DNA from: Sulfuricellaceae bacterium
Lineage (GTDB): Bacteria; Pseudomonadota; Gammaproteobacteria; Burkholderiales; Sulfuricellaceae
NCBI GenBank assembly: GCA_041674485.1
Contig: JBAYVP010000002.1
Location: 9,897 to 73,896, forward strand
Length of the DNA: 64,000 bases
Reading direction: 5' to 3'
Under the pieces are notes generated by a model. That model was not told where the DNA came from. It worked only from the letters and a program-made list of their open reading frames with translations, and made no database searches. Of the stretch, positions 1 to 64,000 are shown one piece after another; positions within the stretch are counted from its first letter, which is position 1; every line of letters starts with the position of its first letter. The translations under genes and the position numbers were made by a program.

Positions 1-204
1 AAAGGTAATAGCCCTTATGGCGTCGCCGATATGGCTGGCAATGTATGGGAATGGACCTCCAGCTTCGAAGATAAATATAGCGTTCTCAAGGGTGGATCTT
101 TTTTTGAGGGCAGAAATTATTCCACAAGTTACAACAACCTTCTCAGCATTCCCGCTGATGCAAAAGACTATGTCGGGTTTCGCTGCGTCAAAAACATTAA
201 ATAA
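1..204 (+). CDS. FGE-sulfatase (SUMF1/EgtB/NirV-like) domain protein, C-terminal fragment; 5' end lies outside the window
   Basis: Frame +1 is open from base 1 to TAA 202-204: KGNSPYGVADMAGNVWEWTSS...VLKGGSFFEG...DYVGFRCVKNIK*. GNVWEWT, GGS and GFRC are hallmark C-terminal motifs of the formylglycine-generating-enzyme fold. It is absent from the ORF track because it has no start codon in the window. Confidence 0.75.
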   Translation, partial: KGNSPYGVADMAGNVWEWTSSFEDKYSVLKGGSFFEGRNYSTSYNNLLSIPADAKDYVGFRCVKNIK

Positions 205-399
205 CTAAGGGCTGGTTGGGGGCATATAAGCTGTTACGCTCAATGTAAAAAGTTGACGTAGCAGTTCGTTTATCCGTGTGCCCTTGCCATGGGCTCCTCA
301 GGCATCGATTGATAGCCGCCCCTCCATTACGTTGAAAGCTTTCATGCATAACGACAGTCCCTATCCGATAGGTGCTGCCGCACACAATTCAGTGATTTT

Positions 400-1593
400 A
401 TGAAAATTAAACAATCGCATTGGCATCACTATTTTGGGGGGATTGCGCTTCTTCTCCTGATTGTTCAAGTTCTTTCCGGCTCGGTTTTGACGTTATTTTA
501 TGAACCCCACCTGAAAGAAGCCTATGCCAGCGTACAATATATCTACAACGAACTCAGCCTGGTTGCCTGGATAAGGGACACACACCGCTGGGCCGCGCTG
601 TTCTTGATGGTTGCGGTAATCATGCATTTCATACGGGGCTTTTTAAGGAAGGATTACCTTAACCGTGACAGCAAGACGTTATGGCTAACCGGTATTCTTC
701 TCTACCTGCCCATGCTGGGGTTCTTGTTTACCGGAGTCATCTTGCCGTGGGAATGGAGAGGCTATTGGTTCATGGAGATGATCCCTAATTACGTGGGCGA
801 GATCCCGTTGATCGGGCCGTCTTTAAGTGATTTCCTCATCAATACCTTCACCCTTAATCGGACGCTGGTCGTGCATATTTGCATTCTACCTGCCATCACG
901 TTAGTGTTGATGGGCATACACACCTTTACCCGGGTTATAAAAAGAGCAGGCGGGCTCACGCTGTATGTTATGGAACATAGCCTGCTCACCCTGCCGTTTT
1001 TGGTGGCTATTGCCATATTGGCGTATGCCCTGCCGATGCCGTCCCAGGATCCTGCAATCATACCCATGCCCCTGGAAGGCGAAAACCTGCCAACGGCTGA
1101 GTGGTTTATTCTCATATTCTATGTACCCTATTTGTATTTCAAAGGGTTCATGGCGACCTTGCTCGGCTTCTATATACCGTTAGCCATTTTTCTGGCTTTG
1201 GCGATTTTCCCTTATTTTCTCAAGGGGAGGAAAACCAAGAGTGTCGAAAATATTACGCTCAAAGACCATGCCCCTGAAAAAACCCATACTATGGAAAAAA
1301 AGGGCGCATTCGCGAAAACCATGGCACCGCTGCGCAGACTTCTGGGTGCAAGGACTTATGCAAAAACGTTGGCTTTTTTAACTGTTTTGCTGGCAGCAAC
1401 GGCTTTGTTCGCCCCACTTTTTGTCGTTTCCCATGAATCTCCCACCTATGGCTGTAATTCATGCCACAACCCGTCTATGGGAGACAGGCTGGGACTGCCC
1501 CCCGATTCATTTAAGGATAGGGTAAAGAACCCCAATCTCAAAGATAATACTTTTATGGTAGAGCACTGGTTTTATCCACAAGTGGTCTGGTAG
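400..1593 (+). CDS. Fused cytochrome b (b6-like N-terminal part + subunit IV-like part) with a C-terminal monohaem c tail
   Basis: Cyt b blocks are present: FGGIALLLLIVQVLSGSVLTLFY, RDTHRWAALFLMVAVIMHFIRGF, TGVILPWEWRGYWF, NRTLVVHICILP...GIHTF (four His ligand positions). A PEWY-like PTAEWFILIFYVPY follows, then an extra TM helix and CNSCHNPSMG (CxxCH). The C-terminal tail resembles that of 2885-3577. Confidence 0.8.
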   Translation: MKIKQSHWHHYFGGIALLLLIVQVLSGSVLTLFYEPHLKEAYASVQYIYNELSLVAWIRDTHRWAALFLMVAVIMHFIRGFLRKDYLNRDSKTLWLTGILLYLPMLGFLFTGVILPWEWRGYWFMEMIPNYVGEIPLIGPSLSDFLINTFTLNRTLVVHICILPAITLVLMGIHTFTRVIKRAGGLTLYVMEHSLLTLPFLVAIAILAYALPMPSQDPAIIPMPLEGENLPTAEWFILIFYVPYLYFKGFMATLLGFYIPLAIFLALAIFPYFLKGRKTKSVENITLKDHAPEKTHTMEKKGAFAKTMAPLRRLLGARTYAKTLAFLTVLLAATALFAPLFVVSHESPTYGCNSCHNPSMGDRLGLPPDSFKDRVKNPNLKDNTFMVEHWFYPQVVW

Positions 1594-1696
1594 GGAAAGC
1601 TATGGCCGCGCGACATACCGCAACTCTAACGGCGCATATCAATTTTAATAAGCTGCAGATGAACGTGTTTTCAATGAGCAATATAAGGAGAGTGCT

Positions 1697-2239
1697 TTGA
1701 TTCTGAAGCGTAAAACAAATTTTTATAGTCGCATTTTGCTGCTGCTCGCCTTCGCGATAGCAGGCTGCAGCCCCATGGGTGGCACTAGCACCCTACCCGA
1801 GGATGGCCCTGAAACCGTCACCAAACGGTTCTATGAATTAATCTCGGCCGCGAAAATGGAAGGGGGGTCTACGACCGCCAGTGAGGCGTTCAAGCTGGTC
1901 GATACCAAGCTTTCCAATTTGAACGTGAACCAGTTCCTGGAAGTCATCAAGCGCTATCCGGAAAAATTTGTCGTGGAAGTAGGCAAAACCGAGATCAAAG
2001 GAACCCAGGCCTTGGTTTCCATCAGCTACAAGATGCCCTCCAGCTTTGGCGGCGAATATACGGTGCGTGAAATATTGCCTCTTAATATTGACCCGGTTAC
2101 CAATACCTGGAAGGTCGACTTTACCGGCGACACTTACGGCATGCAAAAGGATGAGGCCATAGCGGCAAGCAAGGCGGAAACGCCCCCGCCGCCACCGGTT
2201 GATCCGGCGAAATCCGCAACAACACCAGCGGCTAAATAA
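1697..2239 (+). CDS. Lipoprotein of unknown function with a Pro-rich C-terminus
   Basis: TTG start 7 nt after AAGGAGAG. Lipobox LLAFAIAGC. Tail is ETPPPPPVDPAKSATTPAAK. Its stop overlaps the next start (TAATG at 2237-2241). Confidence 0.6.
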   Translation: MILKRKTNFYSRILLLLAFAIAGCSPMGGTSTLPEDGPETVTKRFYELISAAKMEGGSTTASEAFKLVDTKLSNLNVNQFLEVIKRYPEKFVVEVGKTEIKGTQALVSISYKMPSSFGGEYTVREILPLNIDPVTNTWKVDFTGDTYGMQKDEAIAASKAETPPPPPVDPAKSATTPAAK

Positions 2240-2862
2240 TGGCCAGCGCCGTCAAAGTTGCGGAGTGGATCAAGGAGCGCATCCGCTTAAAGAAAGGCAA
2301 GCCGATACCTGCGCATGTCAATTTCTTTTATTGCTTTGGCGGCGTCTCGCTGTTCCTCATCCTCCTGCAGTTGGCCTCCGGCGTATTCATGCTTTTTTTC
2401 TATACGCCCGAGCCTGACAAGGCACTGTTAAGCATCGCACATTTAAGCAATGAAGTTACTTTGGGGTGGCTGTTCAGAAACATGCACCGCTGGGCCTCCA
2501 CACTATTGCTGGCGACGGTGTTTTCCCACATGGTCATCGTGTTCTACCTGAAAGCCTTCCAGAGCCCCAGGCAGTTGACCTGGATGTCCGGCGTATTCCA
2601 GTTGCTCACGGTATTTTTGCTGGTGGTCACCGGGCTGATTCTCCCTTGGGATTGGAGATCCTATTGGTCTTTCGCGATCTGGATGGATTACATCGGGACA
2701 TGGACGATTGGAGGCGAATCCTTACAGAATATGCTGCTGGATACCTTCACTCTGAATGCGGCCTATTTTATCCACATCCTGATCATTCCGTTAATTCTCG
2801 CGGTTTCACTGTCTTTCCACTTCAAAATGGTCAGGCGGCACGGAATATCTGAGCCACTGTAA
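2239..2862 (+). CDS. Cytochrome b6-type protein (PetB/QcrB-like, four-helix N-terminal half only)
   Basis: 207 aa. FGGVSLFLILLQLASGVFMLFFYTPEP, FRNMHRWASTLLLATVFSHMVIVF, TGLILPWDWRSYW, AAYFIHILIIPL...SFHFKMVRRHGISEPL. It is collinear with cytochrome b6, including the characteristic RKQGISGPL-like end. Confidence 0.85.
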   Translation: MASAVKVAEWIKERIRLKKGKPIPAHVNFFYCFGGVSLFLILLQLASGVFMLFFYTPEPDKALLSIAHLSNEVTLGWLFRNMHRWASTLLLATVFSHMVIVFYLKAFQSPRQLTWMSGVFQLLTVFLLVVTGLILPWDWRSYWSFAIWMDYIGTWTIGGESLQNMLLDTFTLNAAYFIHILIIPLILAVSLSFHFKMVRRHGISEPL

Positions 2863-2884
2863 GTTCATGCGGGCTAACTGAATC

Positions 2885-3577
2885 ATGGCGAACAAAGAGA
2901 TAGCAATCATCATGGAGCCCAAATACGCTCCGCCTTATCCGCAGTCGTTCTATGCTTTCTGGCCGAAACACGCGATCAAGGCAGGGACGCTGATATCCCT
3001 CATATTGCTGGGATTGTTATTGCTGGCCTTTTTCATCAGGGTGCCGATGGACCCCAACATGCCGCCCATGCCCGATGAGGGTGCCTACGTGCCCGCGCCT
3101 GAGTGGTATCTGTTTTTTCTGTTTCAACCCTTCTGGTATTTGGCAGGGGATAACGCGAAATGGTTGCCGATCGGGACGTTTTGGCTCCCGCTTCTGGTTG
3201 TAGTTTTTCTATTTCTGGTACCCTTTATCTTTCGCAAACGCAAAGACTCACGCGCCGGAATCAAGGCAGCCACTCTGCTGTCTGTTGCCGTCTTTGCCGT
3301 GCTTGTATGGGGAGTCCCCGTGGGAGCCGTGGTTGCCAGCGGCGCTCCCGCCAAAACCCTGGGTTGCCCTTCTTGCCACAACCCCATGATGGGCGAGCGG
3401 CAGGCGTTGCCTCCCGCCATGATGGGAGAGTTCTATAGGACAGAACGCCAGAGACAGGTCAACCTGGGTGGCTATAGTGCCGGCTCAGTGGAAGCCGATA
3501 ACCCGCACCCAGCCGGGTCTTACAAAGATGCTAACTGGCAACTACGCCATTTTTATGAGCCCACAATGACCTGGTAA
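2885..3577 (+). CDS. Subunit IV-like (PetD/QcrC-like) membrane protein fused to a monohaem cytochrome c tail
   Basis: PAPEWYLFFLFQPFWY (PEWY box), TM helices, then GCPSCHNPMMGERQALPP (CxxCH) and a ...HFYEPTMTW end. The architecture resembles the Bacillus QcrC-type subunit IV-cyt c fusion. Confidence 0.75.
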   Translation: MANKEIAIIMEPKYAPPYPQSFYAFWPKHAIKAGTLISLILLGLLLLAFFIRVPMDPNMPPMPDEGAYVPAPEWYLFFLFQPFWYLAGDNAKWLPIGTFWLPLLVVVFLFLVPFIFRKRKDSRAGIKAATLLSVAVFAVLVWGVPVGAVVASGAPAKTLGCPSCHNPMMGERQALPPAMMGEFYRTERQRQVNLGGYSAGSVEADNPHPAGSYKDANWQLRHFYEPTMTW

Positions 3578-3590
3578 CTCAAGTTTGGTA

Positions 3591-4913
3591 ATGATAAATA
3601 TGTTTTCAATAAGCGCACCCTTTAATAATCTTTCTCTGCAAAAAACCGGTTTCGGCCTGATGTTTTTCGTATGTGCAGCCTTGCTGGGCGGTGGGTCAGC
3701 TTGCGCACAGGATCAACACGACCATGGCAATGCCAAAACTCCGGTTATGCCCACAGACCCCATGAGCGGCCACGGCCATGGCAATCACCAGACCCATTCA
3801 ACAACCACGACCCCCATCAAGGAAGTGGCGTTACCCGAAGGACTCAGTTCGGCACAGTCGATGGCAATAGACTCGGTCGGACATATCTGGTTTACCGAAA
3901 AAGTCGGCAAAAACCTGGCCATGTATGACCCGGGTAAAAAAGAGTTTTCGACCTACCCGCTCCCCGCCTCATGGGGAAAGATGGGTTTTTCAAACATGAC
4001 GCTGGGGCCCGATGGGGACATCTGGTTTACCGTGACGCGCTGGGTTGAGGGTGCGGAACAGCCCAATATTCTGGGCAGATTTTCGCCGGCGGACGGATAT
4101 TTTACAAAATATGCCATTCCGCACAATTCAATTCCTGAAGAATTGGTCGTCGATGCCCAGGGCACGATATGGTTTTTTGCCTCCAATAAAAACTATCTCT
4201 ATCGCGTCGATTCCAAGACTTTCGCCCTCAAAGGGTATCCCATTCCGACCACCAACGGTAACCCCAAGAGCTTGGCTGCCGATCAAAGAGGCCATATCTG
4301 GTTTGTCGAATCCAATGCCAATAAACTCGGAGAATTTATTCCGGAGCAGGGAGTATTTAACGAATATGATGTGCTCACGCAATTTGCCAATCTGGGAAAA
4401 ATTTCCATTGATAAGAATGGAAAAATATGGTTTGTGGAAGTCACCGCAAACCGGATCGGAGTGTTTTCACCCGAGCAGGAACGATTTGATGAAGTCATCA
4501 TCCCCACCCCCAGCAGCACGCCCGTTGCGCTGGTAAACGACGACAAGGGGAATGTCTGGTTTCTGGAATACAAAGGCAACAAAGTTGGCGTCTTTAATCC
4601 GGAGAAGGCGACCTTCCATGAATTCGATATTCCCAGCTTCGGCAGTTTACCGGCAGACATGGCGATAGATCGCAAACGATCTCTGCTCTGGTTCACCCAA
4701 AGCGCCACAGAAGCAAAGACGCTGGGGATGCTGTCCATCGACGAAGCGCTAGCGAAAATAGACCAGCAAAGCAAAGCCCCGCTACCGGCTCCCGAGGAAA
4801 AAGCCTCCGAAGGCAGCATGACTCAATGGCTGGTTGCTCTCGCCGCAATGATTGGCATCGCCATGCTGGGCGTGTGGTTAACCAGGAGAGCTCGCAAAGG
4901 CGGTGCTTCATAA
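3591..4913 (+). CDS. Exported 7-bladed beta-propeller (Vgb/streptogramin-lyase-like repeats) with a His-rich N-terminal stretch and a C-terminal TM anchor
   Basis: Signal-like N-terminus. His-rich stretch QDQHDHGN...SGHGHGNHQTHS. Seven repeats of G-x-(I/V)WF-x-E...G-x-(F/Y)-x-P (GHIWFTE, GDIWFTV, GTIWFFA, GHIWFVE, GKIWFVE, GNVWFLE, SLLWFTQ). C-terminal WLVALAAMIGIAMLGVWLTRRARK. The start is ambiguous (TTG 3585, ATG 3591 or ATG 3600). Confidence 0.7.
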   Translation: MINMFSISAPFNNLSLQKTGFGLMFFVCAALLGGGSACAQDQHDHGNAKTPVMPTDPMSGHGHGNHQTHSTTTTPIKEVALPEGLSSAQSMAIDSVGHIWFTEKVGKNLAMYDPGKKEFSTYPLPASWGKMGFSNMTLGPDGDIWFTVTRWVEGAEQPNILGRFSPADGYFTKYAIPHNSIPEELVVDAQGTIWFFASNKNYLYRVDSKTFALKGYPIPTTNGNPKSLAADQRGHIWFVESNANKLGEFIPEQGVFNEYDVLTQFANLGKISIDKNGKIWFVEVTANRIGVFSPEQERFDEVIIPTPSSTPVALVNDDKGNVWFLEYKGNKVGVFNPEKATFHEFDIPSFGSLPADMAIDRKRSLLWFTQSATEAKTLGMLSIDEALAKIDQQSKAPLPAPEEKASEGSMTQWLVALAAMIGIAMLGVWLTRRARKGGAS

Positions 4914-5103
4914 TCTCAACTTACAGGTTTTTTACTGCACATGTACCCCATCAAGATGGGGAAACTTTCGCGGCTTTAATGTATCTGTAAACCAACACTT
5001 AACTGAGTGTCAGCCTTGGCTTGGTTGCTCTCCTTCAGGCTTGGCTCTTCTTCCTGCAACCATGCACTCGTGCCTTCACACTATTTAAAACAAGGATAAT
5101 GCG

Positions 5104-6093
5104 GTGAAAAAAGTAGCTTTTTTTTGGATAATTTTCAGCAGTTTTTTATGCTCCTCCTCCTGGGGCGCTGAAACCTTTCAATCCTTCAAAATACCCACAG
5201 AATTTACCTTGCCAACAAGAATTGCCATCGACAAAACAGATACCGTTTGGTTTGTTGCGTCAAACTTTCATAAAATCGGCCGGTTTCAGCCTGCCCGGGG
5301 TATTTTTTCCGAGCACAACATCCCCACCCCCAAAAGCTCTCCCTCGGATATAACTATCAGCAACACCGGCAAGGTGTGGTTTACCGAGTCAAATTCTAAC
5401 CAGCTCGGCGTTCTCGACCCCGCCTCGCTGACCTTCAAGGAATACGATATTCCTACAATATCCAGCAATCCCGGCAGAATTGCATCCGACCTCTACGGGA
5501 ATATCTGGTTTACTGAATTTTATGGCAATAAAATTGGCATGTTCGACCCCCGCAAAGAAACCTTCCGTGAATATCCGGTGCCTACGCCCGATAGCCGTCC
5601 GTCCGGCATTGCCGTGGATAAAAAAGGCATAGTATGGTTCCTAGAATCCGAGGGCAATAAACTGGCTCGGTTCAATCCCAAAGATGGTGCGATTCAGGAG
5701 TTTGCTTTACCCGAATCGCACGAGACACCGCGAGATTTAACTATAGACCGTGCCGGGATGCTCTGGTTTGGCGGCCACATAGGGCGAAATTTGATGACAT
5801 TTAACCCCACGACAAAAAAATTCAAATCCTTTCTCTTGCCCAATAACGGCGCAATTGAAAGCTTGGCCGTGGGGATGAATGGAAAAATATACTGCACCCT
5901 CCTGACCAGCAGCAAGATCGCCGTGTTTGACACGGCAACCCACGCATTTCTGGAATTGGACGTGGGCGTGGGTAAGAGCAAACCCAATGGCATCAGCTCT
6001 GATTCAAAGGGAGATATCTGGTTTACTGATACGGATAAAAATACCCTGATCAAATTGGATGCTCGTATGGCAGCCAAACTATGGGTAAAATAA
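5104..6093 (+). CDS. Exported 7-bladed beta-propeller, paralogue of 3591-4913 (Vgb-like repeats)
   Basis: GTG start after AAGGA. Signal peptide MKKVAFFWIIFSSFLCSSSWGA. Repeats DTVWFVA, GKVWFTE, GNIWFTE, GIVWFLE, GMLWFGG, GKIYCTL, GDIWFTD, each followed by a (K/Q/R)(I/L)G/A-x-F/L-(N/D/Q)P-type motif. Confidence 0.7.
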   Translation: MKKVAFFWIIFSSFLCSSSWGAETFQSFKIPTEFTLPTRIAIDKTDTVWFVASNFHKIGRFQPARGIFSEHNIPTPKSSPSDITISNTGKVWFTESNSNQLGVLDPASLTFKEYDIPTISSNPGRIASDLYGNIWFTEFYGNKIGMFDPRKETFREYPVPTPDSRPSGIAVDKKGIVWFLESEGNKLARFNPKDGAIQEFALPESHETPRDLTIDRAGMLWFGGHIGRNLMTFNPTTKKFKSFLLPNNGAIESLAVGMNGKIYCTLLTSSKIAVFDTATHAFLELDVGVGKSKPNGISSDSKGDIWFTDTDKNTLIKLDARMAAKLWVK

Positions 6094-6148
6094 TGCGGGC
6101 AGAGTACTGGAAATTGATCGGTATCTTGCTGTCAACGATAGGTAGAAT

Positions 6149-6670
6149 ATGAAAAAATATGGATGGGTAGTGGGTTTATTTATTTTGGTAATCGTTGCTG
6201 CGGTTGGCGCAGTAGCCATTCCTAACCCGTTAAGTGTGCAGATACTGACCGAAGCCAAGTACCGGGGCTATCTCCCCTATACCACTGACGAGGCTGTTAC
6301 CCTTGCCTACAAGCGCTGCACCACCTGCCACCCCGCTGACAAAATGCTCAAATACTGCTCTCGCTGCGGCCCGCCCTTTATTGTCGTTTCTCAATCCATG
6401 AAAAAATACACGGAATTGATGAACGAGAAAGGCGGCAACTTTAAGCCGTTCTCCGATGCGGAGACGGTTGCAATTACACAGGTCTGGAACGGCTTGGTCG
6501 GAAATTGGGAGCCGGATTGGGGCACGAAAGACATTAAGAAACTCTTGCAAGGCGATCAGGCGCTGATTCGTTTGGCTGAAACGCCCATAGAGCAAAGACC
6601 CATAGAAGTGGCGCTGAAAAACAAGCAAGCGCCAGGTTCGCATAAAGAGGACAGAAAAACCGTTCCCTAA
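6149..6670 (+). CDS. Membrane-anchored putative monohaem cytochrome c
   Basis: N-terminal TM WVVGLFILVIVAAVGAVAI, then YKRCTTCHPADKM (CxxCH) and a second Cys pair CSRCG. No further family recognised. Confidence 0.5.
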   Translation: MKKYGWVVGLFILVIVAAVGAVAIPNPLSVQILTEAKYRGYLPYTTDEAVTLAYKRCTTCHPADKMLKYCSRCGPPFIVVSQSMKKYTELMNEKGGNFKPFSDAETVAITQVWNGLVGNWEPDWGTKDIKKLLQGDQALIRLAETPIEQRPIEVALKNKQAPGSHKEDRKTVP

Positions 6671-6687
6671 TTTTTTCTCTGGTTTTT

Positions 6688-6939
6688 TCAGGCAAGCAAT
6701 TTTTCCAGAATTTTTGCGTAATAGTACTGGCGCAGATTCTGCCTGGCCATCAGCAGAATCAACAGCACCAACACAAAATGAATGCCGGGCGCAAAATCGG
6801 GTTGTGTGGCGAACTGCCAAGCGTAATACAGTGCCAAACCCAGCCCGGCGATTACGCTTGTAACCGAGAGTGCCAGAAAGAGTTTTTTGCGCTTGATAGC
6901 TCGCTTGGCAAAACAAAGTTCTGAATCAGTCATGCTCAT
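6688..6939 (-). CDS. Small two-TM membrane protein, unknown function
   Basis: 83 aa with two hydrophobic helices (LFLALSVTSVIAGLGLALYYAW; IHFVLVLLILLMA). Sits downstream of the cytochrome c gene on the same strand. Confidence 0.4.
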   Translation of the reverse strand: MSMTDSELCFAKRAIKRKKLFLALSVTSVIAGLGLALYYAWQFATQPDFAPGIHFVLVLLILLMARQNLRQYYYAKILEKLLA

Positions 6940-7065
6940 GTGCGCGCACTTGATCGGTTCTGTGTAAGTAACAAAATGATGGGCGAATGGATTTATTTAA
7001 CCCGATTTCCCCCTTAAGCTGAGACGATGCTGCGCAGGATGCGCGACAGATCAAACGCCCCGTTA

Positions 7066-7521
7066 TTATTTGGCTTTGTATTTACACATACAGATACTGT
7101 TCCTGACATATTGAACAATTTGTTTTATCTCTGCATCGGTAAAAGTTTCTTTCCAGCTCGGCATAGCCTCGGAAAGCCCCACCGCAACGCCACCGGATTT
7201 GACAACCTTAAAAAGGAACTCATCAGTGCGCGCCGATAGCAGCTGGGCATCGTTCAAATTTCGGGCCTTTAATCCTTCCCCAAGCGTATCTGCCAAAGGG
7301 CCATCCCCTTTCCCGGTATCCCCATGGCAAGGCGAACAATTTCCAATATAGTTGTCCTTACCGGCATTCCCGGTGTACGTTCCAGTATTGACAGGGTCTA
7401 TCTCTATATGGGAACGATTCCTATCTTTCTTTAACGGTTCTGCCGCAAATCCTGCACCGGCAAAAACCATGATGCTCAAGCCCAGAGCTAGGGATATTAC
7501 CCTCACTCGCAAGTTTTTCAT
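7066..7521 (-). CDS. Class I c-type cytochrome (monohaem, exported)
   Basis: Signal peptide MKNLRVRVISLALGLSIMVFAGAGFA. CSPCHGDTGKGDGP haem motif and a distal AMPSW Met region. Confidence 0.8.
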   Translation of the reverse strand: MKNLRVRVISLALGLSIMVFAGAGFAAEPLKKDRNRSHIEIDPVNTGTYTGNAGKDNYIGNCSPCHGDTGKGDGPLADTLGEGLKARNLNDAQLLSARTDEFLFKVVKSGGVAVGLSEAMPSWKETFTDAEIKQIVQYVRNSICMCKYKAK

Positions 7522-7669
7522 TTGCCCTCCTTACTTTTCAAACATTCAGCCTTCGGATCAGATCACAGGACTTTTGAAGCGTTGCTCATTCTATAACTAT
7601 ACGTAGCCTGCACTCATCCAACCCATTACGCACTCACGCACTTGCAAACGCGCCCTCCGCTTACCAGCG

Positions 7670-9127
7670 CTATTCAAGAGCCGCATCCATTGATTCCAGC
7701 GAATATGCAGTTTTTGCGCCCGACTGCTGCGCTTCCTCGCGCCGCTTTCTTTCAACGGAGGGCCAGCATTGCGCTCCCAGGATACGATCCGCCACGGCAT
7801 GCCCGCAGACCAGGCGATCGCGCACCGACACCCCGCCCCGGTAGTTGGCCTCGAGATGAAGGCTGGGAATATGTTGCAAACGCGCCGTGATTGCCTGCAT
7901 GCGCGCCTGGTAGGCGCCGTGATACGCGGGCAGCGCCTCGCAGTGCCTGTCGATGCGCACCATCTCCGGGTCGGATTTTAAATCCATGAGCGGGCGCAGT
8001 GTTCTGAATGTCTCATCCACGAGGCGTCCGTCGTCCCAATCCGCCACATTGGGAGCGCGCGCCCCACCGAGATAAGAGGTCAGCAGGACTTTACCCGGAG
8101 GTGCCCGATCGGGAAACAGGGCGCTCATCCACAGATTGCCCGTCAGAGTTCCACTTTCTCCTTTGGGCGCGAGGAACCCGGTGCCATCCAGCGGATGTCC
8201 CACCGCGTCGCGCGCCATCCCGGCATGCACGACATTCACCGGTGCGTAACCAATGCCACGCAACAATTCAGCCAACTCTTTGTCCAGCGGATTGACCAGT
8301 GCAGCAGCAGCAGGTGCGGGCGTTGCCACGATCACATGGCAGGCTGACACGGTGCGCTGCCCGTGTGGCGTTGCCGCTACAGCTTGCCAGCCCTCCCGCT
8401 CGCGCACCAGTTCTTGCGCGGTATGGCCGGTGCGCAAATTGATTCCGGGAGCCTGTGCCAGCGCCTCCACCAAGGTAGCCATGCCGCCACGAAAGGAAAA
8501 AGTGTCGGTAGTGCTGGCCGTGCTGCGGCGTAATACACGGTTAACCAGCACTCCCGCTCCGATGCTGCCGTAGCGCTGCTCCAAAGCCATCAGGCGCGGC
8601 AAAACGGCAGCGGCACTGGCCTGATCCGCATCTGCGGCCAGCGTCCCGGCAACGAAAGGCTCCATGGCTTTTTCCAGCACTTCACGGCCAAGACGACGCG
8701 TGATGAATTCGCTGACCGATTCTTCGCTCCGCCCGCTGGAGAAGATGAACGGTTCTGCCAGCAGGCGCAATTTGCCGCGCAGGCTCCACAAGGGTGAAAC
8801 CACCATGGAACCCAAACGCATGGGCAGTGCTTTCAGACGCCCCTTGTGCAACAGGTAACGGCGCGCCTCGGCGCCAGGCAAGCGGGCGGTTTTTGCCGAT
8901 TCCAGCCCGGCCTCGCGCATCAGCTCCGCCACTTCGGGACGGAAATTCAACACCATAGATGCGGCGCGTTCGGTGAGATAGCCGTCCTGCCGGGTGCTCA
9001 TGATCTTGCCGCCCGAGCGCTCGCTGGCCTCCCATACCTCTACCGAAAGGCCGCTGCGCGCCAGCCACCAGGCGGAAGCCAAGCCTGAAATACCGCCACC
9101 GATAATGAGTACGTCAACTTTATTCAT
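7670..9127 (-). CDS. FAD-dependent protoporphyrinogen/coproporphyrinogen oxidase-like protein (HemY/PPOX family)
   Basis: MNKVDVLIIGGGISGLASAWWLARSG...EASERSGGKI dinucleotide-binding motif at the N-terminus. Overall length and C-terminal GGVSVRD block are typical of HemY-type amine-oxidase-fold enzymes. ATG 9127 is preferred over GTG 9193 because it puts the GxGxxG motif at the N-terminus. Confidence 0.7.
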   Translation of the reverse strand: MNKVDVLIIGGGISGLASAWWLARSGLSVEVWEASERSGGKIMSTRQDGYLTERAASMVLNFRPEVAELMREAGLESAKTARLPGAEARRYLLHKGRLKALPMRLGSMVVSPLWSLRGKLRLLAEPFIFSSGRSEESVSEFITRRLGREVLEKAMEPFVAGTLAADADQASAAAVLPRLMALEQRYGSIGAGVLVNRVLRRSTASTTDTFSFRGGMATLVEALAQAPGINLRTGHTAQELVREREGWQAVAATPHGQRTVSACHVIVATPAPAAAALVNPLDKELAELLRGIGYAPVNVVHAGMARDAVGHPLDGTGFLAPKGESGTLTGNLWMSALFPDRAPPGKVLLTSYLGGARAPNVADWDDGRLVDETFRTLRPLMDLKSDPEMVRIDRHCEALPAYHGAYQARMQAITARLQHIPSLHLEANYRGGVSVRDRLVCGHAVADRILGAQCWPSVERKRREEAQQSGAKTAYSLESMDAALE

Positions 9128-9200
9128 CGCTATGCTGCTGACTTGTGTTTTATTCAATCTGGCGTAGCTGCTCAGGTCAAACGATTTGCTCACAGAACAA

Positions 9201-9264
9201 CCACAACGCCAGTCCCTTACCCATGGAAGTAGGGAAGGTGAAAAACTGCCGCACCTGAGTAGTT
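9201..9264. repeat. REP family R1, short form (CAACGCCAGTCCCTT..GGAAG..GGGAAGG..GCCGCACCTGAGTAGT)
   Basis: Shares the CAACGCCAGTCCCTT / GGGAAGG / CTGCCGC.CCTGAGTAGTT blocks with 28932-29124, 41546-41797 and 47275-47369. Confidence 0.7.
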
Positions 9265-9280
9265 ACAATCGGGCGGAATT

Positions 9281-11347
9281 TTACTTGTTTGCCTTGAGTT
9301 GCGCCTTCATTTTTTCGAGCAAATCCTGACCCAGCAGATCGCCGGGATTTTCCCGTGCAGCAACAAAATTTTTGATGGTATCAAAACGCTTGTCGGCTTC
9401 GGGATTGTCCTTGAGGCGCGGCACGCGATCGCGCGCAATCTCGTAGGCATCGAAGCTCAATTCCTGCATTCCGAACCCCTTCATGCGCTGCACCGCGCGC
9501 ATCATGGCGTTATTGCGGAAGCGCGTCAGGTCGCTGGAAGTAATGCGCGCCAAACCTTCCTTGCGCGCGTTGAATTCGGCGGCTTTTTTGATGCCCGCGC
9601 GGTTGAAGTCGGGCGCGGACAATACGCGCGCCAAGGCATCCTCGTCCCATTCCACGCCGCCGGTCAGTTGCGCGATGGCCGCCTCGACATCCACTCTCTC
9701 AACGGTGGCGGCGCGGCGTTTTTGGGTGAAGCTTTCTGCGGCACCTTCCAGAGCAGGCTCAACAAACATGCGCACCTGTGGCGCTTTTTCGGCTAGGAAC
9801 GCCGTGAGCATTTGATCAGATTCATCCGTCCACGAAAAACTGCGACCGGGTGGCTGTTCCGATTCCAGCCTGTCCAACAGCTTGATATTGACTTCCAGTC
9901 TGCCCTCGGAACGCGCGACATCTTCGGCAATCGCGCGCACCCCTTCCTGCAGGAAAGCGGGCATGGCCGCAAGGCGCTCGCGCGCCTGCTCGCTCCACGG
10001 CAACGTGGCAGCAGAAGCTTGGCCTGCCGCCGATGATGCGGCTTGCAGGTTTGCGTCTCCTGCTGCGCCAGATTTCATATCGGGTCGCGGCGGCCCGCCA
10101 TTGCCGAAGCGTTTGGCGGACAAAGTTGCCAAATGCTCTTCCGTCACCACATGCAAGCCAAGATCATGCACATAGCTTTCCGCGCGTTTCTTGACCATCT
10201 TGCGCAGGAAGGAGGGAACACGCGACAGGCGCTTCTCCGCCTCTTCACTCCAGGACAGCGTTTCAGTTTGCTCGGCCAGCGGCTCGATGACGGCGGCTCC
10301 CTCGGGTACATAAACGCACCAGGGATCGGTATCCATCAGGCTGTCGCCGAGGGCGAGGGGTCGCGCGCGGCAACCGCCGCACAATTTCCGGAATTCGCAA
10401 CTGCCGCACTTGCCTTGCAGCCTGGGATTGCGCAATGCCTGAAAGGTAGGCGATTGATTCCAGATGTCCCAAAATTTAGCGTCGCGGATGTTGCCTTCTT
10501 CATCGGGAATATACGGGCAGGCCGTCACGCCGCCTTCCGGGGTGATGCGGCAATAATGGATGCCGGCCAGACAACCGCCGCCCTCGTATCCGGCGGCACG
10601 GGTGAGCGTCGATTGCGGGTTGCGCTGATAGGCGATGCGCTTGTAATGGGGAGCGCAGCGGGCGCGGATCAGCAAATCCCGGCTCTGCTCTTGCGCCGCC
10701 ACCAATTGGTTGAGCACCCGCTCATAAGTGATGGGACTGATATCCGACATGGATTCGCCGCGACCGGTACACACCAGGAAGAACACGTTCAGCACCCGCG
10801 CCCCGGAAGCCCGAGCAAAATCTATCATGCCCGGCACTTCGTCGGCATTGGATTCGGTGACGGAGAAATGGATCTGGAAGGGCATGCCGTGGCGCTTGCA
10901 GGCCTCAATGCCCTGCATGGTTTTCTCCCACGCGCCCGACAACCCGCGGAAGGCATCGTGCTTTTCGGGGTCGAGAGAATCGACGCTGATACCTGCGCCC
11001 ATCGCGCCGGCAGCCTTCAGCGATTGCACGCGCTTATCGGTAAGCGCCACGCCGTTTGTCCCAACCACCATGGCAAGGCCGCGTCCGGTACCATGCGCTA
11101 CCAGTTCCTCCAGATCGCCACGCATCATCGGTTCACCGCCGGTGAGCACCACCATGGTTTCCGTGCTGCGTGCCGCAATGTCGTCCAGCAGGCTGCACAC
11201 CTCCACCGTGGTGAGCTCGTTCCTGTCGCCATGCTTCATGGTTTCCGCATCCATGTAGCAGTGGGCGCAGGCAAGATTACAGCGCTTGGTCAGATTGATG
11301 GCGAGCAGAAACAGGCCGTTTGCATCGGCGGTGCGAGATACATCCAT
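9281..11347 (-). CDS. Radical SAM/SPASM enzyme (NirJ/AhbD-like core) fused to three or four PCP_red-like (BchB C-terminal-like) domains
   Basis: CNLACAHCY (CxxxCxxC) and GGEPMMR. SPASM Cys cluster GGGCLAG...ACPY...GKCGSCEFRKLCGGCRARP. Then repeated W-S/T-x-E-A...VP-x-F modules (LSWSEEAEKRLSRVPSFLRKMVKK; LPWSEQARERLAAMPAFLQEGVR; FSWTDESDQML; VEWDEDALARVLSAPDFNRAGIKK). Start moved to ATG 11347, which overlaps the upstream stop (TAATG); the longer track ORF would overlap the upstream gene by 214 nt. Confidence 0.8.
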   Translation of the reverse strand: MDVSRTADANGLFLLAINLTKRCNLACAHCYMDAETMKHGDRNELTTVEVCSLLDDIAARSTETMVVLTGGEPMMRGDLEELVAHGTGRGLAMVVGTNGVALTDKRVQSLKAAGAMGAGISVDSLDPEKHDAFRGLSGAWEKTMQGIEACKRHGMPFQIHFSVTESNADEVPGMIDFARASGARVLNVFFLVCTGRGESMSDISPITYERVLNQLVAAQEQSRDLLIRARCAPHYKRIAYQRNPQSTLTRAAGYEGGGCLAGIHYCRITPEGGVTACPYIPDEEGNIRDAKFWDIWNQSPTFQALRNPRLQGKCGSCEFRKLCGGCRARPLALGDSLMDTDPWCVYVPEGAAVIEPLAEQTETLSWSEEAEKRLSRVPSFLRKMVKKRAESYVHDLGLHVVTEEHLATLSAKRFGNGGPPRPDMKSGAAGDANLQAASSAAGQASAATLPWSEQARERLAAMPAFLQEGVRAIAEDVARSEGRLEVNIKLLDRLESEQPPGRSFSWTDESDQMLTAFLAEKAPQVRMFVEPALEGAAESFTQKRRAATVERVDVEAAIAQLTGGVEWDEDALARVLSAPDFNRAGIKKAAEFNARKEGLARITSSDLTRFRNNAMMRAVQRMKGFGMQELSFDAYEIARDRVPRLKDNPEADKRFDTIKNFVAARENPGDLLGQDLLEKMKAQLKANK

Positions 11348-13170
11348 TATTGTCCCGCGTCTTGAGGGTTCCCGTCCTGGGAGTTCTGGGCTTTTTTGCC
11401 GAAGCCAAACGGGCAACCGCTCTTGGCAGCCGGCTCGCTTTTTCCCATCATGGTTTTTTCCATTTCGCCGCGCGCCTGCTTGAGGCCGTTTTCTGCCACG
11501 TCCAGAGTGACTTCGGCGTGGCCATTTTGCCGGGCAAAATTCTCGATGCTCTGCTTGCACCGGTCGCGCATGAAACCCTCAGGCACCCGCATCAGGCGCG
11601 CCAGCGCGGCGGCCTGCCAATGAATTTCGGATGAACCGGGTAGCCCCGCCGCCGCTGCGGGCTGGGCGCTATCCGGCGCGTCGGTGTCGAGGAACGATTT
11701 AATATGCTTGGCTTCCACCGCGTCACACTTTTCCTGACGCGCTTTCTTCTCGGCGCGCATACTGAGATTGCCGCGCACCGAAAGGTCTTCGACGGTGCGC
11801 AACAGCGCAACCGCCTCGTCGGACCAGCGCATGACCTCTTCCGCCGCTGGCTTGCGCTTCAATTCTCCCGCATCGTAGGCCGCGACGATTTCCCCCATAG
11901 CCTGCTCCGCATGATTCGGCATGAGCTGCGCGGTCGCTTCGTCCACAATCTTCTGGGTGATGACGGTGTGGCCATGTTCCTGCGCATAGCGCATGATGGC
12001 CATGCGCGCCATGTTGCGGACGAAGGAAGGCACCCGCTCCATCCGTGCTTCGGCCTCATGCGTCCAAGAGGTAGTGACGCCCGACACGACATCTATTTTC
12101 GGCTGGTATTCGCGCATGCTGAGCAAAATGGCGCAGTCCACATTTTCCAGCAAATGCTCGCTATTGCCGCCGATGTCGAGTTCATCATCGGCATGAATGC
12201 CCAACTTGCCGACGATCAGCAAGGAGGGCTTGATTTTTTTGACATACTTCTCGATGGCATCGTGAGGCTTGCCATCCAGCAGCTCGGTTTCTATTTCAAC
12301 GCCAAAATCCCCGGCGATGGATCGGGCGACAGCCAAATGGCCGTCATAGATTTTTGCCAACCCAGAGTCTATGATCTCTTCGTGCAGCTTTTCCTGATCC
12401 TTGAATTTGAATACCTTGCCTGCCTCTTCGGACAGCACGCCGGCAATCCGGTTAAAGGCAACATAGTGGTAATAGGGATCGAAGGCGGCAATAACCTTGA
12501 CCGGAACCTGCCAAGTTTTGCCTAGCGCCAGCCCGGTGAGCAAGCCACCGTACGACTTGGCTGAGCCGTCCACCGCGACGACTATCGGGCCTTTCTTGAT
12601 CGCGCGCTCGGGTTCCTTGATAACCAGCGTATCAATGGCCGAACGCCGCGCCACCCGTCGGCACACGGTACCCAACCGGCTCCCTTTTATCGCGCCTAGC
12701 CCTAGCGCTCCCATAATGAGCAGATCGTATTTTCCGGTATTCGTTTCCCGCGTAAGTTCGCGGTAATTTTTTCCTTCAAGCGAGCTGCGCTTGAAGTCGA
12801 TGCCAAGCCGTTCGCATTCGTTGGCAGCCTGATCGAGATAAGAATCGGTGATGATCGACAAGCCGCGTGTGATCAGGTCGTCATGCACATCCCGCTGCCG
12901 CTCCAACTCCTGTTCTTGCCGGAACTGTTCTGGCAGGCCGCCTTCCATCTGGCGAAAACGCATGTCATGCAGCTTGGCGGCATAGACATGGCTACCGGTA
13001 ATCACTGGCGTATCCACCAGACCCGCCAGTTCGGTGGCGCTCTGCATAGCGGCATTGGCATGGTCTGATGAATCCAGTGCCACCAGAATACGTTGATAAA
13101 AACCGGTGTCTAGCGATGGGTGAGACTCTTCGGCAACGGCCAAAGAAACTTGGGACGTCATGTGATGCAC
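11347..13170 (-). CDS. Tandem universal-stress-protein (USP) domains fused to three PCP_red-like domains
   Basis: Two USP-like halves (ILVALDSSDHANAAM...LLIMGALG; IVVAVDGSAKSYGGL...SLLIVGKLG). Then TSWTHEAEARMERVPSFVRNMARMAI, MRWSDEAVALLRTVEDL and IHWQAAALARLMRVPEGFMRDRCK modules. Confidence 0.75.
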   Translation of the reverse strand: MHHMTSQVSLAVAEESHPSLDTGFYQRILVALDSSDHANAAMQSATELAGLVDTPVITGSHVYAAKLHDMRFRQMEGGLPEQFRQEQELERQRDVHDDLITRGLSIITDSYLDQAANECERLGIDFKRSSLEGKNYRELTRETNTGKYDLLIMGALGLGAIKGSRLGTVCRRVARRSAIDTLVIKEPERAIKKGPIVVAVDGSAKSYGGLLTGLALGKTWQVPVKVIAAFDPYYHYVAFNRIAGVLSEEAGKVFKFKDQEKLHEEIIDSGLAKIYDGHLAVARSIAGDFGVEIETELLDGKPHDAIEKYVKKIKPSLLIVGKLGIHADDELDIGGNSEHLLENVDCAILLSMREYQPKIDVVSGVTTSWTHEAEARMERVPSFVRNMARMAIMRYAQEHGHTVITQKIVDEATAQLMPNHAEQAMGEIVAAYDAGELKRKPAAEEVMRWSDEAVALLRTVEDLSVRGNLSMRAEKKARQEKCDAVEAKHIKSFLDTDAPDSAQPAAAAGLPGSSEIHWQAAALARLMRVPEGFMRDRCKQSIENFARQNGHAEVTLDVAENGLKQARGEMEKTMMGKSEPAAKSGCPFGFGKKAQNSQDGNPQDAGQ

Positions 13171-13283
13171 CTCTTTGCTTTAATCTTTGGGAACACTGAT
13201 ACGCAGAATCGCGAATTATAGGGCAAATTCAGATGCCGGATATTTGAACAAGAATATTATTTTTTGCCGCCACAAAACAAGAA

Positions 13284-13320
13284 AGGTATATCCCTGGAAT
13301 TTCTTCCGCAGGATATACCT
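13284..13320 (-). terminator. Probable rho-independent terminator after the NosZ-like/cytochrome c unit
   Basis: Perfect 10 bp inverted repeat AGGTATATCC-N17-GGATATACCT, 88 nt downstream of the 13409 stop. It is followed on the minus strand by UUCUUGUUUUGUGG. Confidence 0.5.
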
Positions 13321-13408
13321 CGCTCAAACTATCTCTTGCTGCTTCTGTATTTCCAGCCTACTTACACACCATAACCTTCAGGTGAGCTTTCGGCTTGAAA
13401 AATATTTA

Positions 13409-14371
13409 TTACTTAACCTTCACTGCGACTTCTGTCGGCTTCTTTCTGTTGCCGCCATCTACATATCCGCCGCCGACCAGTTCTGAACCAGGAGCACGCC
13501 CGGTCATTTCGGATTCAATCGTCTCTTGCAACTCCTTGAAATCTGCGCTCTTCGAAGCATTGAGTGCATCTACATCGCCCTTGATCGGCTTAAAGGTAGA
13601 TTTAGGGTTAAGGTATGCTTCCACGCTGGTGGGTGGCGGTACATCCTGCATCGCGCGGATAAAGGCAATAATGTCCCAAATGTCCTGATCCTGCAGCACG
13701 TTGCCCCAATTAGGCATGGACGAAGACAGCGATACTTGCTCGCCGCCACCCTTGATCACCGCATACAACTCAAGGTTGGTCTTCTTGTTCATGTAGTCGC
13801 CACGAGTCAATGTTCTTGGGCGCGGGTTCAATTCGGAAGCACTGGGGCCGTCACCATGCATCAACCAACCGTGGCAGGCGATACAGTAGGAGTAGTAGTA
13901 AGTCTTGCCATGGTTCGGGTCAGCACCAGCAACCAGCGTTGCGCCAAATTTTGGCGACCATTGGTTCGTCCACTGATCGTACACGCTCTTATCCGTCACA
14001 CCATCGGAAGCAGGAGCTTTTACGCGATCCCACAATTCTGTCTTGAGACCGCCTTTAGCAGCTCCGCCATAACCGCTGTCCGTTTTGAAGGTCTTGGTGT
14101 CGGAGTTGCTGCGCTTGCCTACACCCGTCAAATAATCGAACGGTGCGATACCATAGGTACTGCCGCCTTTACCTTGCTCCATGTCATCGCCTTCTTTCAG
14201 AAACGCGGCCGATGCTTTTTTCGCTTCATCTTCAGTTACGGTAGGGCACTCTACCTTTTGCCCGCCGGCGGTACAACGCTTCTCCGGTGCAGCAAAAGAT
14301 GACGCACTTCCCCACATCATGCCCAAACTTGTCACTGCGATCAGGCCTATTTTCAACTTGGCATTCTTCAT
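13409..14371 (-). CDS. Exported 320 aa monohaem c-type cytochrome
   Basis: Signal peptide MKNAKLKIGLIAVTSLGMMWGSASSFA. One CIACHGWLMHGDGP motif and a distal SSMPNW. RBS AGAGGGAG lies upstream. Sits directly downstream of the NosZ-like gene. Confidence 0.75.
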   Translation of the reverse strand: MKNAKLKIGLIAVTSLGMMWGSASSFAAPEKRCTAGGQKVECPTVTEDEAKKASAAFLKEGDDMEQGKGGSTYGIAPFDYLTGVGKRSNSDTKTFKTDSGYGGAAKGGLKTELWDRVKAPASDGVTDKSVYDQWTNQWSPKFGATLVAGADPNHGKTYYYSYCIACHGWLMHGDGPSASELNPRPRTLTRGDYMNKKTNLELYAVIKGGGEQVSLSSSMPNWGNVLQDQDIWDIIAFIRAMQDVPPPTSVEAYLNPKSTFKPIKGDVDALNASKSADFKELQETIESEMTGRAPGSELVGGGYVDGGNRKKPTEVAVKVK

Positions 14372-14449
14372 TTTTTAATTCTCCCTCTTTAGACCACCCC
14401 CGCAAGGGGATGGCCGGTTATTCATCCGTATCTGGGCGCAAAGAGTCAA

Positions 14450-16207
14450 TTACAGACCCTTCACACGCTCCGCTACAGTAAGCTGACCCTCTTCCAACAA
14501 ACCTGGCAGATGTTGCGCCTTAGCGTAATCACCCACAGCTAGGTTAGATGGCCCAGCCTTAGGATCGTCAACGAAGAACGCCGCTCTCATTTCCAGATGC
14601 AACGGTCCGCAGAAGTGCGTACAGAAGATTTCATATTCCCCTGCAATATCCGCCGTAAACTCATGCACTGCGGTTACACCGCGTGGCAAGTCCATGTTGG
14701 AACGCTGACCGTAAGGACCATAAATCGTCAAACCCATGGTGACGTCAGGATTCTTGGTGATGCCAGCCGCCTTGTCGATGTTGGTCGCAAACAACCGCAC
14801 CTTGTCGCCCTTGTTCACCCTGACCTGACGGGGAATGTAGCCGTAGCTGAAGGCCTTCATGTGAATTTCCTTCACGCCATCAACCAGCTTGACGCCCGGT
14901 GGTGTGGTTTCCTTGGGAATGAAGTAGCGCTTCGATAATGCGCGATGTGGAGGATCCAGCAGATCGGTTCTGCCATTGATCAGCCCACCCTGTTCCGCCT
15001 CGCCCTTGGTCCAATCCTTGACCAGATAGGACATCAGACCCTTGGCGTTATGCGGCTCACCATCCACCGGCATAATCTTCAAAGTCTTGCCGTAGGTTGG
15101 GCTCTTTTCGCGCGCATCCCACATCTCGAAGTTAACCGGGAATACGATACCGGTTGGGCTGAACAGGCCGGTTGAGAACTTGTTCAACGCCATCACATAG
15201 GAGTTATCCGGGGAGATGGAAATATGACCCGTTCTATAGTGGGTTGGGATTTCGTCAACCACTTCAAGTTTTTTCAGGTCGATCTTCACGTTAGCGTCCG
15301 CCACGAAGCAGCTCTCATAGGCGTACTTGGAAGTCAGGCCATCCGGGCTGTCTATGCCAGCACGGTAGGAACCGCCATCCTTGTTATATACGTCCATGAC
15401 CGAATGCAGAGGACCCGCGCAAGTCGGTAGAACCTTCTTGACTGCCAATTTCTGTGTGTCGATGATGGTCATGGTCGCGGAGAGCTTATCGCTCACCAGC
15501 ACCAAAGTGCTTTCAGGAATGACGTCGGTGCCGTGTGGGTTCTTGCCCACTGGTATTTCCTTGATCAGCTTGAATGGGCTGGTGGAAAACACGCCCACGG
15601 TAGAGTGGTAGTAGTTACCCGCAAAAACATATTTACCATCCCGGCTGGCGTCGATATAGTCCGGCGCGCTTGGGGAAGGACCCCAGTCGATCACTTCGGT
15701 CTTGCCCGTCTTGATCTCGACCTTGGCCATCTTGCCGCTATACTCACCCGTTCCAAACAGATGCTTGCCATCGGTGCTCATTGCAATATGGTGAACGCCA
15801 AACGGGAAAGGCAGCGCGATGACTCTGGCCAAATAGCCAGTTTGAATATCGAACTCGCAAATCGTGTTGGCACCCTTATCGTTCAGGTAAACGTATTTGC
15901 CGTCCGGCGTACCGTTCTTGTTGCCCTTGTTGCTTCCACCAAATGAAATTTCGTGCGTATCCACGCCGCAATCGATATGGCGATAGGTTTTGAAACTGGG
16001 AATACCGATGATCGCCATCTTGCCGTCCACACCGCCGGACGAGTACAACAGCATCGGATCAATGGTTGGCGTATCCTTGCCATCCGGAACCGCAACCTGC
16101 CACCCCGGTATGACTTGCGATTTATCCGCAGCCGCATTCGCTGTGCTAGCCATCAAGCAACTCATTGAAAGAGCGCTCATCATTAAAAATTTCGTTTTGT
16201 TTTGCAT
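14450..16207 (-). CDS. Divergent NosZ-like protein: 7-bladed Cu beta-propeller plus C-terminal CuA-type cupredoxin domain, Sec-type signal
   Basis: Start ATG 16207 after AAGGGGAG. Signal MQNKTKFLMMSALSMSCLMASTANA has no RR motif. NosZ blocks: YSSGGVDGKMAIIGIPSF, DGKYVYLNDKGAN, KNPHG, GPLHS, THYRTGH, GEPHN. CuA loop is CTHFCGPLHLEM (C-x3-C-x3-H-x2-M). It deviates at the HH pair (DTHE) and the first CuA His (DVTMGL). Confidence 0.75.
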   Translation of the reverse strand: MQNKTKFLMMSALSMSCLMASTANAAADKSQVIPGWQVAVPDGKDTPTIDPMLLYSSGGVDGKMAIIGIPSFKTYRHIDCGVDTHEISFGGSNKGNKNGTPDGKYVYLNDKGANTICEFDIQTGYLARVIALPFPFGVHHIAMSTDGKHLFGTGEYSGKMAKVEIKTGKTEVIDWGPSPSAPDYIDASRDGKYVFAGNYYHSTVGVFSTSPFKLIKEIPVGKNPHGTDVIPESTLVLVSDKLSATMTIIDTQKLAVKKVLPTCAGPLHSVMDVYNKDGGSYRAGIDSPDGLTSKYAYESCFVADANVKIDLKKLEVVDEIPTHYRTGHISISPDNSYVMALNKFSTGLFSPTGIVFPVNFEMWDAREKSPTYGKTLKIMPVDGEPHNAKGLMSYLVKDWTKGEAEQGGLINGRTDLLDPPHRALSKRYFIPKETTPPGVKLVDGVKEIHMKAFSYGYIPRQVRVNKGDKVRLFATNIDKAAGITKNPDVTMGLTIYGPYGQRSNMDLPRGVTAVHEFTADIAGEYEIFCTHFCGPLHLEMRAAFFVDDPKAGPSNLAVGDYAKAQHLPGLLEEGQLTVAERVKGL

Positions 16208-16633
16208 TATTACTCCCCTTGTTCGCAACTGCTTAATTAATAGGATAGCGTAATGTTTACGCCGACCTTCAAACCAACACATTTACTTAGCTGCCACTAC
16301 GATTGCTCTTACTCAACACTGTACTGCATTCACTCAAAACTGCCAGCTTCACCATAAACCTTGCAACATCTAACCATGCGACATATTGTCGCTGCGGCAT
16401 TTTGTCGCATCATGCCCAAAATGAATACTATCGTCAAGAGAGAGGTGAAAAAATTTACGTTAATGCGGGGTACAAAGAAAAAAGGCGATATTTTGCACAT
16501 AACGTGATGAACAAGGCGGGAGCAAAGCACATGCCGAGTGGCAGTTTCTCATCAAGCCCCATGAGAGATAGTGACGTTTAACCCCCGCTACCAAACCATC
16601 CCAATCCGCCAAATTCCACAAACACAACCTATC

Positions 16634-16867
16634 TCACTGCGTTCCACTGCCTCCAGCCTGAATGCCCTGTCCGTCAGACACCTGTTTCCCGCTGCGAACC
16701 GCACCTATGGCGAACACGCAAGCCCCAAATAAAATGAGAAAAATGAATTTTTCATAAGCGGGCAACCCGCCGCGCAGGTTCAGCAAGATATCCAGCACAC
16801 CCAAGGCCATGATGATAAAGCCGAACAATTTGGTCTTTACACCGCGCCTGACGTATTCATTTTCCAT
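16634..16867 (-). CDS. Small two-TM membrane protein
   Basis: ATG 16867 lies 6 nt after AAGGAG. Sequence MENEYVRRGVKTKLFGFIIMALGVLDILL...FIFLILFGACVFAIGAV. Confidence 0.45.
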   Translation of the reverse strand: MENEYVRRGVKTKLFGFIIMALGVLDILLNLRGGLPAYEKFIFLILFGACVFAIGAVRSGKQVSDGQGIQAGGSGTQ

Positions 16868-17027
16868 AGCACACTCCTTGCGGATAAACAGGTTGCGAGT
16901 TTCTTGGCAATGCCGCTCGTCCAACTTCGCCGCTGCGATTATTTCACTGTAAGCAAATAAGTGACGTAATCACCTTTTTCTTGTACTGACTGCATCCTGC
17001 TAGATGCGCCTCACAAAATCAAACACC

Positions 17028-17135
17028 GTCATTCTGACCCCTCGACAAGCCTAGGACAGGCTCAGGACAGGCTGACCTACGACCAGGCCGGAATCCAGTC
17101 TTATCGACAAACTGGACACCGGCCTCGCTGGCGTA
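17028..17135. repeat. REP-like palindromic element (GGCCGGAATCCAG...CTGGACACCGGCC type)
   Basis: Imperfect inverted repeat 17086-17098 / 17112-17124, preceded by a direct repeat ACAGGCTCAGGACAGGCT. It lies in the intergenic gap. Confidence 0.5.
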
Positions 17136-17157
17136 ACAATTTCAGAGGCCCCCTGAA

Positions 17158-18690
17158 TCAGGCCGCAGGTTTCTTGGCAGCGCTACGCGACCACCACAAC
17201 AGCCCTGCCACAAACAGTCCCGCGACCAGCAACGCCAGAACAATAGGCTTGGAACCGGTAGCCGGCTTCAACAACAGCCAATACCAGGTAGTCATGGTGT
17301 GCTTTGAGCCTTTCTCACTATTATTGCTGCCATCCCAAGCGGCAAAAGCAACCGGAATGAATTTACCCTCGACAAACTGAATATCCTTCTCGGGTGCGGA
17401 AGTAGTGAGCGGCCTGGTTATCAGAGCCTTCCAGGTACCATCGCTATAAATCGCCTTGGCCTTGAGCCCGACCCCGGTCGCATCGCGTTTCTCAATCGCC
17501 TTAAAACCTTTGCTGGTCATCAGACCGAGAGTTTCTGCCGCCTCAGTAGTGCCGCTCTTCCAGTGCCAGATGTTGACCGGATGCGCGTCATCTCCCATGC
17601 CGAAATAAGGCTTTTGCATTTCCTTGGGAATCACGACGGGCAGTTGCACCGCGACGCCGTCTTCCGCAATCGGCGCATCGGCCAGCTTACCCGCGCTATC
17701 ATCCCCCGGAATGCTCTTGGTGCGGTCATCCCACTCCAGCAGCATCGCAATCGACTTGCTGTTATACATCGCGCGCACCGTAATGGAGTCATTGGAAGGC
17801 GTGAAATAACGCTCCTCGCCGATGATTTGCGGAACCAGAGCGAAAGTGGTCGGGGTAGACTTTTCCCAGCGTTCATCTTCCGGCGTAGCGGGCAATTCGC
17901 CCTCCACCATGTCCGCCTTGACCACGGTGTTTTCCGCATTAACCAGTTTATCGGTCTTGGCTAATGACGCCACATAGTTAGCTACATGCCAAATTTCTTC
18001 GGTCGTGAGCTTCTTTTTACTCGCTGGATCGATGAAGGATGGCATCGCAGTACCAGGGATACCGGTAGAAACCCGCGTAAAGATGTCCTTCGGATCATTG
18101 CTGCCACGGAAAGTCCAAGGCTTGGTCAGATTGCGCGGCCAGGTACGCTCGCCGTTATCTCCTTTGAGCCGCTTGCTGGCGCTGCCCTTGCCCGACTTGC
18201 CATGACATTCCACGCAGCGGTCGCCATCCTCGAACAACTTCTTGCCCTTCTCGATACTCTCGGCAGAGCTTTTGACCTGCGAGCCGAAGTCGACCTGCTT
18301 GGCAGGAGGCTTGTCGAAACCTGCAAAGGTTTTGACATAAGCCACCAAGTCCCACATATCCTGCTCGTTCAGCAAGTCGCTCCAACCCGGCATGGCGGTG
18401 CCCGGCATACCATCGCGTATCATGCGATAGATGTCGTCATCATTGGGCGTCATATCTGCAAAATCGGATGTTTTGATCTTGTAGTTGCCGGAAGTGAAAT
18501 CCCGTGGCGGCGGATTGAGACGGTCTTTGGCCGCACCGTCACCCGCACCCTCCGCACCGTGACACCAGGTGCAGCGTTTGTCATAGATTATCTTGCCCTT
18601 GTCGGCTGCACCCGGTTTCGCCGAGGCTGACCCCGCCATAAACAGCGCAGCACAAAAGGTTAGGAAAGCCAGTTTTTTTACAGAACTCAT
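17158..18690 (-). CDS. Dihaem cytochrome c fused to an EB_dh (EbdC/NxrC/DdhC-type haem-b) domain and a C-terminal TM anchor
   Basis: Signal MSSVKKLAFLTFCAALFMAGSASA (ATG 18690). CTWCHG and CVECHG motifs. EB_dh-like block ITVRAMYNSKSIAMLLEWDDRT...DGVAVQLP...YFGMGDDAHPVNIWHWKSG. C-terminal helix IVLALLVAGLFVAGLLWW. Confidence 0.75.
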   Translation of the reverse strand: MSSVKKLAFLTFCAALFMAGSASAKPGAADKGKIIYDKRCTWCHGAEGAGDGAAKDRLNPPPRDFTSGNYKIKTSDFADMTPNDDDIYRMIRDGMPGTAMPGWSDLLNEQDMWDLVAYVKTFAGFDKPPAKQVDFGSQVKSSAESIEKGKKLFEDGDRCVECHGKSGKGSASKRLKGDNGERTWPRNLTKPWTFRGSNDPKDIFTRVSTGIPGTAMPSFIDPASKKKLTTEEIWHVANYVASLAKTDKLVNAENTVVKADMVEGELPATPEDERWEKSTPTTFALVPQIIGEERYFTPSNDSITVRAMYNSKSIAMLLEWDDRTKSIPGDDSAGKLADAPIAEDGVAVQLPVVIPKEMQKPYFGMGDDAHPVNIWHWKSGTTEAAETLGLMTSKGFKAIEKRDATGVGLKAKAIYSDGTWKALITRPLTTSAPEKDIQFVEGKFIPVAFAAWDGSNNSEKGSKHTMTTWYWLLLKPATGSKPIVLALLVAGLFVAGLLWWSRSAAKKPAA

Positions 18691-18709
18691 AATTATTCCC
18701 AATCGCAGA

Positions 18710-19492
18710 TTATTCATTTGCCCACGACCTTGGCCGTCTGCCCGTGTAGTCATACAGGTACAGGATAACTTTCCATATCTCATCCTCGGTCAAGAAGTTC
18801 TGCCAGATGGGCATGGATGAAATCCACGGCGCTGCCTCAGCAGGCAAGCCCGGGCCGCCGGTGGCGATACGCCAGAACAGGAAAGATTCCTGCAACTGCG
18901 CGATGGTGCCCACGTCCTGGAAATTGAGCGGCGTGGGGTTCAGACCCGATGCATAAGGTCCCTTGCCATCCAATTTGTCGCCGTGGCAATACTGGCAGTT
19001 TTGAATGTAAACATTGCCGCCCGCCTTGACTAGCTCGGCAAACTTTGCCAGATCTTCCTTCTCGAGTTTGCGATAGGGATTTTCCAGCTTGGTCAGGTCA
19101 AAGCTCTTGCCATACGCCTTAAACTTGTTGGGCGGCGCGGGGTGGATGGTGCGCAGCTCCACCGGTGCCTCGAAACTGGGCATCAGACTCGAGTAGGTGT
19201 AGTAGCCAGCCAGCAGCGGCACAATCACAAATACCACATTGCGCAGCATTTTCTTGGAGGGATCCTCGACCAAAGCCTTGATGGGACCCACCAGCTCCTG
19301 TGCCCCTTCCTCAGTGAAAGTAAATACCATCACAACCCCGGCCACCACGAACACCATATACATGGTAAGCAGGCTCTTGGGGATCAACTGTCCCAGAATC
19401 ACGTCGAAAACCAGGATGAAGCTGAAAAATACCCCCAGTATGACCAGGGCGAGTTGCAACAAACGGGGAATGCGTCTTTTCTGTGTTGTCAT
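18710..19492 (-). CDS. Membrane-bound monohaem cytochrome c (three N-terminal TM helices)
   Basis: TM helices LLQLALVILGVFFSFILVF, MYMVFVVAGVVMVFTF and VVFVIVPLLAGYY, then NCQYCHGDKLDGKGP and a distal SSMPIW. Confidence 0.75.
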   Translation of the reverse strand: MTTQKRRIPRLLQLALVILGVFFSFILVFDVILGQLIPKSLLTMYMVFVVAGVVMVFTFTEEGAQELVGPIKALVEDPSKKMLRNVVFVIVPLLAGYYTYSSLMPSFEAPVELRTIHPAPPNKFKAYGKSFDLTKLENPYRKLEKEDLAKFAELVKAGGNVYIQNCQYCHGDKLDGKGPYASGLNPTPLNFQDVGTIAQLQESFLFWRIATGGPGLPAEAAPWISSMPIWQNFLTEDEIWKVILYLYDYTGRRPRSWANE

Positions 19493-19494
19493 GA

Positions 19495-20304
19495 TTATTT
19501 CAACCCTGCCATATAATTAACCAGCAACTCAAGCTCTTGCGCTTTCAATTGCTCCCCATAGGTCTTAGGCATCATGCCCCCGGCAAATCCTTTTGCGATA
19601 ACCGCATCGGGATCGAGCAGCGCCTGGCGCAAATATTCCTTGCCCTGCTTTGCACCAATCTTGGACAGATCGGGCCCCAGCGCGCCAGTCTGATCCAGAA
19701 TTTTATGGCACATGCCACAGGTATACTTGGCGATGACCTCTTCAGCCGTTTTTAGCGGAGCGGCTTCTTCTGCCTTTGGCGCCTCTGCACCAGCGGCGGG
19801 CATGGCTGGAATAACGACCGTCACTTCGGCACCACCCGAGTCCTGGAGATAGGCGATAACAGCGGCAACTTCGGCCTCGTTCAGACCGATCCCACCACCC
19901 GTCACGTCCGGCATCGGGCTTTCGGTATCGTTGGTTCCCGCTTTACCAAATCCAGAAACCACATAGGCCGAAGGCTTAACCATCGCCTCGTGGATATACT
20001 CCTCGACCGTTTTTGCCGTACCTTTGTAATTGGGGCTCTTCATATGCTCATCTGCCTTCGCTCCGATCGTGTCGAGCATTGGCGCCCGGCCCATCGAGTT
20101 ATGGCACAGCGTACAAGTCCCCTTGCCGTTATATATCTTGCCGCCCAGCGCGATGAACTGATCCATAGTCATCGCGCCGAGATCCAGCTTCTCCTCTACG
20201 GGGGGCGGCGCGGGTTTAATCGTCGGGATGCCGAAATTCGAATACCCCCAGAATGCACCCACCATCAAGATACTGAAAATGGAAACCTTAAGAAAATTGG
20301 TCAT
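19495..20304 (-). CDS. Dihaem c-type cytochrome, membrane-anchored or exported
   Basis: CTLCHN and CGMCHK motifs. ATG 20304 forms an ATGA overlap with the stop of the bd-like gene (20301-20303). The longer TTG start at 20319 is less likely. Confidence 0.8.
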   Translation of the reverse strand: MTNFLKVSIFSILMVGAFWGYSNFGIPTIKPAPPPVEEKLDLGAMTMDQFIALGGKIYNGKGTCTLCHNSMGRAPMLDTIGAKADEHMKSPNYKGTAKTVEEYIHEAMVKPSAYVVSGFGKAGTNDTESPMPDVTGGGIGLNEAEVAAVIAYLQDSGGAEVTVVIPAMPAAGAEAPKAEEAAPLKTAEEVIAKYTCGMCHKILDQTGALGPDLSKIGAKQGKEYLRQALLDPDAVIAKGFAGGMMPKTYGEQLKAQELELLVNYMAGLK

Positions 20305-22226
20305 GCTTGTTCCTTCCAATAACCTTTTGCAACCACATGTTTGCCACTGATCGTGCTCAACCAGAACACAAAGATGACCATGGCCATGAATATGAGCGTA
20401 CCAGTCGATACGATGTTGGCCGCATAACCCAGATCCGGCGTAAAGGCATCCGGAGAATTATCGCGGAATACGTTGGACACATGCCAGTGCTGGCGGATGG
20501 CAGAACGGACATAGCCCATCAGCCCCATCAGCCAGGTGAAGGACACCGCCAGCAGAAACAGCGCGTACTGCGAACGGTTGGGCATACGCCCCCAGTGCAG
20601 CGGCGCCACTTCCTTCGCACCCTTGTACATGAACGAGTCAAGCACCAAGCTGAGAATGATGACAACCAAGGTGGTCAGAACCTGCGGTATGGAGGCCGCA
20701 ACCTTGTACACCGTATTGGTGAAATAACCGTAATAGATACCCAGCACCAGGATGTTGAGTGCGGCCGTAACAAACAGGGCGATCTGCGCCGCGTTGCCTG
20801 CTTTGACCCAGGAAACGGTAGCAATTTTATTGGCGCGCCGGTAATACAGGAAACTCAAGAAAGTGCCCAAAAGCAAAAAGTTCACCGCCGTGTTTTTGGC
20901 CGGCATGATGCCGAACACCCCCAGATATTGGTGGTACGGTCCGCCCAAGCTCTTGAGTTCTGAATTGGTCAGCACCAGCGTGTGCGGCGTGAACCACACC
21001 AGGAAAGCAGCCACCAGGACAATGGCGATATATTTGATCTTGGGGTTGTAGCGATAAGCGCCATCGCTGCGCCCTATACCACACCAGAGATAATAGTTGG
21101 CCGACAGGAACAGGGCGCCGATCAGTACGGCCTGGATGATGAACAGCCAGGCAAACGCGCCGCCCATCAGGGTGATACCCATTTGCTGGCTATAGGCATA
21201 TATTTCTGCGGTGAGATAGTAGCCCGCGAAAGGCAACGGCAACAGCGCCGCTATCGCGATGAAGTTGGCGTTGTAACCCATCCAGTCATAGTGGGCGCGC
21301 TCTTTTGCATTTTTGGCGCTAAGAAACTTGAAGGCGGCATAGGCACCCACAACCGAACCGCCATAAGCCACGTTGGCGACCACCCGGTGTATGTTGATCG
21401 GATTCCACAGGAAGTTGTGAAGCGCAGCCCAGGTATCGCCATGGAACACACCCGCCGGATCCAGGCCCGCCGGGCTCATCATGAAAGTCGTCCATGCGTT
21501 GGCCAGGAACATCAGCAAGCAACCGACCGCATTGAGCAGCAAACCAAAAGTCAGGTGTACCCACTTCTTGTTGCCACCCTGGAGCCAGTGCCAGCCATAA
21601 TAATAAATATACAAGACCGCGCTCTCGGCAAAGAACAGCAGCGCATACGCCCACATGCTTTCCTTGAAGACTGCGGCCATATATTTGAATAAATCCGGGT
21701 AGAACAGGATCAGACCGAAGGATAGCAAGCCGCCCAGAAGCGCGGTGAGCGAGTAGGCGGTGATACTGACCTTGATGAACTCGTAAGCCATGTTATCATA
21801 GCGCTCATCCCGTGTCCACATACCGATGGCCTCGATGATGAACACAAACATCGGTACCGCCACGACAAACGCACCAAACCACAGATGCAACTGCGCTACC
21901 AGCCATACTGCCACCCGTGAATTCACCCCTTGAATCTTGGGGTAATCCGCCTCGGTCAATTTTGGCACGGGGATGGAAACCCCCGCCGCCGCATCTGGAG
22001 CGGCATCTGCCTTGGCCGCAGCAGCAGCGTGTGCAGGTGCGGGTGCGGCGGGTGCCGCTGCGGATGCTGTCGCTGCGGCAGGCGCTTCAGCAGCCGCAGG
22101 CGCGACCGCAGACGCTGCTGCCTCGGATGCGTTCGCGACAGGCGTGAAGGCAGGCAGCATAAACATGGCGAAAACCGCCAATAAAAATGCCCCGCCGATT
22201 AATCTTATATTATTTCTTGTTAGCAA
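20301..22226 (-). CDS. Cytochrome bd subunit I-like (CydA-like, 'bd-like oxidase') polytopic membrane protein with an Ala/Pro-rich N-terminal linker
   Basis: Collinear with CydA: VAQLHLWFGAFVVAVPMF (His19 region), FFAESAVLYIYYYGW (FLESTF..FFFGW), VHLTFGLLLNAVGCLLMFLANAWTTFMMSP, NIHRVVANVAYGG (His186 region). No cydB follows. N-terminal low-complexity stretch ASEAAASAVAPAAAEAPAAATASAAAPAAPAPAHAAAAAKADAAPDAAAG. Confidence 0.8.
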   Translation of the reverse strand: MLTRNNIRLIGGAFLLAVFAMFMLPAFTPVANASEAAASAVAPAAAEAPAAATASAAAPAAPAPAHAAAAAKADAAPDAAAGVSIPVPKLTEADYPKIQGVNSRVAVWLVAQLHLWFGAFVVAVPMFVFIIEAIGMWTRDERYDNMAYEFIKVSITAYSLTALLGGLLSFGLILFYPDLFKYMAAVFKESMWAYALLFFAESAVLYIYYYGWHWLQGGNKKWVHLTFGLLLNAVGCLLMFLANAWTTFMMSPAGLDPAGVFHGDTWAALHNFLWNPINIHRVVANVAYGGSVVGAYAAFKFLSAKNAKERAHYDWMGYNANFIAIAALLPLPFAGYYLTAEIYAYSQQMGITLMGGAFAWLFIIQAVLIGALFLSANYYLWCGIGRSDGAYRYNPKIKYIAIVLVAAFLVWFTPHTLVLTNSELKSLGGPYHQYLGVFGIMPAKNTAVNFLLLGTFLSFLYYRRANKIATVSWVKAGNAAQIALFVTAALNILVLGIYYGYFTNTVYKVAASIPQVLTTLVVIILSLVLDSFMYKGAKEVAPLHWGRMPNRSQYALFLLAVSFTWLMGLMGYVRSAIRQHWHVSNVFRDNSPDAFTPDLGYAANIVSTGTLIFMAMVIFVFWLSTISGKHVVAKGYWKEQA

Positions 22227-22339
22227 GATTTACTCCCGATTTTTTCGATATACCGTATTAGAAAGGCCAGTCCGGTTCCAGGCACGCTTGCACCATAAAC
22301 ATTAAGGAAGCACCTCCTCAAGCGAAGGCAACCAATCAC

Positions 22340-22456
22340 TTAATGGTTAAACGTCAGCGTCAACCCCTGAAGATGCATCATGGCGAAATCCAAACCAAAA
22401 AATACGGCGCCAAAGACAACAAACGCACCGACGAATGGTAAAAAATAATCTTTCAT
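22340..22456 (-). CDS. Possible 38 aa single-TM peptide between the 63 aa ORF and the bd-like gene
   Basis: MKDYFLPFVGAFVVFGAVFFGLDFAMMHLQGLTLTFNH, read by hand from the minus strand (too short for the ORF track). It fills the gap just upstream of the bd-like gene. There is no homology evidence. Confidence 0.3.
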   Translation of the reverse strand: MKDYFLPFVGAFVVFGAVFFGLDFAMMHLQGLTLTFNH

Positions 22457-22460
22457 GTCG

Positions 22461-22652
22461 TTACGCCCTCAAAAACCACGTAAAAAAAACAATCAATGCA
22501 ATCAGGGTCGCCACAAAAAAAGCCGGCCCCGCCCAAGGGTACTTCGATTTTTCACTCTCTTCTGGTATCGGATTATGGTAGAACCCGGTGGCATCGATAA
22601 ACTTGTCGTTCGGATTCTCGCCGTCCACCTCATGTGTTGCATTTGCGCTCAT
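22461..22652 (-). CDS. Small single-TM protein at the head of the bd-like operon
   Basis: 63 aa: hydrophilic N-terminus, then AGPAFFVATLIALIVFFTWFL. Confidence 0.4.
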   Translation of the reverse strand: MSANATHEVDGENPNDKFIDATGFYHNPIPEESEKSKYPWAGPAFFVATLIALIVFFTWFLRA

Positions 22653-22704
22653 ACTCCACCCCTTCTATCAGCGATTTACCTGCTTGTTGCGGACACAAAA
22701 CCAC

Positions 22705-22732
22705 CCCAAGGGGAAGAAACCTCCCCCTTGGG
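22705..22732 (-). terminator. Rho-independent terminator separating the cytochrome c pair from the bd-like operon
   Basis: CCCAAGGGG-N10-CCCCTTGGG (9 bp perfect stem), followed on the minus strand by GUGGUUUUGUGU. Confidence 0.55.
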
Positions 22733-22876
22733 ATATCGTCTAGCTTCTTATAAGACAAAGTAATACAAGATCAGGCAACTGAAGATGACATTTATCATCA
22801 TCCCGGAAAAAATAAGCCCGTCAGCAAGATATTTTTTGTTCAGGTATTTTTTCATTCAGGCCACGCGTCCTCTATC

Positions 22877-23227
22877 CTATTTGGCCAGTTTGCGGATATA
22901 GGCCAGCAGCCCGTCCACATCCGCTGCACTGAGAGTAGCTCCCCAAGGCGGCATCAAAGGCGACTTACTGATGGCGGGGCCGCCATCCCTGATGACCGTC
23001 TTGATATCTTCATCGGTACGCTTGGCCATATCTTCCTTGTTGGTGAAATTACGCGGATCGGTGGCAAAATCCTTGGTGACGTTAACACCCTTGCCATCTC
23101 CTGCGGTTCCGTGGCACTGGGCGCAATAAAAATCAAATATCTCTTTTGTATCTGCTGCTTGCGCTGAGCCTGCTGCACCCATAACCAAGCCAAACACCGT
23201 AGCTGCTACTATTACAAATCTCGACAT
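22877..23227 (-). CDS. Class I monohaem c-type cytochrome
   Basis: ATG 23227 lies 7 nt after GGAGGA. Signal MSRFVIVAATVFGLVMGAAGSAQA. CAQCHG motif and a distal LMPPW. Confidence 0.8.
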   Translation of the reverse strand: MSRFVIVAATVFGLVMGAAGSAQAADTKEIFDFYCAQCHGTAGDGKGVNVTKDFATDPRNFTNKEDMAKRTDEDIKTVIRDGGPAISKSPLMPPWGATLSAADVDGLLAYIRKLAK

Positions 23228-23251
23228 GAGTTTATCCTCCATTCGTTCGCA

Positions 23252-23905
23252 TTACTCGAAAGAAGCCACATACGCAGCTACGTTCTCCAGGTCTTTCGGA
23301 TTAAGCACGCTGCCAAAGTCCGGCATATCCCGAACCGGTTTGAATGCTTTGATGTTTGCCATATAGGCGTAAATCCAATCAGGATTCAAGCGCTTGCTGG
23401 CTCCAACCAAGGAAGGTCCGCTCTTCCCACCGCGTACTGCGCCCTTATCCGAGTATTCGTGACATCCGCTACATGGCATTTTCTTGGCAAAAATATTCTT
23501 GCCCTGCACGTTACTGCCCGCCTTGATCACGCCCGCCTTGACTTCCTTCGAGGTCAGCCCCATCAGGAATTCCGAAACTGCAGCCGCATCTCCAGCAGAC
23601 ATCTTGGGATGATCACCCGCGTTCTTGTCGGTGAGCGAGTTATATTTCATCGGGCGAATCGGCTTGGGAGCCTGCAGCCACGCCGTGAGCCAATCCTTCT
23701 GGAATTTACTGCCGGCATAAAATAGTTCCGGCCCCTTCTTTGCCAATTGATCCGCTATCGTTTTTTCTTTCGCTGGACCATCGGTGTAATGGCAACTGGC
23801 GCAACTCTTCTTAAAAATCGCATCTCCACCAGCCGCGTAGCTGGGCGCTGTCATTGTGACCAGCAAAGCCGCCCCAAGGGAAACGGTGACTGCGAGCAAT
23901 CTCAT
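23252..23905 (-). CDS. Dihaem c-type cytochrome
   Basis: Signal MRLLAVTVSLGAALLVTMTAPSYA. CASCHY and CSGCHE motifs. Confidence 0.8.
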   Translation of the reverse strand: MRLLAVTVSLGAALLVTMTAPSYAAGGDAIFKKSCASCHYTDGPAKEKTIADQLAKKGPELFYAGSKFQKDWLTAWLQAPKPIRPMKYNSLTDKNAGDHPKMSAGDAAAVSEFLMGLTSKEVKAGVIKAGSNVQGKNIFAKKMPCSGCHEYSDKGAVRGGKSGPSLVGASKRLNPDWIYAYMANIKAFKPVRDMPDFGSVLNPKDLENVAAYVASFE

Positions 23906-24212
23906 GTCATAACTCCTTTCGATTTTTTACTTCTGTGGATTTGAAAATAAAGGCGAACTGATACGCGTTATTATTATTTTGTTTTTTATTATTTTTAAGT
24001 ACAAGCCAGCAACAGCCTGCACGGTACAACTCATACACCACACCAGATGGCTTGGTATCGCATACGGCTACCCATGCAGCTTTATAGCTCCTTATTGGAT
24101 GGCGGGCGAAATATAGCACACCAACTTTTGTTGTCAACGCCAAAATAATCCAAGCAATTAACTCAAGTATTAAGTTATTGAGATTAGAGCCGCTCCAAGA
24201 GATATAGAGCAA

Positions 24213-25640
24213 TCAATCGATGATCTTGACGCGTTGCCCCGCCTGCAGTTCGCCGCCCGGGTATTGCGCGTTGATCAGGCGCAGGTAGCTTTCCGCCGAC
24301 TTGCCGAGCGGCGAGTTTTGCGCGAGCCTGGCGTAGGTATCGCCCTGCCGCGCAGTGATGATGCGGATGCCGAGCGGCTTGACCAGCTTGCGTTCGGCTG
24401 CGGTAATTGCATGGAAGCTGCGCACCGTATCAAAAATTTGATTGCGGTGCGCATTCAGGCCGCCGCGCGCCTTGGCCTGCGCTTGCAGGATGTAGGCGCT
24501 TTTATTGTGGTAGATCACACCGCCCATCACGTTAGGCAATTCGAAAGTCGCGGCGGGCAGGCCGTCGAGATCGAGGCGCTGAATATTCGCGCTTGAACCG
24601 ACCAGACGGCGCGCGTATTCAACCGGGGTGCCGCGCGGTTTCTGATCCATTTTCATTTGCAGCATGGCCTCGCCGCCGGGGCTGACGGCAACCAGCGCTT
24701 CGGGTTGGTTATGCACCTGCCAGGTTTCCGGGAGTTGCAGCGCAATGCCCAGCTCTCCGTGGTAAAAACGGTTGTTGCGCACCACACCCTGATCGGTATT
24801 ATCGTTGAACACCAAGCCGTCGATGGCAGCGAGAAATTCGCTGCGGCCTTCAAATGGCGAGGCGGGCGCCAGCTTGTCCGCCTCACCGACCACCTGCTTC
24901 AGGCGCGTGTCGTTGTCCGGATGCGTGGAGAACAGGCCGGAGTAGCGACGCGGCTCGCGCCCTTCCTGCTTGGCCAGCTCCGCATCCTTCAATTCCTGGT
25001 TTTTCAATACCCCGAGAACCTTGATAATGGCTTGCGGGTCGTAATCGGAACGCGCCAGATATTGCGCGCCCAAACGGTCGGCTTCGAGCTCGTGTTCGCG
25101 CCCGTAGCCGGACAGCAACGCGCCACCGAGAATGTTGGCCAAGTTTTGCCCGGCATTGGAGCCCAGTTCAGGCACGAAGATCGAAGCGACCGCCAGCCCG
25201 ATATTCGCGGCTTGTGCGGCGCTTTGCTGGCGCACGCCGTGGCGTGACGTGACGTGGCCGATTTCATGCCCCACCACGGCAGCCAGTTCCGCCTCGCTAT
25301 TGAGATAGGCCATGATGCCGCGCGTGACATAGACATAGCCGCCGGGCAGCGCGAAGGCATTAATTTCGGGAGAATCCAGTACGGCAAAGTGATATTGCAG
25401 GTTGGGGCGATGACTATTTTTTGCGAGCTTCTGGCCGACGCGGTTGACGTAATCCTGCAACACCTTTGATTCGTAAACCTGGTATTGCTTGCCGATCACC
25501 TCCTCGTTGTATTGGCGTCCGAGGGCGATTTCCTGGCTTTCCGACATCATCACAAAATCGCTTTGTCCGGTCACCGGATTCGGCGCGCAGCCGGCCAGCG
25601 GCAAAATGGCCAAGACAAGGGCAATAGTCAAAAGTCGCAT
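24213..25640 (-). CDS. M48-family Zn metalloprotease lipoprotein with a C-terminal LysM domain
   Basis: ATG 25640 after AGGAG. Lipobox ILPLAGC. HEIGH zinc motif (VVGHEIGHVTSRHG). LysM-like end ARQGDTYARLAQ...LQAGQRVKIID. Confidence 0.85.
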   Translation of the reverse strand: MRLLTIALVLAILPLAGCAPNPVTGQSDFVMMSESQEIALGRQYNEEVIGKQYQVYESKVLQDYVNRVGQKLAKNSHRPNLQYHFAVLDSPEINAFALPGGYVYVTRGIMAYLNSEAELAAVVGHEIGHVTSRHGVRQQSAAQAANIGLAVASIFVPELGSNAGQNLANILGGALLSGYGREHELEADRLGAQYLARSDYDPQAIIKVLGVLKNQELKDAELAKQEGREPRRYSGLFSTHPDNDTRLKQVVGEADKLAPASPFEGRSEFLAAIDGLVFNDNTDQGVVRNNRFYHGELGIALQLPETWQVHNQPEALVAVSPGGEAMLQMKMDQKPRGTPVEYARRLVGSSANIQRLDLDGLPAATFELPNVMGGVIYHNKSAYILQAQAKARGGLNAHRNQIFDTVRSFHAITAAERKLVKPLGIRIITARQGDTYARLAQNSPLGKSAESYLRLINAQYPGGELQAGQRVKIID

Positions 25641-25693
25641 GTCAGCTCCTGTTCGATATTGTAGTATCGGATGGCATTGTCGCCGATCCAAAT

Positions 25694-25720
25694 AAAAAAG
25701 GCAGCAAAGCTGCCTTTTTT
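25694..25720. terminator. Bidirectional hairpin terminator downstream of rpmE
   Basis: AAAAAA-GGCAGC-AAA-GCTGCC-TTTTTT. Confidence 0.8.
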
Positions 25721-25742
25721 ATTAAACAGTTGCGCAAGTTTT

Positions 25743-25958
25743 CTACGCAGCAGCTTTGGTGCCATATTTCTGGCGGAATTTATCGATACGACCAGCGGTA
25801 TCGACGATCTTCTGTGTACCGGTATAGAACGGGTGACATTCGGAGCAAACTTCGACCTTCAGTTCCGGCTTGCTCATAACTGACTTAGTCTTGAAGCTGT
25901 TGCCGCAACTGCACGTCACGGTGATTTCCTGGTAATTCGGGTGAATATCTGCTTTCAT
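25743..25958 (-). CDS. rpmE: 50S ribosomal protein L31
   Basis: [26 protein letters not shown]...[16 protein letters not shown] is the canonical L31 sequence with a CxC...CxxC zinc ribbon. Confidence 0.95.
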
Positions 25959-26173
25959 TTTTTTCCTTGCGATGTATCGGTGCGGCGGGTGTACGCACTC
26001 ACGGGGCGCGCATTATCCATAAAAAGATGGGGAGGCGCAAATTTTTATAGACACGCCCGGGTTGCAGGGATTGCATCGGTATTGCCAGGCGCTGGTCGTG
26101 ACGGCTCGTATCACATAAACTCCGCATATTGATTGGCTTCAAGCCGGATCAGCCAGAACATGGAACAAATATT

Positions 26174-27427
26174 ATGCATAGACTGAGCCGCAATGATTAC
26201 CGGACGCTGGTGTTAGCCGCGCTGGGTGGTGCGCTGGAGTTTTACGACTTCATCATTTTCGTGTTCTTCGCGGTAGTGATCGGGCAGCTATTCTTTCCGC
26301 CCGACATGCCGGACTGGCTGCGCCAGTTGCAGACTTTCGGTATTTTTGCAGCAGGTTATTTGGCGCGGCCGCTGGGCGGCATCGTGATGGCGCACTTCGG
26401 CGATATGCTGGGTCGCAAGCGCATGTTCATGTTGAGTATTTTCCTGATGTCCGTGCCGACGCTGGCGATCGGCCTGCTGCCGACCTATGCCGTCATCGGC
26501 ATCTGGGCACCGCTGCTGCTGCTCGCCCTGCGCGTGCTGCAAGGGGCGGCGATTGGCGGGGAAGTGCCAGGTGCCTGGGTATTCGTCTCCGAACATGTGC
26601 CGCCGCGCCATGTCGGCTTTGCCTGCGGCACGCTGACCGCCGGGCTGACCGGCGGAATCCTGCTCGGCTCGCTGGTGGCGACCGCAGTCAACAAGCTGTA
26701 TGCGCCCGCCGAATTGCTCGCGGAAGGCTGGCGCGTGCCATTCATTATCGGCGGTGTCTTTGGCTTGCTGTCTGTCTGGCTGCGCCAGTGGCTGCATGAA
26801 ACACCGGTATTCAAGGAGATGCAGGCGCGCCAGGCGCTGGCAGACGAATTGCCGCTGAAAACGGTATTGCGCGAACACCGCCCCGCCGTGATCCTGACCA
26901 TGCTGATGACCTGGCTGCTGTCCGCAGCGGTGGTGGTGATGATATTGATGACCCCGACGCTGGTGCAAAAACTCTATGGAATTTCAGCCGCCACCGCCTT
27001 GCAGGCGAACAGCATCGCGACCTTGTTCCTGAGTTTGGGCTGCGTGGCCTTCGGTGCGCTGGCTGACCGTTACGGCGCGGGGCGGGTACTGATGGCCGGC
27101 TGCACGATGTTGGGCGCCACTTCGGCGCTGTTCTACCAGCAGATATCGGTCGCGCCGCAGAACATCAATGGAATGTATGCCCTGTGCGGTTTTTTTGTCG
27201 GCGTGATCGGCGTGGTGCCAAGCGTCGCAGTCAAGGCTTTTCCCCCGGTGGTGCGCTTTTCCGGATTGTCATTTTCCTACAATGTGGCCTATGCGGTGTT
27301 CGGCGGGCTCACTCCGGTGATAGTGAGCCTGATGCTGCCGCTCGATCCTTTGGCGCCGGCGCATTACGTGGTAGCGTTGAGTGCAATGGGCGTGATGATC
27401 GGGATGCATTTGTGGCGGCGCGGGTAA
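26174..27427 (+). CDS. MFS transporter, metabolite:H+ symporter (ProP/KgtP-like) family
   Basis: LGGALEFYDFIIFVFF, GGIVMAHFGDMLGRKRMF and LRVLQGAAIGGEVPGA are typical MHS-family signatures. Twelve hydrophobic segments. Confidence 0.85.
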   Translation: MHRLSRNDYRTLVLAALGGALEFYDFIIFVFFAVVIGQLFFPPDMPDWLRQLQTFGIFAAGYLARPLGGIVMAHFGDMLGRKRMFMLSIFLMSVPTLAIGLLPTYAVIGIWAPLLLLALRVLQGAAIGGEVPGAWVFVSEHVPPRHVGFACGTLTAGLTGGILLGSLVATAVNKLYAPAELLAEGWRVPFIIGGVFGLLSVWLRQWLHETPVFKEMQARQALADELPLKTVLREHRPAVILTMLMTWLLSAAVVVMILMTPTLVQKLYGISAATALQANSIATLFLSLGCVAFGALADRYGAGRVLMAGCTMLGATSALFYQQISVAPQNINGMYALCGFFVGVIGVVPSVAVKAFPPVVRFSGLSFSYNVAYAVFGGLTPVIVSLMLPLDPLAPAHYVVALSAMGVMIGMHLWRRG

Positions 27428-27595
27428 CGTGCTGTCGGCATCGACACGAGATGCGCATATCGCCATCCACGTCAAAATACAGCTCCCGTTAAGGCTATAA
27501 TGCATCCCGCGAGGATGGAGCAAGCAACCCATACCCATGGTCATTTCGATGACGGCAGCAAACGCACCGAATTCAAGCTACAGGATCACCCACAC

Positions 27596-28432
27596 ATGAA
27601 CACGGCAAGATACCTTAAAATTTTCACCCTTATTCCTATTCTCGCGATCCTCAACTCAGGTTGCGGCGGTGAGGGCGGGAATACGCTGAAATCTGGCGCG
27701 CCTACGGAAAACCTGTCGATAGGCCGCATGAAAGTGGCCATCATGCCGGAGTATGACGACCCGAGCGTACTGGCCATTTATGACGGCAAATTTGAAGAGG
27801 TTCCAACTTATCCCATCAAGACCAGTTTCCTCATCCCCAAGGGCTCGGTCATCAGCGACGCTTGCAGCCTATCGCATGAAGGGCAGCATTTTTGCCAGCT
27901 CTACCGGACAATCAACCGGGGCGACCACGACGAGGTAAGCCTGCTGCTGCCCTATCCAAATTTTTATCTCAGCTTCCATACGCCACGGCTGGACATCGAA
28001 ACAGAGAAAAAGGATTTGACCTATTTGATCAAGTCCAATCACCCGGTTAAAACCCTGGAAGTTGATATTCAGCAACCCTTGCGCAGCACTGATTTCAACG
28101 TAACGCCGCCGGGCAATGCTACCCACTCGGGAAAAAGCGACGCGATCAGCGTCATTAAAGGGTTCAACCATTTCGTCTACAAGTTTGAAGGCATTGCCCA
28201 AGGCCAGGAAAACGCATTTAAAATCGCCTACCTGAAGAGCGACCCCAATCCATCGGTCGATATCAAGTACACCGCCATGCGCACCCCGCAGACGCAGAGC
28301 GCACCTTATGAAGCCCAGAGGAGTATTAAAACGATCATCTACGCGTTCTTCGGGGCGGGCGTGTTGTGCATTGCGGCGGTAGCTTTCTGGTTCATCCGTT
28401 CGCGCAATAAAAAGCGAGGCAAGTCAATATGA
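27596..28432 (+). CDS. Lipoprotein with a C-terminal TM anchor, unknown function
   Basis: Lipobox ILNSGC. C-terminal IIYAFFGAGVLCIAAVAFWFIRSRNKKRGK. ATGA overlap with the CcmH-like gene. Confidence 0.5.
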   Translation: MNTARYLKIFTLIPILAILNSGCGGEGGNTLKSGAPTENLSIGRMKVAIMPEYDDPSVLAIYDGKFEEVPTYPIKTSFLIPKGSVISDACSLSHEGQHFCQLYRTINRGDHDEVSLLLPYPNFYLSFHTPRLDIETEKKDLTYLIKSNHPVKTLEVDIQQPLRSTDFNVTPPGNATHSGKSDAISVIKGFNHFVYKFEGIAQGQENAFKIAYLKSDPNPSVDIKYTAMRTPQTQSAPYEAQRSIKTIIYAFFGAGVLCIAAVAFWFIRSRNKKRGKSI

Positions 28433-28875
28433 ATACGCGACTTAACCTGCGCCAGATATTTCTGCCCTTTTGTTTATGCATGGCAGTCGCTTATGCCGCC
28501 GCGCCCTCCAGCGCCTTTGCGCTGACCATCAACGAAGTAGTCAAGGATCTCGCCTGCCCCTGCGAATGCCCGCTAGTCTTGGAGGACTGCAACATGACCT
28601 GCGGCTTGGAGTGGAAGAATGAAGTGGGCGAAATGATCAGCAAGGGCATGAACAAGCAGCAGATCATGGATTATTTCATCGGTAAATATGGTGACGATGC
28701 CCGCATTACCCCCTCGCAGCGAATTCAGGGCAAGGTTTACCAATACACGCGAAGCTTTGACACTTCGGATTGGGTATTGCTGTGGGCCGGGTTGATTACA
28801 TGGATATTACTGATGTTTTTTGGCATCTACATCGGCGTTAAGAAGTTGTTTTTTAATAAACCTGCAAAAGAGTAA
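28429..28875 (+). CDS. CcmH/NrfF-like protein with an atypical CPCEC motif
   Basis: DLACPCECPLVLEDCN...EVGEMISKGMNKQQIMDYFIGKYGDDA aligns by eye with CcmH (LRCPKCQN...EIVDYMVARYG). The CxxC is replaced by C-P-C-E-C. There is a C-terminal TM helix. Confidence 0.6.
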   Translation: MNTRLNLRQIFLPFCLCMAVAYAAAPSSAFALTINEVVKDLACPCECPLVLEDCNMTCGLEWKNEVGEMISKGMNKQQIMDYFIGKYGDDARITPSQRIQGKVYQYTRSFDTSDWVLLWAGLITWILLMFFGIYIGVKKLFFNKPAKE

Positions 28876-28931
28876 CTTTCTGCTCAGCCTGCCAATCAAT
28901 TCATTTGTAGCCAATGACAAGTTAAATCGTA

Positions 28932-29124
28932 ACTACTCAGATCGAAGTAGTATGCTCGAAAATAGCCACAACGCCAGTCCCTTCCCCATGTAAGGGGGAA
29001 GGTTAGGATGGGGGTGGGAGGGTGGAATCATCGCAAAGTGTCTTTGATACCCCACCTTTCTACCCCCATCCCTGCCTTCCCCCTGCAAGGGGGAAGGAGA
29101 AAAGCGGCAGCACCTGAGTAGTTG
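28932..29124. repeat. REP/MITE-like family R1, long composite form
   Basis: ACTACTCAGATCGAAGTAG...CAACGCCAGTCCCTTCCCC..GGGGGAAGG - central GGATGGGGGTGGGAGGGTGGAATCATCGCAAAGTGTCTTTGATACCCCACC - CCTTCCCCCTGCAAGGGGGAAGGAGAAAAGCGGCAGCACCTGAGTAGT. An inverted copy lies at 41546-41797. Confidence 0.8.
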
Positions 29125-29201
29125 CCAGAATTTCCATAAAACAAAGGCCATGCCGTTACCGGGAAAGCGTCCCCGTCTTCGGTCGGCATGCAAAGTGAAA
29201 C

Positions 29202-30044
29202 ATGAAATCATCAGCAAAGTCCTTACTTATCAGCCTTGCCGTATTTTTGTTGCTATGCGTAGCCGCACTTTTTGCCGTATTCCTGTACCTGACCGAACAA
29301 GGCCCGGGCGACGCGATCCATGGGCTCAATAACGCGGCAAGACTGACTATGTACAAGTACGGCATGGTCGATAAATTGTCTTCCGGCGAAATCAAACGCC
29401 TCTATCTGGATACCTGCACCCGGAAATGCCACGGCAAAGATGTCATCGAAAAAAAACCTAGAACCGCAGCGGAATGGGAAGCGGTGATGACGCGCATGAA
29501 GGCATCTGACCGGGCGGGAATCACGGATCGCCATGCCGAGACCATCACACGTTATCTGCAAAGCAATTATTTGAGCAATGTGCCCACGGTGCTTCCCGAG
29601 AAGATCATGAAGTTCGTCAAACTCCACTTATGGAGAAGCGATTTCGGAGAAAGCGACCTGTTTCTGGATTTGATTTATATACCCCAGGAACACCGTAAAC
29701 TGTTGCCCTATCTGGGGGTACGCAGCGCGCCGACAGATAGGCAAGCCGCTTTTTTTGTCGTTTATGTCAATACTCACCAAGGATCGGTTCCTCCGTGGGA
29801 TTTTTCGCAACTGGTGACGCTGCACGTCAATAACGGCTCCGGGCAAAGCGCAAACGCCTGGAAAGTGCTTTATGAGGACGGCCAGCGCCACCATAATCAA
29901 GGGGTTCTCGTTTTTCCCAATATTGACACCGACCAAGCGACTGACATGGAAATTAAAATGCGCCTGCCGGGACTGGGAATGAGAACTTTCCAATGGAAAC
30001 TGCCCATACCCGCTTTATCTGAAGGAGACCCTGTTGAACACTAA
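29202..30044 (+). CDS. Membrane-anchored putative monohaem cytochrome c
   Basis: N-terminal TM LLISLAVFLLLCVAALFAVFLY. CTRKCHGKDVIEKKPRTAAEWEAVMTRM is a CxxCH motif followed by the R-T-x-x-EW...RM pattern seen in some haem c domains. Confidence 0.5.
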   Translation: MKSSAKSLLISLAVFLLLCVAALFAVFLYLTEQGPGDAIHGLNNAARLTMYKYGMVDKLSSGEIKRLYLDTCTRKCHGKDVIEKKPRTAAEWEAVMTRMKASDRAGITDRHAETITRYLQSNYLSNVPTVLPEKIMKFVKLHLWRSDFGESDLFLDLIYIPQEHRKLLPYLGVRSAPTDRQAAFFVVYVNTHQGSVPPWDFSQLVTLHVNNGSGQSANAWKVLYEDGQRHHNQGVLVFPNIDTDQATDMEIKMRLPGLGMRTFQWKLPIPALSEGDPVEH

Positions 30045-30579
30045 AACCTACAAACTGCTCATTATTCTCGCCGGCGCCGGTTTGGTGCTTGCCATTGCCG
30101 TTGCCGCTGCCCTGATTACGCGGGGAAATTCAGAAAATGCGCTTCCGTCACAATCCGCCCCTGCCGATAAAAAGGAACAAGCCCCCAATTTTACGCTCGC
30201 GCTCCTTGAAGGAAAAAGCTTTCAGTTCAGCGCATACAAAGGGAAGCCCGTCCTGATCAATTTCTTTGCATCCTGGTGTTTGCCATGCAGGGAAGAAATG
30301 CCTGTCCTGGTAAAAATTGCCCGTGAATATGGACCCAAAGGCGTGGTGTTTCTGGGAATCGCCGTCGACGATACCGAGGAGAAGATGAAGGATTTCATAG
30401 TAAAATATGAGGTCAATTTTCCGGTAGGTCTGGATAAAACGTCAGAGGTTCAAAAATCCTTTGGCTTGTATGGTATACCCACCACTTACTTCATAGACAA
30501 GCAAGGCGTTATCAACTACTTCCACTCCGGTGCCGTAACAGAGGAATTGCTGAAACATGAACTGGATAAGCTGCTTTAA
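30034..30579 (+). CDS. TlpA/ResA-family thiol:disulfide oxidoreductase
   Basis: TTG start 5 nt after GAAGGAGA. TM anchor. FFASWCLPCREEMP (WCxxC) and YGIPTTYFID. Confidence 0.8.
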   Translation: MNTKTYKLLIILAGAGLVLAIAVAAALITRGNSENALPSQSAPADKKEQAPNFTLALLEGKSFQFSAYKGKPVLINFFASWCLPCREEMPVLVKIAREYGPKGVVFLGIAVDDTEEKMKDFIVKYEVNFPVGLDKTSEVQKSFGLYGIPTTYFIDKQGVINYFHSGAVTEELLKHELDKLL

Positions 30580-31069
30580 AAATCTCTGCGCTGCTTTTTT
30601 CAGTCTGGCCTTGCTCTCCGGTTGCGGTGAGGAAAGCAAGCCGCTGCTGCAGGTTGGCGCAAAAGCCGTGCCCTTCACCCTCGAACTGATCGGCGGCAAG
30701 CAAAGCCAACTGGAGCAATATGCCGGAAAAGGGCTGGTTATCACCTTCATGTCCTCCTGGTGTCCCTGCTCCAACCAATCCATGCCGTTCATGAAACAGG
30801 CCTACGCGAAACACAATAACGGCGAGATAGCATTTTTGATGATCGGCGTTCAGGATTCCCGGTCAAAATTTGAAAAATTTGTCGAGAAATGGCAAGTGCC
30901 CTTCCCAGCCGGTTATGACAAGGGCGACAAAATTGCCAATGACTATGGCGTGAGCTCGCCGCCGACCACTTTTTTTATCGACAAAAACGGCATTGTGAAA
31001 CGCGCTTTTTATGGAAACATCGCGGAGAAACCGCAAGAATTCCAGCGATGGGTTGAGGAGATCATTTAA
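30557..31069 (+). CDS. TlpA-like thioredoxin-fold lipoprotein with a WCPC (CxC) motif instead of WCxxC
   Basis: Lipobox LALLSGC. FMSSWCPCSNQSMP; SSPPTTFFID. Confidence 0.7.
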   Translation: MNWISCFKNLCAAFFSLALLSGCGEESKPLLQVGAKAVPFTLELIGGKQSQLEQYAGKGLVITFMSSWCPCSNQSMPFMKQAYAKHNNGEIAFLMIGVQDSRSKFEKFVEKWQVPFPAGYDKGDKIANDYGVSSPPTTFFIDKNGIVKRAFYGNIAEKPQEFQRWVEEII

Positions 31070-31773
31070 TGTCTATAGGAGGCGCCGCCGCATTGTGGGG
31101 AGGGTTTTCCGCGTTTTTTTCGATCTGGCAGGTTTGCATCCTGCAAATCAGCCCCTTTTTTATCGCCTTTATTGTCGGCATATACTTTGCGACGCCAGCC
31201 AAGCATGCCGCTCCGGAAATTCGCCGCTGGATACTGCTTCCCTGCATCGCTTACGGAATTGGCTTCACAGTTTTTTATTCCCTGCTCATCGCCTCCGCCT
31301 TGGATATCAGCCGGCCTCTGATCCATAGTATCAGCCCATTGCGGGTAGTTTCCGGCGTGTTTTTCCTGCTGGTGGGCCTGTATATTTTACTGATGGATCG
31401 CCTGCCCATTCTGGGCAAACTGCACCGGCCTCTAATGGTGAACATCCTGGCTCTGTTTATCGGAATGACGCTCGCCATCATCTATTCCCCGTGCATCACT
31501 CCGATGCTCTCCGATATCATGGGACTGGCATCCCAGCGGAGCACTGCGGTTGAAGGCTGGTATCTGGCGTTTTTTTACGGGCTCGGAACCACCATCGCCC
31601 TGTGCATGACGGCAATTGCGCTGATCCTGTTGGCCAGAAAGCAGAAAGCCGTCATACGCAACGCAGTGTTGATAAAAAACCTTTGCGCCACAATTTTGTT
31701 TATCCTTGCCGCCATGAACATGACCGGCCTGATGCGGCATTACAAGGCGTTTGTTCTCGGGTTTGTGCTGTGA
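31069..31773 (+). CDS. ccdA: CcdA/DsbD-family cytochrome c biogenesis thiol-transfer membrane protein
   Basis: Six TM segments with the two conserved Cys-containing helices (IWQVCILQISPFF; IYSPCITPMLS). Confidence 0.75.
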   Translation: MSIGGAAALWGGFSAFFSIWQVCILQISPFFIAFIVGIYFATPAKHAAPEIRRWILLPCIAYGIGFTVFYSLLIASALDISRPLIHSISPLRVVSGVFFLLVGLYILLMDRLPILGKLHRPLMVNILALFIGMTLAIIYSPCITPMLSDIMGLASQRSTAVEGWYLAFFYGLGTTIALCMTAIALILLARKQKAVIRNAVLIKNLCATILFILAAMNMTGLMRHYKAFVLGFVL

Positions 31774-32003
31774 TCGCGCCACCCAAGGGGATCAAGAAGC
31801 AGGTTCTCGGCGGCATGCTGGCCTGCCTGGGCGCCGTCACCGCGCTATTGGCAAGGGTGATCGGTTTTGAGCTGGATATTTTTTATGTGATTATCAGCGC
31901 GATCGGGGTAGGCCTGTTTCTGTATGGCACCGTGCAAAAAAACCAGCAAGAATTAACCGGCGGCGAAGAGCCGCTTCAAACCAAAAGGGCCACAAATGAA
32001 TAA
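31770..32003 (+). CDS. Small two-TM protein (gap-filling ORF)
   Basis: GTG 31770 overlaps the ccdA stop (GTGA) and its stop overlaps the Sco1 start (ATGAATAA). Sequence VLGGMLACLGAVTALLARVIG...FYVIISAIGVGLFLYG. The longer track ORF (31602) overlaps ccdA and is rejected. Confidence 0.45.
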   Translation: MIAPPKGIKKQVLGGMLACLGAVTALLARVIGFELDIFYVIISAIGVGLFLYGTVQKNQQELTGGEEPLQTKRATNE

Positions 32004-32682
32004 ACAGCGTGGGGCTCTGAACAGAAAGAGCCTTGCAATTCTGCTGATCGTGGCGGTAGCCATCGCCGTGGCTGCCGCCGCCTTTATCGGCGCGCGGCCG
32101 GGCAAAGAACCCGCCGTTAAGCCCCCCGAGGAGATCGAGGACTACCTCTTCTGGGAAGCGAAGAAATTGACAGATTTCAAATTGATCGGCGGTGGCAACA
32201 AAACACTGGGCCCGGATGACCTGAAGGGGAAGTGGAGTTTTATTTTCTTCGGCTACATAAACTGCCCCGATGTCTGCCCGCTCACCATGGGGGTATTGGG
32301 AAAAACGTTCAATCTCATCGAAAAAGACCCGGCCGCTTATCAGGAGATACAAGGCATTTTTATTTCAGTTGATCCGAAACGCGATACGCCGGAGCTGGTC
32401 AAAGAATACGCCTCCTATTTCAGCAGCAAGATCACCGGTGTCACCGGAGAACTCGCGCAACTGGAAGCGTTTTCCCGGCAAATGAGCGCCCTGTACACCA
32501 TCCACCCCAAAGAAGCGCAGGCCTCCGGGGATGACTACCAGGTGACGCACAACTCGACCGTCTTTCTCGTCGACCCGCAGGGCAGACTGTATGGCCGGTT
32601 TCCGCCACCCCAGCTTCCCCAAGAAATTGCCGGGGTGTTTTTGAAAATTCGCACGTTCTACAATGAAAGGGTAAAAAAATGA
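31996..32682 (+). CDS. SCO1/SenC-family copper chaperone
   Basis: FGYINCPDVCPLTM (CxxxC) and a downstream YQVTHNSTVFLVD His block. N-terminal TM helix. Confidence 0.85.
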   Translation: MNKQRGALNRKSLAILLIVAVAIAVAAAAFIGARPGKEPAVKPPEEIEDYLFWEAKKLTDFKLIGGGNKTLGPDDLKGKWSFIFFGYINCPDVCPLTMGVLGKTFNLIEKDPAAYQEIQGIFISVDPKRDTPELVKEYASYFSSKITGVTGELAQLEAFSRQMSALYTIHPKEAQASGDDYQVTHNSTVFLVDPQGRLYGRFPPPQLPQEIAGVFLKIRTFYNERVKK

Positions 32683-33176
32683 TCAAGATTTTTTCGCAAG
32701 TATTGGCCGCGCTGACGCTCGGTTTCCTCGCCTCAAATGCCTGGGCAAACGGCGATATCCAGGTCAAAGATGCCTGGATGCCGACCGCGCCACCCGGCGT
32801 CAAGGTGATGGCCGCTTATCTGGAGATAAAGAACACCGGCAAGCAACAACAAGTGCTCACCGGCGTTACCAGCCCCGCCTTCGGCAAGATCGAAATTCAC
32901 CGCAGCGTGATTCAGGGGAACGTGGCACGCATGGATCACCAGAAAGAGTTGGCCATTCCCGCCAACGCCTCGGTATTGCTGCAACAAGGCGGCTTGCACC
33001 TCATGCTGATGGATGTAAAAAAACCCCTCGCCAGCGGCGACCAGGTTCCCATGACCTTCATTTTCGGCAATGGCGAAAAAATTGCAGCCACCGCAATCGT
33101 CCGCTCCGGCAAGATGGAAGGCATGGAAGAGCGCGGGGCTATGGATCATTCCGGGCATGGCGGGCATAAGCATTAA
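32679..33176 (+). CDS. PCu(A)C (DUF461) periplasmic copper chaperone with a Met/His-rich tail
   Basis: AAYLEIKNTG...VTSPAFGKIEIHRS...GGLHLMLMD...GDQVPMTFIF. Tail is MEGMEERGAMDHSGHGGHKH. Confidence 0.8.
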   Translation: MIKIFSQVLAALTLGFLASNAWANGDIQVKDAWMPTAPPGVKVMAAYLEIKNTGKQQQVLTGVTSPAFGKIEIHRSVIQGNVARMDHQKELAIPANASVLLQQGGLHLMLMDVKKPLASGDQVPMTFIFGNGEKIAATAIVRSGKMEGMEERGAMDHSGHGGHKH

Positions 33177-33207
33177 CCGTAGCGCTGGACGAGCCGTAAC
33201 CAAAAAT

Positions 33208-33251
33208 GTAGGTCGGGCTTTGCCCGACATGGTGGGCGGAGTCCACCCTAC
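33208..33251. repeat. REP family R3 (GTAGGTCGGG...CCCGAC / ...CCACCCTAC)
   Basis: GTAGGTCGGGCTTTGCCCGACATGGTGGGCGGAGTCCACCCTAC. Related copies lie at 43371-43397, 47416-47461 and 56297-56330. Confidence 0.65.
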
Positions 33252-33315
33252 GGTTTCGTTGAAAAAATCTTGTCACGTTTTGACATGATTTAACTTGCAA
33301 GTGACTAAGGAAGCG

Positions 33316-33831
33316 ATGCTAAAACCTGAACCCCAACCCCGCCGTTTTCTGCTCGCGCTGCTGCTGGGCAGCTTTTTGTTTATGCTGGGATGCAGCGGCA
33401 ACACGACAGAGCCCAAAGCCGCAATAGAAAATGCGCCCGATTTCAATGTGGCGCTCTTTGATGGCGGCGAATTTCAGTTAAGTGCGCAAAAAGGCAAAGT
33501 GGTCGTAATCAACTTCTTCGCCTCATGGTGCGTCTCCTGCGGCGAAGAAACGCCTCACATTGAAAAAGTATTCGGCGAATATGCATCTCAGCCGGTAGCG
33601 TTTCTGGGCATTGCCGTCGATGATACGGAAAAAAAGGCAAAAGAATTCATGAAGAAATCAGGCCTGACTATACCTGCTGGATTGGATCGGACCGGCAAAA
33701 TCAAAGACGCCTACGGCCTGTACGGCATGCCCACCACGTTCTTTATCGACAAGAACGGCAAGATCAGCTATTTCCACGCGGGTGTCGTTACGGAAGAATT
33801 GCTCAGGCATGAAATCGGCAAGCTGCTTTGA
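33316..33831 (+). CDS. TlpA/ResA-family thiol:disulfide oxidoreductase lipoprotein
   Basis: ATG 33316 after AAGGAAG. Lipobox FMLGC. FFASWCVSCGEETP and YGMPTTFFID. It is a close paralogue of 30034-30579 (same ...TEELL(K/R)HE(L/I)(D/G)KLL end). Confidence 0.8.
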   Translation: MLKPEPQPRRFLLALLLGSFLFMLGCSGNTTEPKAAIENAPDFNVALFDGGEFQLSAQKGKVVVINFFASWCVSCGEETPHIEKVFGEYASQPVAFLGIAVDDTEKKAKEFMKKSGLTIPAGLDRTGKIKDAYGLYGMPTTFFIDKNGKISYFHAGVVTEELLRHEIGKLL

Positions 33832-33841
33832 CCCTGCGCGC

Positions 33842-34594
33842 CTACTGGGGATCGTTTTTCAAGCGTTGCATGTTGGTCACATACCGTTGCAACAACACAC
33901 TGGAAACATTGTCGAGAGTCTTGAATTCGCAGCCCACGCGCCGGATCGTTTGGCCGGGCTTGGGAGACATTGAAACCACGCTTTTCACCATGAGCGTAAC
34001 GCTGATCTTGCCCACTTCCGGCAAGTCGATCTGGCAACCGGCATAAGTCTGCCCTATCACAAACTCAACGGCATCTTCCACATACGACAACCTGACCCCG
34101 CCGCCGCTGATGTCCATGATGGGCACCTCTATTTGCCCCACCTCCACCTTGCCGGTAGGGATAATGCAACGCAGGCGTTCGGAAAGCGGGATCGAAAGCC
34201 GGAAATACTCGCGGCGCTGGATGCGGCAAAGGTGGGCCGGAAACGGCATGTAAAAAGCGGGATAATTCTGGTGCGCGAGCTCGCGGATGGCGCCGACTGC
34301 AAATTGAATCTTGACGTGGTTATGCACGCTGACCAAAGTGAGACGTTTGCTTTCGGCGATGCGCCGGTTTTTGGCCGCATCTGTGCCCTGCTCCACCCAA
34401 TAGCCCTTCTCGCCGACATCCAGCACCGAAGTCATGATGAAATCCTTGATGCCATCGTAATACAGCGCGACACGCGCCCCGTCTTCCGCGATACCGCGCA
34501 ACAAGGACTGAATCTGGCGCGCGGAAGAAATGCGGCATTCACTCTCCTGGCGATCGGAAAGTCTTTCTATAGTGAGTGGAACGTTTTCTTGCAT
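33842..34594 (-). CDS. YcgR-like PilZ-domain c-di-GMP receptor (flagellar brake family)
   Basis: PilZN-like N-terminal half plus PilZ motifs QRREYFR (RxxxR) and MDISGGGVRL (DxSxxG). Start chosen at MQENVPLTIERL by comparison with the paralogue. Confidence 0.75.
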   Translation of the reverse strand: MQENVPLTIERLSDRQESECRISSARQIQSLLRGIAEDGARVALYYDGIKDFIMTSVLDVGEKGYWVEQGTDAAKNRRIAESKRLTLVSVHNHVKIQFAVGAIRELAHQNYPAFYMPFPAHLCRIQRREYFRLSIPLSERLRCIIPTGKVEVGQIEVPIMDISGGGVRLSYVEDAVEFVIGQTYAGCQIDLPEVGKISVTLMVKSVVSMSPKPGQTIRRVGCEFKTLDNVSSVLLQRYVTNMQRLKNDPQ

Positions 34595-34703
34595 GATAAA
34601 TAAGCGTGTCCCCGGTGCGCTGGTTGGTTGCAAATATCTTTAAGTTTACTACGCACTAAGGAAACGCGGATTAATTCTGCATTTCCCAAGGGTAAAACAT
34701 CAC

Positions 34704-35456
34704 TCATGCGGCAGCCCTCAAGCGCTGCACCTTGGTCACATAGCGTTGCAGCAGAATTCCGGAAGAGATATCGACATTCTTGAACTCGCACCCCACCCGA
34801 TGGATCGTTTGCCCGTTCTGCGCGGATATCGTAACCAGATTTTTAACCTCCAGCGTCGCGCTGATCTTGCCCGTTTCCGGCAAATTGATCTGGCAATTCT
34901 CATAAACCTGCCCCAGCACAAACTCGATATCGTCCGCAGTATAAAACAGCCTCACCCCGCCGCCGCTGATATCCATCACCGGCACATCGAACAGCCCGCT
35001 CAACGGCGGTTGCGCAATGGGAATCACACAAGTCAGGCGCTCGGAAGGGAACAGCGAGAGCCGGTAATATTCGCGGCGTTGAATGCGGTAGAGGATGGCC
35101 GGAAAAGGCAGGTAAAAAGCCGGGTAGCCCTGGTGCGTCACCGCGCGGATACTATCGACCACAAATTGAATCTTCACCTGGTTATGCGCACTGACCAGAG
35201 TGAGGCGCTGGCTTTCCGCAATGCGCCGGTTTTTGGGCGCATCCACGCCCTGCTCCACCCACAACCCTTTATCGCCGACATCCAGCAGCGACGTCATGAT
35301 GAATTCCTTCACGCCATCGTAATACAGCGCGGCAAGCGCCCCGATTTCCGACATATCGCGCAACAAGGACTGTATTTGCTGCGGGGAAGTTACGCGGCAT
35401 TCACTCTCCTGCTCGCCGGCAAGCCTTTCGATGGTTAACGGGATATTTTCGTGCAT
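34704..35456 (-). CDS. YcgR-like PilZ-domain c-di-GMP receptor, tandem paralogue
   Basis: Collinear with 33842-34594 (MHENIPLTIERL...QRREYYR...MDISGGGVRL...HRVGCEFKN). Confidence 0.75.
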   Translation of the reverse strand: MHENIPLTIERLAGEQESECRVTSPQQIQSLLRDMSEIGALAALYYDGVKEFIMTSLLDVGDKGLWVEQGVDAPKNRRIAESQRLTLVSAHNQVKIQFVVDSIRAVTHQGYPAFYLPFPAILYRIQRREYYRLSLFPSERLTCVIPIAQPPLSGLFDVPVMDISGGGVRLFYTADDIEFVLGQVYENCQINLPETGKISATLEVKNLVTISAQNGQTIHRVGCEFKNVDISSGILLQRYVTKVQRLRAAA

Positions 35457-35576
35457 TAACTAAACTTCAATTCAGAATGTCATGCCAAACGACGGTTTTT
35501 CGCGGTCTGGCTTCGGGGTAACGAGAGTCGGCGCGCATGATAACAAAATCCGCCACACCTGATAAGTAAAAGGGCG

Positions 35577-35897
35577 CTACCGTCTTGCCGGAGGCAGGAT
35601 AGCGGGCGTTTCCGCATGTTCCAGCTTATACAGCCAAGCCAGCAGTTCGGCGACAGCGAGATAAAGTTGCGGCGGGATTTCCTGGTCAAGTTCCACCTGC
35701 ATCAACAGCCCGACCAGATCCTCGGACTCATGCACATAGACATTGTTTTGCTTGGCGCGCTCAATGATTGCCTGCGCCATCATGCCGCGCCCTTTGGCGA
35801 CCACCTGCGGCGCGCCGCCCTGGCTCTTGCCGCCCTGTCCCTTGCCGTAGGTCAAGGCGACGGCGACCTGCTGCGGCAAAAGATTATTGGGTTTCAT
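35577..35897 (-). CDS. FlhB C-terminal-domain-like protein (EscU/YscU/HrcU family fragment-type gene)
   Basis: VAVALTYGKG...PQVVAKGRGMMAQAIIERAKQNNVYVHESEDLVGLLMQVELDQEIPPQLYLAVAELLAWLY. ATGA overlap with the fliK stop. Confidence 0.75.
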   Translation of the reverse strand: MKPNNLLPQQVAVALTYGKGQGGKSQGGAPQVVAKGRGMMAQAIIERAKQNNVYVHESEDLVGLLMQVELDQEIPPQLYLAVAELLAWLYKLEHAETPAILPPARR

Positions 35898-37072
35898 GGC
35901 TTTTCCACTACGGCGTTGACCAGCGGGATGCCCGCATCGGCCAGCGAATTCTTCAGCCTGGGCAGGGCGCTATGGAACAAATGCGCGGTCGCCGGCTCCG
36001 TTGCGCGCAACATCACCCGCAGCCCGCTTTCGGCGAACACCAGGCGCGCATGGACACCGCCCAGACTGGGCAAAGTCAGCTCCATCTCGGTGCTCCACTG
36101 GCGCTCATCCTGCTGCCGCGCCTGATGCTCCGGCTGCCCCTGAATTTCCCACTGCATCTGCTGGCCGGGCCAGACCTGCCCCATCCACACCAGATGATGC
36201 TGCTCCAGCGTGTGCAACTGCTGCTGCACCATTTGCACCAGCTCCTTGGCGATCGGCTGGGCGGCATCACCGCCGGGCTTGGCTTGTGCCGCCGGGTTCG
36301 ACTGCGCGGCGGCTGCCTTCTCGGATACATTTTGCTCGGTGACAGACTTAAACGATTCGGGAGCACTTGCCTGCATCTGCACAGCACCCGCCTTATTGTA
36401 CGCAACTTGATTCGCGGTAGTTCCAGCTTGATTCGCGGCTGCTCCCGCCAGAGCTGCTGGAACTCTTGCTCCAACAACGTATTGCGCGTTGGGCAGCAGC
36501 TGTGCGCCCTTCCCGGTCAACAAGTTCTGCGGCTCCTCGCGCAACTGGTTGATACTGCGCTCGCCGCGTATCCACTGCGCCTGGTGCGACTCGTAAAACA
36601 GGCCGCTCTTGCCCAGCGTCTCGCGCAGTGCCCCGGCCAGCACCTTGGTATCCGGCATCTGCTGCCCCGTCTCCCAGACCGCCTTGTTGCCGGACTGCTG
36701 GACAATCGGTCGTTCGATCGGGCGTTCCGCCAGATTGGAAAGCATGCGCGCAGTCGAACCGATTTGCTCGGGGGTGGAAAGCGGATTGGTCGAAGCGACG
36801 ATGCCAAAAGTAATGCGCGGCTGCAGCGAAAGCACTTCCAGCTTGATCGTATCGCCCGCCTTGATATTACCGGGCAAGCGCATCTGCAAAGTCTGCCCGG
36901 CAACCTGCACCTTGAACAATCCCTCGCTGAGTTTTTCCTGAACCGAACCCTGCAACTGCTGCCCGGGCTCAAGATTAGTGACAGGCTTGGGCGCATCCGA
37001 AGTCAGCACGCCCTGAGGCTTTCCGGAGTTGGAAAGAATTTGCAGCGCGCTGATTACATTGGCGGGTAACAT
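35894..37072 (-). CDS. fliK: Flagellar hook-length control protein FliK
   Basis: Gln/Ala/Pro-rich central region and the conserved C-terminal block LRLQLHP-type (WSTEMELTLPSLGGVHARLVFAESGLRVMLRATEP...LPRLKNSLADAGI). Position next to the flhB-like gene supports the call. Confidence 0.75.
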   Translation of the reverse strand: MLPANVISALQILSNSGKPQGVLTSDAPKPVTNLEPGQQLQGSVQEKLSEGLFKVQVAGQTLQMRLPGNIKAGDTIKLEVLSLQPRITFGIVASTNPLSTPEQIGSTARMLSNLAERPIERPIVQQSGNKAVWETGQQMPDTKVLAGALRETLGKSGLFYESHQAQWIRGERSINQLREEPQNLLTGKGAQLLPNAQYVVGARVPAALAGAAANQAGTTANQVAYNKAGAVQMQASAPESFKSVTEQNVSEKAAAAQSNPAAQAKPGGDAAQPIAKELVQMVQQQLHTLEQHHLVWMGQVWPGQQMQWEIQGQPEHQARQQDERQWSTEMELTLPSLGGVHARLVFAESGLRVMLRATEPATAHLFHSALPRLKNSLADAGIPLVNAVVEKP

Positions 37073-37246
37073 CGTATGGCGATCGCCCAGTTAAGATGAA
37101 ACAACACCCAATCCCCCTCCGCTTCGCTCCCCCACATTTTTCAAAGAGGGTGTTTCCCCACCTTGAAAAGGGGGGCTAGTGAGGATTTACTTTTATTTTC
37201 GCCATTCAAAGTAGCTCATTCCCTGTAGGTTGCTTTTGAAACAACA

Positions 37247-37334
37247 GTAGCCCGGATGAAGCGGAGCGAAGTCCGGGAAATCACTGGGCGCGCCCGAAAA
37301 AGCCCCGGATTCCATTGCATTCCATCCGGGCTAC
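37247..37334. repeat. REP family R2 (GTAGCCCGGATG ... CATCCGGGCTAC)
   Basis: 12 bp terminal inverted repeat enclosing GAAGCGGAGCGAAGTCCGGG and CCCGGATTCC sub-hairpins. A second copy lies at 45059-45138. Confidence 0.7.
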
Positions 37335-37343
37335 GCTTGCTGC

Positions 37344-37661
37344 TCAAAACCCCTGAAACAGAAAGTCCAGCGCGGTGTTGATGACCACCTGTTCGCTGGC
37401 CAGCGATTGCACCGGTTGCTTGAACAGGCGCAAGGGCACTGCGGCCAACTTGGGCGTTTCCAGCAGGCAGTCGATACCTTCGATCATGAAAACGGGCATC
37501 AAGCGCATCGGAATCTGGCTGGCAGGAAACCGGTCGCGGCGGCGCAAGGGTACGACTACCCGGGTTTCCAGGCCATGCAGCAAATCACTTTGCACATCCA
37601 GCAAAAAAGGCACATCGGCGGCATGAGTGCCACTATTGCGAAAAACATCAAAGCGCGCCAT
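37344..37661 (-). CDS. ccdB: CcdB-family toxin (gyrase poison type)
   Basis: MARFDVFRNSG...PFLLDVQSDLL..LETRVVVPL...LMPVFMIEG...LLETPKLAAVP...ALDFLFQGF is collinear with CcdB. The start lies 1 nt after the ccdA stop. Confidence 0.8.
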   Translation of the reverse strand: MARFDVFRNSGTHAADVPFLLDVQSDLLHGLETRVVVPLRRRDRFPASQIPMRLMPVFMIEGIDCLLETPKLAAVPLRLFKQPVQSLASEQVVINTALDFLFQGF

Positions 37662-37662
37662 G

Positions 37663-37902
37663 TCAGAATGAGCGCCAAGCCTCAAGCGGCAGCCCCTCAC
37701 GAGACACATCTGCATTATAGGCTGCGATAAATTCAGCATTTTCGGACTGCCAGCGCCGCTCCTGTTCACTCTTGACCAATTCGCGCAAAAACCGGTCACA
37801 AGCAAGGGAAATGTTGATCCCCAAAGCCTTCGCCTCGTTCAACACATCGGCGGAAAGGGTGATATTGGTGGCTTTTTTAGGAACAGTGACAATATTTGAC
37901 AT
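37663..37902 (-). CDS. ccdA: CcdA-family antitoxin
   Basis: 79 aa: ...TNITLSADVLNEAKALGINISLACDRFLRELV...RWQSENAEFIAAYNA. Typical CcdA ribbon-helix-helix and C-terminal region, placed upstream of ccdB. This is the plasmid-type antitoxin, unrelated to the cytochrome-biogenesis ccdA at 31069. Confidence 0.8.
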   Translation of the reverse strand: MSNIVTVPKKATNITLSADVLNEAKALGINISLACDRFLRELVKSEQERRWQSENAEFIAAYNADVSREGLPLEAWRSF

Positions 37903-37970
37903 GAAGACCTCCTGATGATGTTTTCATCATATGCGCATACTATCACAACATGATTGATGTTCGTTGTTAG

Positions 37971-38351
37971 CTATTTAACCCTGGCGTGCGGAATATTCGG
38001 ACTGCTTGGATTGACCACAATACTTTGTCGGCTGGGCGACAAAAGCAGATCCATATCTTCCATCGGCACCGCGCCAAGAAGAACCTCATCCCCCAGAACC
38101 AGCGCGCCGACAAAACATATCCTGTTCTCGAACGACACCTTCACGGGACCCACATACGGTACATTCATCGAGCGGCCATCCGCCACGGTAACCTCGCGCA
38201 AAGATTCCGTCTGCAAATCGAGCTGCAAAGCAATGTGCTCGGGCAAGCACAACATAAGCGCGCCAGTATCAGCAAGCGCCCTGATGCTCATCGGTCGGAG
38301 TTCAGGTTTGCGCGGGTTACTTAGCTCAATACTGGCAAAAATGTGCCCCAT
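37971..38351 (-). CDS. Clan AA (retropepsin-like) aspartic protease family protein
   Basis: 126 aa with ALADTGA (D-T-G active-site motif) and ...LLGAVPMEDMDLLL. The size fits a single-lobe retropepsin-type protease. Confidence 0.7.
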   Translation of the reverse strand: MGHIFASIELSNPRKPELRPMSIRALADTGALMLCLPEHIALQLDLQTESLREVTVADGRSMNVPYVGPVKVSFENRICFVGALVLGDEVLLGAVPMEDMDLLLSPSRQSIVVNPSSPNIPHARVK

Positions 38352-38490
38352 AGTCGCCCTTCCTTTCAGTGAACCCTTGGCATATTGATACTGCCCATAT
38401 GTGGAGTATCAAAGGGAACCTCCTCATGGCACTCGGTTATGGGATTATGGCTCTGTAACAATCGAGTGGTTTATGCTACGGCTCTGGTTG

Positions 38491-38568
38491 GTAGGTTGGC
38501 GCTGAACGCAGTGAAGCCCAACATCAGCCGACCACATGTGTTGGGCATCTGCCTTAACGCAAACCTAC
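38491..38568. repeat. REP family R4 (GTAGGTTGG ... AACCTAC)
   Basis: GTAGGTTGGCGCTGAACGCAGTGAAGCCCAACA...TGTTGGGCATCTGCCTTAACGCAAACCTAC. It abuts the fliT stop codon. Confidence 0.6.
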
Positions 38569-38888
38569 CCCCCATAAACCTGCTGCAGCCTTTGCTCTTG
38601 GCGGTTGCTTTGCATGATGCGCTGCAACTGGCCCATCCACGCCACGGTGCGGCTGCGGATATCGGCGTCGTGTTCGAGGATTTTCTTGATGATCTGCGCC
38701 TTGCGCTGGCGTGCTGACTCGTCCAGCGTGGCTGCCGCATCCGCACGCTTCATCGCGGCGACATAGCGACCGCACTGCTGCTCAAGATCAATCAGTTGAT
38801 CCCACTCGCCGTGCTCTGCCGCCTCGCGCATCTGCGCGGTCAGCGTGGACAGCGACTCGTAATTTTTGATGACTTCATGGCTGCCCAT
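38565..38888 (-). CDS. fliT: Flagellar export chaperone FliT
   Basis: 107 aa helical protein (YESLSTLTAQMREAAEHGEWDQLIDLEQQC...) immediately downstream of fliS. Confidence 0.65.
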   Translation of the reverse strand: MGSHEVIKNYESLSTLTAQMREAAEHGEWDQLIDLEQQCGRYVAAMKRADAAATLDESARQRKAQIIKKILEHDADIRSRTVAWMGQLQRIMQSNRQEQRLQQVYGG

Positions 38889-38890
38889 TT

Positions 38891-39619
38891 TTACATCCTC
38901 CCGTATAGCGATTGCACCTTGCTTGCCATCCGCTGTTGCTGCGGCTGCATGGGCGACGGCGTATTGGCCGCCTTGGCGGGAGCGGCTGCCGTGGCGGTGG
39001 CTACCGGCTTGGGTTGCGCGGCGGTAACAGGCGCGGCTGATGCGGCTTTAGCCTGGGGCGGCACGACTGCAACAGATGCCGGTTTGACCTGCGCAACAGG
39101 CGCTTTAACCTGAGATTGCACCGGCGCAGCCTTTGCCTGCGCCTGATTGGCCGCAGCGGGCACCGCATAAACCTGCGACACTCTTGCGGGCGGTGGCACG
39201 ACTTCAGCGGCTGGCGCGGCGGCGGCAGCGGCAGCGCCCGGTCGAATGCTCTCCCACGCGCCCTTCAAATCGTTCAACAAACGCGCCACCTCATCCAGCG
39301 CGCCCATATCGTTGTTCAGGTTGGCGACTAGCAGACGCCTGGCCATATAGTCATACAGCGACGACAGGTTTTGCGCCATCTCGCCGCCCACTTTTTTGTC
39401 CAGGCTGGCATTCAGCCCGTCATCAATGATGGAGATCGCCTTGGAAATCGCCGCGCCCTTGGCGGCAATATTCTTGCGCATCATGCCGTTCTTGGCAGTT
39501 GCAATCGCCAGCAATGCGCCCTGATAAAGCATGGCAATCAGCTTGTGCGGGTCAGCCGCCAACACGCCGGACTCAACATCGACTTTTGCATAAGCTTTAC
39601 TGGCTGTAGTTGCGTTCAT
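38891..39619 (-). CDS. fliS: Flagellin-specific chaperone FliS with a C-terminal Ala/Pro/Gln-rich extension of about 115 aa
   Basis: FliS core AYAKVDVESGVLAADPHKLIAMLYQGAL...KGAAISKAISIIDDGLNASLD...GEMAQNLSSLYDYMARRLLVANL. Then ...GAAAAAAAPAAEVVPPPA...[39 protein letters not shown].... Confidence 0.8.
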   Translation of the reverse strand: MNATTASKAYAKVDVESGVLAADPHKLIAMLYQGALLAIATAKNGMMRKNIAAKGAAISKAISIIDDGLNASLDKKVGGEMAQNLSSLYDYMARRLLVANLNNDMGALDEVARLLNDLKGAWESIRPGAAAAAAAPAAEVVPPPARVSQVYAVPAAANQAQAKAAPVQSQVKAPVAQVKPASVAVVPPQAKAASAAPVTAAQPKPVATATAAAPAKAANTPSPMQPQQQRMASKVQSLYGRM

Positions 39620-39632
39620 GGTAAACCTCCGT

Positions 39633-41105
39633 TCAATTATTGTTGCTGATTTGTGCGAGTTGTTGGGTCAAATAAGTACTGGTGGCATTCATGCTGCTCA
39701 ACAAACTATCCAGCGAAACAAATTGTGCGCGGTAGCGTTTTTCGACAGCCAGCAAGCGCGTTTCCATTTCTTTGCGTCGGCTGGTGAGATCTGCAATCGT
39801 CCTGCCAATACCCTCGGTACGATTGGCCAGAGTACCATCGCTGGCCAATGCCGCAGTCGTAAAGGTGTCCAGCGAGGTGAGATAGCCGTTATCGGAAGAA
39901 AACAGGATGGCGATATCTGCAAAGCTATCTGTCATGGCCGTATCAAGTTTTGCTTGGTCGAGTTTCAGCGTGCCGTCCTTCTGGAAAGTCACCCCGATAT
40001 TCGTTAGCGTGTTCAACACCCCTGAAGTACCGCTTACCGCCGAACTCAAAATGCTGCGCATCTGGGTTTGCAAATTGCGTATCGTAAAATCGCCCTGCAA
40101 CGTCGCCCCTTTTTTGGCGGTGGTATCGTAAGAAGTTTCAGTTTTCAAAATGCCTGCAAGATCGTTATAGGCTTTGACAAAACTGGCCACCGACGTGCTG
40201 ATAGAAGAGGTGTCCCGCGCCACGGTCAGCTTGACCGGCTTGTTAATTTCGGTTTCATTGAGGAGGTTGATCGTGACCCCGTGGATCACGTCGGAAATCG
40301 AGTTTGATTCCTTGCTCACCGCCACCCCGTTGACCTTGATGTTGGCGTTGCTTGCCGTGACTGTTTCTGCCAGATTTTGTGTGCCACCAGGGCCGGGATC
40401 GTGCGCCAGCAAATTGCCGATGTCGGCATCGCCGCTCACCGAAATTTTCATGCTGTTGCTTGCGCCGAGCTTGTCGGAAGACAGCACCAAACGGTAAGGC
40501 GCTGTCGCATCGCCGTCATTGATGAGGGTTGCGGTTACACCCATATTGGCTTCGTTGATCGAATCGCGGATGCCTTCCAGCGTATTATTGTTGATATTGA
40601 TGGTGATGCTATGCGTGCCCGCATCATTGCTGGTGAACGTGGCACTGCTATAGGTACCGCCCGTATCGGTGTCGGCATCGTAAGGCGTGAATGTGCCCGC
40701 AACAGTACCAAAATCGAAAGTGACCGTCGTTTCGGCTCCCGTGCCGATGGCCTCGGTAATGCTGGCTTGCCCGGCGGCAATCAAATTTTGCGACTTTGCC
40801 AGACTGGTGACTTCCAGGGAATAAGTGCCTGCCGTCGCAATGCTGGTGGCGGTGGCGGAAAAAATCGTATCGTCGGAAGGGGTAGCCTTGAGCGACTGGA
40901 ACATAGTCGCGCTGTTCAAGTCGCTCACTGCAGTTTGAAAGCTCGACACCGCACCCTTGACGGTGCCGTAAGAGGTAAGCTTGGCTTGGTAGCTGGCTTC
41001 CTTGGCGTCGAGTTTATCAATCGGCATCCGTTCAACCTTCATCAACTGCGTGACGATGCTGTTGACATCAAGGTTGGTTGATGATGAAGTGGCCGCAGTT
41101 GCCAT
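39633..41105 (-). CDS. fliD: Flagellar filament cap protein FliD
   Basis: ATG 41105 after AAGGAAC. LDVNSIVTQLMKVERMPIDKLDAKEASYQAKLTSYGT N-terminal block and C-terminal ...RYRAQFVSLDSLLSSMNATSTYLTQQL block. Confidence 0.85.
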   Translation of the reverse strand: MATAATSSSTNLDVNSIVTQLMKVERMPIDKLDAKEASYQAKLTSYGTVKGAVSSFQTAVSDLNSATMFQSLKATPSDDTIFSATATSIATAGTYSLEVTSLAKSQNLIAAGQASITEAIGTGAETTVTFDFGTVAGTFTPYDADTDTGGTYSSATFTSNDAGTHSITININNNTLEGIRDSINEANMGVTATLINDGDATAPYRLVLSSDKLGASNSMKISVSGDADIGNLLAHDPGPGGTQNLAETVTASNANIKVNGVAVSKESNSISDVIHGVTINLLNETEINKPVKLTVARDTSSISTSVASFVKAYNDLAGILKTETSYDTTAKKGATLQGDFTIRNLQTQMRSILSSAVSGTSGVLNTLTNIGVTFQKDGTLKLDQAKLDTAMTDSFADIAILFSSDNGYLTSLDTFTTAALASDGTLANRTEGIGRTIADLTSRRKEMETRLLAVEKRYRAQFVSLDSLLSSMNATSTYLTQQLAQISNNN

Positions 41106-41545
41106 GGTCTGTTCCTTTAAGCCTTTCGTGTGTATTGCCGCGTTGATTGTGGGTGCGAATTCATTCGCCCGAGGGTGGATCAATCCGCCCCTGCCACAAC
41201 ATCTTGCCCCGATTCAAAATCAATCCGTAAGCTCTTGGTTAGCTTATCGGCAAGATTTTACTTTTGTTGCGTCCCTCAGCCAAATCTTTGCGGTTGTCAC
41301 ACTAACGGTCATGGCGAGCAGCCACCCCTGATAATGAAACTCACCATGCCCGTTTCCCTCTCCTCAATCCTCTCCCGCAAGCGGGCGAGGAGGCGAACGA
41401 ATCGCTACGCGAGTTTCACGTTAAAGATTCCATCCGGTGCCGGGGCACATCATCTTTGCCTCCGCGCTACCTGCTCAATCGGCCAACGACACCTTGACAA
41501 AAGCGCTTCTCGATGCGGGTGGCGGTATTTGAATTCCGCCAGGTA

Positions 41546-41797
41546 ACTACTCAGGTACTGCCGCTTTTCTCCTTCCCCCTTGCAGGGGGAAGGGCGGGAT
41601 TAACCAGCGACTTGGCTGCGGTCTTTTGCAGCCTAGTCGAATGGCTAGTTGTTTCATCGAGGTGGTAGGAAGGTGGGGTATTCAAAGACACTTTGCGATG
41701 ATTCCACCCTTCCACCCCCATCCTAACCTTCCCCCTTCCAGGGGGAAGGGACTGGCGTTGTGGTTGTTTCAAGCACACTACTTCGACCTGAGTAGTT
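41546..41797. repeat. REP/MITE-like family R1, long composite form, inverted relative to 28932-29124 and 47275-47369
   Basis: ACTACTCAGGTACTGCCGCTTTTCTCCTTCCCCCTTGCAGGGGGAAGG ... GGTGGGGTATTCAAAGACACTTTGCGATGATTCCACCCTTCCACCCCCATCC ... CCTTCCCCCTTCCAGGGGGAAGGGACTGGCGTTGTGG...CTACTTCGACCTGAGTAGT. Confidence 0.8.
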
Positions 41798-41829
41798 ACA
41801 AATTACTCCTCTAACCCCGTTGGTGTCGC

Positions 41830-42156
41830 TCATTTTGCTATCCCCAAGAACACTGCCAAACAACGCTCGACTTCCACCAGGGCATCTGCGTCGATGCGTC
41901 CGAAGGCTCGGCCTACCTTGTCGCGCTTCACCGTCATGGCCTTGTCCACCATCACTTGCGAAGGTTTCTGCAAACCGTTTTCTGCGCTCGGTTGCACGGT
42001 GACGCGAAGCAACGGCGCGGCAACGAGCGTGCCGGTGATGGGCAGTACCATTGCGCTCGCGTGCTCTTTGAACTGGTTGGCCTGAATCACCAAGGCGTGC
42101 CTCGGCTTGCCAAAGTCGCCTTGCACGGCGATGGTCACGAGGTCGCCGCGCATCAT
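41830..42156 (-). CDS. mazF: PemK/MazF-family type II toxin (mRNA interferase)
   Basis: MMRGDLVTIAVQGDFGKPRHALVIQAN...VLPITG...SQVMVDKAMTVKRDKV is the typical MazF/PemK layout. 4 nt overlap with the upstream antitoxin. Confidence 0.8.
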   Translation of the reverse strand: MMRGDLVTIAVQGDFGKPRHALVIQANQFKEHASAMVLPITGTLVAAPLLRVTVQPSAENGLQKPSQVMVDKAMTVKRDKVGRAFGRIDADALVEVERCLAVFLGIAK

Positions 42157-42377
42157 TCCGTCCAGCCATCCACATCTACCAAGGCTTCATCCATGAACTG
42201 CTGCATAGACGTATCAGCCATGTCCGCTTGAGCCACCAAGCGGCACTGGCGGCGGCACTCGGCCTCAAAGTCTGGGCGGCGTGTGTCCGGCACCCAGATT
42301 TGCACCGGGCGCAGCCCCGCCATGCGCAGCGCGTCGCGGTGCTTTTGAACTCGTGCATTAACGTGCGCGGTTCCCAT
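42153..42377 (-). CDS. DUF3018-type (MazE-like) antitoxin
   Basis: 74 aa: VQKHRDALRMAGLRPVQIWVPDTRRPDFEAECRRQ...MDEALVDVDGW. This pattern is characteristic of DUF3018 antitoxins paired with PemK toxins. Confidence 0.7.
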   Translation of the reverse strand: MGTAHVNARVQKHRDALRMAGLRPVQIWVPDTRRPDFEAECRRQCRLVAQADMADTSMQQFMDEALVDVDGWTE

Positions 42378-42488
42378 GTGAAGACCCCCATCAAGTTACA
42401 TGCAACACTATACACGGCAACAGGGTTACATGCAACGACTTTAGCAACTCACACCGGTCGAGCGAAACAAAATATCAAAGTGGTGAGA

Positions 42489-42748
42489 CCCTCATGGCAC
42501 TCGGTAAGCAATTTTTCGCCTATTCGCCGCCGCCCCTGCATCGGTTTGGTAGGTTGGGTTAGCGTAGCGTAACCCAACAATCCACCTTGTTTTATCAGCG
42601 TTGGGTTACGCGATATCCCTCACCTCAATCCTCTCCCGCCTGCGGGAGAGGAGGCAAACGTGAAAAGCACTTGTTGTTCCCTGCCGCTAACCCAACCTAC
42701 ACATGCTGTTTTATGGCGATGTAAATCCTTAACCGAGTGCCATGAGGG
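42489..42748. repeat. 260 bp nested palindromic (MITE-like) element
   Basis: Outer 17 bp inverted repeat CCCTCATGGCACTCGGT (42489-42505) / ACCGAGTGCCATGAGGG (42732-42748). Inner 15 bp IR GTAGGTTGGGTTAGC (42549-42563) / GCTAACCCAACCTAC (42686-42700). Internal hairpins GTTGGGTTAGCGTAGCGTAACCCAAC and CTCTCCCGCCTGCGGGAGAG. Confidence 0.75.
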
Positions 42749-42774
42749 GCAGACACCTTTGCTTTGCTGTGAAT

Positions 42775-43137
42775 TTACATCGCGAGCAATACTTGTTTGG
42801 CGGTAGCGCGAACCTCTTTTTTGCGGCCATGCCCAGGGAATGGCATTTCTTCCACTTCCACCAAACCGATTCGTTCCAGCTCGTCGATATCACGTTTGAC
42901 CGCGCTGCGATCCCGGTGAAGCCGCTGCGACAAATCGGTAATCGAACCCGGACACTTTTTTACTTCACGGAATAGCACGAGCTTTGCGGTTGTAACCAGA
43001 CGCGCCAAATCTTCCGGGTTCTCAAAGGAAATAATACGCTCGCGCGGAATGCGTTTGCCTTGATCCGCCAGCCTCGCCATTTCCTTGCCGCGTTTGAAGA
43101 ATTCATCCGTGTTCGCCACTTTGATAGTCGTTTTCAT
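42775..43137 (-). CDS. HTH DNA-binding protein, TumA-like antitoxin candidate
   Basis: 120 aa: ...ENPEDLARLVTTAKLVLFREVKKCPGSITDLSQRLHRDRSAVKRDIDELERIGLVE (winged helix). ATGA overlap with the upstream TumE-like remnant. Confidence 0.6.
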   Translation of the reverse strand: MKTTIKVANTDEFFKRGKEMARLADQGKRIPRERIISFENPEDLARLVTTAKLVLFREVKKCPGSITDLSQRLHRDRSAVKRDIDELERIGLVEVEEMPFPGHGRKKEVRATAKQVLLAM

Positions 43138-43378
43138 TTTTTTCTCCTGAATGCAATCCAGTCAGCTTGGAATCGTTCCTCAATGTCTTCGAAACTCTTG
43201 AACTTGACAGGTTCAATCACACCCATGAAATGCCGGTGATGAAATCCATGCGCATTATCGTAACCGACTACCCGGCAGGGGTGGGGGGATTTGCGACTTT
43301 CAACCCAGATAATCCATTCGTGACGTATGCCGGGCTTCAGCCCGACATGCCTGTCCTGAGCCTGCCGAAGCGGTCGGG
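43134..43378 (-). pseudogene. 5'-truncated TumE/DUF6516-like toxin remnant
   Basis: Hand translation of the minus strand: ...GLKPGIRHEWIIWVESRKSPHPCRVVGYDNAHGFHHRHFMGVIEPVKFKSFEDIEERFQADWIAFRRKK*. The YDNA-HG-x-HHRH...F-x-S-x-E block matches my memory of DUF6516. There is no in-frame ATG/GTG/TTG before MGVIEP, and the 5' side runs into an R3 REP copy (43371-43397). Confidence 0.5.
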
Positions 43379-43460
43379 TTAAAACCCGACCTACAACCCC
43401 TGAGTTGGCAATTAAGACTGGCTTGCATTATGCTTGCTATGACAAGCCTAGTAGCATATT

Positions 43461-43799
43461 ATGAGTGCTATGGTACGCAATGACGATGTTTTCCAACCCG
43501 TTTCTGATTTAGCCCACGAATTGGGCCGGCGCATTCGCGCCGCCCGAATTCGGCGGAAGATTAGCCAGCATGATCTGGCCGGCAGAACCGGATTATCGCG
43601 CTCGTCCATCCAGGCACTGGAACGGGGTGAATTGTCCGTATCGCTGGGCATCGTTCTCAAGGTGTTGTGGAATCTTGGCCTCACAAATGAAGTCACCTTG
43701 ATCGCCGATCCTGGCCTGGATCGGGATGGGCTTTCCCTATCTCTCAGTACCGACAAAGTGCGTGTCTTTGCCCCCAGAAAGATCAACAATGATTTCTGA
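43461..43799 (+). CDS. hipB: XRE-family HTH antitoxin (HipB-like)
   Basis: LGRRIRAARIRRKISQHDLAGRTGLSRSSIQALERGE. It overlaps the hipA start by 11 nt. Confidence 0.75.
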   Translation: MSAMVRNDDVFQPVSDLAHELGRRIRAARIRRKISQHDLAGRTGLSRSSIQALERGELSVSLGIVLKVLWNLGLTNEVTLIADPGLDRDGLSLSLSTDKVRVFAPRKINNDF

Positions 43800-45000
43800 A
43801 CGGGGAGCGCTCTTCCTCTGGATATACCTACCCGGTGCCACCGCTTCTGTGGTGGCAGGCCGGCTCGATGTAGGCCATACGGTAGCGGGTTCCGTGGGTA
43901 GATTTGTTTATGGTAAGTCCTACCTGGATCGCCCGAACGCTATCCCGCTTGATCCCGTGACCTTGCCGCTCAACAGCAAGGAGTATACTTTTACTACCCT
44001 TAAAGGGTTTCCGGGGGTTGTTCTTGACGCCTGCCCGGATCGCTGGGGCAAGCGGGTGATACACCGCCTTTACGGAGCGCAAATTGACCCCGAAGGGTAT
44101 CTGCTGCTCAATGATCCGGGCCGGGCCGGCGCCCTGGCGTTCTCCCGGTCTTCAGACGAACCCCCTGTCGAACTTTCCAGCCGTGAATTTTCCCTGAGGG
44201 AACTGTTGACCGCGACCATCGCTGTGGAAACGGATCAGGAAGTCACCCCGGAATTGCTGCGTGCCTTGCATCCGGGAACCGGGGGCGCTCGCCCCAAGTG
44301 CAATGTTGTGGATCGGGATGGAGTATGGATTGCCAAGTTTCCCAGCATCGCTGACCCCCACTGGATCAGCGTTCCGCGTCTGGAACATGGCACAATGCTC
44401 TTGGGGCAAAAGTGTGGCATCAATACCGCCCAGACTCGCCTGGAGGTGGTTGATGGCACCGATGTTTGCCTGGTAAAACGGTTTGACCGTGAAATACTTG
44501 ATGGGCAAGTGGTTCGCCATGGCTACGTTAGTGCCCGCACCGTTTTTTACTCTGATCCCAATTTTGCGAAATATGGCGTTGAGTCCTATGGTCGTCTATC
44601 CACCTGGATGACTCGTTACGGCTGCCAATCTGATGAACGCGAACAGCTTTTCCGGCGCATGGTTTTCAACTGCGCCGTGCGCAACTCCGACGATCACGAC
44701 CTGAATCATGGCCTGGTGCATGTGAATAGCACCCGGTACCGCCTTGCAGACGCCTTTGACGTATTGCCCGTGTTGACCCCTCACGCCATCCACCAGCACG
44801 CCCTGGTCTTTGGGGATACGGCTGCTGGGACGGTCAGCAATCTGTTAAGCAATGCCACTGCTTTTGGCCTGCCGCGCAGCCATGCCCAGGAGATTGTCGG
44901 GGACGTGCAAAAAATGGTGAAAACACACTGGCAGGACACGCTGCACGAAGCCGGACTGGGGGATGAGGAAATTCGGCGACTGAAACCTTTTTTCCAATAA
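43789..45000 (+). CDS. hipA: HipA-family type II toxin (Ser/Thr kinase)
   Basis: N-terminal coupling domain (VAGRLD...FVYGKSYL). GGARPKCNV P-loop-like block, VKRFDR, and catalytic CAVRNSDDHDLNHG (DxHxxN). Confidence 0.85.
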   Translation: MISERGALFLWIYLPGATASVVAGRLDVGHTVAGSVGRFVYGKSYLDRPNAIPLDPVTLPLNSKEYTFTTLKGFPGVVLDACPDRWGKRVIHRLYGAQIDPEGYLLLNDPGRAGALAFSRSSDEPPVELSSREFSLRELLTATIAVETDQEVTPELLRALHPGTGGARPKCNVVDRDGVWIAKFPSIADPHWISVPRLEHGTMLLGQKCGINTAQTRLEVVDGTDVCLVKRFDREILDGQVVRHGYVSARTVFYSDPNFAKYGVESYGRLSTWMTRYGCQSDEREQLFRRMVFNCAVRNSDDHDLNHGLVHVNSTRYRLADAFDVLPVLTPHAIHQHALVFGDTAAGTVSNLLSNATAFGLPRSHAQEIVGDVQKMVKTHWQDTLHEAGLGDEEIRRLKPFFQ

Positions 45001-45058
45001 ATCCCCGCTCGCCAGATTGAAAGGTAGCCTGGTCATTTAACCTGAAAAACGCAGCCAC

Positions 45059-45138
45059 GTAGCCCGCGTGAAGCGTAGCGCAATGCGGGTTTGAAGCCCA
45101 CTTGTTTCCCGGATTCCACTTCGTTGCATCCGGGCTAC
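45059..45138. repeat. REP family R2 copy
   Basis: GTAGCCCGCGTGAAGCGTAGCGCAATGCGGG...CCCGGATTCCACTTCGTTGCATCCGGGCTAC. It sits immediately 3' of hicB. Confidence 0.7.
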
Positions 45139-45142
45139 GCCA

Positions 45143-45556
45143 CTATTCCAGCGACAATACCAAGCGCTTGCCGAGCACTTTGGCGGCGCGGTCGAGCTGT
45201 TTCAGGCTGGGCCAGTGATGTGGGTCTTCCAGACGTTGCGCGGACGCCCACGAGGTTTCCAGCGCGCGGGCAAGGTCGGACAACGGTCGGTCGCCGCGCG
45301 CCGCGCGCAGCAGCATGGAAGATTGCACGGCGGCGCTGGGCGAGGCAACCGGATTATTTCCGGCTGGCGAGGGCGCGGGCAGGGCGTCACCCTGTTCGAT
45401 GCGATGCGCGAGAACCCCGGACAGCACTTCGGCAGCATTGAATGCCGCCTCTTCCAGAGTCGCGCCTTCGGTGAATGCCTCCTCAAAATCAAGAAATTGC
45501 ACAAAATACCCGCCCCCTTCTTGGGGTGCGGCAGTATAGGGATAAGAAAATTTCAT
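45143..45556 (-). CDS. hicB: HicB-family antitoxin
   Basis: MKFSYPYTAAPQEGGGYFVQFLDFEEAFTEGATLEEAAFNAAEVLSGVL (HicB fold) plus a C-terminal HTH-like LSDLARALETSWASAQRLE. ATGA overlap with hicA. Confidence 0.8.
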   Translation of the reverse strand: MKFSYPYTAAPQEGGGYFVQFLDFEEAFTEGATLEEAAFNAAEVLSGVLAHRIEQGDALPAPSPAGNNPVASPSAAVQSSMLLRAARGDRPLSDLARALETSWASAQRLEDPHHWPSLKQLDRAAKVLGKRLVLSLE

Positions 45557-45738
45557 TTCAGTTTTACTCCGCTTTGTCGTTGGATGGCAGCCAGCAAACC
45601 CGCGCCCAAGGCTTTTGTACCATGCACGGGAACAGGCACGGAACGAAGTACGCCGGTTTTTTGCATGATGTGGTGGCTGCCCTCGATACGCGCCAGCACC
45701 CATCCAGCTTCCTTCAGTTTAGCGATGGCTTGTCCCAT
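45553..45738 (-). CDS. hicA: HicA-family toxin (mRNA interferase)
   Basis: 61 aa: AIAKLKEAGWVLARIEGSHHIMQKTG....VPVPVHGTKALGAGLLAAIQRQSG. Confidence 0.85.
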   Translation of the reverse strand: MGQAIAKLKEAGWVLARIEGSHHIMQKTGVLRSVPVPVHGTKALGAGLLAAIQRQSGVKLK

Positions 45739-45753
45739 TCATGCGTTGCAATC

Positions 45754-45948
45754 TCAAGGGGTCAGGCCCCTTTGCTTTCCCTGCTGCATCCCTTGCTGCA
45801 TCCCCTGCTGCATCCCCTGCTGCATCCCCTGCTGCATCCCTTGCTGCATCCCCTGCTGCATTCCTTTCTGCATGCCTTGTGCTTCATAACCATGCGCCCA
45901 TTCTTCCAACCGTTCGCTCAACATGATTTTCAACTCCTGGAGCGCCAT
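45754..45948 (-). pseudogene. Third, truncated copy of the Rpn-gene 3' cassette carrying a (GMQQ)7 expansion
   Basis: MALQELKIMLSERLEEWAHGYEAQGMQKGMQQ(GMQQ)6GKQRGLTP. The first 25 aa match the C-terminal region of 46274-47227, differing only at the junction (MA for DD). Confidence 0.6.
45781..45864. repeat. 12 bp microsatellite, 7 units of (C/T)TGCTGCAT(C/T)CC
   Basis: Direct reading of 45781-45864, with an eighth degenerate unit at 45865-45876. It encodes GMQQ repeats on the minus strand. Confidence 0.95.
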
Positions 45949-45980
45949 GAGGGACAGACCCCTTTGTTCATCACCTTTGT

Positions 45981-46241
45981 TTACTTGGATGTGCCAAACA
46001 TGTCGCCCAAGCTCTTGGCATCCAATACCTGATCCAGCCAGGCATCAATTTGCGCTGGTGTGGCACCGGAAATCTTCGCCAGAACATCCGGGGGGATGAC
46101 ACAGAAACGCTTGGAAAGTAGACGCTGCAAGGCGAGTGCTTCACCCTGCTGCATTCCTTTCTGCACACCCTGCGCCTCATAACCATGCGCCCATTCTTCC
46201 AACCGTTCGCTCAACATGATTTTCAACTCCTGGAGCGCCAT
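45981..46241 (-). pseudogene. Second copy of the Rpn-gene 3' cassette (86 codons with its own ATG)
   Basis: MALQELKIMLSERLEEWAHGYEAQGVQKGMQQGEALALQRLLSKRFCVIPPDVLAKISGATPAQIDAWLDQVLDAKSLGDMFGTSK. Nearly identical to the last 84 aa of 46274-47227. Offset is exactly 293 bp. Confidence 0.65.
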
Positions 46242-46273
46242 GAGGGACAGACCCCTTTGTTCATCACCTTTGT

Positions 46274-47227
46274 TTACTTGGACGTGCCGAACATGTCACC
46301 CAGGCTCTTGGCATCCAATACCTGATCCAGCCAGGCATCAATTTGCGCTGGTGTGGCACCGGAAATCTTCGCCAGAACATCCGGGTGGATGACACCGAAA
46401 CGCTTGGAAAGTAGACGCTGCAAGGCAAGTGCTTCACCCTGCTGCATTCCTTTCTGCACACCCTGCGCCTCATAACCATGCGCCCATTCTTCCAACCGTT
46501 CGCTCAACATGATTTTCAACTCCTGTAAATCATCAATCTCGGGCAAGATAATACGGTATTCGGCCTTGCGCATCAATGTCGCCCGTATCCATGTGGCGAA
46601 CATGCGCCGCAAATCCGGCCTGTCGCTCAACCACCTGTTCAATAGACCCAGCAATTGGCTAATGGTTTCCGGTGTGGCCGGGTGCTCGATGCGGAATACG
46701 GCTGCCACCAGGTTTTTGACCGAGGCCAATTCGCTGTCGGTGTAGGCGTTTTCGTCGATCAGCAGGTATTTTTGCCGTGGCTTGAATTGTTCGACCAGTC
46801 CGGGCACAGGCGGGATCAACTCGAATACGTCAGTCACTGCCGACCAGCGTTGGCTGCCGTTGTAGAGGACGATGGGTAGTATGGGCGGCAGTCTTCCGTC
46901 GGCCAGTATCTTGCCTTGCTTGATGAGGTCTTGATAGAGCAGCCCCTGGTACACCATCATGCGCAGTGCCATGTATTTGTCGACCGTGCTCTGGAATTCG
47001 ATGAGCAGGTAGAGGTATATCCAGTCGCCACCTACTTTGACCCGCCACACCACATCATCGGCACGTCCCTGAAAGTCTTCGGTGATGTAGCTGCCGTGGA
47101 CGATCTCCAGGGTGCTGTAGTCGAGGCTGTGCAGCCAGTCGTCCGGCACAAAGCCCATGATCAGGTCGCGCACCATTTCCGGCGTGGAAAACAGGAATTT
47201 GTAGCTGCTGTCGTGGTCGGTTGCCAT
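46274..47227 (-). CDS. Rpn-family recombination-promoting nuclease / putative transposase (PD-(D/E)XK, YhgA-like)
   Basis: HDSSYKFLFSTPEMVRDLI...GRADDVVWRV...WIYLYLLIEFQSTVDKYMALRMMVY...LPPILPIVLYNG are typical Rpn/Transposase_31 blocks. Confidence 0.8.
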   Translation of the reverse strand: MATDHDSSYKFLFSTPEMVRDLIMGFVPDDWLHSLDYSTLEIVHGSYITEDFQGRADDVVWRVKVGGDWIYLYLLIEFQSTVDKYMALRMMVYQGLLYQDLIKQGKILADGRLPPILPIVLYNGSQRWSAVTDVFELIPPVPGLVEQFKPRQKYLLIDENAYTDSELASVKNLVAAVFRIEHPATPETISQLLGLLNRWLSDRPDLRRMFATWIRATLMRKAEYRIILPEIDDLQELKIMLSERLEEWAHGYEAQGVQKGMQQGEALALQRLLSKRFGVIHPDVLAKISGATPAQIDAWLDQVLDAKSLGDMFGTSK

Positions 47228-47274
47228 GCGGGCATTCTAGCCAGATTCTGGGGGCTACGGATGTTTTTTGGTGA

Positions 47275-47369
47275 CTATTCAGGTCGAAGTCGTCTGCTTG
47301 AGAACGGTGACAACGCCAGTCCCTTCCCCCTGGAAGGGGGAAGGAGAAAAGCGGCAGCTCCTGAGTAGT
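47275..47369. repeat. REP family R1, short form
   Basis: CTATTCAGGTCGAAGTCG...CAACGCCAGTCCCTTCCCCCTGGAAGGGGGAAGGAGAAAAGCGGCAGCTCCTGAGTAGT. Confidence 0.8.
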
Positions 47370-47415
47370 CACATCTTACAAAACTAAACCCCCACCTACG
47401 AAAAGCCCGCTTCCC

Positions 47416-47461
47416 GTAGGTCGGGGTTCATCCCGACTGGTCGGGTTAAAACCCGACCTAC
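47416..47461. repeat. REP family R3, double copy
   Basis: GTAGGTCGGGGTTCATCCCGACTGGTCGGGTTAAAACCCGACCTAC. Confidence 0.7.
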
Positions 47462-47532
47462 ATCTTAAAACCCTACATCATTGCCCGACTGTACAACCGT
47501 CCAAAACCGCTTAACCCCGAAAAAACCCGGAA

Positions 47533-47919
47533 TCAAGCCTCTTGTCTCAACAACAAGCCCTGTTGCACCTGGTCTATCGCGCGCGAGATCGACAGCATTT
47601 CTTCGGTCGGATACTGGCGGATCACATCGCCGGTCGACATATCCGTCAGCTTGAACATCTGCTTTTTCGTGCTTTCGTCCACGCTGAATTCCAGACTCTT
47701 GTCGGATTGCTTCAGCACCTTGTTGATATTTTCCACCGCGTTCTTCACCTGCTCGTTAGTCACCTTCTGTTCGGCGGCCGGTTTAACGGCGGCTTGGGGC
47801 AACTCTAGCTTGGCGCTGGGCTGGGCGGAAACATTCGCGGGCATGGGGGCCGCGCCATCGCTGGCGAAGCTGGCAGGGTGCTGCACCTGCGCCATGTTAC
47901 CTGTAGATTGAATGAGCAT
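47533..47919 (-). CDS. flaG: FlaG-family flagellar protein
   Basis: RBS GAGAAGGAGAAG. ...VENINKVLKQSDKSLEFSVDESTKKQMFKLTDMSTGDVIRQYPTEEML is the FlaG signature. It lies directly downstream of fliC. Confidence 0.8.
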   Translation of the reverse strand: MLIQSTGNMAQVQHPASFASDGAAPMPANVSAQPSAKLELPQAAVKPAAEQKVTNEQVKNAVENINKVLKQSDKSLEFSVDESTKKQMFKLTDMSTGDVIRQYPTEEMLSISRAIDQVQQGLLLRQEA

Positions 47920-47936
47920 TTTGCTTCTCCTTCTCT

Positions 47937-47964
47937 AAAAACCCCGAGCGGTTGCCCGCCCGGG
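47937..47964 (-). terminator. Rho-independent terminator after fliC
   Basis: Minus-strand RNA CCCGGGCGG-GCAA-CCGCUCGGG (one G-U pair), followed by GUUUUU. Confidence 0.7.
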
Positions 47965-47984
47965 AGAATTTACCTTAACCGTGC

Positions 47985-50672
47985 TTAACGCAACAGCGTC
48001 AACACGTTGTTCGGCAACTGGTTGGCCTGGGCCAACATCGCCGTACCGGCTTGTTGCAGGATCTGGTTGCGGGTCAATTGCGCGGTTTCTGCCGCAAAGT
48101 CCGCATCCTGAATCCGGCTACGCGCTGCCGTGATGTTTTCCGAAGTCGTGGTCAGGTTGGAAACCGTGGACGAGAAGCGGTTCTGGATCGCGCCCAGATC
48201 CGCACGGATGGTGTTGACCTGCGCCATCGCCGCATCGATCACATCGATCGCGGCCTGTGCCCCGGATGAGGTGCTGATATCCACCATAGACAGCTTGGAC
48301 TTGGCGCTGGTGACCGACTCGCCTGCCGCCGTGGTGTTCAGCACGCCGCCGGAGGCGTTGACGGTATTCGAGGTCGCCGAGAACGGGCCGACCGTCGAGT
48401 TCAGGGTAACCTTGCCGGCGACCGTGATGGAATCCAGATGCGAACCCTCTACTCCCGTGCCGCCATCGCTGAGCGTGGTCGCCGTGCCGGTCTGGCCGGT
48501 GACGCTGACCGTTTGCGCCACATCGGTGGCACCGCTCGGGTCGGTCACGGCAGCCGAGTGCTCGAAAGTCTCGATCTTGATGTCGTAACCGGCCGAATTG
48601 ACCAGCTTCATGCTGCCGGCCGTGGTGATCTCGGCGGTGATGCCGGTGGAACCGGTGCGCGCGTTGACCGCAGTGGCGAGAGCCGAAAGGTCCGAGGTGG
48701 TCACCGCCGCCGAAATGGCCACGGCGGTGGTGTTCGAACCGTACAGGTTGAACGACACCGTGCCGGCCGCAGTCAGCCCGCTGAGAGTGGCTTCGGAGAG
48801 GGCGGTGCCATTGACCCCGGTGGTGCCGGAAACCGCGTTGACGCTGGCCGCGATCTGTTTGGCGGTGGAGTTTTCCGCGACCGTGATGTCTTGCGCGGCC
48901 AGGCCGGAAATGGACAGGGTCTGGGCGCTGACACCGTTGCCCTCGGCGATGCCCACCGAGGCGCTGGCCGCCAGGGTGATGTTGGTGGCATTGGACGCAC
49001 CGCTCTCGAATTCCGCCGCATTGGTCGCAAATTTCAAGCTGTAGCCGGCTTCTGCGGCGACCGTGACCTGGCCGCGCACCGAGGTGGAATCGTTACCCGC
49101 CTCGACCAAATCGACTGCGGTACCATTTAGACCCGTGACCAAGCCGGTGGCGGTAACAGCCGTGTCGATGGCAGTTGCGGTTACGGTAGCGCCAGTAACA
49201 AAGGTGCCCGCCGCATCGGTGGCCGTGGTGCCGCCGGTGTAGGCTCCAGCCGGAACGGCCAGCGCGACCACGTCACCCGCTGCGCCGCCCGCGAAATCCG
49301 CTGTGAAAGCGGTGGCGGTTGTAGTGCCGGTGAGCACGAACTGCACAACGCCCCCTGCGGCTGCCTGGGTAGCCGTGTAGCCACCGGCCGCCAATGCGGC
49401 AAGGCCGGCACCCGATTGCGTGGCGGCGAAGAAGTTGTCGTTAGTTGTCGCAACGTCAGCACCGGTCAGGAAGGTAAATGCAGCATCGCCGAGTGGGGAG
49501 GCTTCAATCGAACTGGTAAAGGTCGCGGTGATCGTGGTGCCGGCGCCGGAAGATTGCGCTGTCAGCCCGATGGTCGCCGCGGCCGTACTATTTTTGACGG
49601 CAAAATTTGCGATGTTGATGTCCTTGCCGGAGGCGCTGGCGATGGTGATGCTGTCGGCCGTGGCAAAGCTGCTGGCGCCGCTGAGCGACAGGTCGGAGTC
49701 GCCGCTGGCGGTGTTGATCGCCGCAATGGCAGTTTCCAGAGCGGTCTGGATATTGGTGCGGGTCGCCGCGTCGGTGGCGCCGACCACATAGCTGACGGTG
49801 CTTGCGGTATTGGCATCGGTGGATAGATCGAACGTGACAGTGTCGCCAGGATCAGCCAGCGCATTCGCAAGCAAAGACGTAAAGTCCAGGGTGGCCGCGT
49901 TATAACCTACCGCTTCGATGCCGGTGCCGGCGGTGAGCAGGGCGGCTGTTTCAGCGGCGGTCGAAGCGGCCGCGATGGCGATGTCTGTGGTGGTGCCGGC
50001 CGGATTGGTGACAGTCGCGGTGGTGGCGCTGCTGAAGTTGTTGGCGGTGCGAGCCAAGGCGGCCGTGGTCGTAACGGCTGCCGTCGCGCCCAGCTTGCTG
50101 CCGTTCAGTGCCGCCGTCCTGATTCCCTGTGCGGAACTGATCTGCGAAGCGATCTGTTCGGCACCCAGGGTTTCGGCCGATGCGCCGGCCACGGAAACGG
50201 CGATGGTCTGGTTGGCGTTGGCGCCCACCTGGAAGTTCTGCGTGGTGAAAGTGCCATCCAGCAGGTTCAGGCCGTTGAAGTTGGTGGTTTCGGAAATACG
50301 GTTCAGTTCCGCCATCAACTGGTTGGCTTCCGATTGCAGGCTCTTGCGGTCGGAGGCGCTGTTGGTCGCGTTGGAGGACTGGATCGACAGTTCGCGCATC
50401 CGCTGCAAGATGTTGCCGGTTTCCTGCAACGCGCCTTCGGCGGTTTGCGCCAGTGAAACGCCGTCGTTGGCATTACGCGCCGCCTGGTTCAGGCCGCGCA
50501 CTTGCGAAGTCATCCGGTCGGCAATCGCCAAGCCCGCCGCGTCGTCCTTGGCGCTGTTGATGCGCAAGCCGGAAGACAAGCGTTGCAGGGAAGTTTGCAG
50601 TGCGGATTGCGAGGATGTCAGGTTGCGCTGTGCATTCAGCGAAGCCATGTTGGTATTGATAGTTGCAGCCAT
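47985..50672 (-). CDS. fliC: Flagellin, unusually large (895 aa) with an Ala/Thr/Gly/Ser-rich central region of about 600 aa
   Basis: ATG 50672 after AAGGAGAA. N-terminal [55 protein letters not shown]-terminal ...[73 protein letters not shown]. Confidence 0.95.
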
Positions 50673-50777
50673 TTTAATTCTCCTTAAGAGCTTGGTTTGC
50701 TTTCCGGCTGGTTGCCGGTCACATTGGTTTGACTCGTTGTGCTGTTTTGCCGAGCCAATCAACCGCCGTTAGTCCAG

Positions 50778-50804
50778 TTATCGGACAAGGTTGGGAAAAG
50801 TTTA
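50778..50804 (-). promoter_or_regulatory. Sigma-28 (FliA) class III promoter for fliC
   Basis: Minus strand reads TAAACTTT-N11-TCCGATAA, against the consensus TAAAGTTT-N11-GCCGATAA (7/8 + 7/8, exact spacing). It lies about 105 nt upstream of the fliC ATG. Confidence 0.8.
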
Positions 50805-51111
50805 GGGGGATTGGGGATTTTTTGGGGTTTGAGGGCAACTGGAACGACTATCTCTCAAGAAACAGCTTTTTATAGCTATACGCATCAATAAGTTACAAAA
50901 CGCAGAGAATGACCGAACAGCAGCCGCCAAGAGCAAACCCCTCACAGCCCTCCTCATGCAAGGTGGGAAGGAGAAAACAGCAACCCCCGAGTAGTTGCGA
51001 AACATCAATAATTCAGCGGTTTCGGCTTGTCTGGATTGGGTTAAATGCACCCGCGAGAACGGGTTATTTGGTGTAAATTACGGAAATCGCAAATACTATG
51101 TTTTGCCTGCC

Positions 51112-53991
51112 ATGACCGACATCGAAGCCCAGCAACCCCCGACTCTATCGCCCCTGGAACAAGAAATTCGGGTGACTTTTCAGCAAGCCGTTGCCCATCA
51201 TCAGGCGGGGCAGTTGCAAGAAGCCGGTAATCTTTATCGGGCCATCCTGCAAATCCAACGGGATCATCCGGGCGCAAACCACAATCTGGGGGTTGCTGCG
51301 GTACAGGCGCAAAGGCCTGCTGAGGGATTGGCATATTTTGAAGCGGCGCTGAGATCTGACATGGAGTCGGAGCGATACTGGCTAGATTACATTGATGCGC
51401 TGATTCTATCCGGTCAATTGGACGTTGCGAGGCAGACGCTGGCATTGGGCAAACAGCATGGTTTGCAGGGCGAAGCGATGGAAGCACTGGCGGAGAGAAT
51501 GGTTGTCTGCCAGCGGATTGAGGATCAAGCGGATGCTGCACAGCAGCATAATGTGAAGGGAGCGCAGCCTATACCGGCAACTTTGCAAGATGGCAAAAAA
51601 CAACCCAGACATGCCAAGCTGGCGAAACCACCCAAGAAAGTTGCCGCACGACACGGCATAGAGCCCAATGCCCAAGAGATCAGCGCCCTGGGGCTATTCT
51701 TTGGCCAAGGTCGTTACATAGAAATGGAAGCTGCCGCTAGAAAATTAACGGCAATTTACCCCTTGTATGGAATAGGCTGGAAAGCGCTGGGAATGTCATT
51801 GCTGCAACAAGGGCGTAGTGCAGAAGCACTGGAGTATTTTCAAAGAGCGGTCGCACTATTAAGTGAGGATGCCGAGGCATATAGCAACTTAGGCGGCATT
51901 CTCTATAGCTTGGGATTTTTTTCCGAGGCCGAAGCGAATTTGCGGCGGGCGCTGGAACTCAAGCCCGATTACGCCGAAGCGCATTACAACATGGGCAACG
52001 CACTTTGTGGGCAAGGACGTTTTTCAGAAGCCGAGATCAGATATCGGCATGCTCTGGCAATCAAACCGAATTCAGCGGAGTTGCATTACAATCTGGGCAT
52101 TACACTCAATGAGCAAAATCGATTTTCGGATGCCGAAAACTGCTATCGACGGGCATTAGAAATCAACCCGGATTACTTTAATGCACAAATTAACCTGGGT
52201 AATGTACTAAAGGCGCAAAACAAGTTGGTGGAAGCTGAAGCATGCTGCCGCCGTGCGCTAACAATCAAACCAGATCACGCCAAAGCACATAGCAACTTGG
52301 GGACAATTCTTCAGGGACAGGGGAGATTTGCTGAGGCCCAGGCTAGTTTGCAACATGCATTGGAAATCACGCCAGACTACGCTGAAGCCTTAAGCAACCT
52401 TGGCAATGTATACAAGGATATGGGCAATTTGGCTGGGGCCGAAGCCTGTTATCGGCATGCCATGAAAATCAACCCCGAATATGCAGAAGCATACAGCAAT
52501 CTTGGATCCTGCCTTTTATTACAAGGCCGGCTTCAGGAGGCCGAGAACACCCTGCTGGAAGCATTGAAGAAAAATGATAATTTGGCAGAAGTGCATAACA
52601 ACTTGGGTAATGTTGTTACCTTGCAAGGCAGGCATCGCGAAGCCGAAATCAGTTTCCGACATGCGCTGGAAATCAAACCAGATTATGCGGACGCATACAG
52701 CAACTTTCTTTTCTCACTTAGCCACAGCGAAGCAATTGATGCTCAAGCACTGTTCGCCGAACACTGCCGATTTGGCGAGCAGTTTGAGGCGCACTTGCGC
52801 CCTGGCTGGCCGCAGCACACCAATTCGCGAGACTCAACACGCTGTTTGCAGATTGGTTTTGTCTCAGCCGATTTATGTAACCATGCCGTGGCGAACTTTA
52901 TCGAACCTGTATTGGCGTACTTGGCAAGCCATTCACAGTTATCGCTGCACGCATACTATAACCACACCGTCGAAGATGGTGTCACCCAGCGCATACGCGG
53001 CTATCTGAATCACTGGCATCCCATTGCAGGCATGTCGGACAGTAATCTGGCGCAAAAAATCATCGCGGACGGCATCGATATCCTGATTGACCTTTCAGGC
53101 CATACCGGAAATAACCGCCTGCTGACTTTTGCGCGCAAACCGGCTCCGGTGCAGGCAAGCTGGATGGGTTATCCGGGCACGACAGGTCTGCGCGCCATGG
53201 ATTACTTTCTGGCGGATCGATTTTTACTGCCTCCCGGACAGCTCGATACCCAATTTACAGAAAAAATTGTGCGCATGCCCGCAAGCGCGCCCTTTTTACC
53301 CTTCAAAGACGCACCGCCGGTCAACGCACTGCCTGCCTTGAGCAACGGCTACGTAACCTTTGGCAGCTTCAATCGGCCAAGCAAGCTTAGCCATGCGGTC
53401 ATCGCGCTGTGGGCGCAGCTCCTGCGCGCCTTGCCAGATTCCAGAATGTTGCTGGGCGGCATGCCCGATGCGGTGCAGTACGACACGCTGATCAATTTGT
53501 TCACACAGGAAGGCATCGCTCGGGAACGCTTGGATTTTCATCCGCGCAGCGGCATGGATGACTATCTGGCCCTGCATCACCATGTGGACATATGTCTGGA
53601 TACGTTTCCTTATAATGGCGGCACGACAACCTGTCATGCGCTGTGGATGGGGGTGCCGACGCTAACCCTGGCGGGTGGCACGGCAGCGGGCCGACCGGGT
53701 GCCGCGCTTCTCGGCCATGCTGGCCTGGATGAGTTTGTAGCCCATGATGCAGCGGATTTCATGCAAAAGGGGCTGTATTGGGCAGAGAATCTCGCCACGC
53801 TGTCCGATATCCGTGCAGGATTGCGGGAACGCTTTGCGCATTCGGCGATGGGCCAGCCAGCGGTGGTGGCCGCAGGTGTGGAACGCGCCTTGCGCATTAT
53901 GTGGCAACGCTGGTGCGCGGGCTTGCCGGCGGAATCATTTGAAGTATCATTGCAAGATATTGACGGTACAACGCAGGAGGCTGTCAAATGA
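51112..53991 (+). CDS. TPR-repeat protein fused to a GT41 (SPINDLY/O-GlcNAc-transferase-like) glycosyltransferase; FlmG-like flagellin glycosyltransferase candidate
   Basis: About 11 TPR units (AEAYSNLG..., AEAHYNMGNAL..., AKAHSNLGTIL..., AEALSNLGNVY...). C-terminal GYVTFGSFNRPSKL...MLLGG...HHHVDICLDTFPYNGGTTTCHALWMGVPTLTLAG is typical of Glyco_transf_41. Confidence 0.8.
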   Translation: MTDIEAQQPPTLSPLEQEIRVTFQQAVAHHQAGQLQEAGNLYRAILQIQRDHPGANHNLGVAAVQAQRPAEGLAYFEAALRSDMESERYWLDYIDALILSGQLDVARQTLALGKQHGLQGEAMEALAERMVVCQRIEDQADAAQQHNVKGAQPIPATLQDGKKQPRHAKLAKPPKKVAARHGIEPNAQEISALGLFFGQGRYIEMEAAARKLTAIYPLYGIGWKALGMSLLQQGRSAEALEYFQRAVALLSEDAEAYSNLGGILYSLGFFSEAEANLRRALELKPDYAEAHYNMGNALCGQGRFSEAEIRYRHALAIKPNSAELHYNLGITLNEQNRFSDAENCYRRALEINPDYFNAQINLGNVLKAQNKLVEAEACCRRALTIKPDHAKAHSNLGTILQGQGRFAEAQASLQHALEITPDYAEALSNLGNVYKDMGNLAGAEACYRHAMKINPEYAEAYSNLGSCLLLQGRLQEAENTLLEALKKNDNLAEVHNNLGNVVTLQGRHREAEISFRHALEIKPDYADAYSNFLFSLSHSEAIDAQALFAEHCRFGEQFEAHLRPGWPQHTNSRDSTRCLQIGFVSADLCNHAVANFIEPVLAYLASHSQLSLHAYYNHTVEDGVTQRIRGYLNHWHPIAGMSDSNLAQKIIADGIDILIDLSGHTGNNRLLTFARKPAPVQASWMGYPGTTGLRAMDYFLADRFLLPPGQLDTQFTEKIVRMPASAPFLPFKDAPPVNALPALSNGYVTFGSFNRPSKLSHAVIALWAQLLRALPDSRMLLGGMPDAVQYDTLINLFTQEGIARERLDFHPRSGMDDYLALHHHVDICLDTFPYNGGTTTCHALWMGVPTLTLAGGTAAGRPGAALLGHAGLDEFVAHDAADFMQKGLYWAENLATLSDIRAGLRERFAHSAMGQPAVVAAGVERALRIMWQRWCAGLPAESFEVSLQDIDGTTQEAVK

Positions 53992-55109
53992 CGCAATCAC
54001 GGGAAACGCCAATTTATGTCACGCAACCTTCCTTGCCTCCGCTGGAGGAATTCATTCCCTATTTGCAGCAAATCTGGGAAAGCCGGCGGCTGACCAACAG
54101 CGGCCCGTTTCACCAGCAATTTGAACAGGTATTGTGCGACCACTTGGGCGTGAAGCATCTGTCCCTGTTCGCCAACGGCACCCTGGCGCTGGTTACCGCC
54201 CTCCAAGCCTTGCGCATCACTGGCGAAGTCATCACCACGCCCTATTCGTTTGTGGCTACTGCCCATTCGCTGCTGTGGAACGGAATCAAGCCGGTATTTG
54301 CAGACATCGACCCGATCACGCTCAACCTCGATCCTGACAAAATCGAGGCCGCCATCACCCCGCAAACTACCGCCATCATGCCGGTACACTGCTACGGTCA
54401 CCCTTGCGATGTAGATGCCATTCAGAAAATTGCCGATAACTACAATTTGAAAGTCGTCTACGATGCCGCACATGCCTTTGGCGTGCAACGCAATGACAGT
54501 AGTGTGCTTAATCACGGCGATTTGTCGGTACTGAGTTTCCATGCTACCAAGGTATTCAACACCTTCGAAGGCGGCGCCATTATCTGCCACGATGCCAAAA
54601 CCAAACAGCGTATCGACCACCTGAAAAACTTTGGTTTTGTGGACGAGGTAACCGTGGTCGCTCCCGGCATCAACGGCAAGATGAGCGAAATCAATGCCGC
54701 CTTTGGCTTGTTGCAACTCAAGGGTATCGATGAAGCCCTGCAGAAGCGCAAAGCCATTGACGCCCGTTACCGGGATGCTCTGGCCGGAGTCAAGGGAATC
54801 CGCTGCCTGTCGGCTGCAGGCGAAAAAGTGGCGAACTACGCCTACTTCCCAATTCTGGTGCAACCGGACTATCCCTTGATCCGTGATGCGTTGTATCAAA
54901 AGCTGCAGGACAACGGCATTTATGCGAGGCGCTATTTCTACCCGTTGATCAGCGATTTCCCGATGTACCGGGGAATGCCTTCGGCGGCGCATGCGAATTT
55001 GCCGGTGGCAAGAAAAGTGGCGGAGCAGGTGATTTGTTTGCCGATTTATCCGGATTTATCCAATGGCCAAATTGATTCTATTCTTGATCTGATCATGCCA
55101 ATCAACTGA
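53988..55109 (+). CDS. DegT/DnrJ/EryC1/StrS-family PLP-dependent sugar aminotransferase
   Basis: PIYVTQPSLPPLEEF...SGPFHQQFE...DLSVLSFHATKVFNTFEGGAI (PLP-Lys block). ATGA overlap with the upstream gene. Confidence 0.9.
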   Translation: MTQSRETPIYVTQPSLPPLEEFIPYLQQIWESRRLTNSGPFHQQFEQVLCDHLGVKHLSLFANGTLALVTALQALRITGEVITTPYSFVATAHSLLWNGIKPVFADIDPITLNLDPDKIEAAITPQTTAIMPVHCYGHPCDVDAIQKIADNYNLKVVYDAAHAFGVQRNDSSVLNHGDLSVLSFHATKVFNTFEGGAIICHDAKTKQRIDHLKNFGFVDEVTVVAPGINGKMSEINAAFGLLQLKGIDEALQKRKAIDARYRDALAGVKGIRCLSAAGEKVANYAYFPILVQPDYPLIRDALYQKLQDNGIYARRYFYPLISDFPMYRGMPSAAHANLPVARKVAEQVICLPIYPDLSNGQIDSILDLIMPIN

Positions 55110-55314
55110 CATTGGGAATCACGGTAGCGTCACGAAACAAAATGCGAAATAATCTCCGGATAGAGCCACACCAAATTATGAGGATTGCGCCCATGCCCAC
55201 CATACCCAGACCAACGGCTGGCGACTACCTTGATGCTTTTACCGATGCTGGTGAAACTCAAGCCATGTTGCTTTATAAAGAAGTGGATGCCGATTATCTG
55301 TTGATCGGCAGACC

Positions 55315-55614
55315 ATGCGCCTGAATGCCCACCAAATCCAAGTTATTCTCCAACTGGCTCACCAAGTGGCAGGGCATCAAACCCGTGTGAGAGTTTTCGG
55401 ATCCAGGCTTGACGACACCGCGCGTGGCGGAGATATTGACCTCATGCTTGAATTGCCGGAACCTGTGGATAACCCTGCGCTCATGGCCGCGCAGGTGTCA
55501 GCGCAAGTGTCGCGCGCCATGCACGGGCGCAAAGTGGACGTGCTGCTCAGCGCGCCCAACCTCATGCGACTTCCCATCCACGATATTGCATTCAAAGAAG
55601 GGCAATTGCTGTGA
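55315..55614 (+). CDS. Minimal nucleotidyltransferase (MNT-type antitoxin-like)
   Basis: VFGSRLDDTARGGDIDLMLE (GS-x10-DxD NTase motif). 99 aa. 4 nt overlap with the HEPN-like partner. Confidence 0.8.
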   Translation: MRLNAHQIQVILQLAHQVAGHQTRVRVFGSRLDDTARGGDIDLMLELPEPVDNPALMAAQVSAQVSRAMHGRKVDVLLSAPNLMRLPIHDIAFKEGQLL

Positions 55615-56090
55615 CAGAGAAGCCCAAAATTGTGCCGCGCCTGCAATTTTTAGCTCGGGTCGTGCGTAAGGAATGCCAGCACCTCACCACGACAGACCAG
55701 CGTTTGTTTGACGGTTTGTTCACTATAGAGCAGGCCGCCCAGCTCGAAGCAGACCATGATCTGGCGGAGCGTGTGGAAGCCTTTGTCGGCAGGTTCGGCC
55801 GCTTGCAAGATACGGTGGGCGACAAGCTGCTGCCCTTGCTATTGGATGGGCTAGGTGAAAAATCATTGGCCGTCATCGACAACCTTGACCGGGCCGAACG
55901 CCTGGGGCTGCTTCAGTCGGCTGACGAATGGATGGCCATTCGCAACCTCAGAAACCAGATGATTCACGAATATGTTGAAGACCCGGCCATCCTCTGCAGC
56001 GCCTTGCAAACAGGGCATGTTTTTGTGCCAACGCTCATCGTCGCGGCCAACAAAATGATTGCTGAAATCGAGCGGCGTGGCTGGGCGTGA
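55611..56090 (+). CDS. HEPN-like protein (R-x4-H), partner of the MNT
   Basis: ...EWMAIRNLRNQMIHEY (RNQMIH = R-x4-H). Helical, 159 aa. Confidence 0.65.
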   Translation: MTEKPKIVPRLQFLARVVRKECQHLTTTDQRLFDGLFTIEQAAQLEADHDLAERVEAFVGRFGRLQDTVGDKLLPLLLDGLGEKSLAVIDNLDRAERLGLLQSADEWMAIRNLRNQMIHEYVEDPAILCSALQTGHVFVPTLIVAANKMIAEIERRGWA

Positions 56091-56128
56091 AGTTGGCTAA
56101 TTTGGCATGCAAAACCGGATATGCTGAG

Positions 56129-56291
56129 ATGAGTGACTTAGTGAAAATAGAAAACCTGAAAAAACTGATCATCTAAATCCGGGGGGCAGGGTGTGCTGCT
56201 TGATAGCGATGTCGCCAAAATTTATGGGGTTGAAACCAAACGAATCAATGAGGCAGTAAAAAACAATCCCGATAAATTTCCGCAGGATTAT
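56129..56291 (+). pseudogene. ORF6N/KilA-N-like domain gene remnant
   Basis: MSDLVKIENLKKLII-TAA-IRG then, after a G6 run that shifts the frame, QGVLLDSDVAKIYGVETKRINEAVKNNPDKFPQDY. This matches the ORF6N signature IRGQ.VMLD.DLA.LYGVETK.LN..VKRN..RFP.DF. It is truncated by an R3 REP copy (56297-56330). Confidence 0.6.
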
Positions 56292-56486
56292 GCGGCGCTC
56301 TGTCGGGATGAATCCCGACCTACAAAATCCACCCCCGGTTCATAAAAGGTGCTTTTACAATTTCTGCAACCCTAAGCGGGTAATGAAAAATCTTGCCATC
56401 ATGCAGAACCATTTGCCCACGTTCGTTAATGATAGGATGCGATTTCTTGTGTCCCTTGCGGACTTTGATCTAACACAAGGACAGTG

Positions 56487-56792
56487 ATGCGATTAACTGA
56501 CCAGCAGTGCGCCATAATTCGCGCAACCGTTGCTGAAACTTTTGGTGCAAGGGCCGATGTGTGGCTGTTTGGATCAAGGGTGGATGACAGCAAGCGAGGG
56601 GGGGACATTGATCTTTTGATTGAAACAGATCAAGTTGACGTCGATGCAATAGCGCGAGCTGAAATTTCCTTCCTGACCAAGATACAAATGAAATTGGGCG
56701 AGCAAAAAATAGATGTGCTGCTGGATTACCCCTCGCGTAAAACCCGCCCGCCCATTTTTTCCGTTGCCAAACAAACCGGTATTTTGCTATGA
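56487..56792 (+). CDS. Minimal nucleotidyltransferase (MNT-type), paralogue of 55315-55614
   Basis: LFGSRVDDSKRGGDIDLLIE. 4 nt overlap with the next gene. Confidence 0.8.
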   Translation: MRLTDQQCAIIRATVAETFGARADVWLFGSRVDDSKRGGDIDLLIETDQVDVDAIARAEISFLTKIQMKLGEQKIDVLLDYPSRKTRPPIFSVAKQTGILL

Positions 56793-57325
56793 GTAACGAT
56801 GTTTCATCACTTCGACTGCAAGACGCTTGGCGCGAATGCGAGCGCAACGTTTATCACCTGTGCCGTGCATTAACATCGCTCGATTCCATTTTACCGATGA
56901 CTGGGAAGAGGCTCGAGTATCTGACCGATGCGCAGGTGCAAGCGCTAGACCAATTCATCCTGCGTTTTACAAAATTGCAGGACGCGATGGGCGGTCGTTT
57001 GTTTCCGGCTATCCTGCAATATCTGCAGGAGCAATATGAAGAACGCCCAATGCTGGACAAACTTAACCGACTGGAAAAACTAGGGTATATCCAAAGTGCA
57101 GAGGCATGGCAGAACATTCGTACTGCTCGCAACAAATTCGCCCATGATTATCCCGATGACTGGGAAAAGAATGCCGCACTAATCAATGTGGCCTGCGAAG
57201 CTGCTGCAGATATGTACAACATTCTGGCGGGCATAGAGAAGAAGTTGAAAATCGATCAGCCGCTTCTTGAATTGGGTAAGGCTTTGACGGTGGATTATCC
57301 GAAACCATCGTCTCGCTGCAAATAA
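56789..57325 (+). CDS. HEPN-like protein (R-x4-H), paralogue of 55611-56090
   Basis: ...AWQNIRTARNKFAHDY (RNKFAH). Shares the ...RF.KLQD..G..L.P.. block with 55611-56090. Confidence 0.65.
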   Translation: MSNDVSSLRLQDAWRECERNVYHLCRALTSLDSILPMTGKRLEYLTDAQVQALDQFILRFTKLQDAMGGRLFPAILQYLQEQYEERPMLDKLNRLEKLGYIQSAEAWQNIRTARNKFAHDYPDDWEKNAALINVACEAAADMYNILAGIEKKLKIDQPLLELGKALTVDYPKPSSRCK

Positions 57326-57342
57326 GTGTTCGCCAGTTGAAA

Positions 57343-58041
57343 ATGAAACTGGCCATCATGCAGCCCTATTTTTTGCCCTACATCGGCTATTTTCAGTTGA
57401 TGGCGGCAGTGGATAAATTTGTGGTACTGGATGACGTCAATTACATCAATCGTGGCTGGGTCAACAGGAATCGACTATTGCTCAACGGTGTTGCCCATAC
57501 GTTCACTGTGCCGCTGCGCGGCGCCAGTCAAAACAGGCTGATTTGCGAAATCGAATTGGATGATGCGCAAGGCTGGCGGGTAAAATTGCTGCGCACCATC
57601 CGGCAGGCTTACGGAAAGGCGCCTTGCTATGCACAAGCCTATCCCCTGATGGAAAACTTGATCAATTATCCATCGGTCCGGCTTGACGAATTTTTACTCA
57701 ATAGCCTCCGTGAAGTCGCGTGTTACCTGTCGCTGGAAGTGGAAATTGTAGCCAGCTCGCGTATCTATCGGAATACGCATTTGAAAGGGCAGGAGCGGAT
57801 TCTGGATATCTGCCGGCAAGAGCAAGCCAGCATTTATATAAACCCGATTGGCGGTGTAGATTTGTATGACCGAGCCAGCTTTTCGAAGCAAGATTTGTCG
57901 CTTTATTTTTTGCGCTCGCGCCAGGTTGGCTACACCCAAGAAAAAGGCGAGCATGTGCCGTGGCTATCGATCATGGACGTGCTGATGTTCAACGAAACGA
58001 GCGTTGTTCGGCGATTATTCACCGAGATTGATTTGGTTTGA
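57343..58041 (+). CDS. WbqC-family protein (sugar-modification cluster protein)
   Basis: MKLAIMQPYFLPYIGYFQLMAAVDKFVVLDDVNY is the diagnostic WbqC N-terminus. Confidence 0.85.
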   Translation: MKLAIMQPYFLPYIGYFQLMAAVDKFVVLDDVNYINRGWVNRNRLLLNGVAHTFTVPLRGASQNRLICEIELDDAQGWRVKLLRTIRQAYGKAPCYAQAYPLMENLINYPSVRLDEFLLNSLREVACYLSLEVEIVASSRIYRNTHLKGQERILDICRQEQASIYINPIGGVDLYDRASFSKQDLSLYFLRSRQVGYTQEKGEHVPWLSIMDVLMFNETSVVRRLFTEIDLV

Positions 58042-58094
58042 AACCAGCGGCAAGCTATAAACTTGCATCGCTTTAATTATTACATTGGAGGCTT

Positions 58095-58841
58095 ATGATG
58101 ACCGAAGCGGCACCGGCAAGATGTTTTCGTACTATCGGCATGGAGGCAAGCAAGTTCGATGATCGCCGAGAGCTTTATTGGCAGGGTATACGGGAAATTC
58201 TTTCGATGGGCTATCCGCCAGAGGATCTGATTCATCATTTTCCGTTATTCGCGGGCCATGTCTGTCTGGGGAGGTATTTGGCTCTGTATGAAGCTTACAA
58301 GCTGACTACGGGCATCGCAGGACATATTGCCGAGGCAGGTGTCTGGAAGGGGTCTTCATTGCTTTGGCTGGCAAAGCTGACGCAGCTTTTCGAGCCGGAA
58401 TCATTAACCCAAACTCACGGATTTGATTGGTTCAAAGGGGCGCAACCAGAAGAGGACGAGGCGCATCTGGTTAGCCAGGGGGCATATACCGAGAGCCGCG
58501 AACGTGTTCAGGCAATGATCGATGCTCAGAGACTCAACCGTCTTGTAATGCTTCATGAGCTGGATCTGTCAAAAGATCTCGATCAGTTCTTCACGGATTA
58601 TCCACATCTGCAATTCAAAATGGTCTTTCTCGATTGCGGCCTGTACAAAGTCGTCAGGCATTGCATCGAACATTTCTGGCCCCGGCTAACGCCTGGAGGC
58701 GTTCTCCTTCTGGACAACCTCAATCATGAAACAGCCCCGGGTGAAACTCAGGCCGTCCGCGAGTTGCTTCCAGAATTAACCCTGCGCACTTTTCCGTTTG
58801 CCCAGCAACCGACAGCGTATATCGTCAAGCCTGCCAAATAA
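58095..58841 (+). CDS. TylF/MycF-like class I SAM-dependent O-methyltransferase
   Basis: IAEAGVWKGSSLLWLA...FDWFKG...MVFLDCGLYKVVRHCIEHFWPRLTPGGVLLLDN. Confidence 0.7.
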   Translation: MMTEAAPARCFRTIGMEASKFDDRRELYWQGIREILSMGYPPEDLIHHFPLFAGHVCLGRYLALYEAYKLTTGIAGHIAEAGVWKGSSLLWLAKLTQLFEPESLTQTHGFDWFKGAQPEEDEAHLVSQGAYTESRERVQAMIDAQRLNRLVMLHELDLSKDLDQFFTDYPHLQFKMVFLDCGLYKVVRHCIEHFWPRLTPGGVLLLDNLNHETAPGETQAVRELLPELTLRTFPFAQQPTAYIVKPAK

Positions 58842-59916
58842 TGAGTACATTGCTTGTGTTTCCCAGCAGCATGAGTGATGCGCTACCGTTTATCGAGCAG
58901 GCGCGCAATTTTGGTGCCACAGTCGTTGGCGCATCTTCCCTGAAACATGACCCTAATGTTTCACGTTGTGACTTTTGGTTATGGCTGCCAGGAATTAATG
59001 ATGCAGGCTTTGCTGAGAGTTTGCGTGTAGCCGTAGATTCTTACGGAATTGATGGAATATTTTGCCCAAACAACGTAGCTCACGGCGTCATTGACACTAT
59101 GATCAAGGAGGGGAGCATTCAGGCAAGATTGCTTGCTTTGCCTTTCCATCAGGAAATCGCGCGTTATAACAATCTCGAATTACGTGCCGATGCTGCCTTG
59201 AATCTGGCAAAAACAATCAGCAGCGAAGCAGATTGCCTTGCGCCTTTAAATGTGGCCGCCTGGCTGCATTATGTCGATGCCATCATGGGACAATCCGGCG
59301 AAGCCAAACTGGCAGCGTTGATTGGTGCTATGGTCAGTGCACCTCGAGGTGATGTGGTTGAGATCGGCGCCTACTTTGGGAAATCCGCTGCTTGGCTGAC
59401 GCTTATTGCACGTGGCCTTGATACAATACAGGCAATGTGCTGGCAATCGACCCATGGTTGCCAGATGAGGCAGTTCAATACGATGCGCCGCTTCATGTAC
59501 AGCGGCTATCTGATGGAGACTACTGGGAAACAGTAGCACAGGCTTGCGTAATGAATCTCATTCCGATTGCATCTGAGCGTTTCAATTTCCTCCGAATGCC
59601 GGCAACACAGGCACTTCCGCAATACGAGTCTGGTCGTGTTTATTCAACTGCTTTTGGCGCAACGGCATTCAGCGGCCAGGTCGCATTACTGCATATTGAT
59701 GGAAACCATGACTATCGCGCAGTCGCTGCGGATGTGGCGCAGTGGGCACCGAAGCTTGCACCAAGTGGCTGGTTGGTCATTGATGACTACTGCTGGCCCC
59801 ATGGCGATGGGCCGCGCCGGATTGGCGATGCGTTTCTTGCCGAGAGGTCAGATGCCATTACTCAGGCCTTTGTTGTGGATGGCGCGCTGTTCATCAAGCT
59901 TGGGAATAGCAAGTAA
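58841..59916 (+). pseudogene. Frameshifted class I SAM-dependent methyltransferase (Methyltransf_24-like) with an N-terminal extra domain
   Basis: SAM motif I VVEIGAYFGKSAAWLTLIARGLD is in frame 2 (ORF 58841-59536). The expected continuation GNVLAIDPW...ALLHIDGNHDY...GWLVIDDY is in frame 1 (ORF 59437-59916). The frames switch near 59420-59435. Confidence 0.65.
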
Positions 59917-59963
59917 AGTAATAGCTTTGATAAGTACAAAATTTTCGTTTTGACCTGTCTTGG

Positions 59964-60917
59964 CTATGTCTGATTGACATCATCTTTGAGTTCAGCATAG
60001 CCAAAGCCATCCCTACCAAAATAATTGCCGCAATAGAACATCAATATCTTTTTATCCAGCTCAATGATGTTGGGATAGCAGGCCATCTCAGAGTCCCAGC
60101 CACTATTGGAAAGTGCGATTCCGGCTTTTGAATCGTCTCGTTGCCAATTTTCCAGATCGTTTGATTTTGCATAGCCAATTCGATAACCGCCCTCGGCATT
60201 TCTGAATTGCAGGCCGCGTCGATAGGAAAACCACATGTGCCACGAACCGTCTCTAAAAATAACCGCCTGGCCTGCATGGCATTCATTGTCTTCTCTGGTT
60301 TCAATTACGGGCTTTCCATCTCTTTTCCAATAGATTCCGTCGGTTGATGTAGCGTGAACTATCCGGTATATCGCCTCCATGCGGCCATCGACATCGGGTA
60401 TCCATTCCGTCCCCGTCAGATACCACATGTGCCATATCCCGTTGATAATCTTCACATGCGGCCCTTGCTGAAGATAAGGCTCATTGTGCGACGCACCCAA
60501 TATCGGGCCTTTTGAAAAGCGCTCGAATGTAAGTCCGTCATCTTTGCTGATTGCCAACCCGATGGCGCGATTGAATGGCACGGATTGCATCCGTGTCCAC
60601 CCGACGTAGTAAAGCCAAATTTCGTTTTCAACTCTGACTACGGAAATCGGATGAAGCCCAAATTCATCGAAGCAGCCGGCCTCGCCCAAAGATAAGACCG
60701 GTTTGTCGCCGTGACGCAAAATCTTGGCCGGGTCGCTTCTGCTTACGTCGATAAAACCAATCTGAGAAACAGGGAGTCTGTCTTGGGTTTTGGGGCGACA
60801 GCCAAAATAGATGCGGATAAAGTCGCCAAAGACTAGAGGCGTCGGTACTTGTGCATACGAATGCATCCAGCTATCCGGTGATGGGGCGAAGATATGCCCT
60901 TTCTTTATCCAGCGCAT
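59964..60917 (-). CDS. GH43/32-like five-bladed beta-propeller superfamily protein (function unknown, sugar-cluster associated)
   Basis: 317 aa with repeated W-x-(L/M)-(Y/W)Y... blades (IWLYYVGW, IWHMWYLTG, SWHMWFSY, ILMFYCG). No signal peptide. Confidence 0.5.
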   Translation of the reverse strand: MRWIKKGHIFAPSPDSWMHSYAQVPTPLVFGDFIRIYFGCRPKTQDRLPVSQIGFIDVSRSDPAKILRHGDKPVLSLGEAGCFDEFGLHPISVVRVENEIWLYYVGWTRMQSVPFNRAIGLAISKDDGLTFERFSKGPILGASHNEPYLQQGPHVKIINGIWHMWYLTGTEWIPDVDGRMEAIYRIVHATSTDGIYWKRDGKPVIETREDNECHAGQAVIFRDGSWHMWFSYRRGLQFRNAEGGYRIGYAKSNDLENWQRDDSKAGIALSNSGWDSEMACYPNIIELDKKILMFYCGNYFGRDGFGYAELKDDVNQT

Positions 60918-60989
60918 TTGATCTTCATCATAACAAACATGGCAGTAGCCACTCCTGATAATAAAACGTCTCGCAAGATTGCTCCACCT

Positions 60990-61070
60990 TTTACCCCTCC
61001 CGGCCTCCCCTTGTCAGGGGAGGAGGTGGGCTCTCCCCTGACAAGGGGGAGCTGGAGGGGGTTTGGGGTT
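60990..61070. repeat. REP family R6 (CTCCCCTTGTCAGGGGAG / CTCCCCTGACAAGGGGGAG)
   Basis: Two opposed 18-19 bp hairpin-forming units at 61005-61022 and 61032-61050, in the intergenic gap. Confidence 0.65.
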
Positions 61071-61084
61071 CCATTTCGTGTGTT

Positions 61085-62089
61085 TCACGTTAAATCCTTC
61101 AAAGCTCTTTCTTTGATGGTTGCATCCAACCATTTATGTAAGCTCACCCCACTTTTTTTCGCCGCTTTTTCATACAACTCCTTTGTTTCTTTTGTTATGC
61201 CTTCGAGTTTTCCGAAATATCGTGTATTGAATGATCCCCCCCGATAGCCGGGCAGCTCTATGTCGAAATTTCCCACTGGCTCGCCCTCTCCAACCGTATA
61301 GTCAACGACGTAATGAACATTGCCAAGAATCCAACGGATACCGACATTTCGCGCCTCGACAGGAATGAGTGCGAGCGGGTCTGGGTCTGCAAACATCGGG
61401 TTGTTGTTGATGAGAATCTTTCCATACTCGGTATTTCTGAGCCAGGGCGGGACATTCTTCTCGCAGAAAACAACCCTGCCGCCGGTGTGAACGACTCTTA
61501 CCATTTCTTTTAGCGCAGCTCTTTGGTCAATGAAATGGCCGATCCCAGCGAAGCAATATAATGCATCGAAGTAATTATCGGTGTAGGGCAGATGGCAGGC
61601 ATCTCCAATCGCTGCCTCAGTCATGGCAGGGTGCTTTGTGATTTTTTCTTTTGCTTGCACCAACATGTCAGGCGATATATCCAGCAGCCAAAGCTCGCCT
61701 GTTCCATCTAAATTTTTTACGATGAGCTCCGAATCTTTACCAGTTCCCGCAGATATTTCCAACACCTTGCTGTGCTTATTTAAATTGAGCAGGTTGATCA
61801 TCGAAAGTCGAACATCCAATTCGCTCTCGTTGTACAGGTCGAAGGTAACGTGAACATTTTCATCGTAACTGTCCGCGATGGAAGCGTAGTAGTTTCGAGC
61901 AAAATGCGCTGCCCCAGCTAATTGCTCTGGAGCCGCAAAAACAGGCATTCCATTATTGATGGAATAACGGCTATTCGTAGTTAGCAGCGTGCCATTCGTA
62001 ACCTCATTTTCCTTTTTAACAAAGTTCACCAGACGTAGCGGCTCGCCTGTAATGGGGCAACGGTAGACTTCCAGGGATTTTTCTCTCAT
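61085..62089 (-). CDS. Class I SAM-dependent methyltransferase (type 11) with a Trm112-like N-terminal segment
   Basis: YRCPITGEPL. VLEISAGTGKDS (motif I), LLDISPDML, ALYCFAGIGHF, GGRVVF. Confidence 0.8.
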   Translation of the reverse strand: MREKSLEVYRCPITGEPLRLVNFVKKENEVTNGTLLTTNSRYSINNGMPVFAAPEQLAGAAHFARNYYASIADSYDENVHVTFDLYNESELDVRLSMINLLNLNKHSKVLEISAGTGKDSELIVKNLDGTGELWLLDISPDMLVQAKEKITKHPAMTEAAIGDACHLPYTDNYFDALYCFAGIGHFIDQRAALKEMVRVVHTGGRVVFCEKNVPPWLRNTEYGKILINNNPMFADPDPLALIPVEARNVGIRWILGNVHYVVDYTVGEGEPVGNFDIELPGYRGGSFNTRYFGKLEGITKETKELYEKAAKKSGVSLHKWLDATIKERALKDLT

Positions 62090-63267
62090 TTACCTAAATT
62101 TCCTTCACATAGCAGACGCCCCCAGCTAATTACCTGTAAAAATCTTTGGGAAATAGAGTTAGCAGCTCTTTGTTGAGCATCAGGCGTTATTCCTAGAACA
62201 ACGCAAGCAGTGTCTGGCACATCAGACGTTTTTACAACAGGCTTATCGAGAAAAGTTGTTTGATCCTTTGGATCATCTACGCAACAAGATTGCACAAGGC
62301 TCCAATAGTTAGGGCAGTAGGCGGCAAGGATCGAGGACCAGTAACTTGCGCCAAGATTGACCACGTTGCTGCTTTCTTTGACCTGCTCGGTCAGGAATTT
62401 GTCGATGGCTCTAAATGAGCCGAGGAATTTTTGCCGTTCTTGCAAAAGTAAGTCGATGTCGCAGTGAAAGTCGTTTTGCTTCTTGCCGCATGAACTATCT
62501 GAGATCATGAGTAACGCAGGAGGTAGTGAGGCGGAGCTTCCTTCTGACTGGCAGATGGTGCAACTTTGTGAGTTTGGCAGTGCCTTGCCAGCCAAACTCT
62601 GGAGGTTTGCAGGTATCAAGGATAAATTCTGATCTGCCCACAATAACTCAATGTTGGGGCGAGAACCGTCTGGGCAGGTTACTACCGTCACGCCCATTCC
62701 AGAAACCAGCTTTGATAGAGTGGTCAGAAAATCGAGAGGATTCGAAACGTGCTGAAGCACATTTGTTGAAACGACCAAGTCGAATGACGCCAAGGCTGGC
62801 GCGATATGCTCAAGCCTGCCTTCATGCACACGATGCCCCCTTTCACGCGCCATCTTGACGTTATATTGGGATGGCTCGATTCCTTCGATCACCGCTTCGG
62901 GAAAGGTTTCCTGCATCAAATCCATAAGCCAGCCTTGGCCGCAGCCAACATCAAGAATTCTTTTGGGTTCTTTTATGGCGACCGCCTCGCAAATCCATTT
63001 CCAGATTGATACGTACCGTTGTTTGTGGAATGTTTCAGCCCCTGGCCGCTCGTAGTAATTGGCGTAGTCAGTTTCATAATAGTCCGTGAATGCCAGCATT
63101 GATGACCGGACACGTTGTGCTGCACCGCATGTCATGCATTGAGATTTGCCTAACGGTTTTGCTACTACGCGACCTGCTGTGGTTACTGAGCGTGAATCAT
63201 GCGGGTCGATCAGGTCTTTCCAGTTCGAACTGCCACAAACAAGGCAAATAGGGGGTTTGGAGATCAT
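62086..63267 (-). CDS. SAM-dependent methyltransferase with an N-terminal Zn-ribbon (NDP-sugar C-methyltransferase-like architecture)
   Basis: CLVCGSSNW...CMTCGAAQ (4-Cys ribbon). ILDVGCGQGWLM (motif I). 4 nt overlap with the downstream methyltransferase. Confidence 0.75.
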   Translation of the reverse strand: MISKPPICLVCGSSNWKDLIDPHDSRSVTTAGRVVAKPLGKSQCMTCGAAQRVRSSMLAFTDYYETDYANYYERPGAETFHKQRYVSIWKWICEAVAIKEPKRILDVGCGQGWLMDLMQETFPEAVIEGIEPSQYNVKMARERGHRVHEGRLEHIAPALASFDLVVSTNVLQHVSNPLDFLTTLSKLVSGMGVTVVTCPDGSRPNIELLWADQNLSLIPANLQSLAGKALPNSQSCTICQSEGSSASLPPALLMISDSSCGKKQNDFHCDIDLLLQERQKFLGSFRAIDKFLTEQVKESSNVVNLGASYWSSILAAYCPNYWSLVQSCCVDDPKDQTTFLDKPVVKTSDVPDTACVVLGITPDAQQRAANSISQRFLQVISWGRLLCEGNLGK

Positions 63268-63277
63268 TTGAGGACGT

Positions 63278-63958
63278 TCAAATATCTGAGAAGCGAGACA
63301 TTCTAAGGAACTGCTGGCTATTTAAACGCTGTGGTTTGGAGCTTTCTGCGATGAAAACCTGGCCTTCATCTGCGCATTTCGTTATCAACGCATTGGCGCC
63401 AATAAAACAGTCATCGCCAACTGTGATGCCGTGCGCTACCGTGGCATTCACCGCCAGGAAGCAATTACTTCCCATCGTAACCACGCCGGAGATATTGGCG
63501 CAGGAAGTCAGCCAGCAATTATCCCCAATCGACGAATGATGCCCGATCATGGCACCGCTCCAGACGAACACATTGTTGCCAAGTTTCACACGTGGATGGA
63601 TATGCACCTGGTTCATGATGAAGCAGTTGTCGCCGTAAACACAGTCGCTGGGCAGACCCGATTCCGGGTGAACATAGGATGCCAGGGTGTAGCCAAGCTG
63701 GCGAGCCTCGGCACATTTCGCTGTGCGCAAGGCATTCATGTCCTGATAGCCAAGAGCTACGAACATGTCATGTGTTTCCGGCGAATGGCTGCGCGTAATT
63801 TCGTCGAAAGGAGCAACGGGTATGCCATGCCATTCCGAGCCGGGAAGATAATCTCTGTCCACGGAACAGGCTACAACCTGGCGGTCGCTGTGGTGGGTGA
63901 AAAAATACAGAAGCACTTCCGCGATTTTGCCGGTGCCAAAGAGGACGATAGGTTTCAT
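63278..63958 (-). CDS. NeuD/PglD-family sugar N/O-acetyltransferase (left-handed beta-helix)
   Basis: N-terminal Rossmann-like MKPIVLFGTGKIAEVL. Hexapeptide repeats IGDNCWLTSCANISGVVTMGSNCFLAVNATVAHGITVGDDCFIGANALI. Confidence 0.8.
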   Translation of the reverse strand: MKPIVLFGTGKIAEVLLYFFTHHSDRQVVACSVDRDYLPGSEWHGIPVAPFDEITRSHSPETHDMFVALGYQDMNALRTAKCAEARQLGYTLASYVHPESGLPSDCVYGDNCFIMNQVHIHPRVKLGNNVFVWSGAMIGHHSSIGDNCWLTSCANISGVVTMGSNCFLAVNATVAHGITVGDDCFIGANALITKCADEGQVFIAESSKPQRLNSQQFLRMSRFSDI

Positions 63959-64000
63959 GGGGTAAATGGTAAGTTGGCGATGGATTGAAGTATGAGGTAA

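Follow-up and report, generated by a model that had tools for sequence, protein, structure and literature searches.

Introduction

A complex of the cytochrome bd superfamily has been catalogued under several names, as OR-N2 (Murali et al. 2021), as 'bd-like_3 + alt-NxrC_2' or 'bd-like_3/alt-NxrC_2' in Nitrospira and as 'TO_1' in Manganitrophus. OR-N2 operons combine multiple cytochromes c with an EbdC homologue (Murali et al. 2021), and EB_dh proteins serve as gamma subunits of EbdABC, NXR and related enzymes. In Nitrospira the cluster ranks within the top 40 genes by transcription, transcription of TO_1 reaches the 98th percentile in Manganitrophus, and anammox bacteria, which are strict anaerobes, are reported to carry the same cluster. 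OR-N in Proteobacteria was already listed by Murali et al., and a 2026 preprint describes the cluster in the gallionellacean Ferrigenium straubiae, a strain which also has cbb3 and aa3 oxidases; there it is transcribed equally under microoxic and anoxic denitrifying growth. In the Nitrospira literature, reverse electron flow is favoured for this paralogue and the term 'terminal oxidase' is kept for another paralogue with proposed Cu ligands. As the preliminary description of the present locus noted, the family is still treated as uncharacterised, and no member has been purified or assayed.

In this study, we analysed a bd-like operon within a window of 64,000 nucleotides from a Sulfuricellaceae bacterium. 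We assign it with high confidence to the OR-N2-type complexes, of which it would be a proteobacterial form.

Gene organisation

The preliminary description had proposed an operon of six genes at 17158-22652, and all six open reading frames were recovered on the minus strand at these coordinates, with the five CxxCH motifs, the EB_dh domain and the CydA-like domain in their expected places (ORF calls and Pfam). While the six genes stand, the limits do not, since the conserved unit extends beyond both ends to approximately 16634-24137 (minus strand, as are all features below), adding two upstream cytochromes c (c217 and c121), a third small peptide (s35) and a downstream protein with two transmembrane (TM) helices (tm96).

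The cluster begins with c217 (23252..23905), a periplasmic dihaem cytochrome c with signal peptide, Pfam Cytochrome_CBB3/Cytochrom_C matches and CxxCH motifs at residues 35 and 145. Upstream of it lies a sigma-70-like promoter candidate (24110..24137; TTGACA-16-TATATT with extended TG), which by consensus match only, at 11 of 12 hexamer positions, is the best site in 13000-26200. The periplasmic monohaem cytochrome c121 (22877..23242; CxxCH at residue 40; Pfam match) is the counterpart of what the F. straubiae preprint (2026) calls 'functional unit 1' and is followed by s35 (22748..22855), a single-TM peptide of 35 aa that had previously been overlooked. Among 80 related loci, tblastn places s35 between c121 and s63 in 43 (45-91% identity), with a few of these matches on the opposite strand and perhaps spurious. 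A 15-bp G+C-rich hairpin followed by a T run (22702..22735), recognised by pattern match, could possibly act as an internal terminator or attenuator separating the cytochrome pair and s35 from the remaining cluster. Next come s63 (22461..22652; 63 aa, one C-terminal TM helix; 46/80 loci), for which no Pfam or NCBIfam family was matched, and s38 (22340..22456; 38 aa, single TM helix; 54/80 loci), at whose position Nitrospirota loci carry an ORF of 47-48 aa. From its position, not from homology, s38 may be a CydX/CydS-like accessory subunit. The earlier statement that no cydX follows the CydA gene thus needs qualifying, since three conserved single-TM peptides precede it and could fill that structural role.

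The CydA-like gene (20301..22226; 641 aa; Pfam PF01654, Cyt_bd_oxida_I) and the gene of c274, a membrane-anchored dihaem cytochrome c (19495..20304 within a 274-aa ORF at 19495-20319; CxxCH at residues 69 and 201; Pfam match), are joined by an ATGA stop/start overlap at 20304-20301, as described before, through which c274 is predicted to be translationally coupled. The monohaem cytochrome c260 follows (18710..19492; 260 aa, about three TM helices, CxxCH at residue 166; Pfam match), and then EBdh (17158..18690), in which Pfam and topology place a signal peptide, a dihaem cytochrome c, a DOMON-like EB_dh haem b domain and a C-terminal TM anchor. The EBdh frame was first listed as 17158-18783 (541 aa); ATG 18690 is the most probable start codon, from which a protein of 510 aa including the signal peptide would be made. 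Downstream, tm96 (16634..16867; 77 aa from ATG 16867) occupies the same position in 43 of 80 loci and showed no family match. The two motifs of c274, the one of c260 and the two of EBdh make up the five CxxCH motifs of the original six frames; with c217 and c121 there are eight.

The CydA-like and EB_dh subunits

The 641-aa protein matches Cyt_bd_oxida_I (3e-16) over residues 103-336 only, which correspond to profile positions 2-231 of 418, and its alignment to CydA covers TM1-5 only. In both Pfam and PDB comparisons, CydA is the sole family that it hits. It has 14 TM helices, an N-terminal TM helix or signal peptide plus 13 more, with the positive-inside rule satisfied at every loop. Behind the N-terminal segment lies the Ala/Pro-rich linker noted earlier (residues 34-85). 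Alignment to PDB CydA chains identifies H114 and H280 as the equivalents of His19 and His186, so that the two blocks described as retained indeed carry their haem-ligating histidines. The 'FFAESAVLYIYYYGW' block contains E201, equivalent to Glu107, and the His126 equivalent is kept as well. Glu99 and the haem-b595 ligand Glu445 are lost, with Y and S at the respective positions and an 'RQxW' relic, and the protein therefore lacks an intact di-haem O2 site of the canonical kind. The signature Y(Glu99)/E(Glu107)/H(His126)/H(His186)/S(Glu445) with the 'RQxW' relic equals the OR-N2 row in Supplementary Table 6 of Murali et al. As had been stated, no long Q-loop is found in the protein, nor are equivalents of Lys252/Glu257.

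In an alignment of 67 CydA-like proteins spanning two phyla, invariant residues are H114, E132, Y194, E201, Y208, H224, M249, H280, R281, D314, M349, M354, H415, E423, H432, M441, K444, R464, W545, M567, M570, R574, S575, R578 and H582. The AlphaFold2 model (pLDDT 84.4, pTM 0.83) has CydA chains as all of its ten best Foldseek matches (target-normalised TM-score up to 0.62), and CydB chains match it only at about E = 1e-2. According to topology and model, the conserved haem ligands all sit close to the periplasmic side, leaving no transmembrane haem pair. A scan of all in-frame, non-shadow ORFs of at least 150 aa in the window found no CydB-like 9-TM frame, and none occurs in the conserved synteny of 80 loci; nor is any stretch of the protein left over for a fused CydB. 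Among the frames scanned, the earlier statement that cydB is missing holds.

EBdh matches Pfam EB_dh (1.6e-25) and TIGR03477 (4.5e-33, under the cut-off of that model), with 6h5l_B (5e-40) and 2ivf_C (2.4e-12) as PDB matches. The Met/Lys haem b ligands are kept by alignment, M396 corresponding to EbdC Met108 and K494 to Lys201, and the protein is by sequence an 'alt-NxrC'-type subunit. The same ORF scan found no molybdopterin-domain frame in the window, in line with the preliminary description, and the conserved neighbours in the 80 related loci included no such frame either.

Distribution and genomic neighbourhood

Close relatives with the same synteny occur in 396 GTDB species genomes, mostly Pseudomonadota, which together with the published OR-N and F. 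straubiae records shows that the proteobacterial occurrence, previously singled out as notable, was overstated. The core genes, c217, c121, the CydA-like gene, c274 and c260 included, are present in all 41 related loci with at least 8 kb on both flanks (full-flank loci), which come from Beta-, Gamma-, Alpha- and Zetaproteobacteria and Magnetococcales. Across loci the CydA homologue shows 71-94% identity (tblastn best segment), and c260 is its best conserved partner (67-96%). The suggested likeness to the bd-like and EB_dh clusters of Nitrospira, Nitrospina and anammox bacteria is borne out by the OR-N2 residue pattern and by a Nitrospirota MAG (L164) with the same gene order: small peptide, bd-like protein (50.6% identity to the window protein), homologues of c274 (28%) and c260 (40.5%), and a fusion of two cytochrome c domains with EB_dh (34.6% to EBdh). 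Hosts are mostly lithoautotrophs on high-potential donors (Gallionellaceae, Zetaproteobacteria, Acidiferrobacteraceae, Nitrospirota, Nitrospinota, Manganitrophaceae), and their habitats are microoxic or oxygen-minimum, comprising iron oxidisers, groundwater and MAGs from the ETNP, the Arabian Sea, Saanich Inlet and the Black Sea.

The NosZ-like neighbour (14450-16282) is a genuine clade III L-NosZ N2O reductase, scoring 750.6 bits against NCBIfam NF052460 'clade III lactonase-type nitrous-oxide reductase' (cut-off 700). Like the adjacent 320-aa cytochrome c of L-NosZ (cytc320; 13409-14371), it is a neighbour and not part of the core. L-NosZ adjoins the bd-like operon in 14 of the 41 full-flank loci, this window included; when L-NosZ is taken as the starting point, 8 of 25 loci with at least 5 kb on each side have the operon in their flanks, and the 8 loci with the L-NosZ most remote from that of the window all lack it there. 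The adjacency is lineage-specific; the gene was recognised correctly, and the weight placed on its position was too high. L-NosZ has conserved partners of its own, present even without the bd-like operon, namely h180, a split cytochrome b, h230, beta-propellers and cytc320.

Membership is uncertain for a further trio, encoding two Usp and two PCP_red domains (11347-13170), an AhbD/NirJ2-like radical SAM/SPASM protein with three PCP_red domains (9281-11560) and a HemY-type protoporphyrinogen/coproporphyrinogen oxidase (7670-9193). At least two genes of this trio adjoin the operon in 27 of 41 full-flank loci, the L-NosZ cassette being inserted between trio and bd-like cluster in some lineages, and trio genes stand beside L-NosZ without the operon in three loci (L106, L112, L128).

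Discussion

The predicted complex comprises the 14-TM CydA homologue, two soluble and two membrane-anchored cytochromes c, the anchored dihaem-c/haem-b EB_dh subunit and four small TM proteins, and would hold about eight haems c, one periplasmic haem b and the haems of the CydA-like subunit. Most likely it works as a terminal reductase that depends on cytochrome c and consumes protons, with O2 as the probable substrate. Cytochrome c is indicated as electron source because of the eight CxxCH motifs, the retained Met/Lys ligands of EB_dh and the missing quinol-binding Q-loop, and proton-consuming catalysis because none of E201, H224 and H114 varies among the 67 aligned sequences of the two phyla.

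We propose a model in which electrons would enter from the periplasmic cytochrome c pool, with Fe(II) as ultimate source in an iron oxidiser, and run via the c-haems and the high-potential haem b of EB_dh before arriving at a b558-like haem, likely ligated by H280 and probably by M441. From there they would reach an H114-ligated haem site in the TM1-4 bundle near the periplasmic face, where the substrate, likeliest O2 at low concentration, would be reduced with cytoplasmic protons supplied through the retained E201/H224 path. The resulting charge separation would generate proton-motive force without pumping, as in canonical bd oxidases. We consider the chance that this account is right as a whole to be about even, and put that of an O2-reducing terminal oxidase at even or marginally below.

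The high transcription in Nitrospira and Manganitrophus, the transcription in F. straubiae and the microoxic or oxygen-minimum hosts were counted as points for a terminal reductase. Counted against O2 were the loss of Glu99 and Glu445, the presence in anammox bacteria and the O2-independent expression in F. straubiae alongside cbb3 and aa3, as well as the reverse electron flow preferred for this paralogue in the Nitrospira literature and the quinone site predicted in the F. straubiae preprint, a weak COFACTOR prediction.

A tentative alternative, to which we give a modest probability, is that the complex connects cytochrome c with the quinone pool in the manner of alternative complex III. It would then handle no gaseous substrate and move electrons between periplasmic cytochrome c or haem b and quinone, either uphill, so that oxidisers of Fe(II), nitrite and Mn(II) could fix CO2 by reverse electron transport, or downhill, as a quinol:cytochrome c oxidoreductase. 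Such a link has been proposed for the orthologous cluster of Nitrospira, Nitrospina and anammox bacteria and for that of F. straubiae, and it agrees with hosts dominated by lithoautotrophs in need of reverse electron flow, with O2-independent expression and with the anaerobic anammox carriers. However, with Q-loop and Lys252/Glu257 equivalents missing and only TM1-5 alignable to CydA, no quinol-site feature is recognisable, the periplasmic placement of the haem ligands provides no transmembrane haem pair, and no obvious ion-translocating module is available for the uphill reaction. Moreover, as inferred from the established bd mechanism, the cytoplasm-facing proton path (E201, H224) would set quinone reduction at the periplasmic side against the proton-motive force.

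Reduction or scavenging of nitric oxide or another N-oxide, with NO converted to N2O by cytochrome c electrons and feeding L-NosZ where adjacent, appears unlikely. The L-NosZ neighbours, expression of the F. straubiae cluster under denitrifying conditions, occurrence in NO-handling anammox bacteria and nitrite oxidisers and the abundance of hosts in oxygen-minimum zones speak for it. High-potential donors are also compatible with the NO/N2O couple. Against this, the L-NosZ link is restricted to certain lineages and most operons lack L-NosZ nearby, cNOR is already common in Gallionellaceae, no nir/nor genes were found among in-frame window ORFs of at least 150 aa, and the surroundings of the promoters showed no NO-responsive (FNR/Dnr-type) box. 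Physiological NO reduction is not known for any bd-family enzyme.

Still more improbable is that the complex serves specifically to anchor a soluble partner enzyme to the membrane or to conduct electrons for it, the partner being L-NosZ or a molybdoenzyme of the type II DMSO-reductase family (such as NXR) whose genes lie elsewhere, with EB_dh as gamma subunit. This role has been proposed in the literature, fits the known function of EB_dh proteins and finds a parallel in a Nitrospirales locus (L165), where the bd-like gene adjoins an NxrA-like molybdopterin gene; yet neither window nor conserved neighbours supply a molybdopterin ORF, L-NosZ keeps its own partners, and the conserved proton-path residues would serve no purpose.

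An ordinary quinol-oxidising cytochrome bd with cydB elsewhere or missed, as the annotation of homologues as 'cytochrome ubiquinol oxidase subunit I' and the PF01654 match would imply, is effectively refuted by the partial profile match, 14 instead of 9 TM helices, the lost Q-loop, Glu99 and Glu445, the absence of a CydB-like frame from the window and from the conserved synteny of 80 loci, and the marginal fold matches to CydB chains, and is highly improbable.

Canonical cytochrome bd pairs with CydB and binds quinol at its Q-loop, whereas the complex described here has neither and carries c-type cytochromes instead. It belongs to a known, widespread and uncharacterised kind of complex already catalogued in nitrite oxidisers, of which this locus represents a Gallionella-type copy.

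Gene content and extent of the bd-like cluster

All six minus-strand ORFs that the preliminary description had placed at 17158–22652 are there, and the domains ascribed to them were recovered. The 641-aa CydA-like protein matches Cyt_bd_oxida_I (PF01654) at 3e-16, over residues 103–336 only (profile positions 2–231 of 418), and an ATGA stop/start overlap joins its gene to that of the following dihaem cytochrome. The five proposed haem c motifs are distributed as two, one and two CxxCH over the 274-, 260- and 541-aa proteins (c274, c260 and EBdh), the last of which additionally carries an EB_dh domain (PF09459, 1.6e-25) and a C-terminal TM helix; its gene most likely starts at ATG 18690, giving a signal peptide. 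As had been proposed, neither CydB nor a molybdopterin gene occurs among all in-frame non-shadow ORFs of at least 150 aa in the 64-kb window, and the neighbouring NosZ-like protein scores 750.6 bits with NF052460, compared to an equivalog cut-off of 700. The initial interpretation of these genes can thus be retained, while the coordinates given for the unit were too narrow.

From synteny analysis we obtain the gene order c217 (dihaem cytochrome c), c121 (monohaem cytochrome c), s35, s63, s38, CydA-like, c274, c260, EBdh and tm96. The conserved unit exceeds the one described before by two cytochromes c, and contains four small membrane proteins in total. These are predicted to be s63, s38, tm96 and the previously unlisted s35, a single-TM 35-aa ORF at 22748–22855 on the minus strand, for which tblastn gives a conserved counterpart in 43 of the 80 fetched loci (the best 80 of 396). 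The five haem proteins are present in all 41 loci with at least 8 kb of sequence on each flank. The small peptides were detected by tblastn in 43–54 of the 80 loci (again the best 80 of 396 relatives), a lower number that is expected for queries so short.

Pattern matching revealed a strong promoter-like site upstream of c217. Between the s35 gene and s63, a G+C-rich hairpin of 15 bp with a T run behind it (22702–22735, minus strand) may act as an internal terminator or attenuator, through which soluble cytochromes and membrane subunits would be expressed at different levels. Given the promoter-like site and this hairpin, co-transcription of the whole unit is putative. No Rfam family of regulatory RNA was detected in 6000–34000, and no match to the FNR/Dnr consensus with at most one mismatch lies near the relevant promoters; matches with two mismatches are in window-wide excess and uninformative.

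Fold and conserved residues of the CydA-like protein

Hydropathy and an AlphaFold2 model agree on 14 TM helices, consisting of TM0 (residues 2–27) and 13 others. The N-terminal segment, a TM helix or signal peptide, is followed by an Ala/Pro linker (residues 34–85) and then by the 13 helices, and every loop of the protein satisfies the positive-inside rule. The model (pLDDT 84.4, pTM 0.83) was obtained from an alignment (A4) that includes Nitrospirota sequences, which mended the unusable result (pLDDT 56.6) from an alignment of the two proteobacterial paralogue families only (A1). For a set of 17 very diverse representatives (A3) we used an L-INS-i alignment, the MAFFT auto version being too gappy.

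In a Foldseek search of the PDB, the ten best matches were CydA chains only (E 5.5e-9 to 1.3e-5, 450–590 columns aligned, target-normalised TM-score up to 0.62), with CydB chains appearing only marginally at E ~1e-2. A profile search of the PDB matched TM1–4 of CydA only (5doq_A at 1e-10). Neither this search nor hhalign of the N- against the C-terminal sub-alignment gave an internal repeat or a CydB sequence match, the sole hhalign hit between the sub-alignments being an artefact of overlapping columns. We therefore regard the protein as CydA-like throughout, with four inserted helices. It is not a CydA–CydB fusion, and a hidden CydB or an internal duplication was rejected on the same results.

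Residues were mapped by pairwise alignment to CydA chains of the PDB (Geobacillus, actinobacterial) combined with residue spacing, rather than against the reference sequence of Murali et al. 2021. H114 corresponds to His19 of E. coli (His21 in Geobacillus), E201 to Glu107, H224 to His126 and H280 to His186, and Y208 and Y210 to the conserved tyrosines. Y194 occupies the position of Glu99, which is lost. The stretch S575-A-I-R-Q-H-W581 is a relic of E445-x-G-R-Q-P-W, so that Glu445 is lost as well. Invariant in 67 sequences from Pseudomonadota and Nitrospirota are H114, E132, Y194, E201, Y208, H224, M249, H280, R281, D314, M349, M354, H415, E423, H432, M441, K444, R464, W545, M567, M570, R574, S575, R578 and H582. 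The topology puts H114, H280, H415, H432, M441 and H582 close to the periplasmic side of the membrane, and H224 and D314 close to its cytoplasmic side.

With a TM1–4 core homologous to CydA and the His19 ligand kept, the protein belongs to the bd superfamily. It is not a canonical quinol-oxidising cytochrome bd, which is defined by a Q-loop with Lys252/Glu257 between TM6 and TM7 together with a CydB or CydA' partner: just 30 periplasmic residues (329–358) follow TM6, with no conserved Lys/Glu pair, and no CydB-like ORF exists in the window or in the conserved synteny of the best 80 of 396 loci.

The EB_dh subunit

The dihaem part of EBdh resembles an anammox dihaem cytochrome (PDB 6h5l_B, 5e-40). 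In the alignment of the EB_dh part to EbdC (2ivf_C), M396 and K494 fall on Met108 and Lys201, so both haem b ligands are kept, and the protein has the EB_dh fold with Met/Lys ligation of haem b. The protein is a membrane-anchored subunit of two haems c and one haem b, of the 'alt-NxrC' type; with TIGR03477 it reaches 114 bits compared to a cut-off of 170. Looking for a partnership with molybdopterin alpha and FeS beta subunits, we found no ORF with a Molybdopterin domain in the 64-kb window. EBdh therefore shares the fold of type II DMSO-reductase gamma subunits without being one at this locus.

Distribution and second operons

The closest locus (L001), from a Gallionella sp. MAG, has an identical gene order and shares 93–99% protein identity for most genes and 81% for the 63-aa peptide, which places the window in a Gallionellaceae iron oxidiser. 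By a pattern-plus-tblastn scan, 396 GTDB species genomes were found to encode a relative of the CydA-like protein, and the best 80 loci were fetched. Hosts include Gallionellaceae, Zetaproteobacteria, Magnetococcales, Acidiferrobacteraceae, Arenicellales, Rhodospirillales and Hyphomicrobiales, many of them from oxygen-minimum zones, and identity of the CydA-like protein across proteobacterial classes amounts to 71–94% (best tblastn segment). The surprise voiced earlier at finding such an arrangement in a proteobacterial genome was overstated.

A second, tandem paralogous operon, ~44% identical, is found in 20 of the 41 full-flank loci, mostly marine ones, and loci with this duplicate never carry L-NosZ, the clade III N2O reductase, as well. 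In many marine Alpha- and Gammaproteobacteria the tandem operons (L031, 2066–7792 and 9125–9766; similarly L032, L036, L040, L043–L047 and other marine loci) encode CydA homologues of ~44% and EB_dh subunits of ~34% identity. L031 and L032 have a SCO1/SenC copper-chaperone gene within the second operon and a HEAT-repeat protein upstream.

Genomic neighbourhood

The NosZ-like neighbour is a clade III L-NosZ, judged by its score above the NF052460 cut-off and its conserved L-nos neighbourhood. A reverse search starting from L-NosZ, in which 80 metagenome loci were fetched, showed as its constant companions h180, a split cytochrome b, h230, two beta-propellers, the cytochrome cytc320 and h173, with h310, h148 (NrfF/CcmH-like), h280, thioredoxin-like proteins and CcdA upstream; all of these companions are also present in the window. 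Of 25 L-NosZ loci with 5 kb or more of sequence to either side, 8 have the bd-like operon within their flanks, and it is missing from all 8 loci in which L-NosZ shares less than 60% identity with that of the window. The adjacency is therefore lineage-specific, without a sign of obligate coupling, and L-NosZ as an obligate partner is ruled out by the reverse search.

The window itself, from a Gallionellaceae genome, holds a complete N2O-reductase cluster of clade III, the lactonase type (14450–16282 and 13409–14371 on the minus strand, 400–6670 and 27500–33831 on the plus strand). It comprises L-NosZ, a 320-aa cytochrome c, h180, split cytochrome b, h230, two Vgb-lyase/NHL beta-propellers and h173, together with a maturation-like set of h310, an NrfF/CcmH-like protein, a cytochrome c, two ResA, CcdA, Sco, PCuAC and TlpA. 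Several MAGs of Gallionella, Zetaproteobacteria and Magnetococcales share this arrangement. According to a 2023 pangenome built from 103 genomes, Gallionellaceae lack nosZ. The complete cluster bears on the question whether iron oxidisers can act as N2O sinks.

At 7670–13170 (minus strand) lies a trio of genes encoding a HemY-type oxidase (TIGR00562, 239 bits compared to a cut-off of 98), an AhbD/NirJ2-like radical SAM/SPASM protein with three PCP_red (BchB C-terminal) domains, and a protein with two Usp and two PCP_red domains. In 27 of the 41 full-flank loci, two or all three of these genes lie beside the operon. This suggests a dedicated module for tetrapyrrole synthesis, tailoring or delivery, which may serve haem supply or tailoring. 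Its reading as a cofactor pathway specific to OR-N2, a subfamily of the bd superfamily, is weakened, since the trio also adjoins L-NosZ alone, without the operon, in L106, L112 and L128. Our literature search returned no paper on PCP_red fusions, and none tying bd-like proteins to AhbD or HemY. Eleven of 80 loci (the best 80 of 396) carry SCO1 genes within or next to the operon, and none of these 11 has an L-NosZ match in the fetched flanks; the Sco and PCuAC genes of the window are ~9 kb away.

Further along the window, a flagellar region occupies 34704–50762; it encodes two YcgR-like PilZ proteins and a flagellin of unusual length (925 aa) with a Flagellin_IN motif (47985–50762). Interspersed in this region are genes for CcdB (37344–37805), HipA (43726–45000) and a Transposase_31 protein (46274–47227).

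Proposed function

Since 2010 it has been asked what role bd-like complexes play in nitrite oxidisers, anammox bacteria and manganese oxidisers, and none has been purified. Their genes rank with the most highly transcribed ones of these organisms, and the complexes are presumed to be the terminal oxidase where haem-copper oxidases are lacking. Here, a complete module under very strong purifying selection is found in Pseudomonadota without nitrite oxidoreductase (NXR). The EB_dh subunit can therefore not be merely an NXR anchor, and the complex can be considered an autonomous respiratory unit. For biochemical and genetic work, culturable proteobacterial hosts are more tractable than Nitrospira or anammox bacteria, for example the isolate F. 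straubiae KS and perhaps relatives in culture of those Mariprofundus and Magnetococcus MAGs in which the cluster is found.

Taking together the subunit inventory, the conserved ligands, the very strong conservation and the lack of any quinol site, CydB or molybdoenzyme, we propose the following mechanism. By analogy with the mechanism of bd oxidases, all haems would lie near the periplasmic face, and substrate protons would be taken from the cytoplasm via the Glu107/His126 path. Electrons of a periplasmic cytochrome c would pass through the c-haems to a high-potential Met/Lys haem b, from there to the haem ligated by H280 (and probably M441), and finally to the haem site at H114, where a proton-consuming reduction would generate proton-motive force. 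The acceptor would most likely be O2, since the hosts come from microoxic settings or oxygen-minimum zones and expression in aerobic lithotrophs is very high.

Evidence pointing away from O2 comes from the loss of Glu99 and Glu445, from the reported occurrence of the cluster in anammox bacteria, and from Ferrigenium straubiae (discussed below), in which expression is independent of O2 and cbb3 and aa3 oxidases are present. For these reasons we keep two other roles alive. In one of them the complex would form a link to the quinone pool, which we regard as mechanistically less natural, since neither a transmembrane haem pair nor an ion-translocating module is present and the cytoplasmic proton path would oppose uphill quinone reduction at the periplasmic side. 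In the other it would reduce NO.

Rather unlikely, in our estimate, is that the complex would represent a new class of terminal reductase on the bd scaffold, in which H415, H432, H582, M249, M354, M567 and M570 on the periplasmic side replace Glu445 and bind an additional metal such as Cu, or a modified haem. The residues of this putative metal site are invariant across phyla, and the SCO1 genes in 11 of 80 loci together with the trio beside the operon in 27 of 41 may hint at a dedicated cofactor supply. If true, this would amount to a haem-copper-like or novel-haem cytochrome c:O2 (or NO) reductase that evolved independently of haem-copper oxidases and serves oxidisers of iron, nitrite and manganese where O2 is very low.

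Comparison with known systems

Murali, Gennis and Hemp (Murali et al. 2021) divide the bd superfamily into qOR, OR-C and OR-N, where OR-N1 and OR-N2 have 14 TM helices and OR-N2 is commonly the sole CydA-like gene of its operon. The window protein has the 14 TM helices of OR-N2 and its signature (Supplementary Table 6 of Murali et al. 2021), which demands Tyr at Glu99, Glu at Glu107, His at His126 and His186, Ser/Ala at Glu445, Trp six residues later and Tyr-x-Tyr after the Glu, here Y194, E201, H224, H280, S575, W581 and Y208/Y210. Its operon encodes multiple cytochromes c and an EbdC (EB_dh) homologue, and PetABD genes are absent from it; the split cytochrome b genes at 400–2862 travel with L-NosZ, not with the bd-like operon. 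Both OR-N2 and the window protein lack a Q-loop or quinol site and a second CydA- or CydB-like subunit, and keep the His19 equivalent in addition to those of Glu107, His126 and His186. In contrast to Nitrospirota OR-N2, the host is a Gallionellaceae betaproteobacterium, identity of the CydA-like protein to Nitrospirota members is 34–52%, and the protein has an N-terminal Ala/Pro-rich linker. The proteobacterial version also conserves two additional cytochromes c encoded upstream, three small TM peptides and a 2-TM protein.

Lücker et al. (2010/2013) and Mundinger et al. (2019) described a cluster in Nitrospira, Nitrospina and Kuenenia with two membrane-bound cytochromes c, alt-NxrC and a bd-like protein of 14 TM helices in which helices take the place of the Q-loop; the Manganitrophus papers name it TO_1. 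These clusters are highly transcribed in Nitrospira and Manganitrophus (Mundinger 2019; Manganitrophus papers). The bd-like_3/alt_NxrC_2 cluster of N. moscoviensis has an identical four-gene core order of bd-like, TM dihaem c, TM monohaem c and cytochrome c plus EB_dh haem b with TM anchor. We could confirm this order in a Nitrospirota MAG (L164), where a 48-aa ORF is accompanied by homologues of the bd-like protein (50.6% identity), c274 (28%), c260 (40.5%) and the double cytochrome c plus EB_dh protein (34.6%), with a second bd-like gene nearby, as described for bd-like_4. The 50.6% identity and the shared gene order lend indirect support to a placement of the window protein within the OR-N2 clade. 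Nitrospira-type clusters reside in or near NXR genes and are read as NXR anchor or reverse-electron-flow module, whereas the window has no NXR or other molybdoenzyme and its neighbours are L-NosZ, the haem-related trio and Cu/thiol maturation genes. Not all close homologues sit in such an operon, since P0513 and P0430 of Nitrospira are orphan bd-like genes without cytochrome partners. Close Nitrospira homologues of the CydA-like protein, at 39–51% identity, occur in other contexts in L161 and L162 (Nitrospira tepida), L163 and L165, some as orphans with just a 47-aa ORF before them and one directly upstream of an NxrA-like molybdopterin gene, so that the scaffold appears in several different settings. 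No named anammox homologue was identifiable among the representatives.

Section 6.3.1 of the F. straubiae KS preprint (bioRxiv 10.64898/2026.01.22.701106) describes an 'octahaem cytochrome complex' of a two-cytochrome unit and a four-gene 'membrane-associated octahaem cytochrome heterotetramer' with likeness to CydA (PDB 7NKZ), and states that the cluster is expressed equally under microoxic and denitrifying autotrophic growth in an organism with cbb3 and aa3 oxidases. The F. straubiae KS chromosome (L023) carries the same cluster as the window, with c217, c121, small peptides, CydA (80% identity), c274, c260, EBdh and tm96. Those passages of the preprint draw no link to OR-N2 or the Nitrospira clusters, and mention neither a haem b of EB_dh, nor the small peptides, nor nosZ; in contrast to the window, L-NosZ does not adjoin the cluster.

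Canonical CydABX (E. coli, Geobacillus, Mycobacterium) shares with the window protein the fold of subunit I, the TM1–4 core with the equivalents of His19, Glu107 and His126, and the b558 His ligand on TM5. The window protein differs from it by the lack of CydB and Q-loop, by four extra TM helices and an N-terminal anchor, by the loss of Glu99 and Glu445, and by additional invariant residues on the periplasmic side (H415, H432, H582, M249, M354, M567 and M570), and its electron donor is presumably cytochrome c instead of quinol. The cluster is thus a further case of a bioinformatically defined, biochemically uncharacterised kind, already catalogued and noted in a sister genus; our analysis shows this kind to be an NXR-independent module widespread in Pseudomonadota, and extends its list of conserved subunits.
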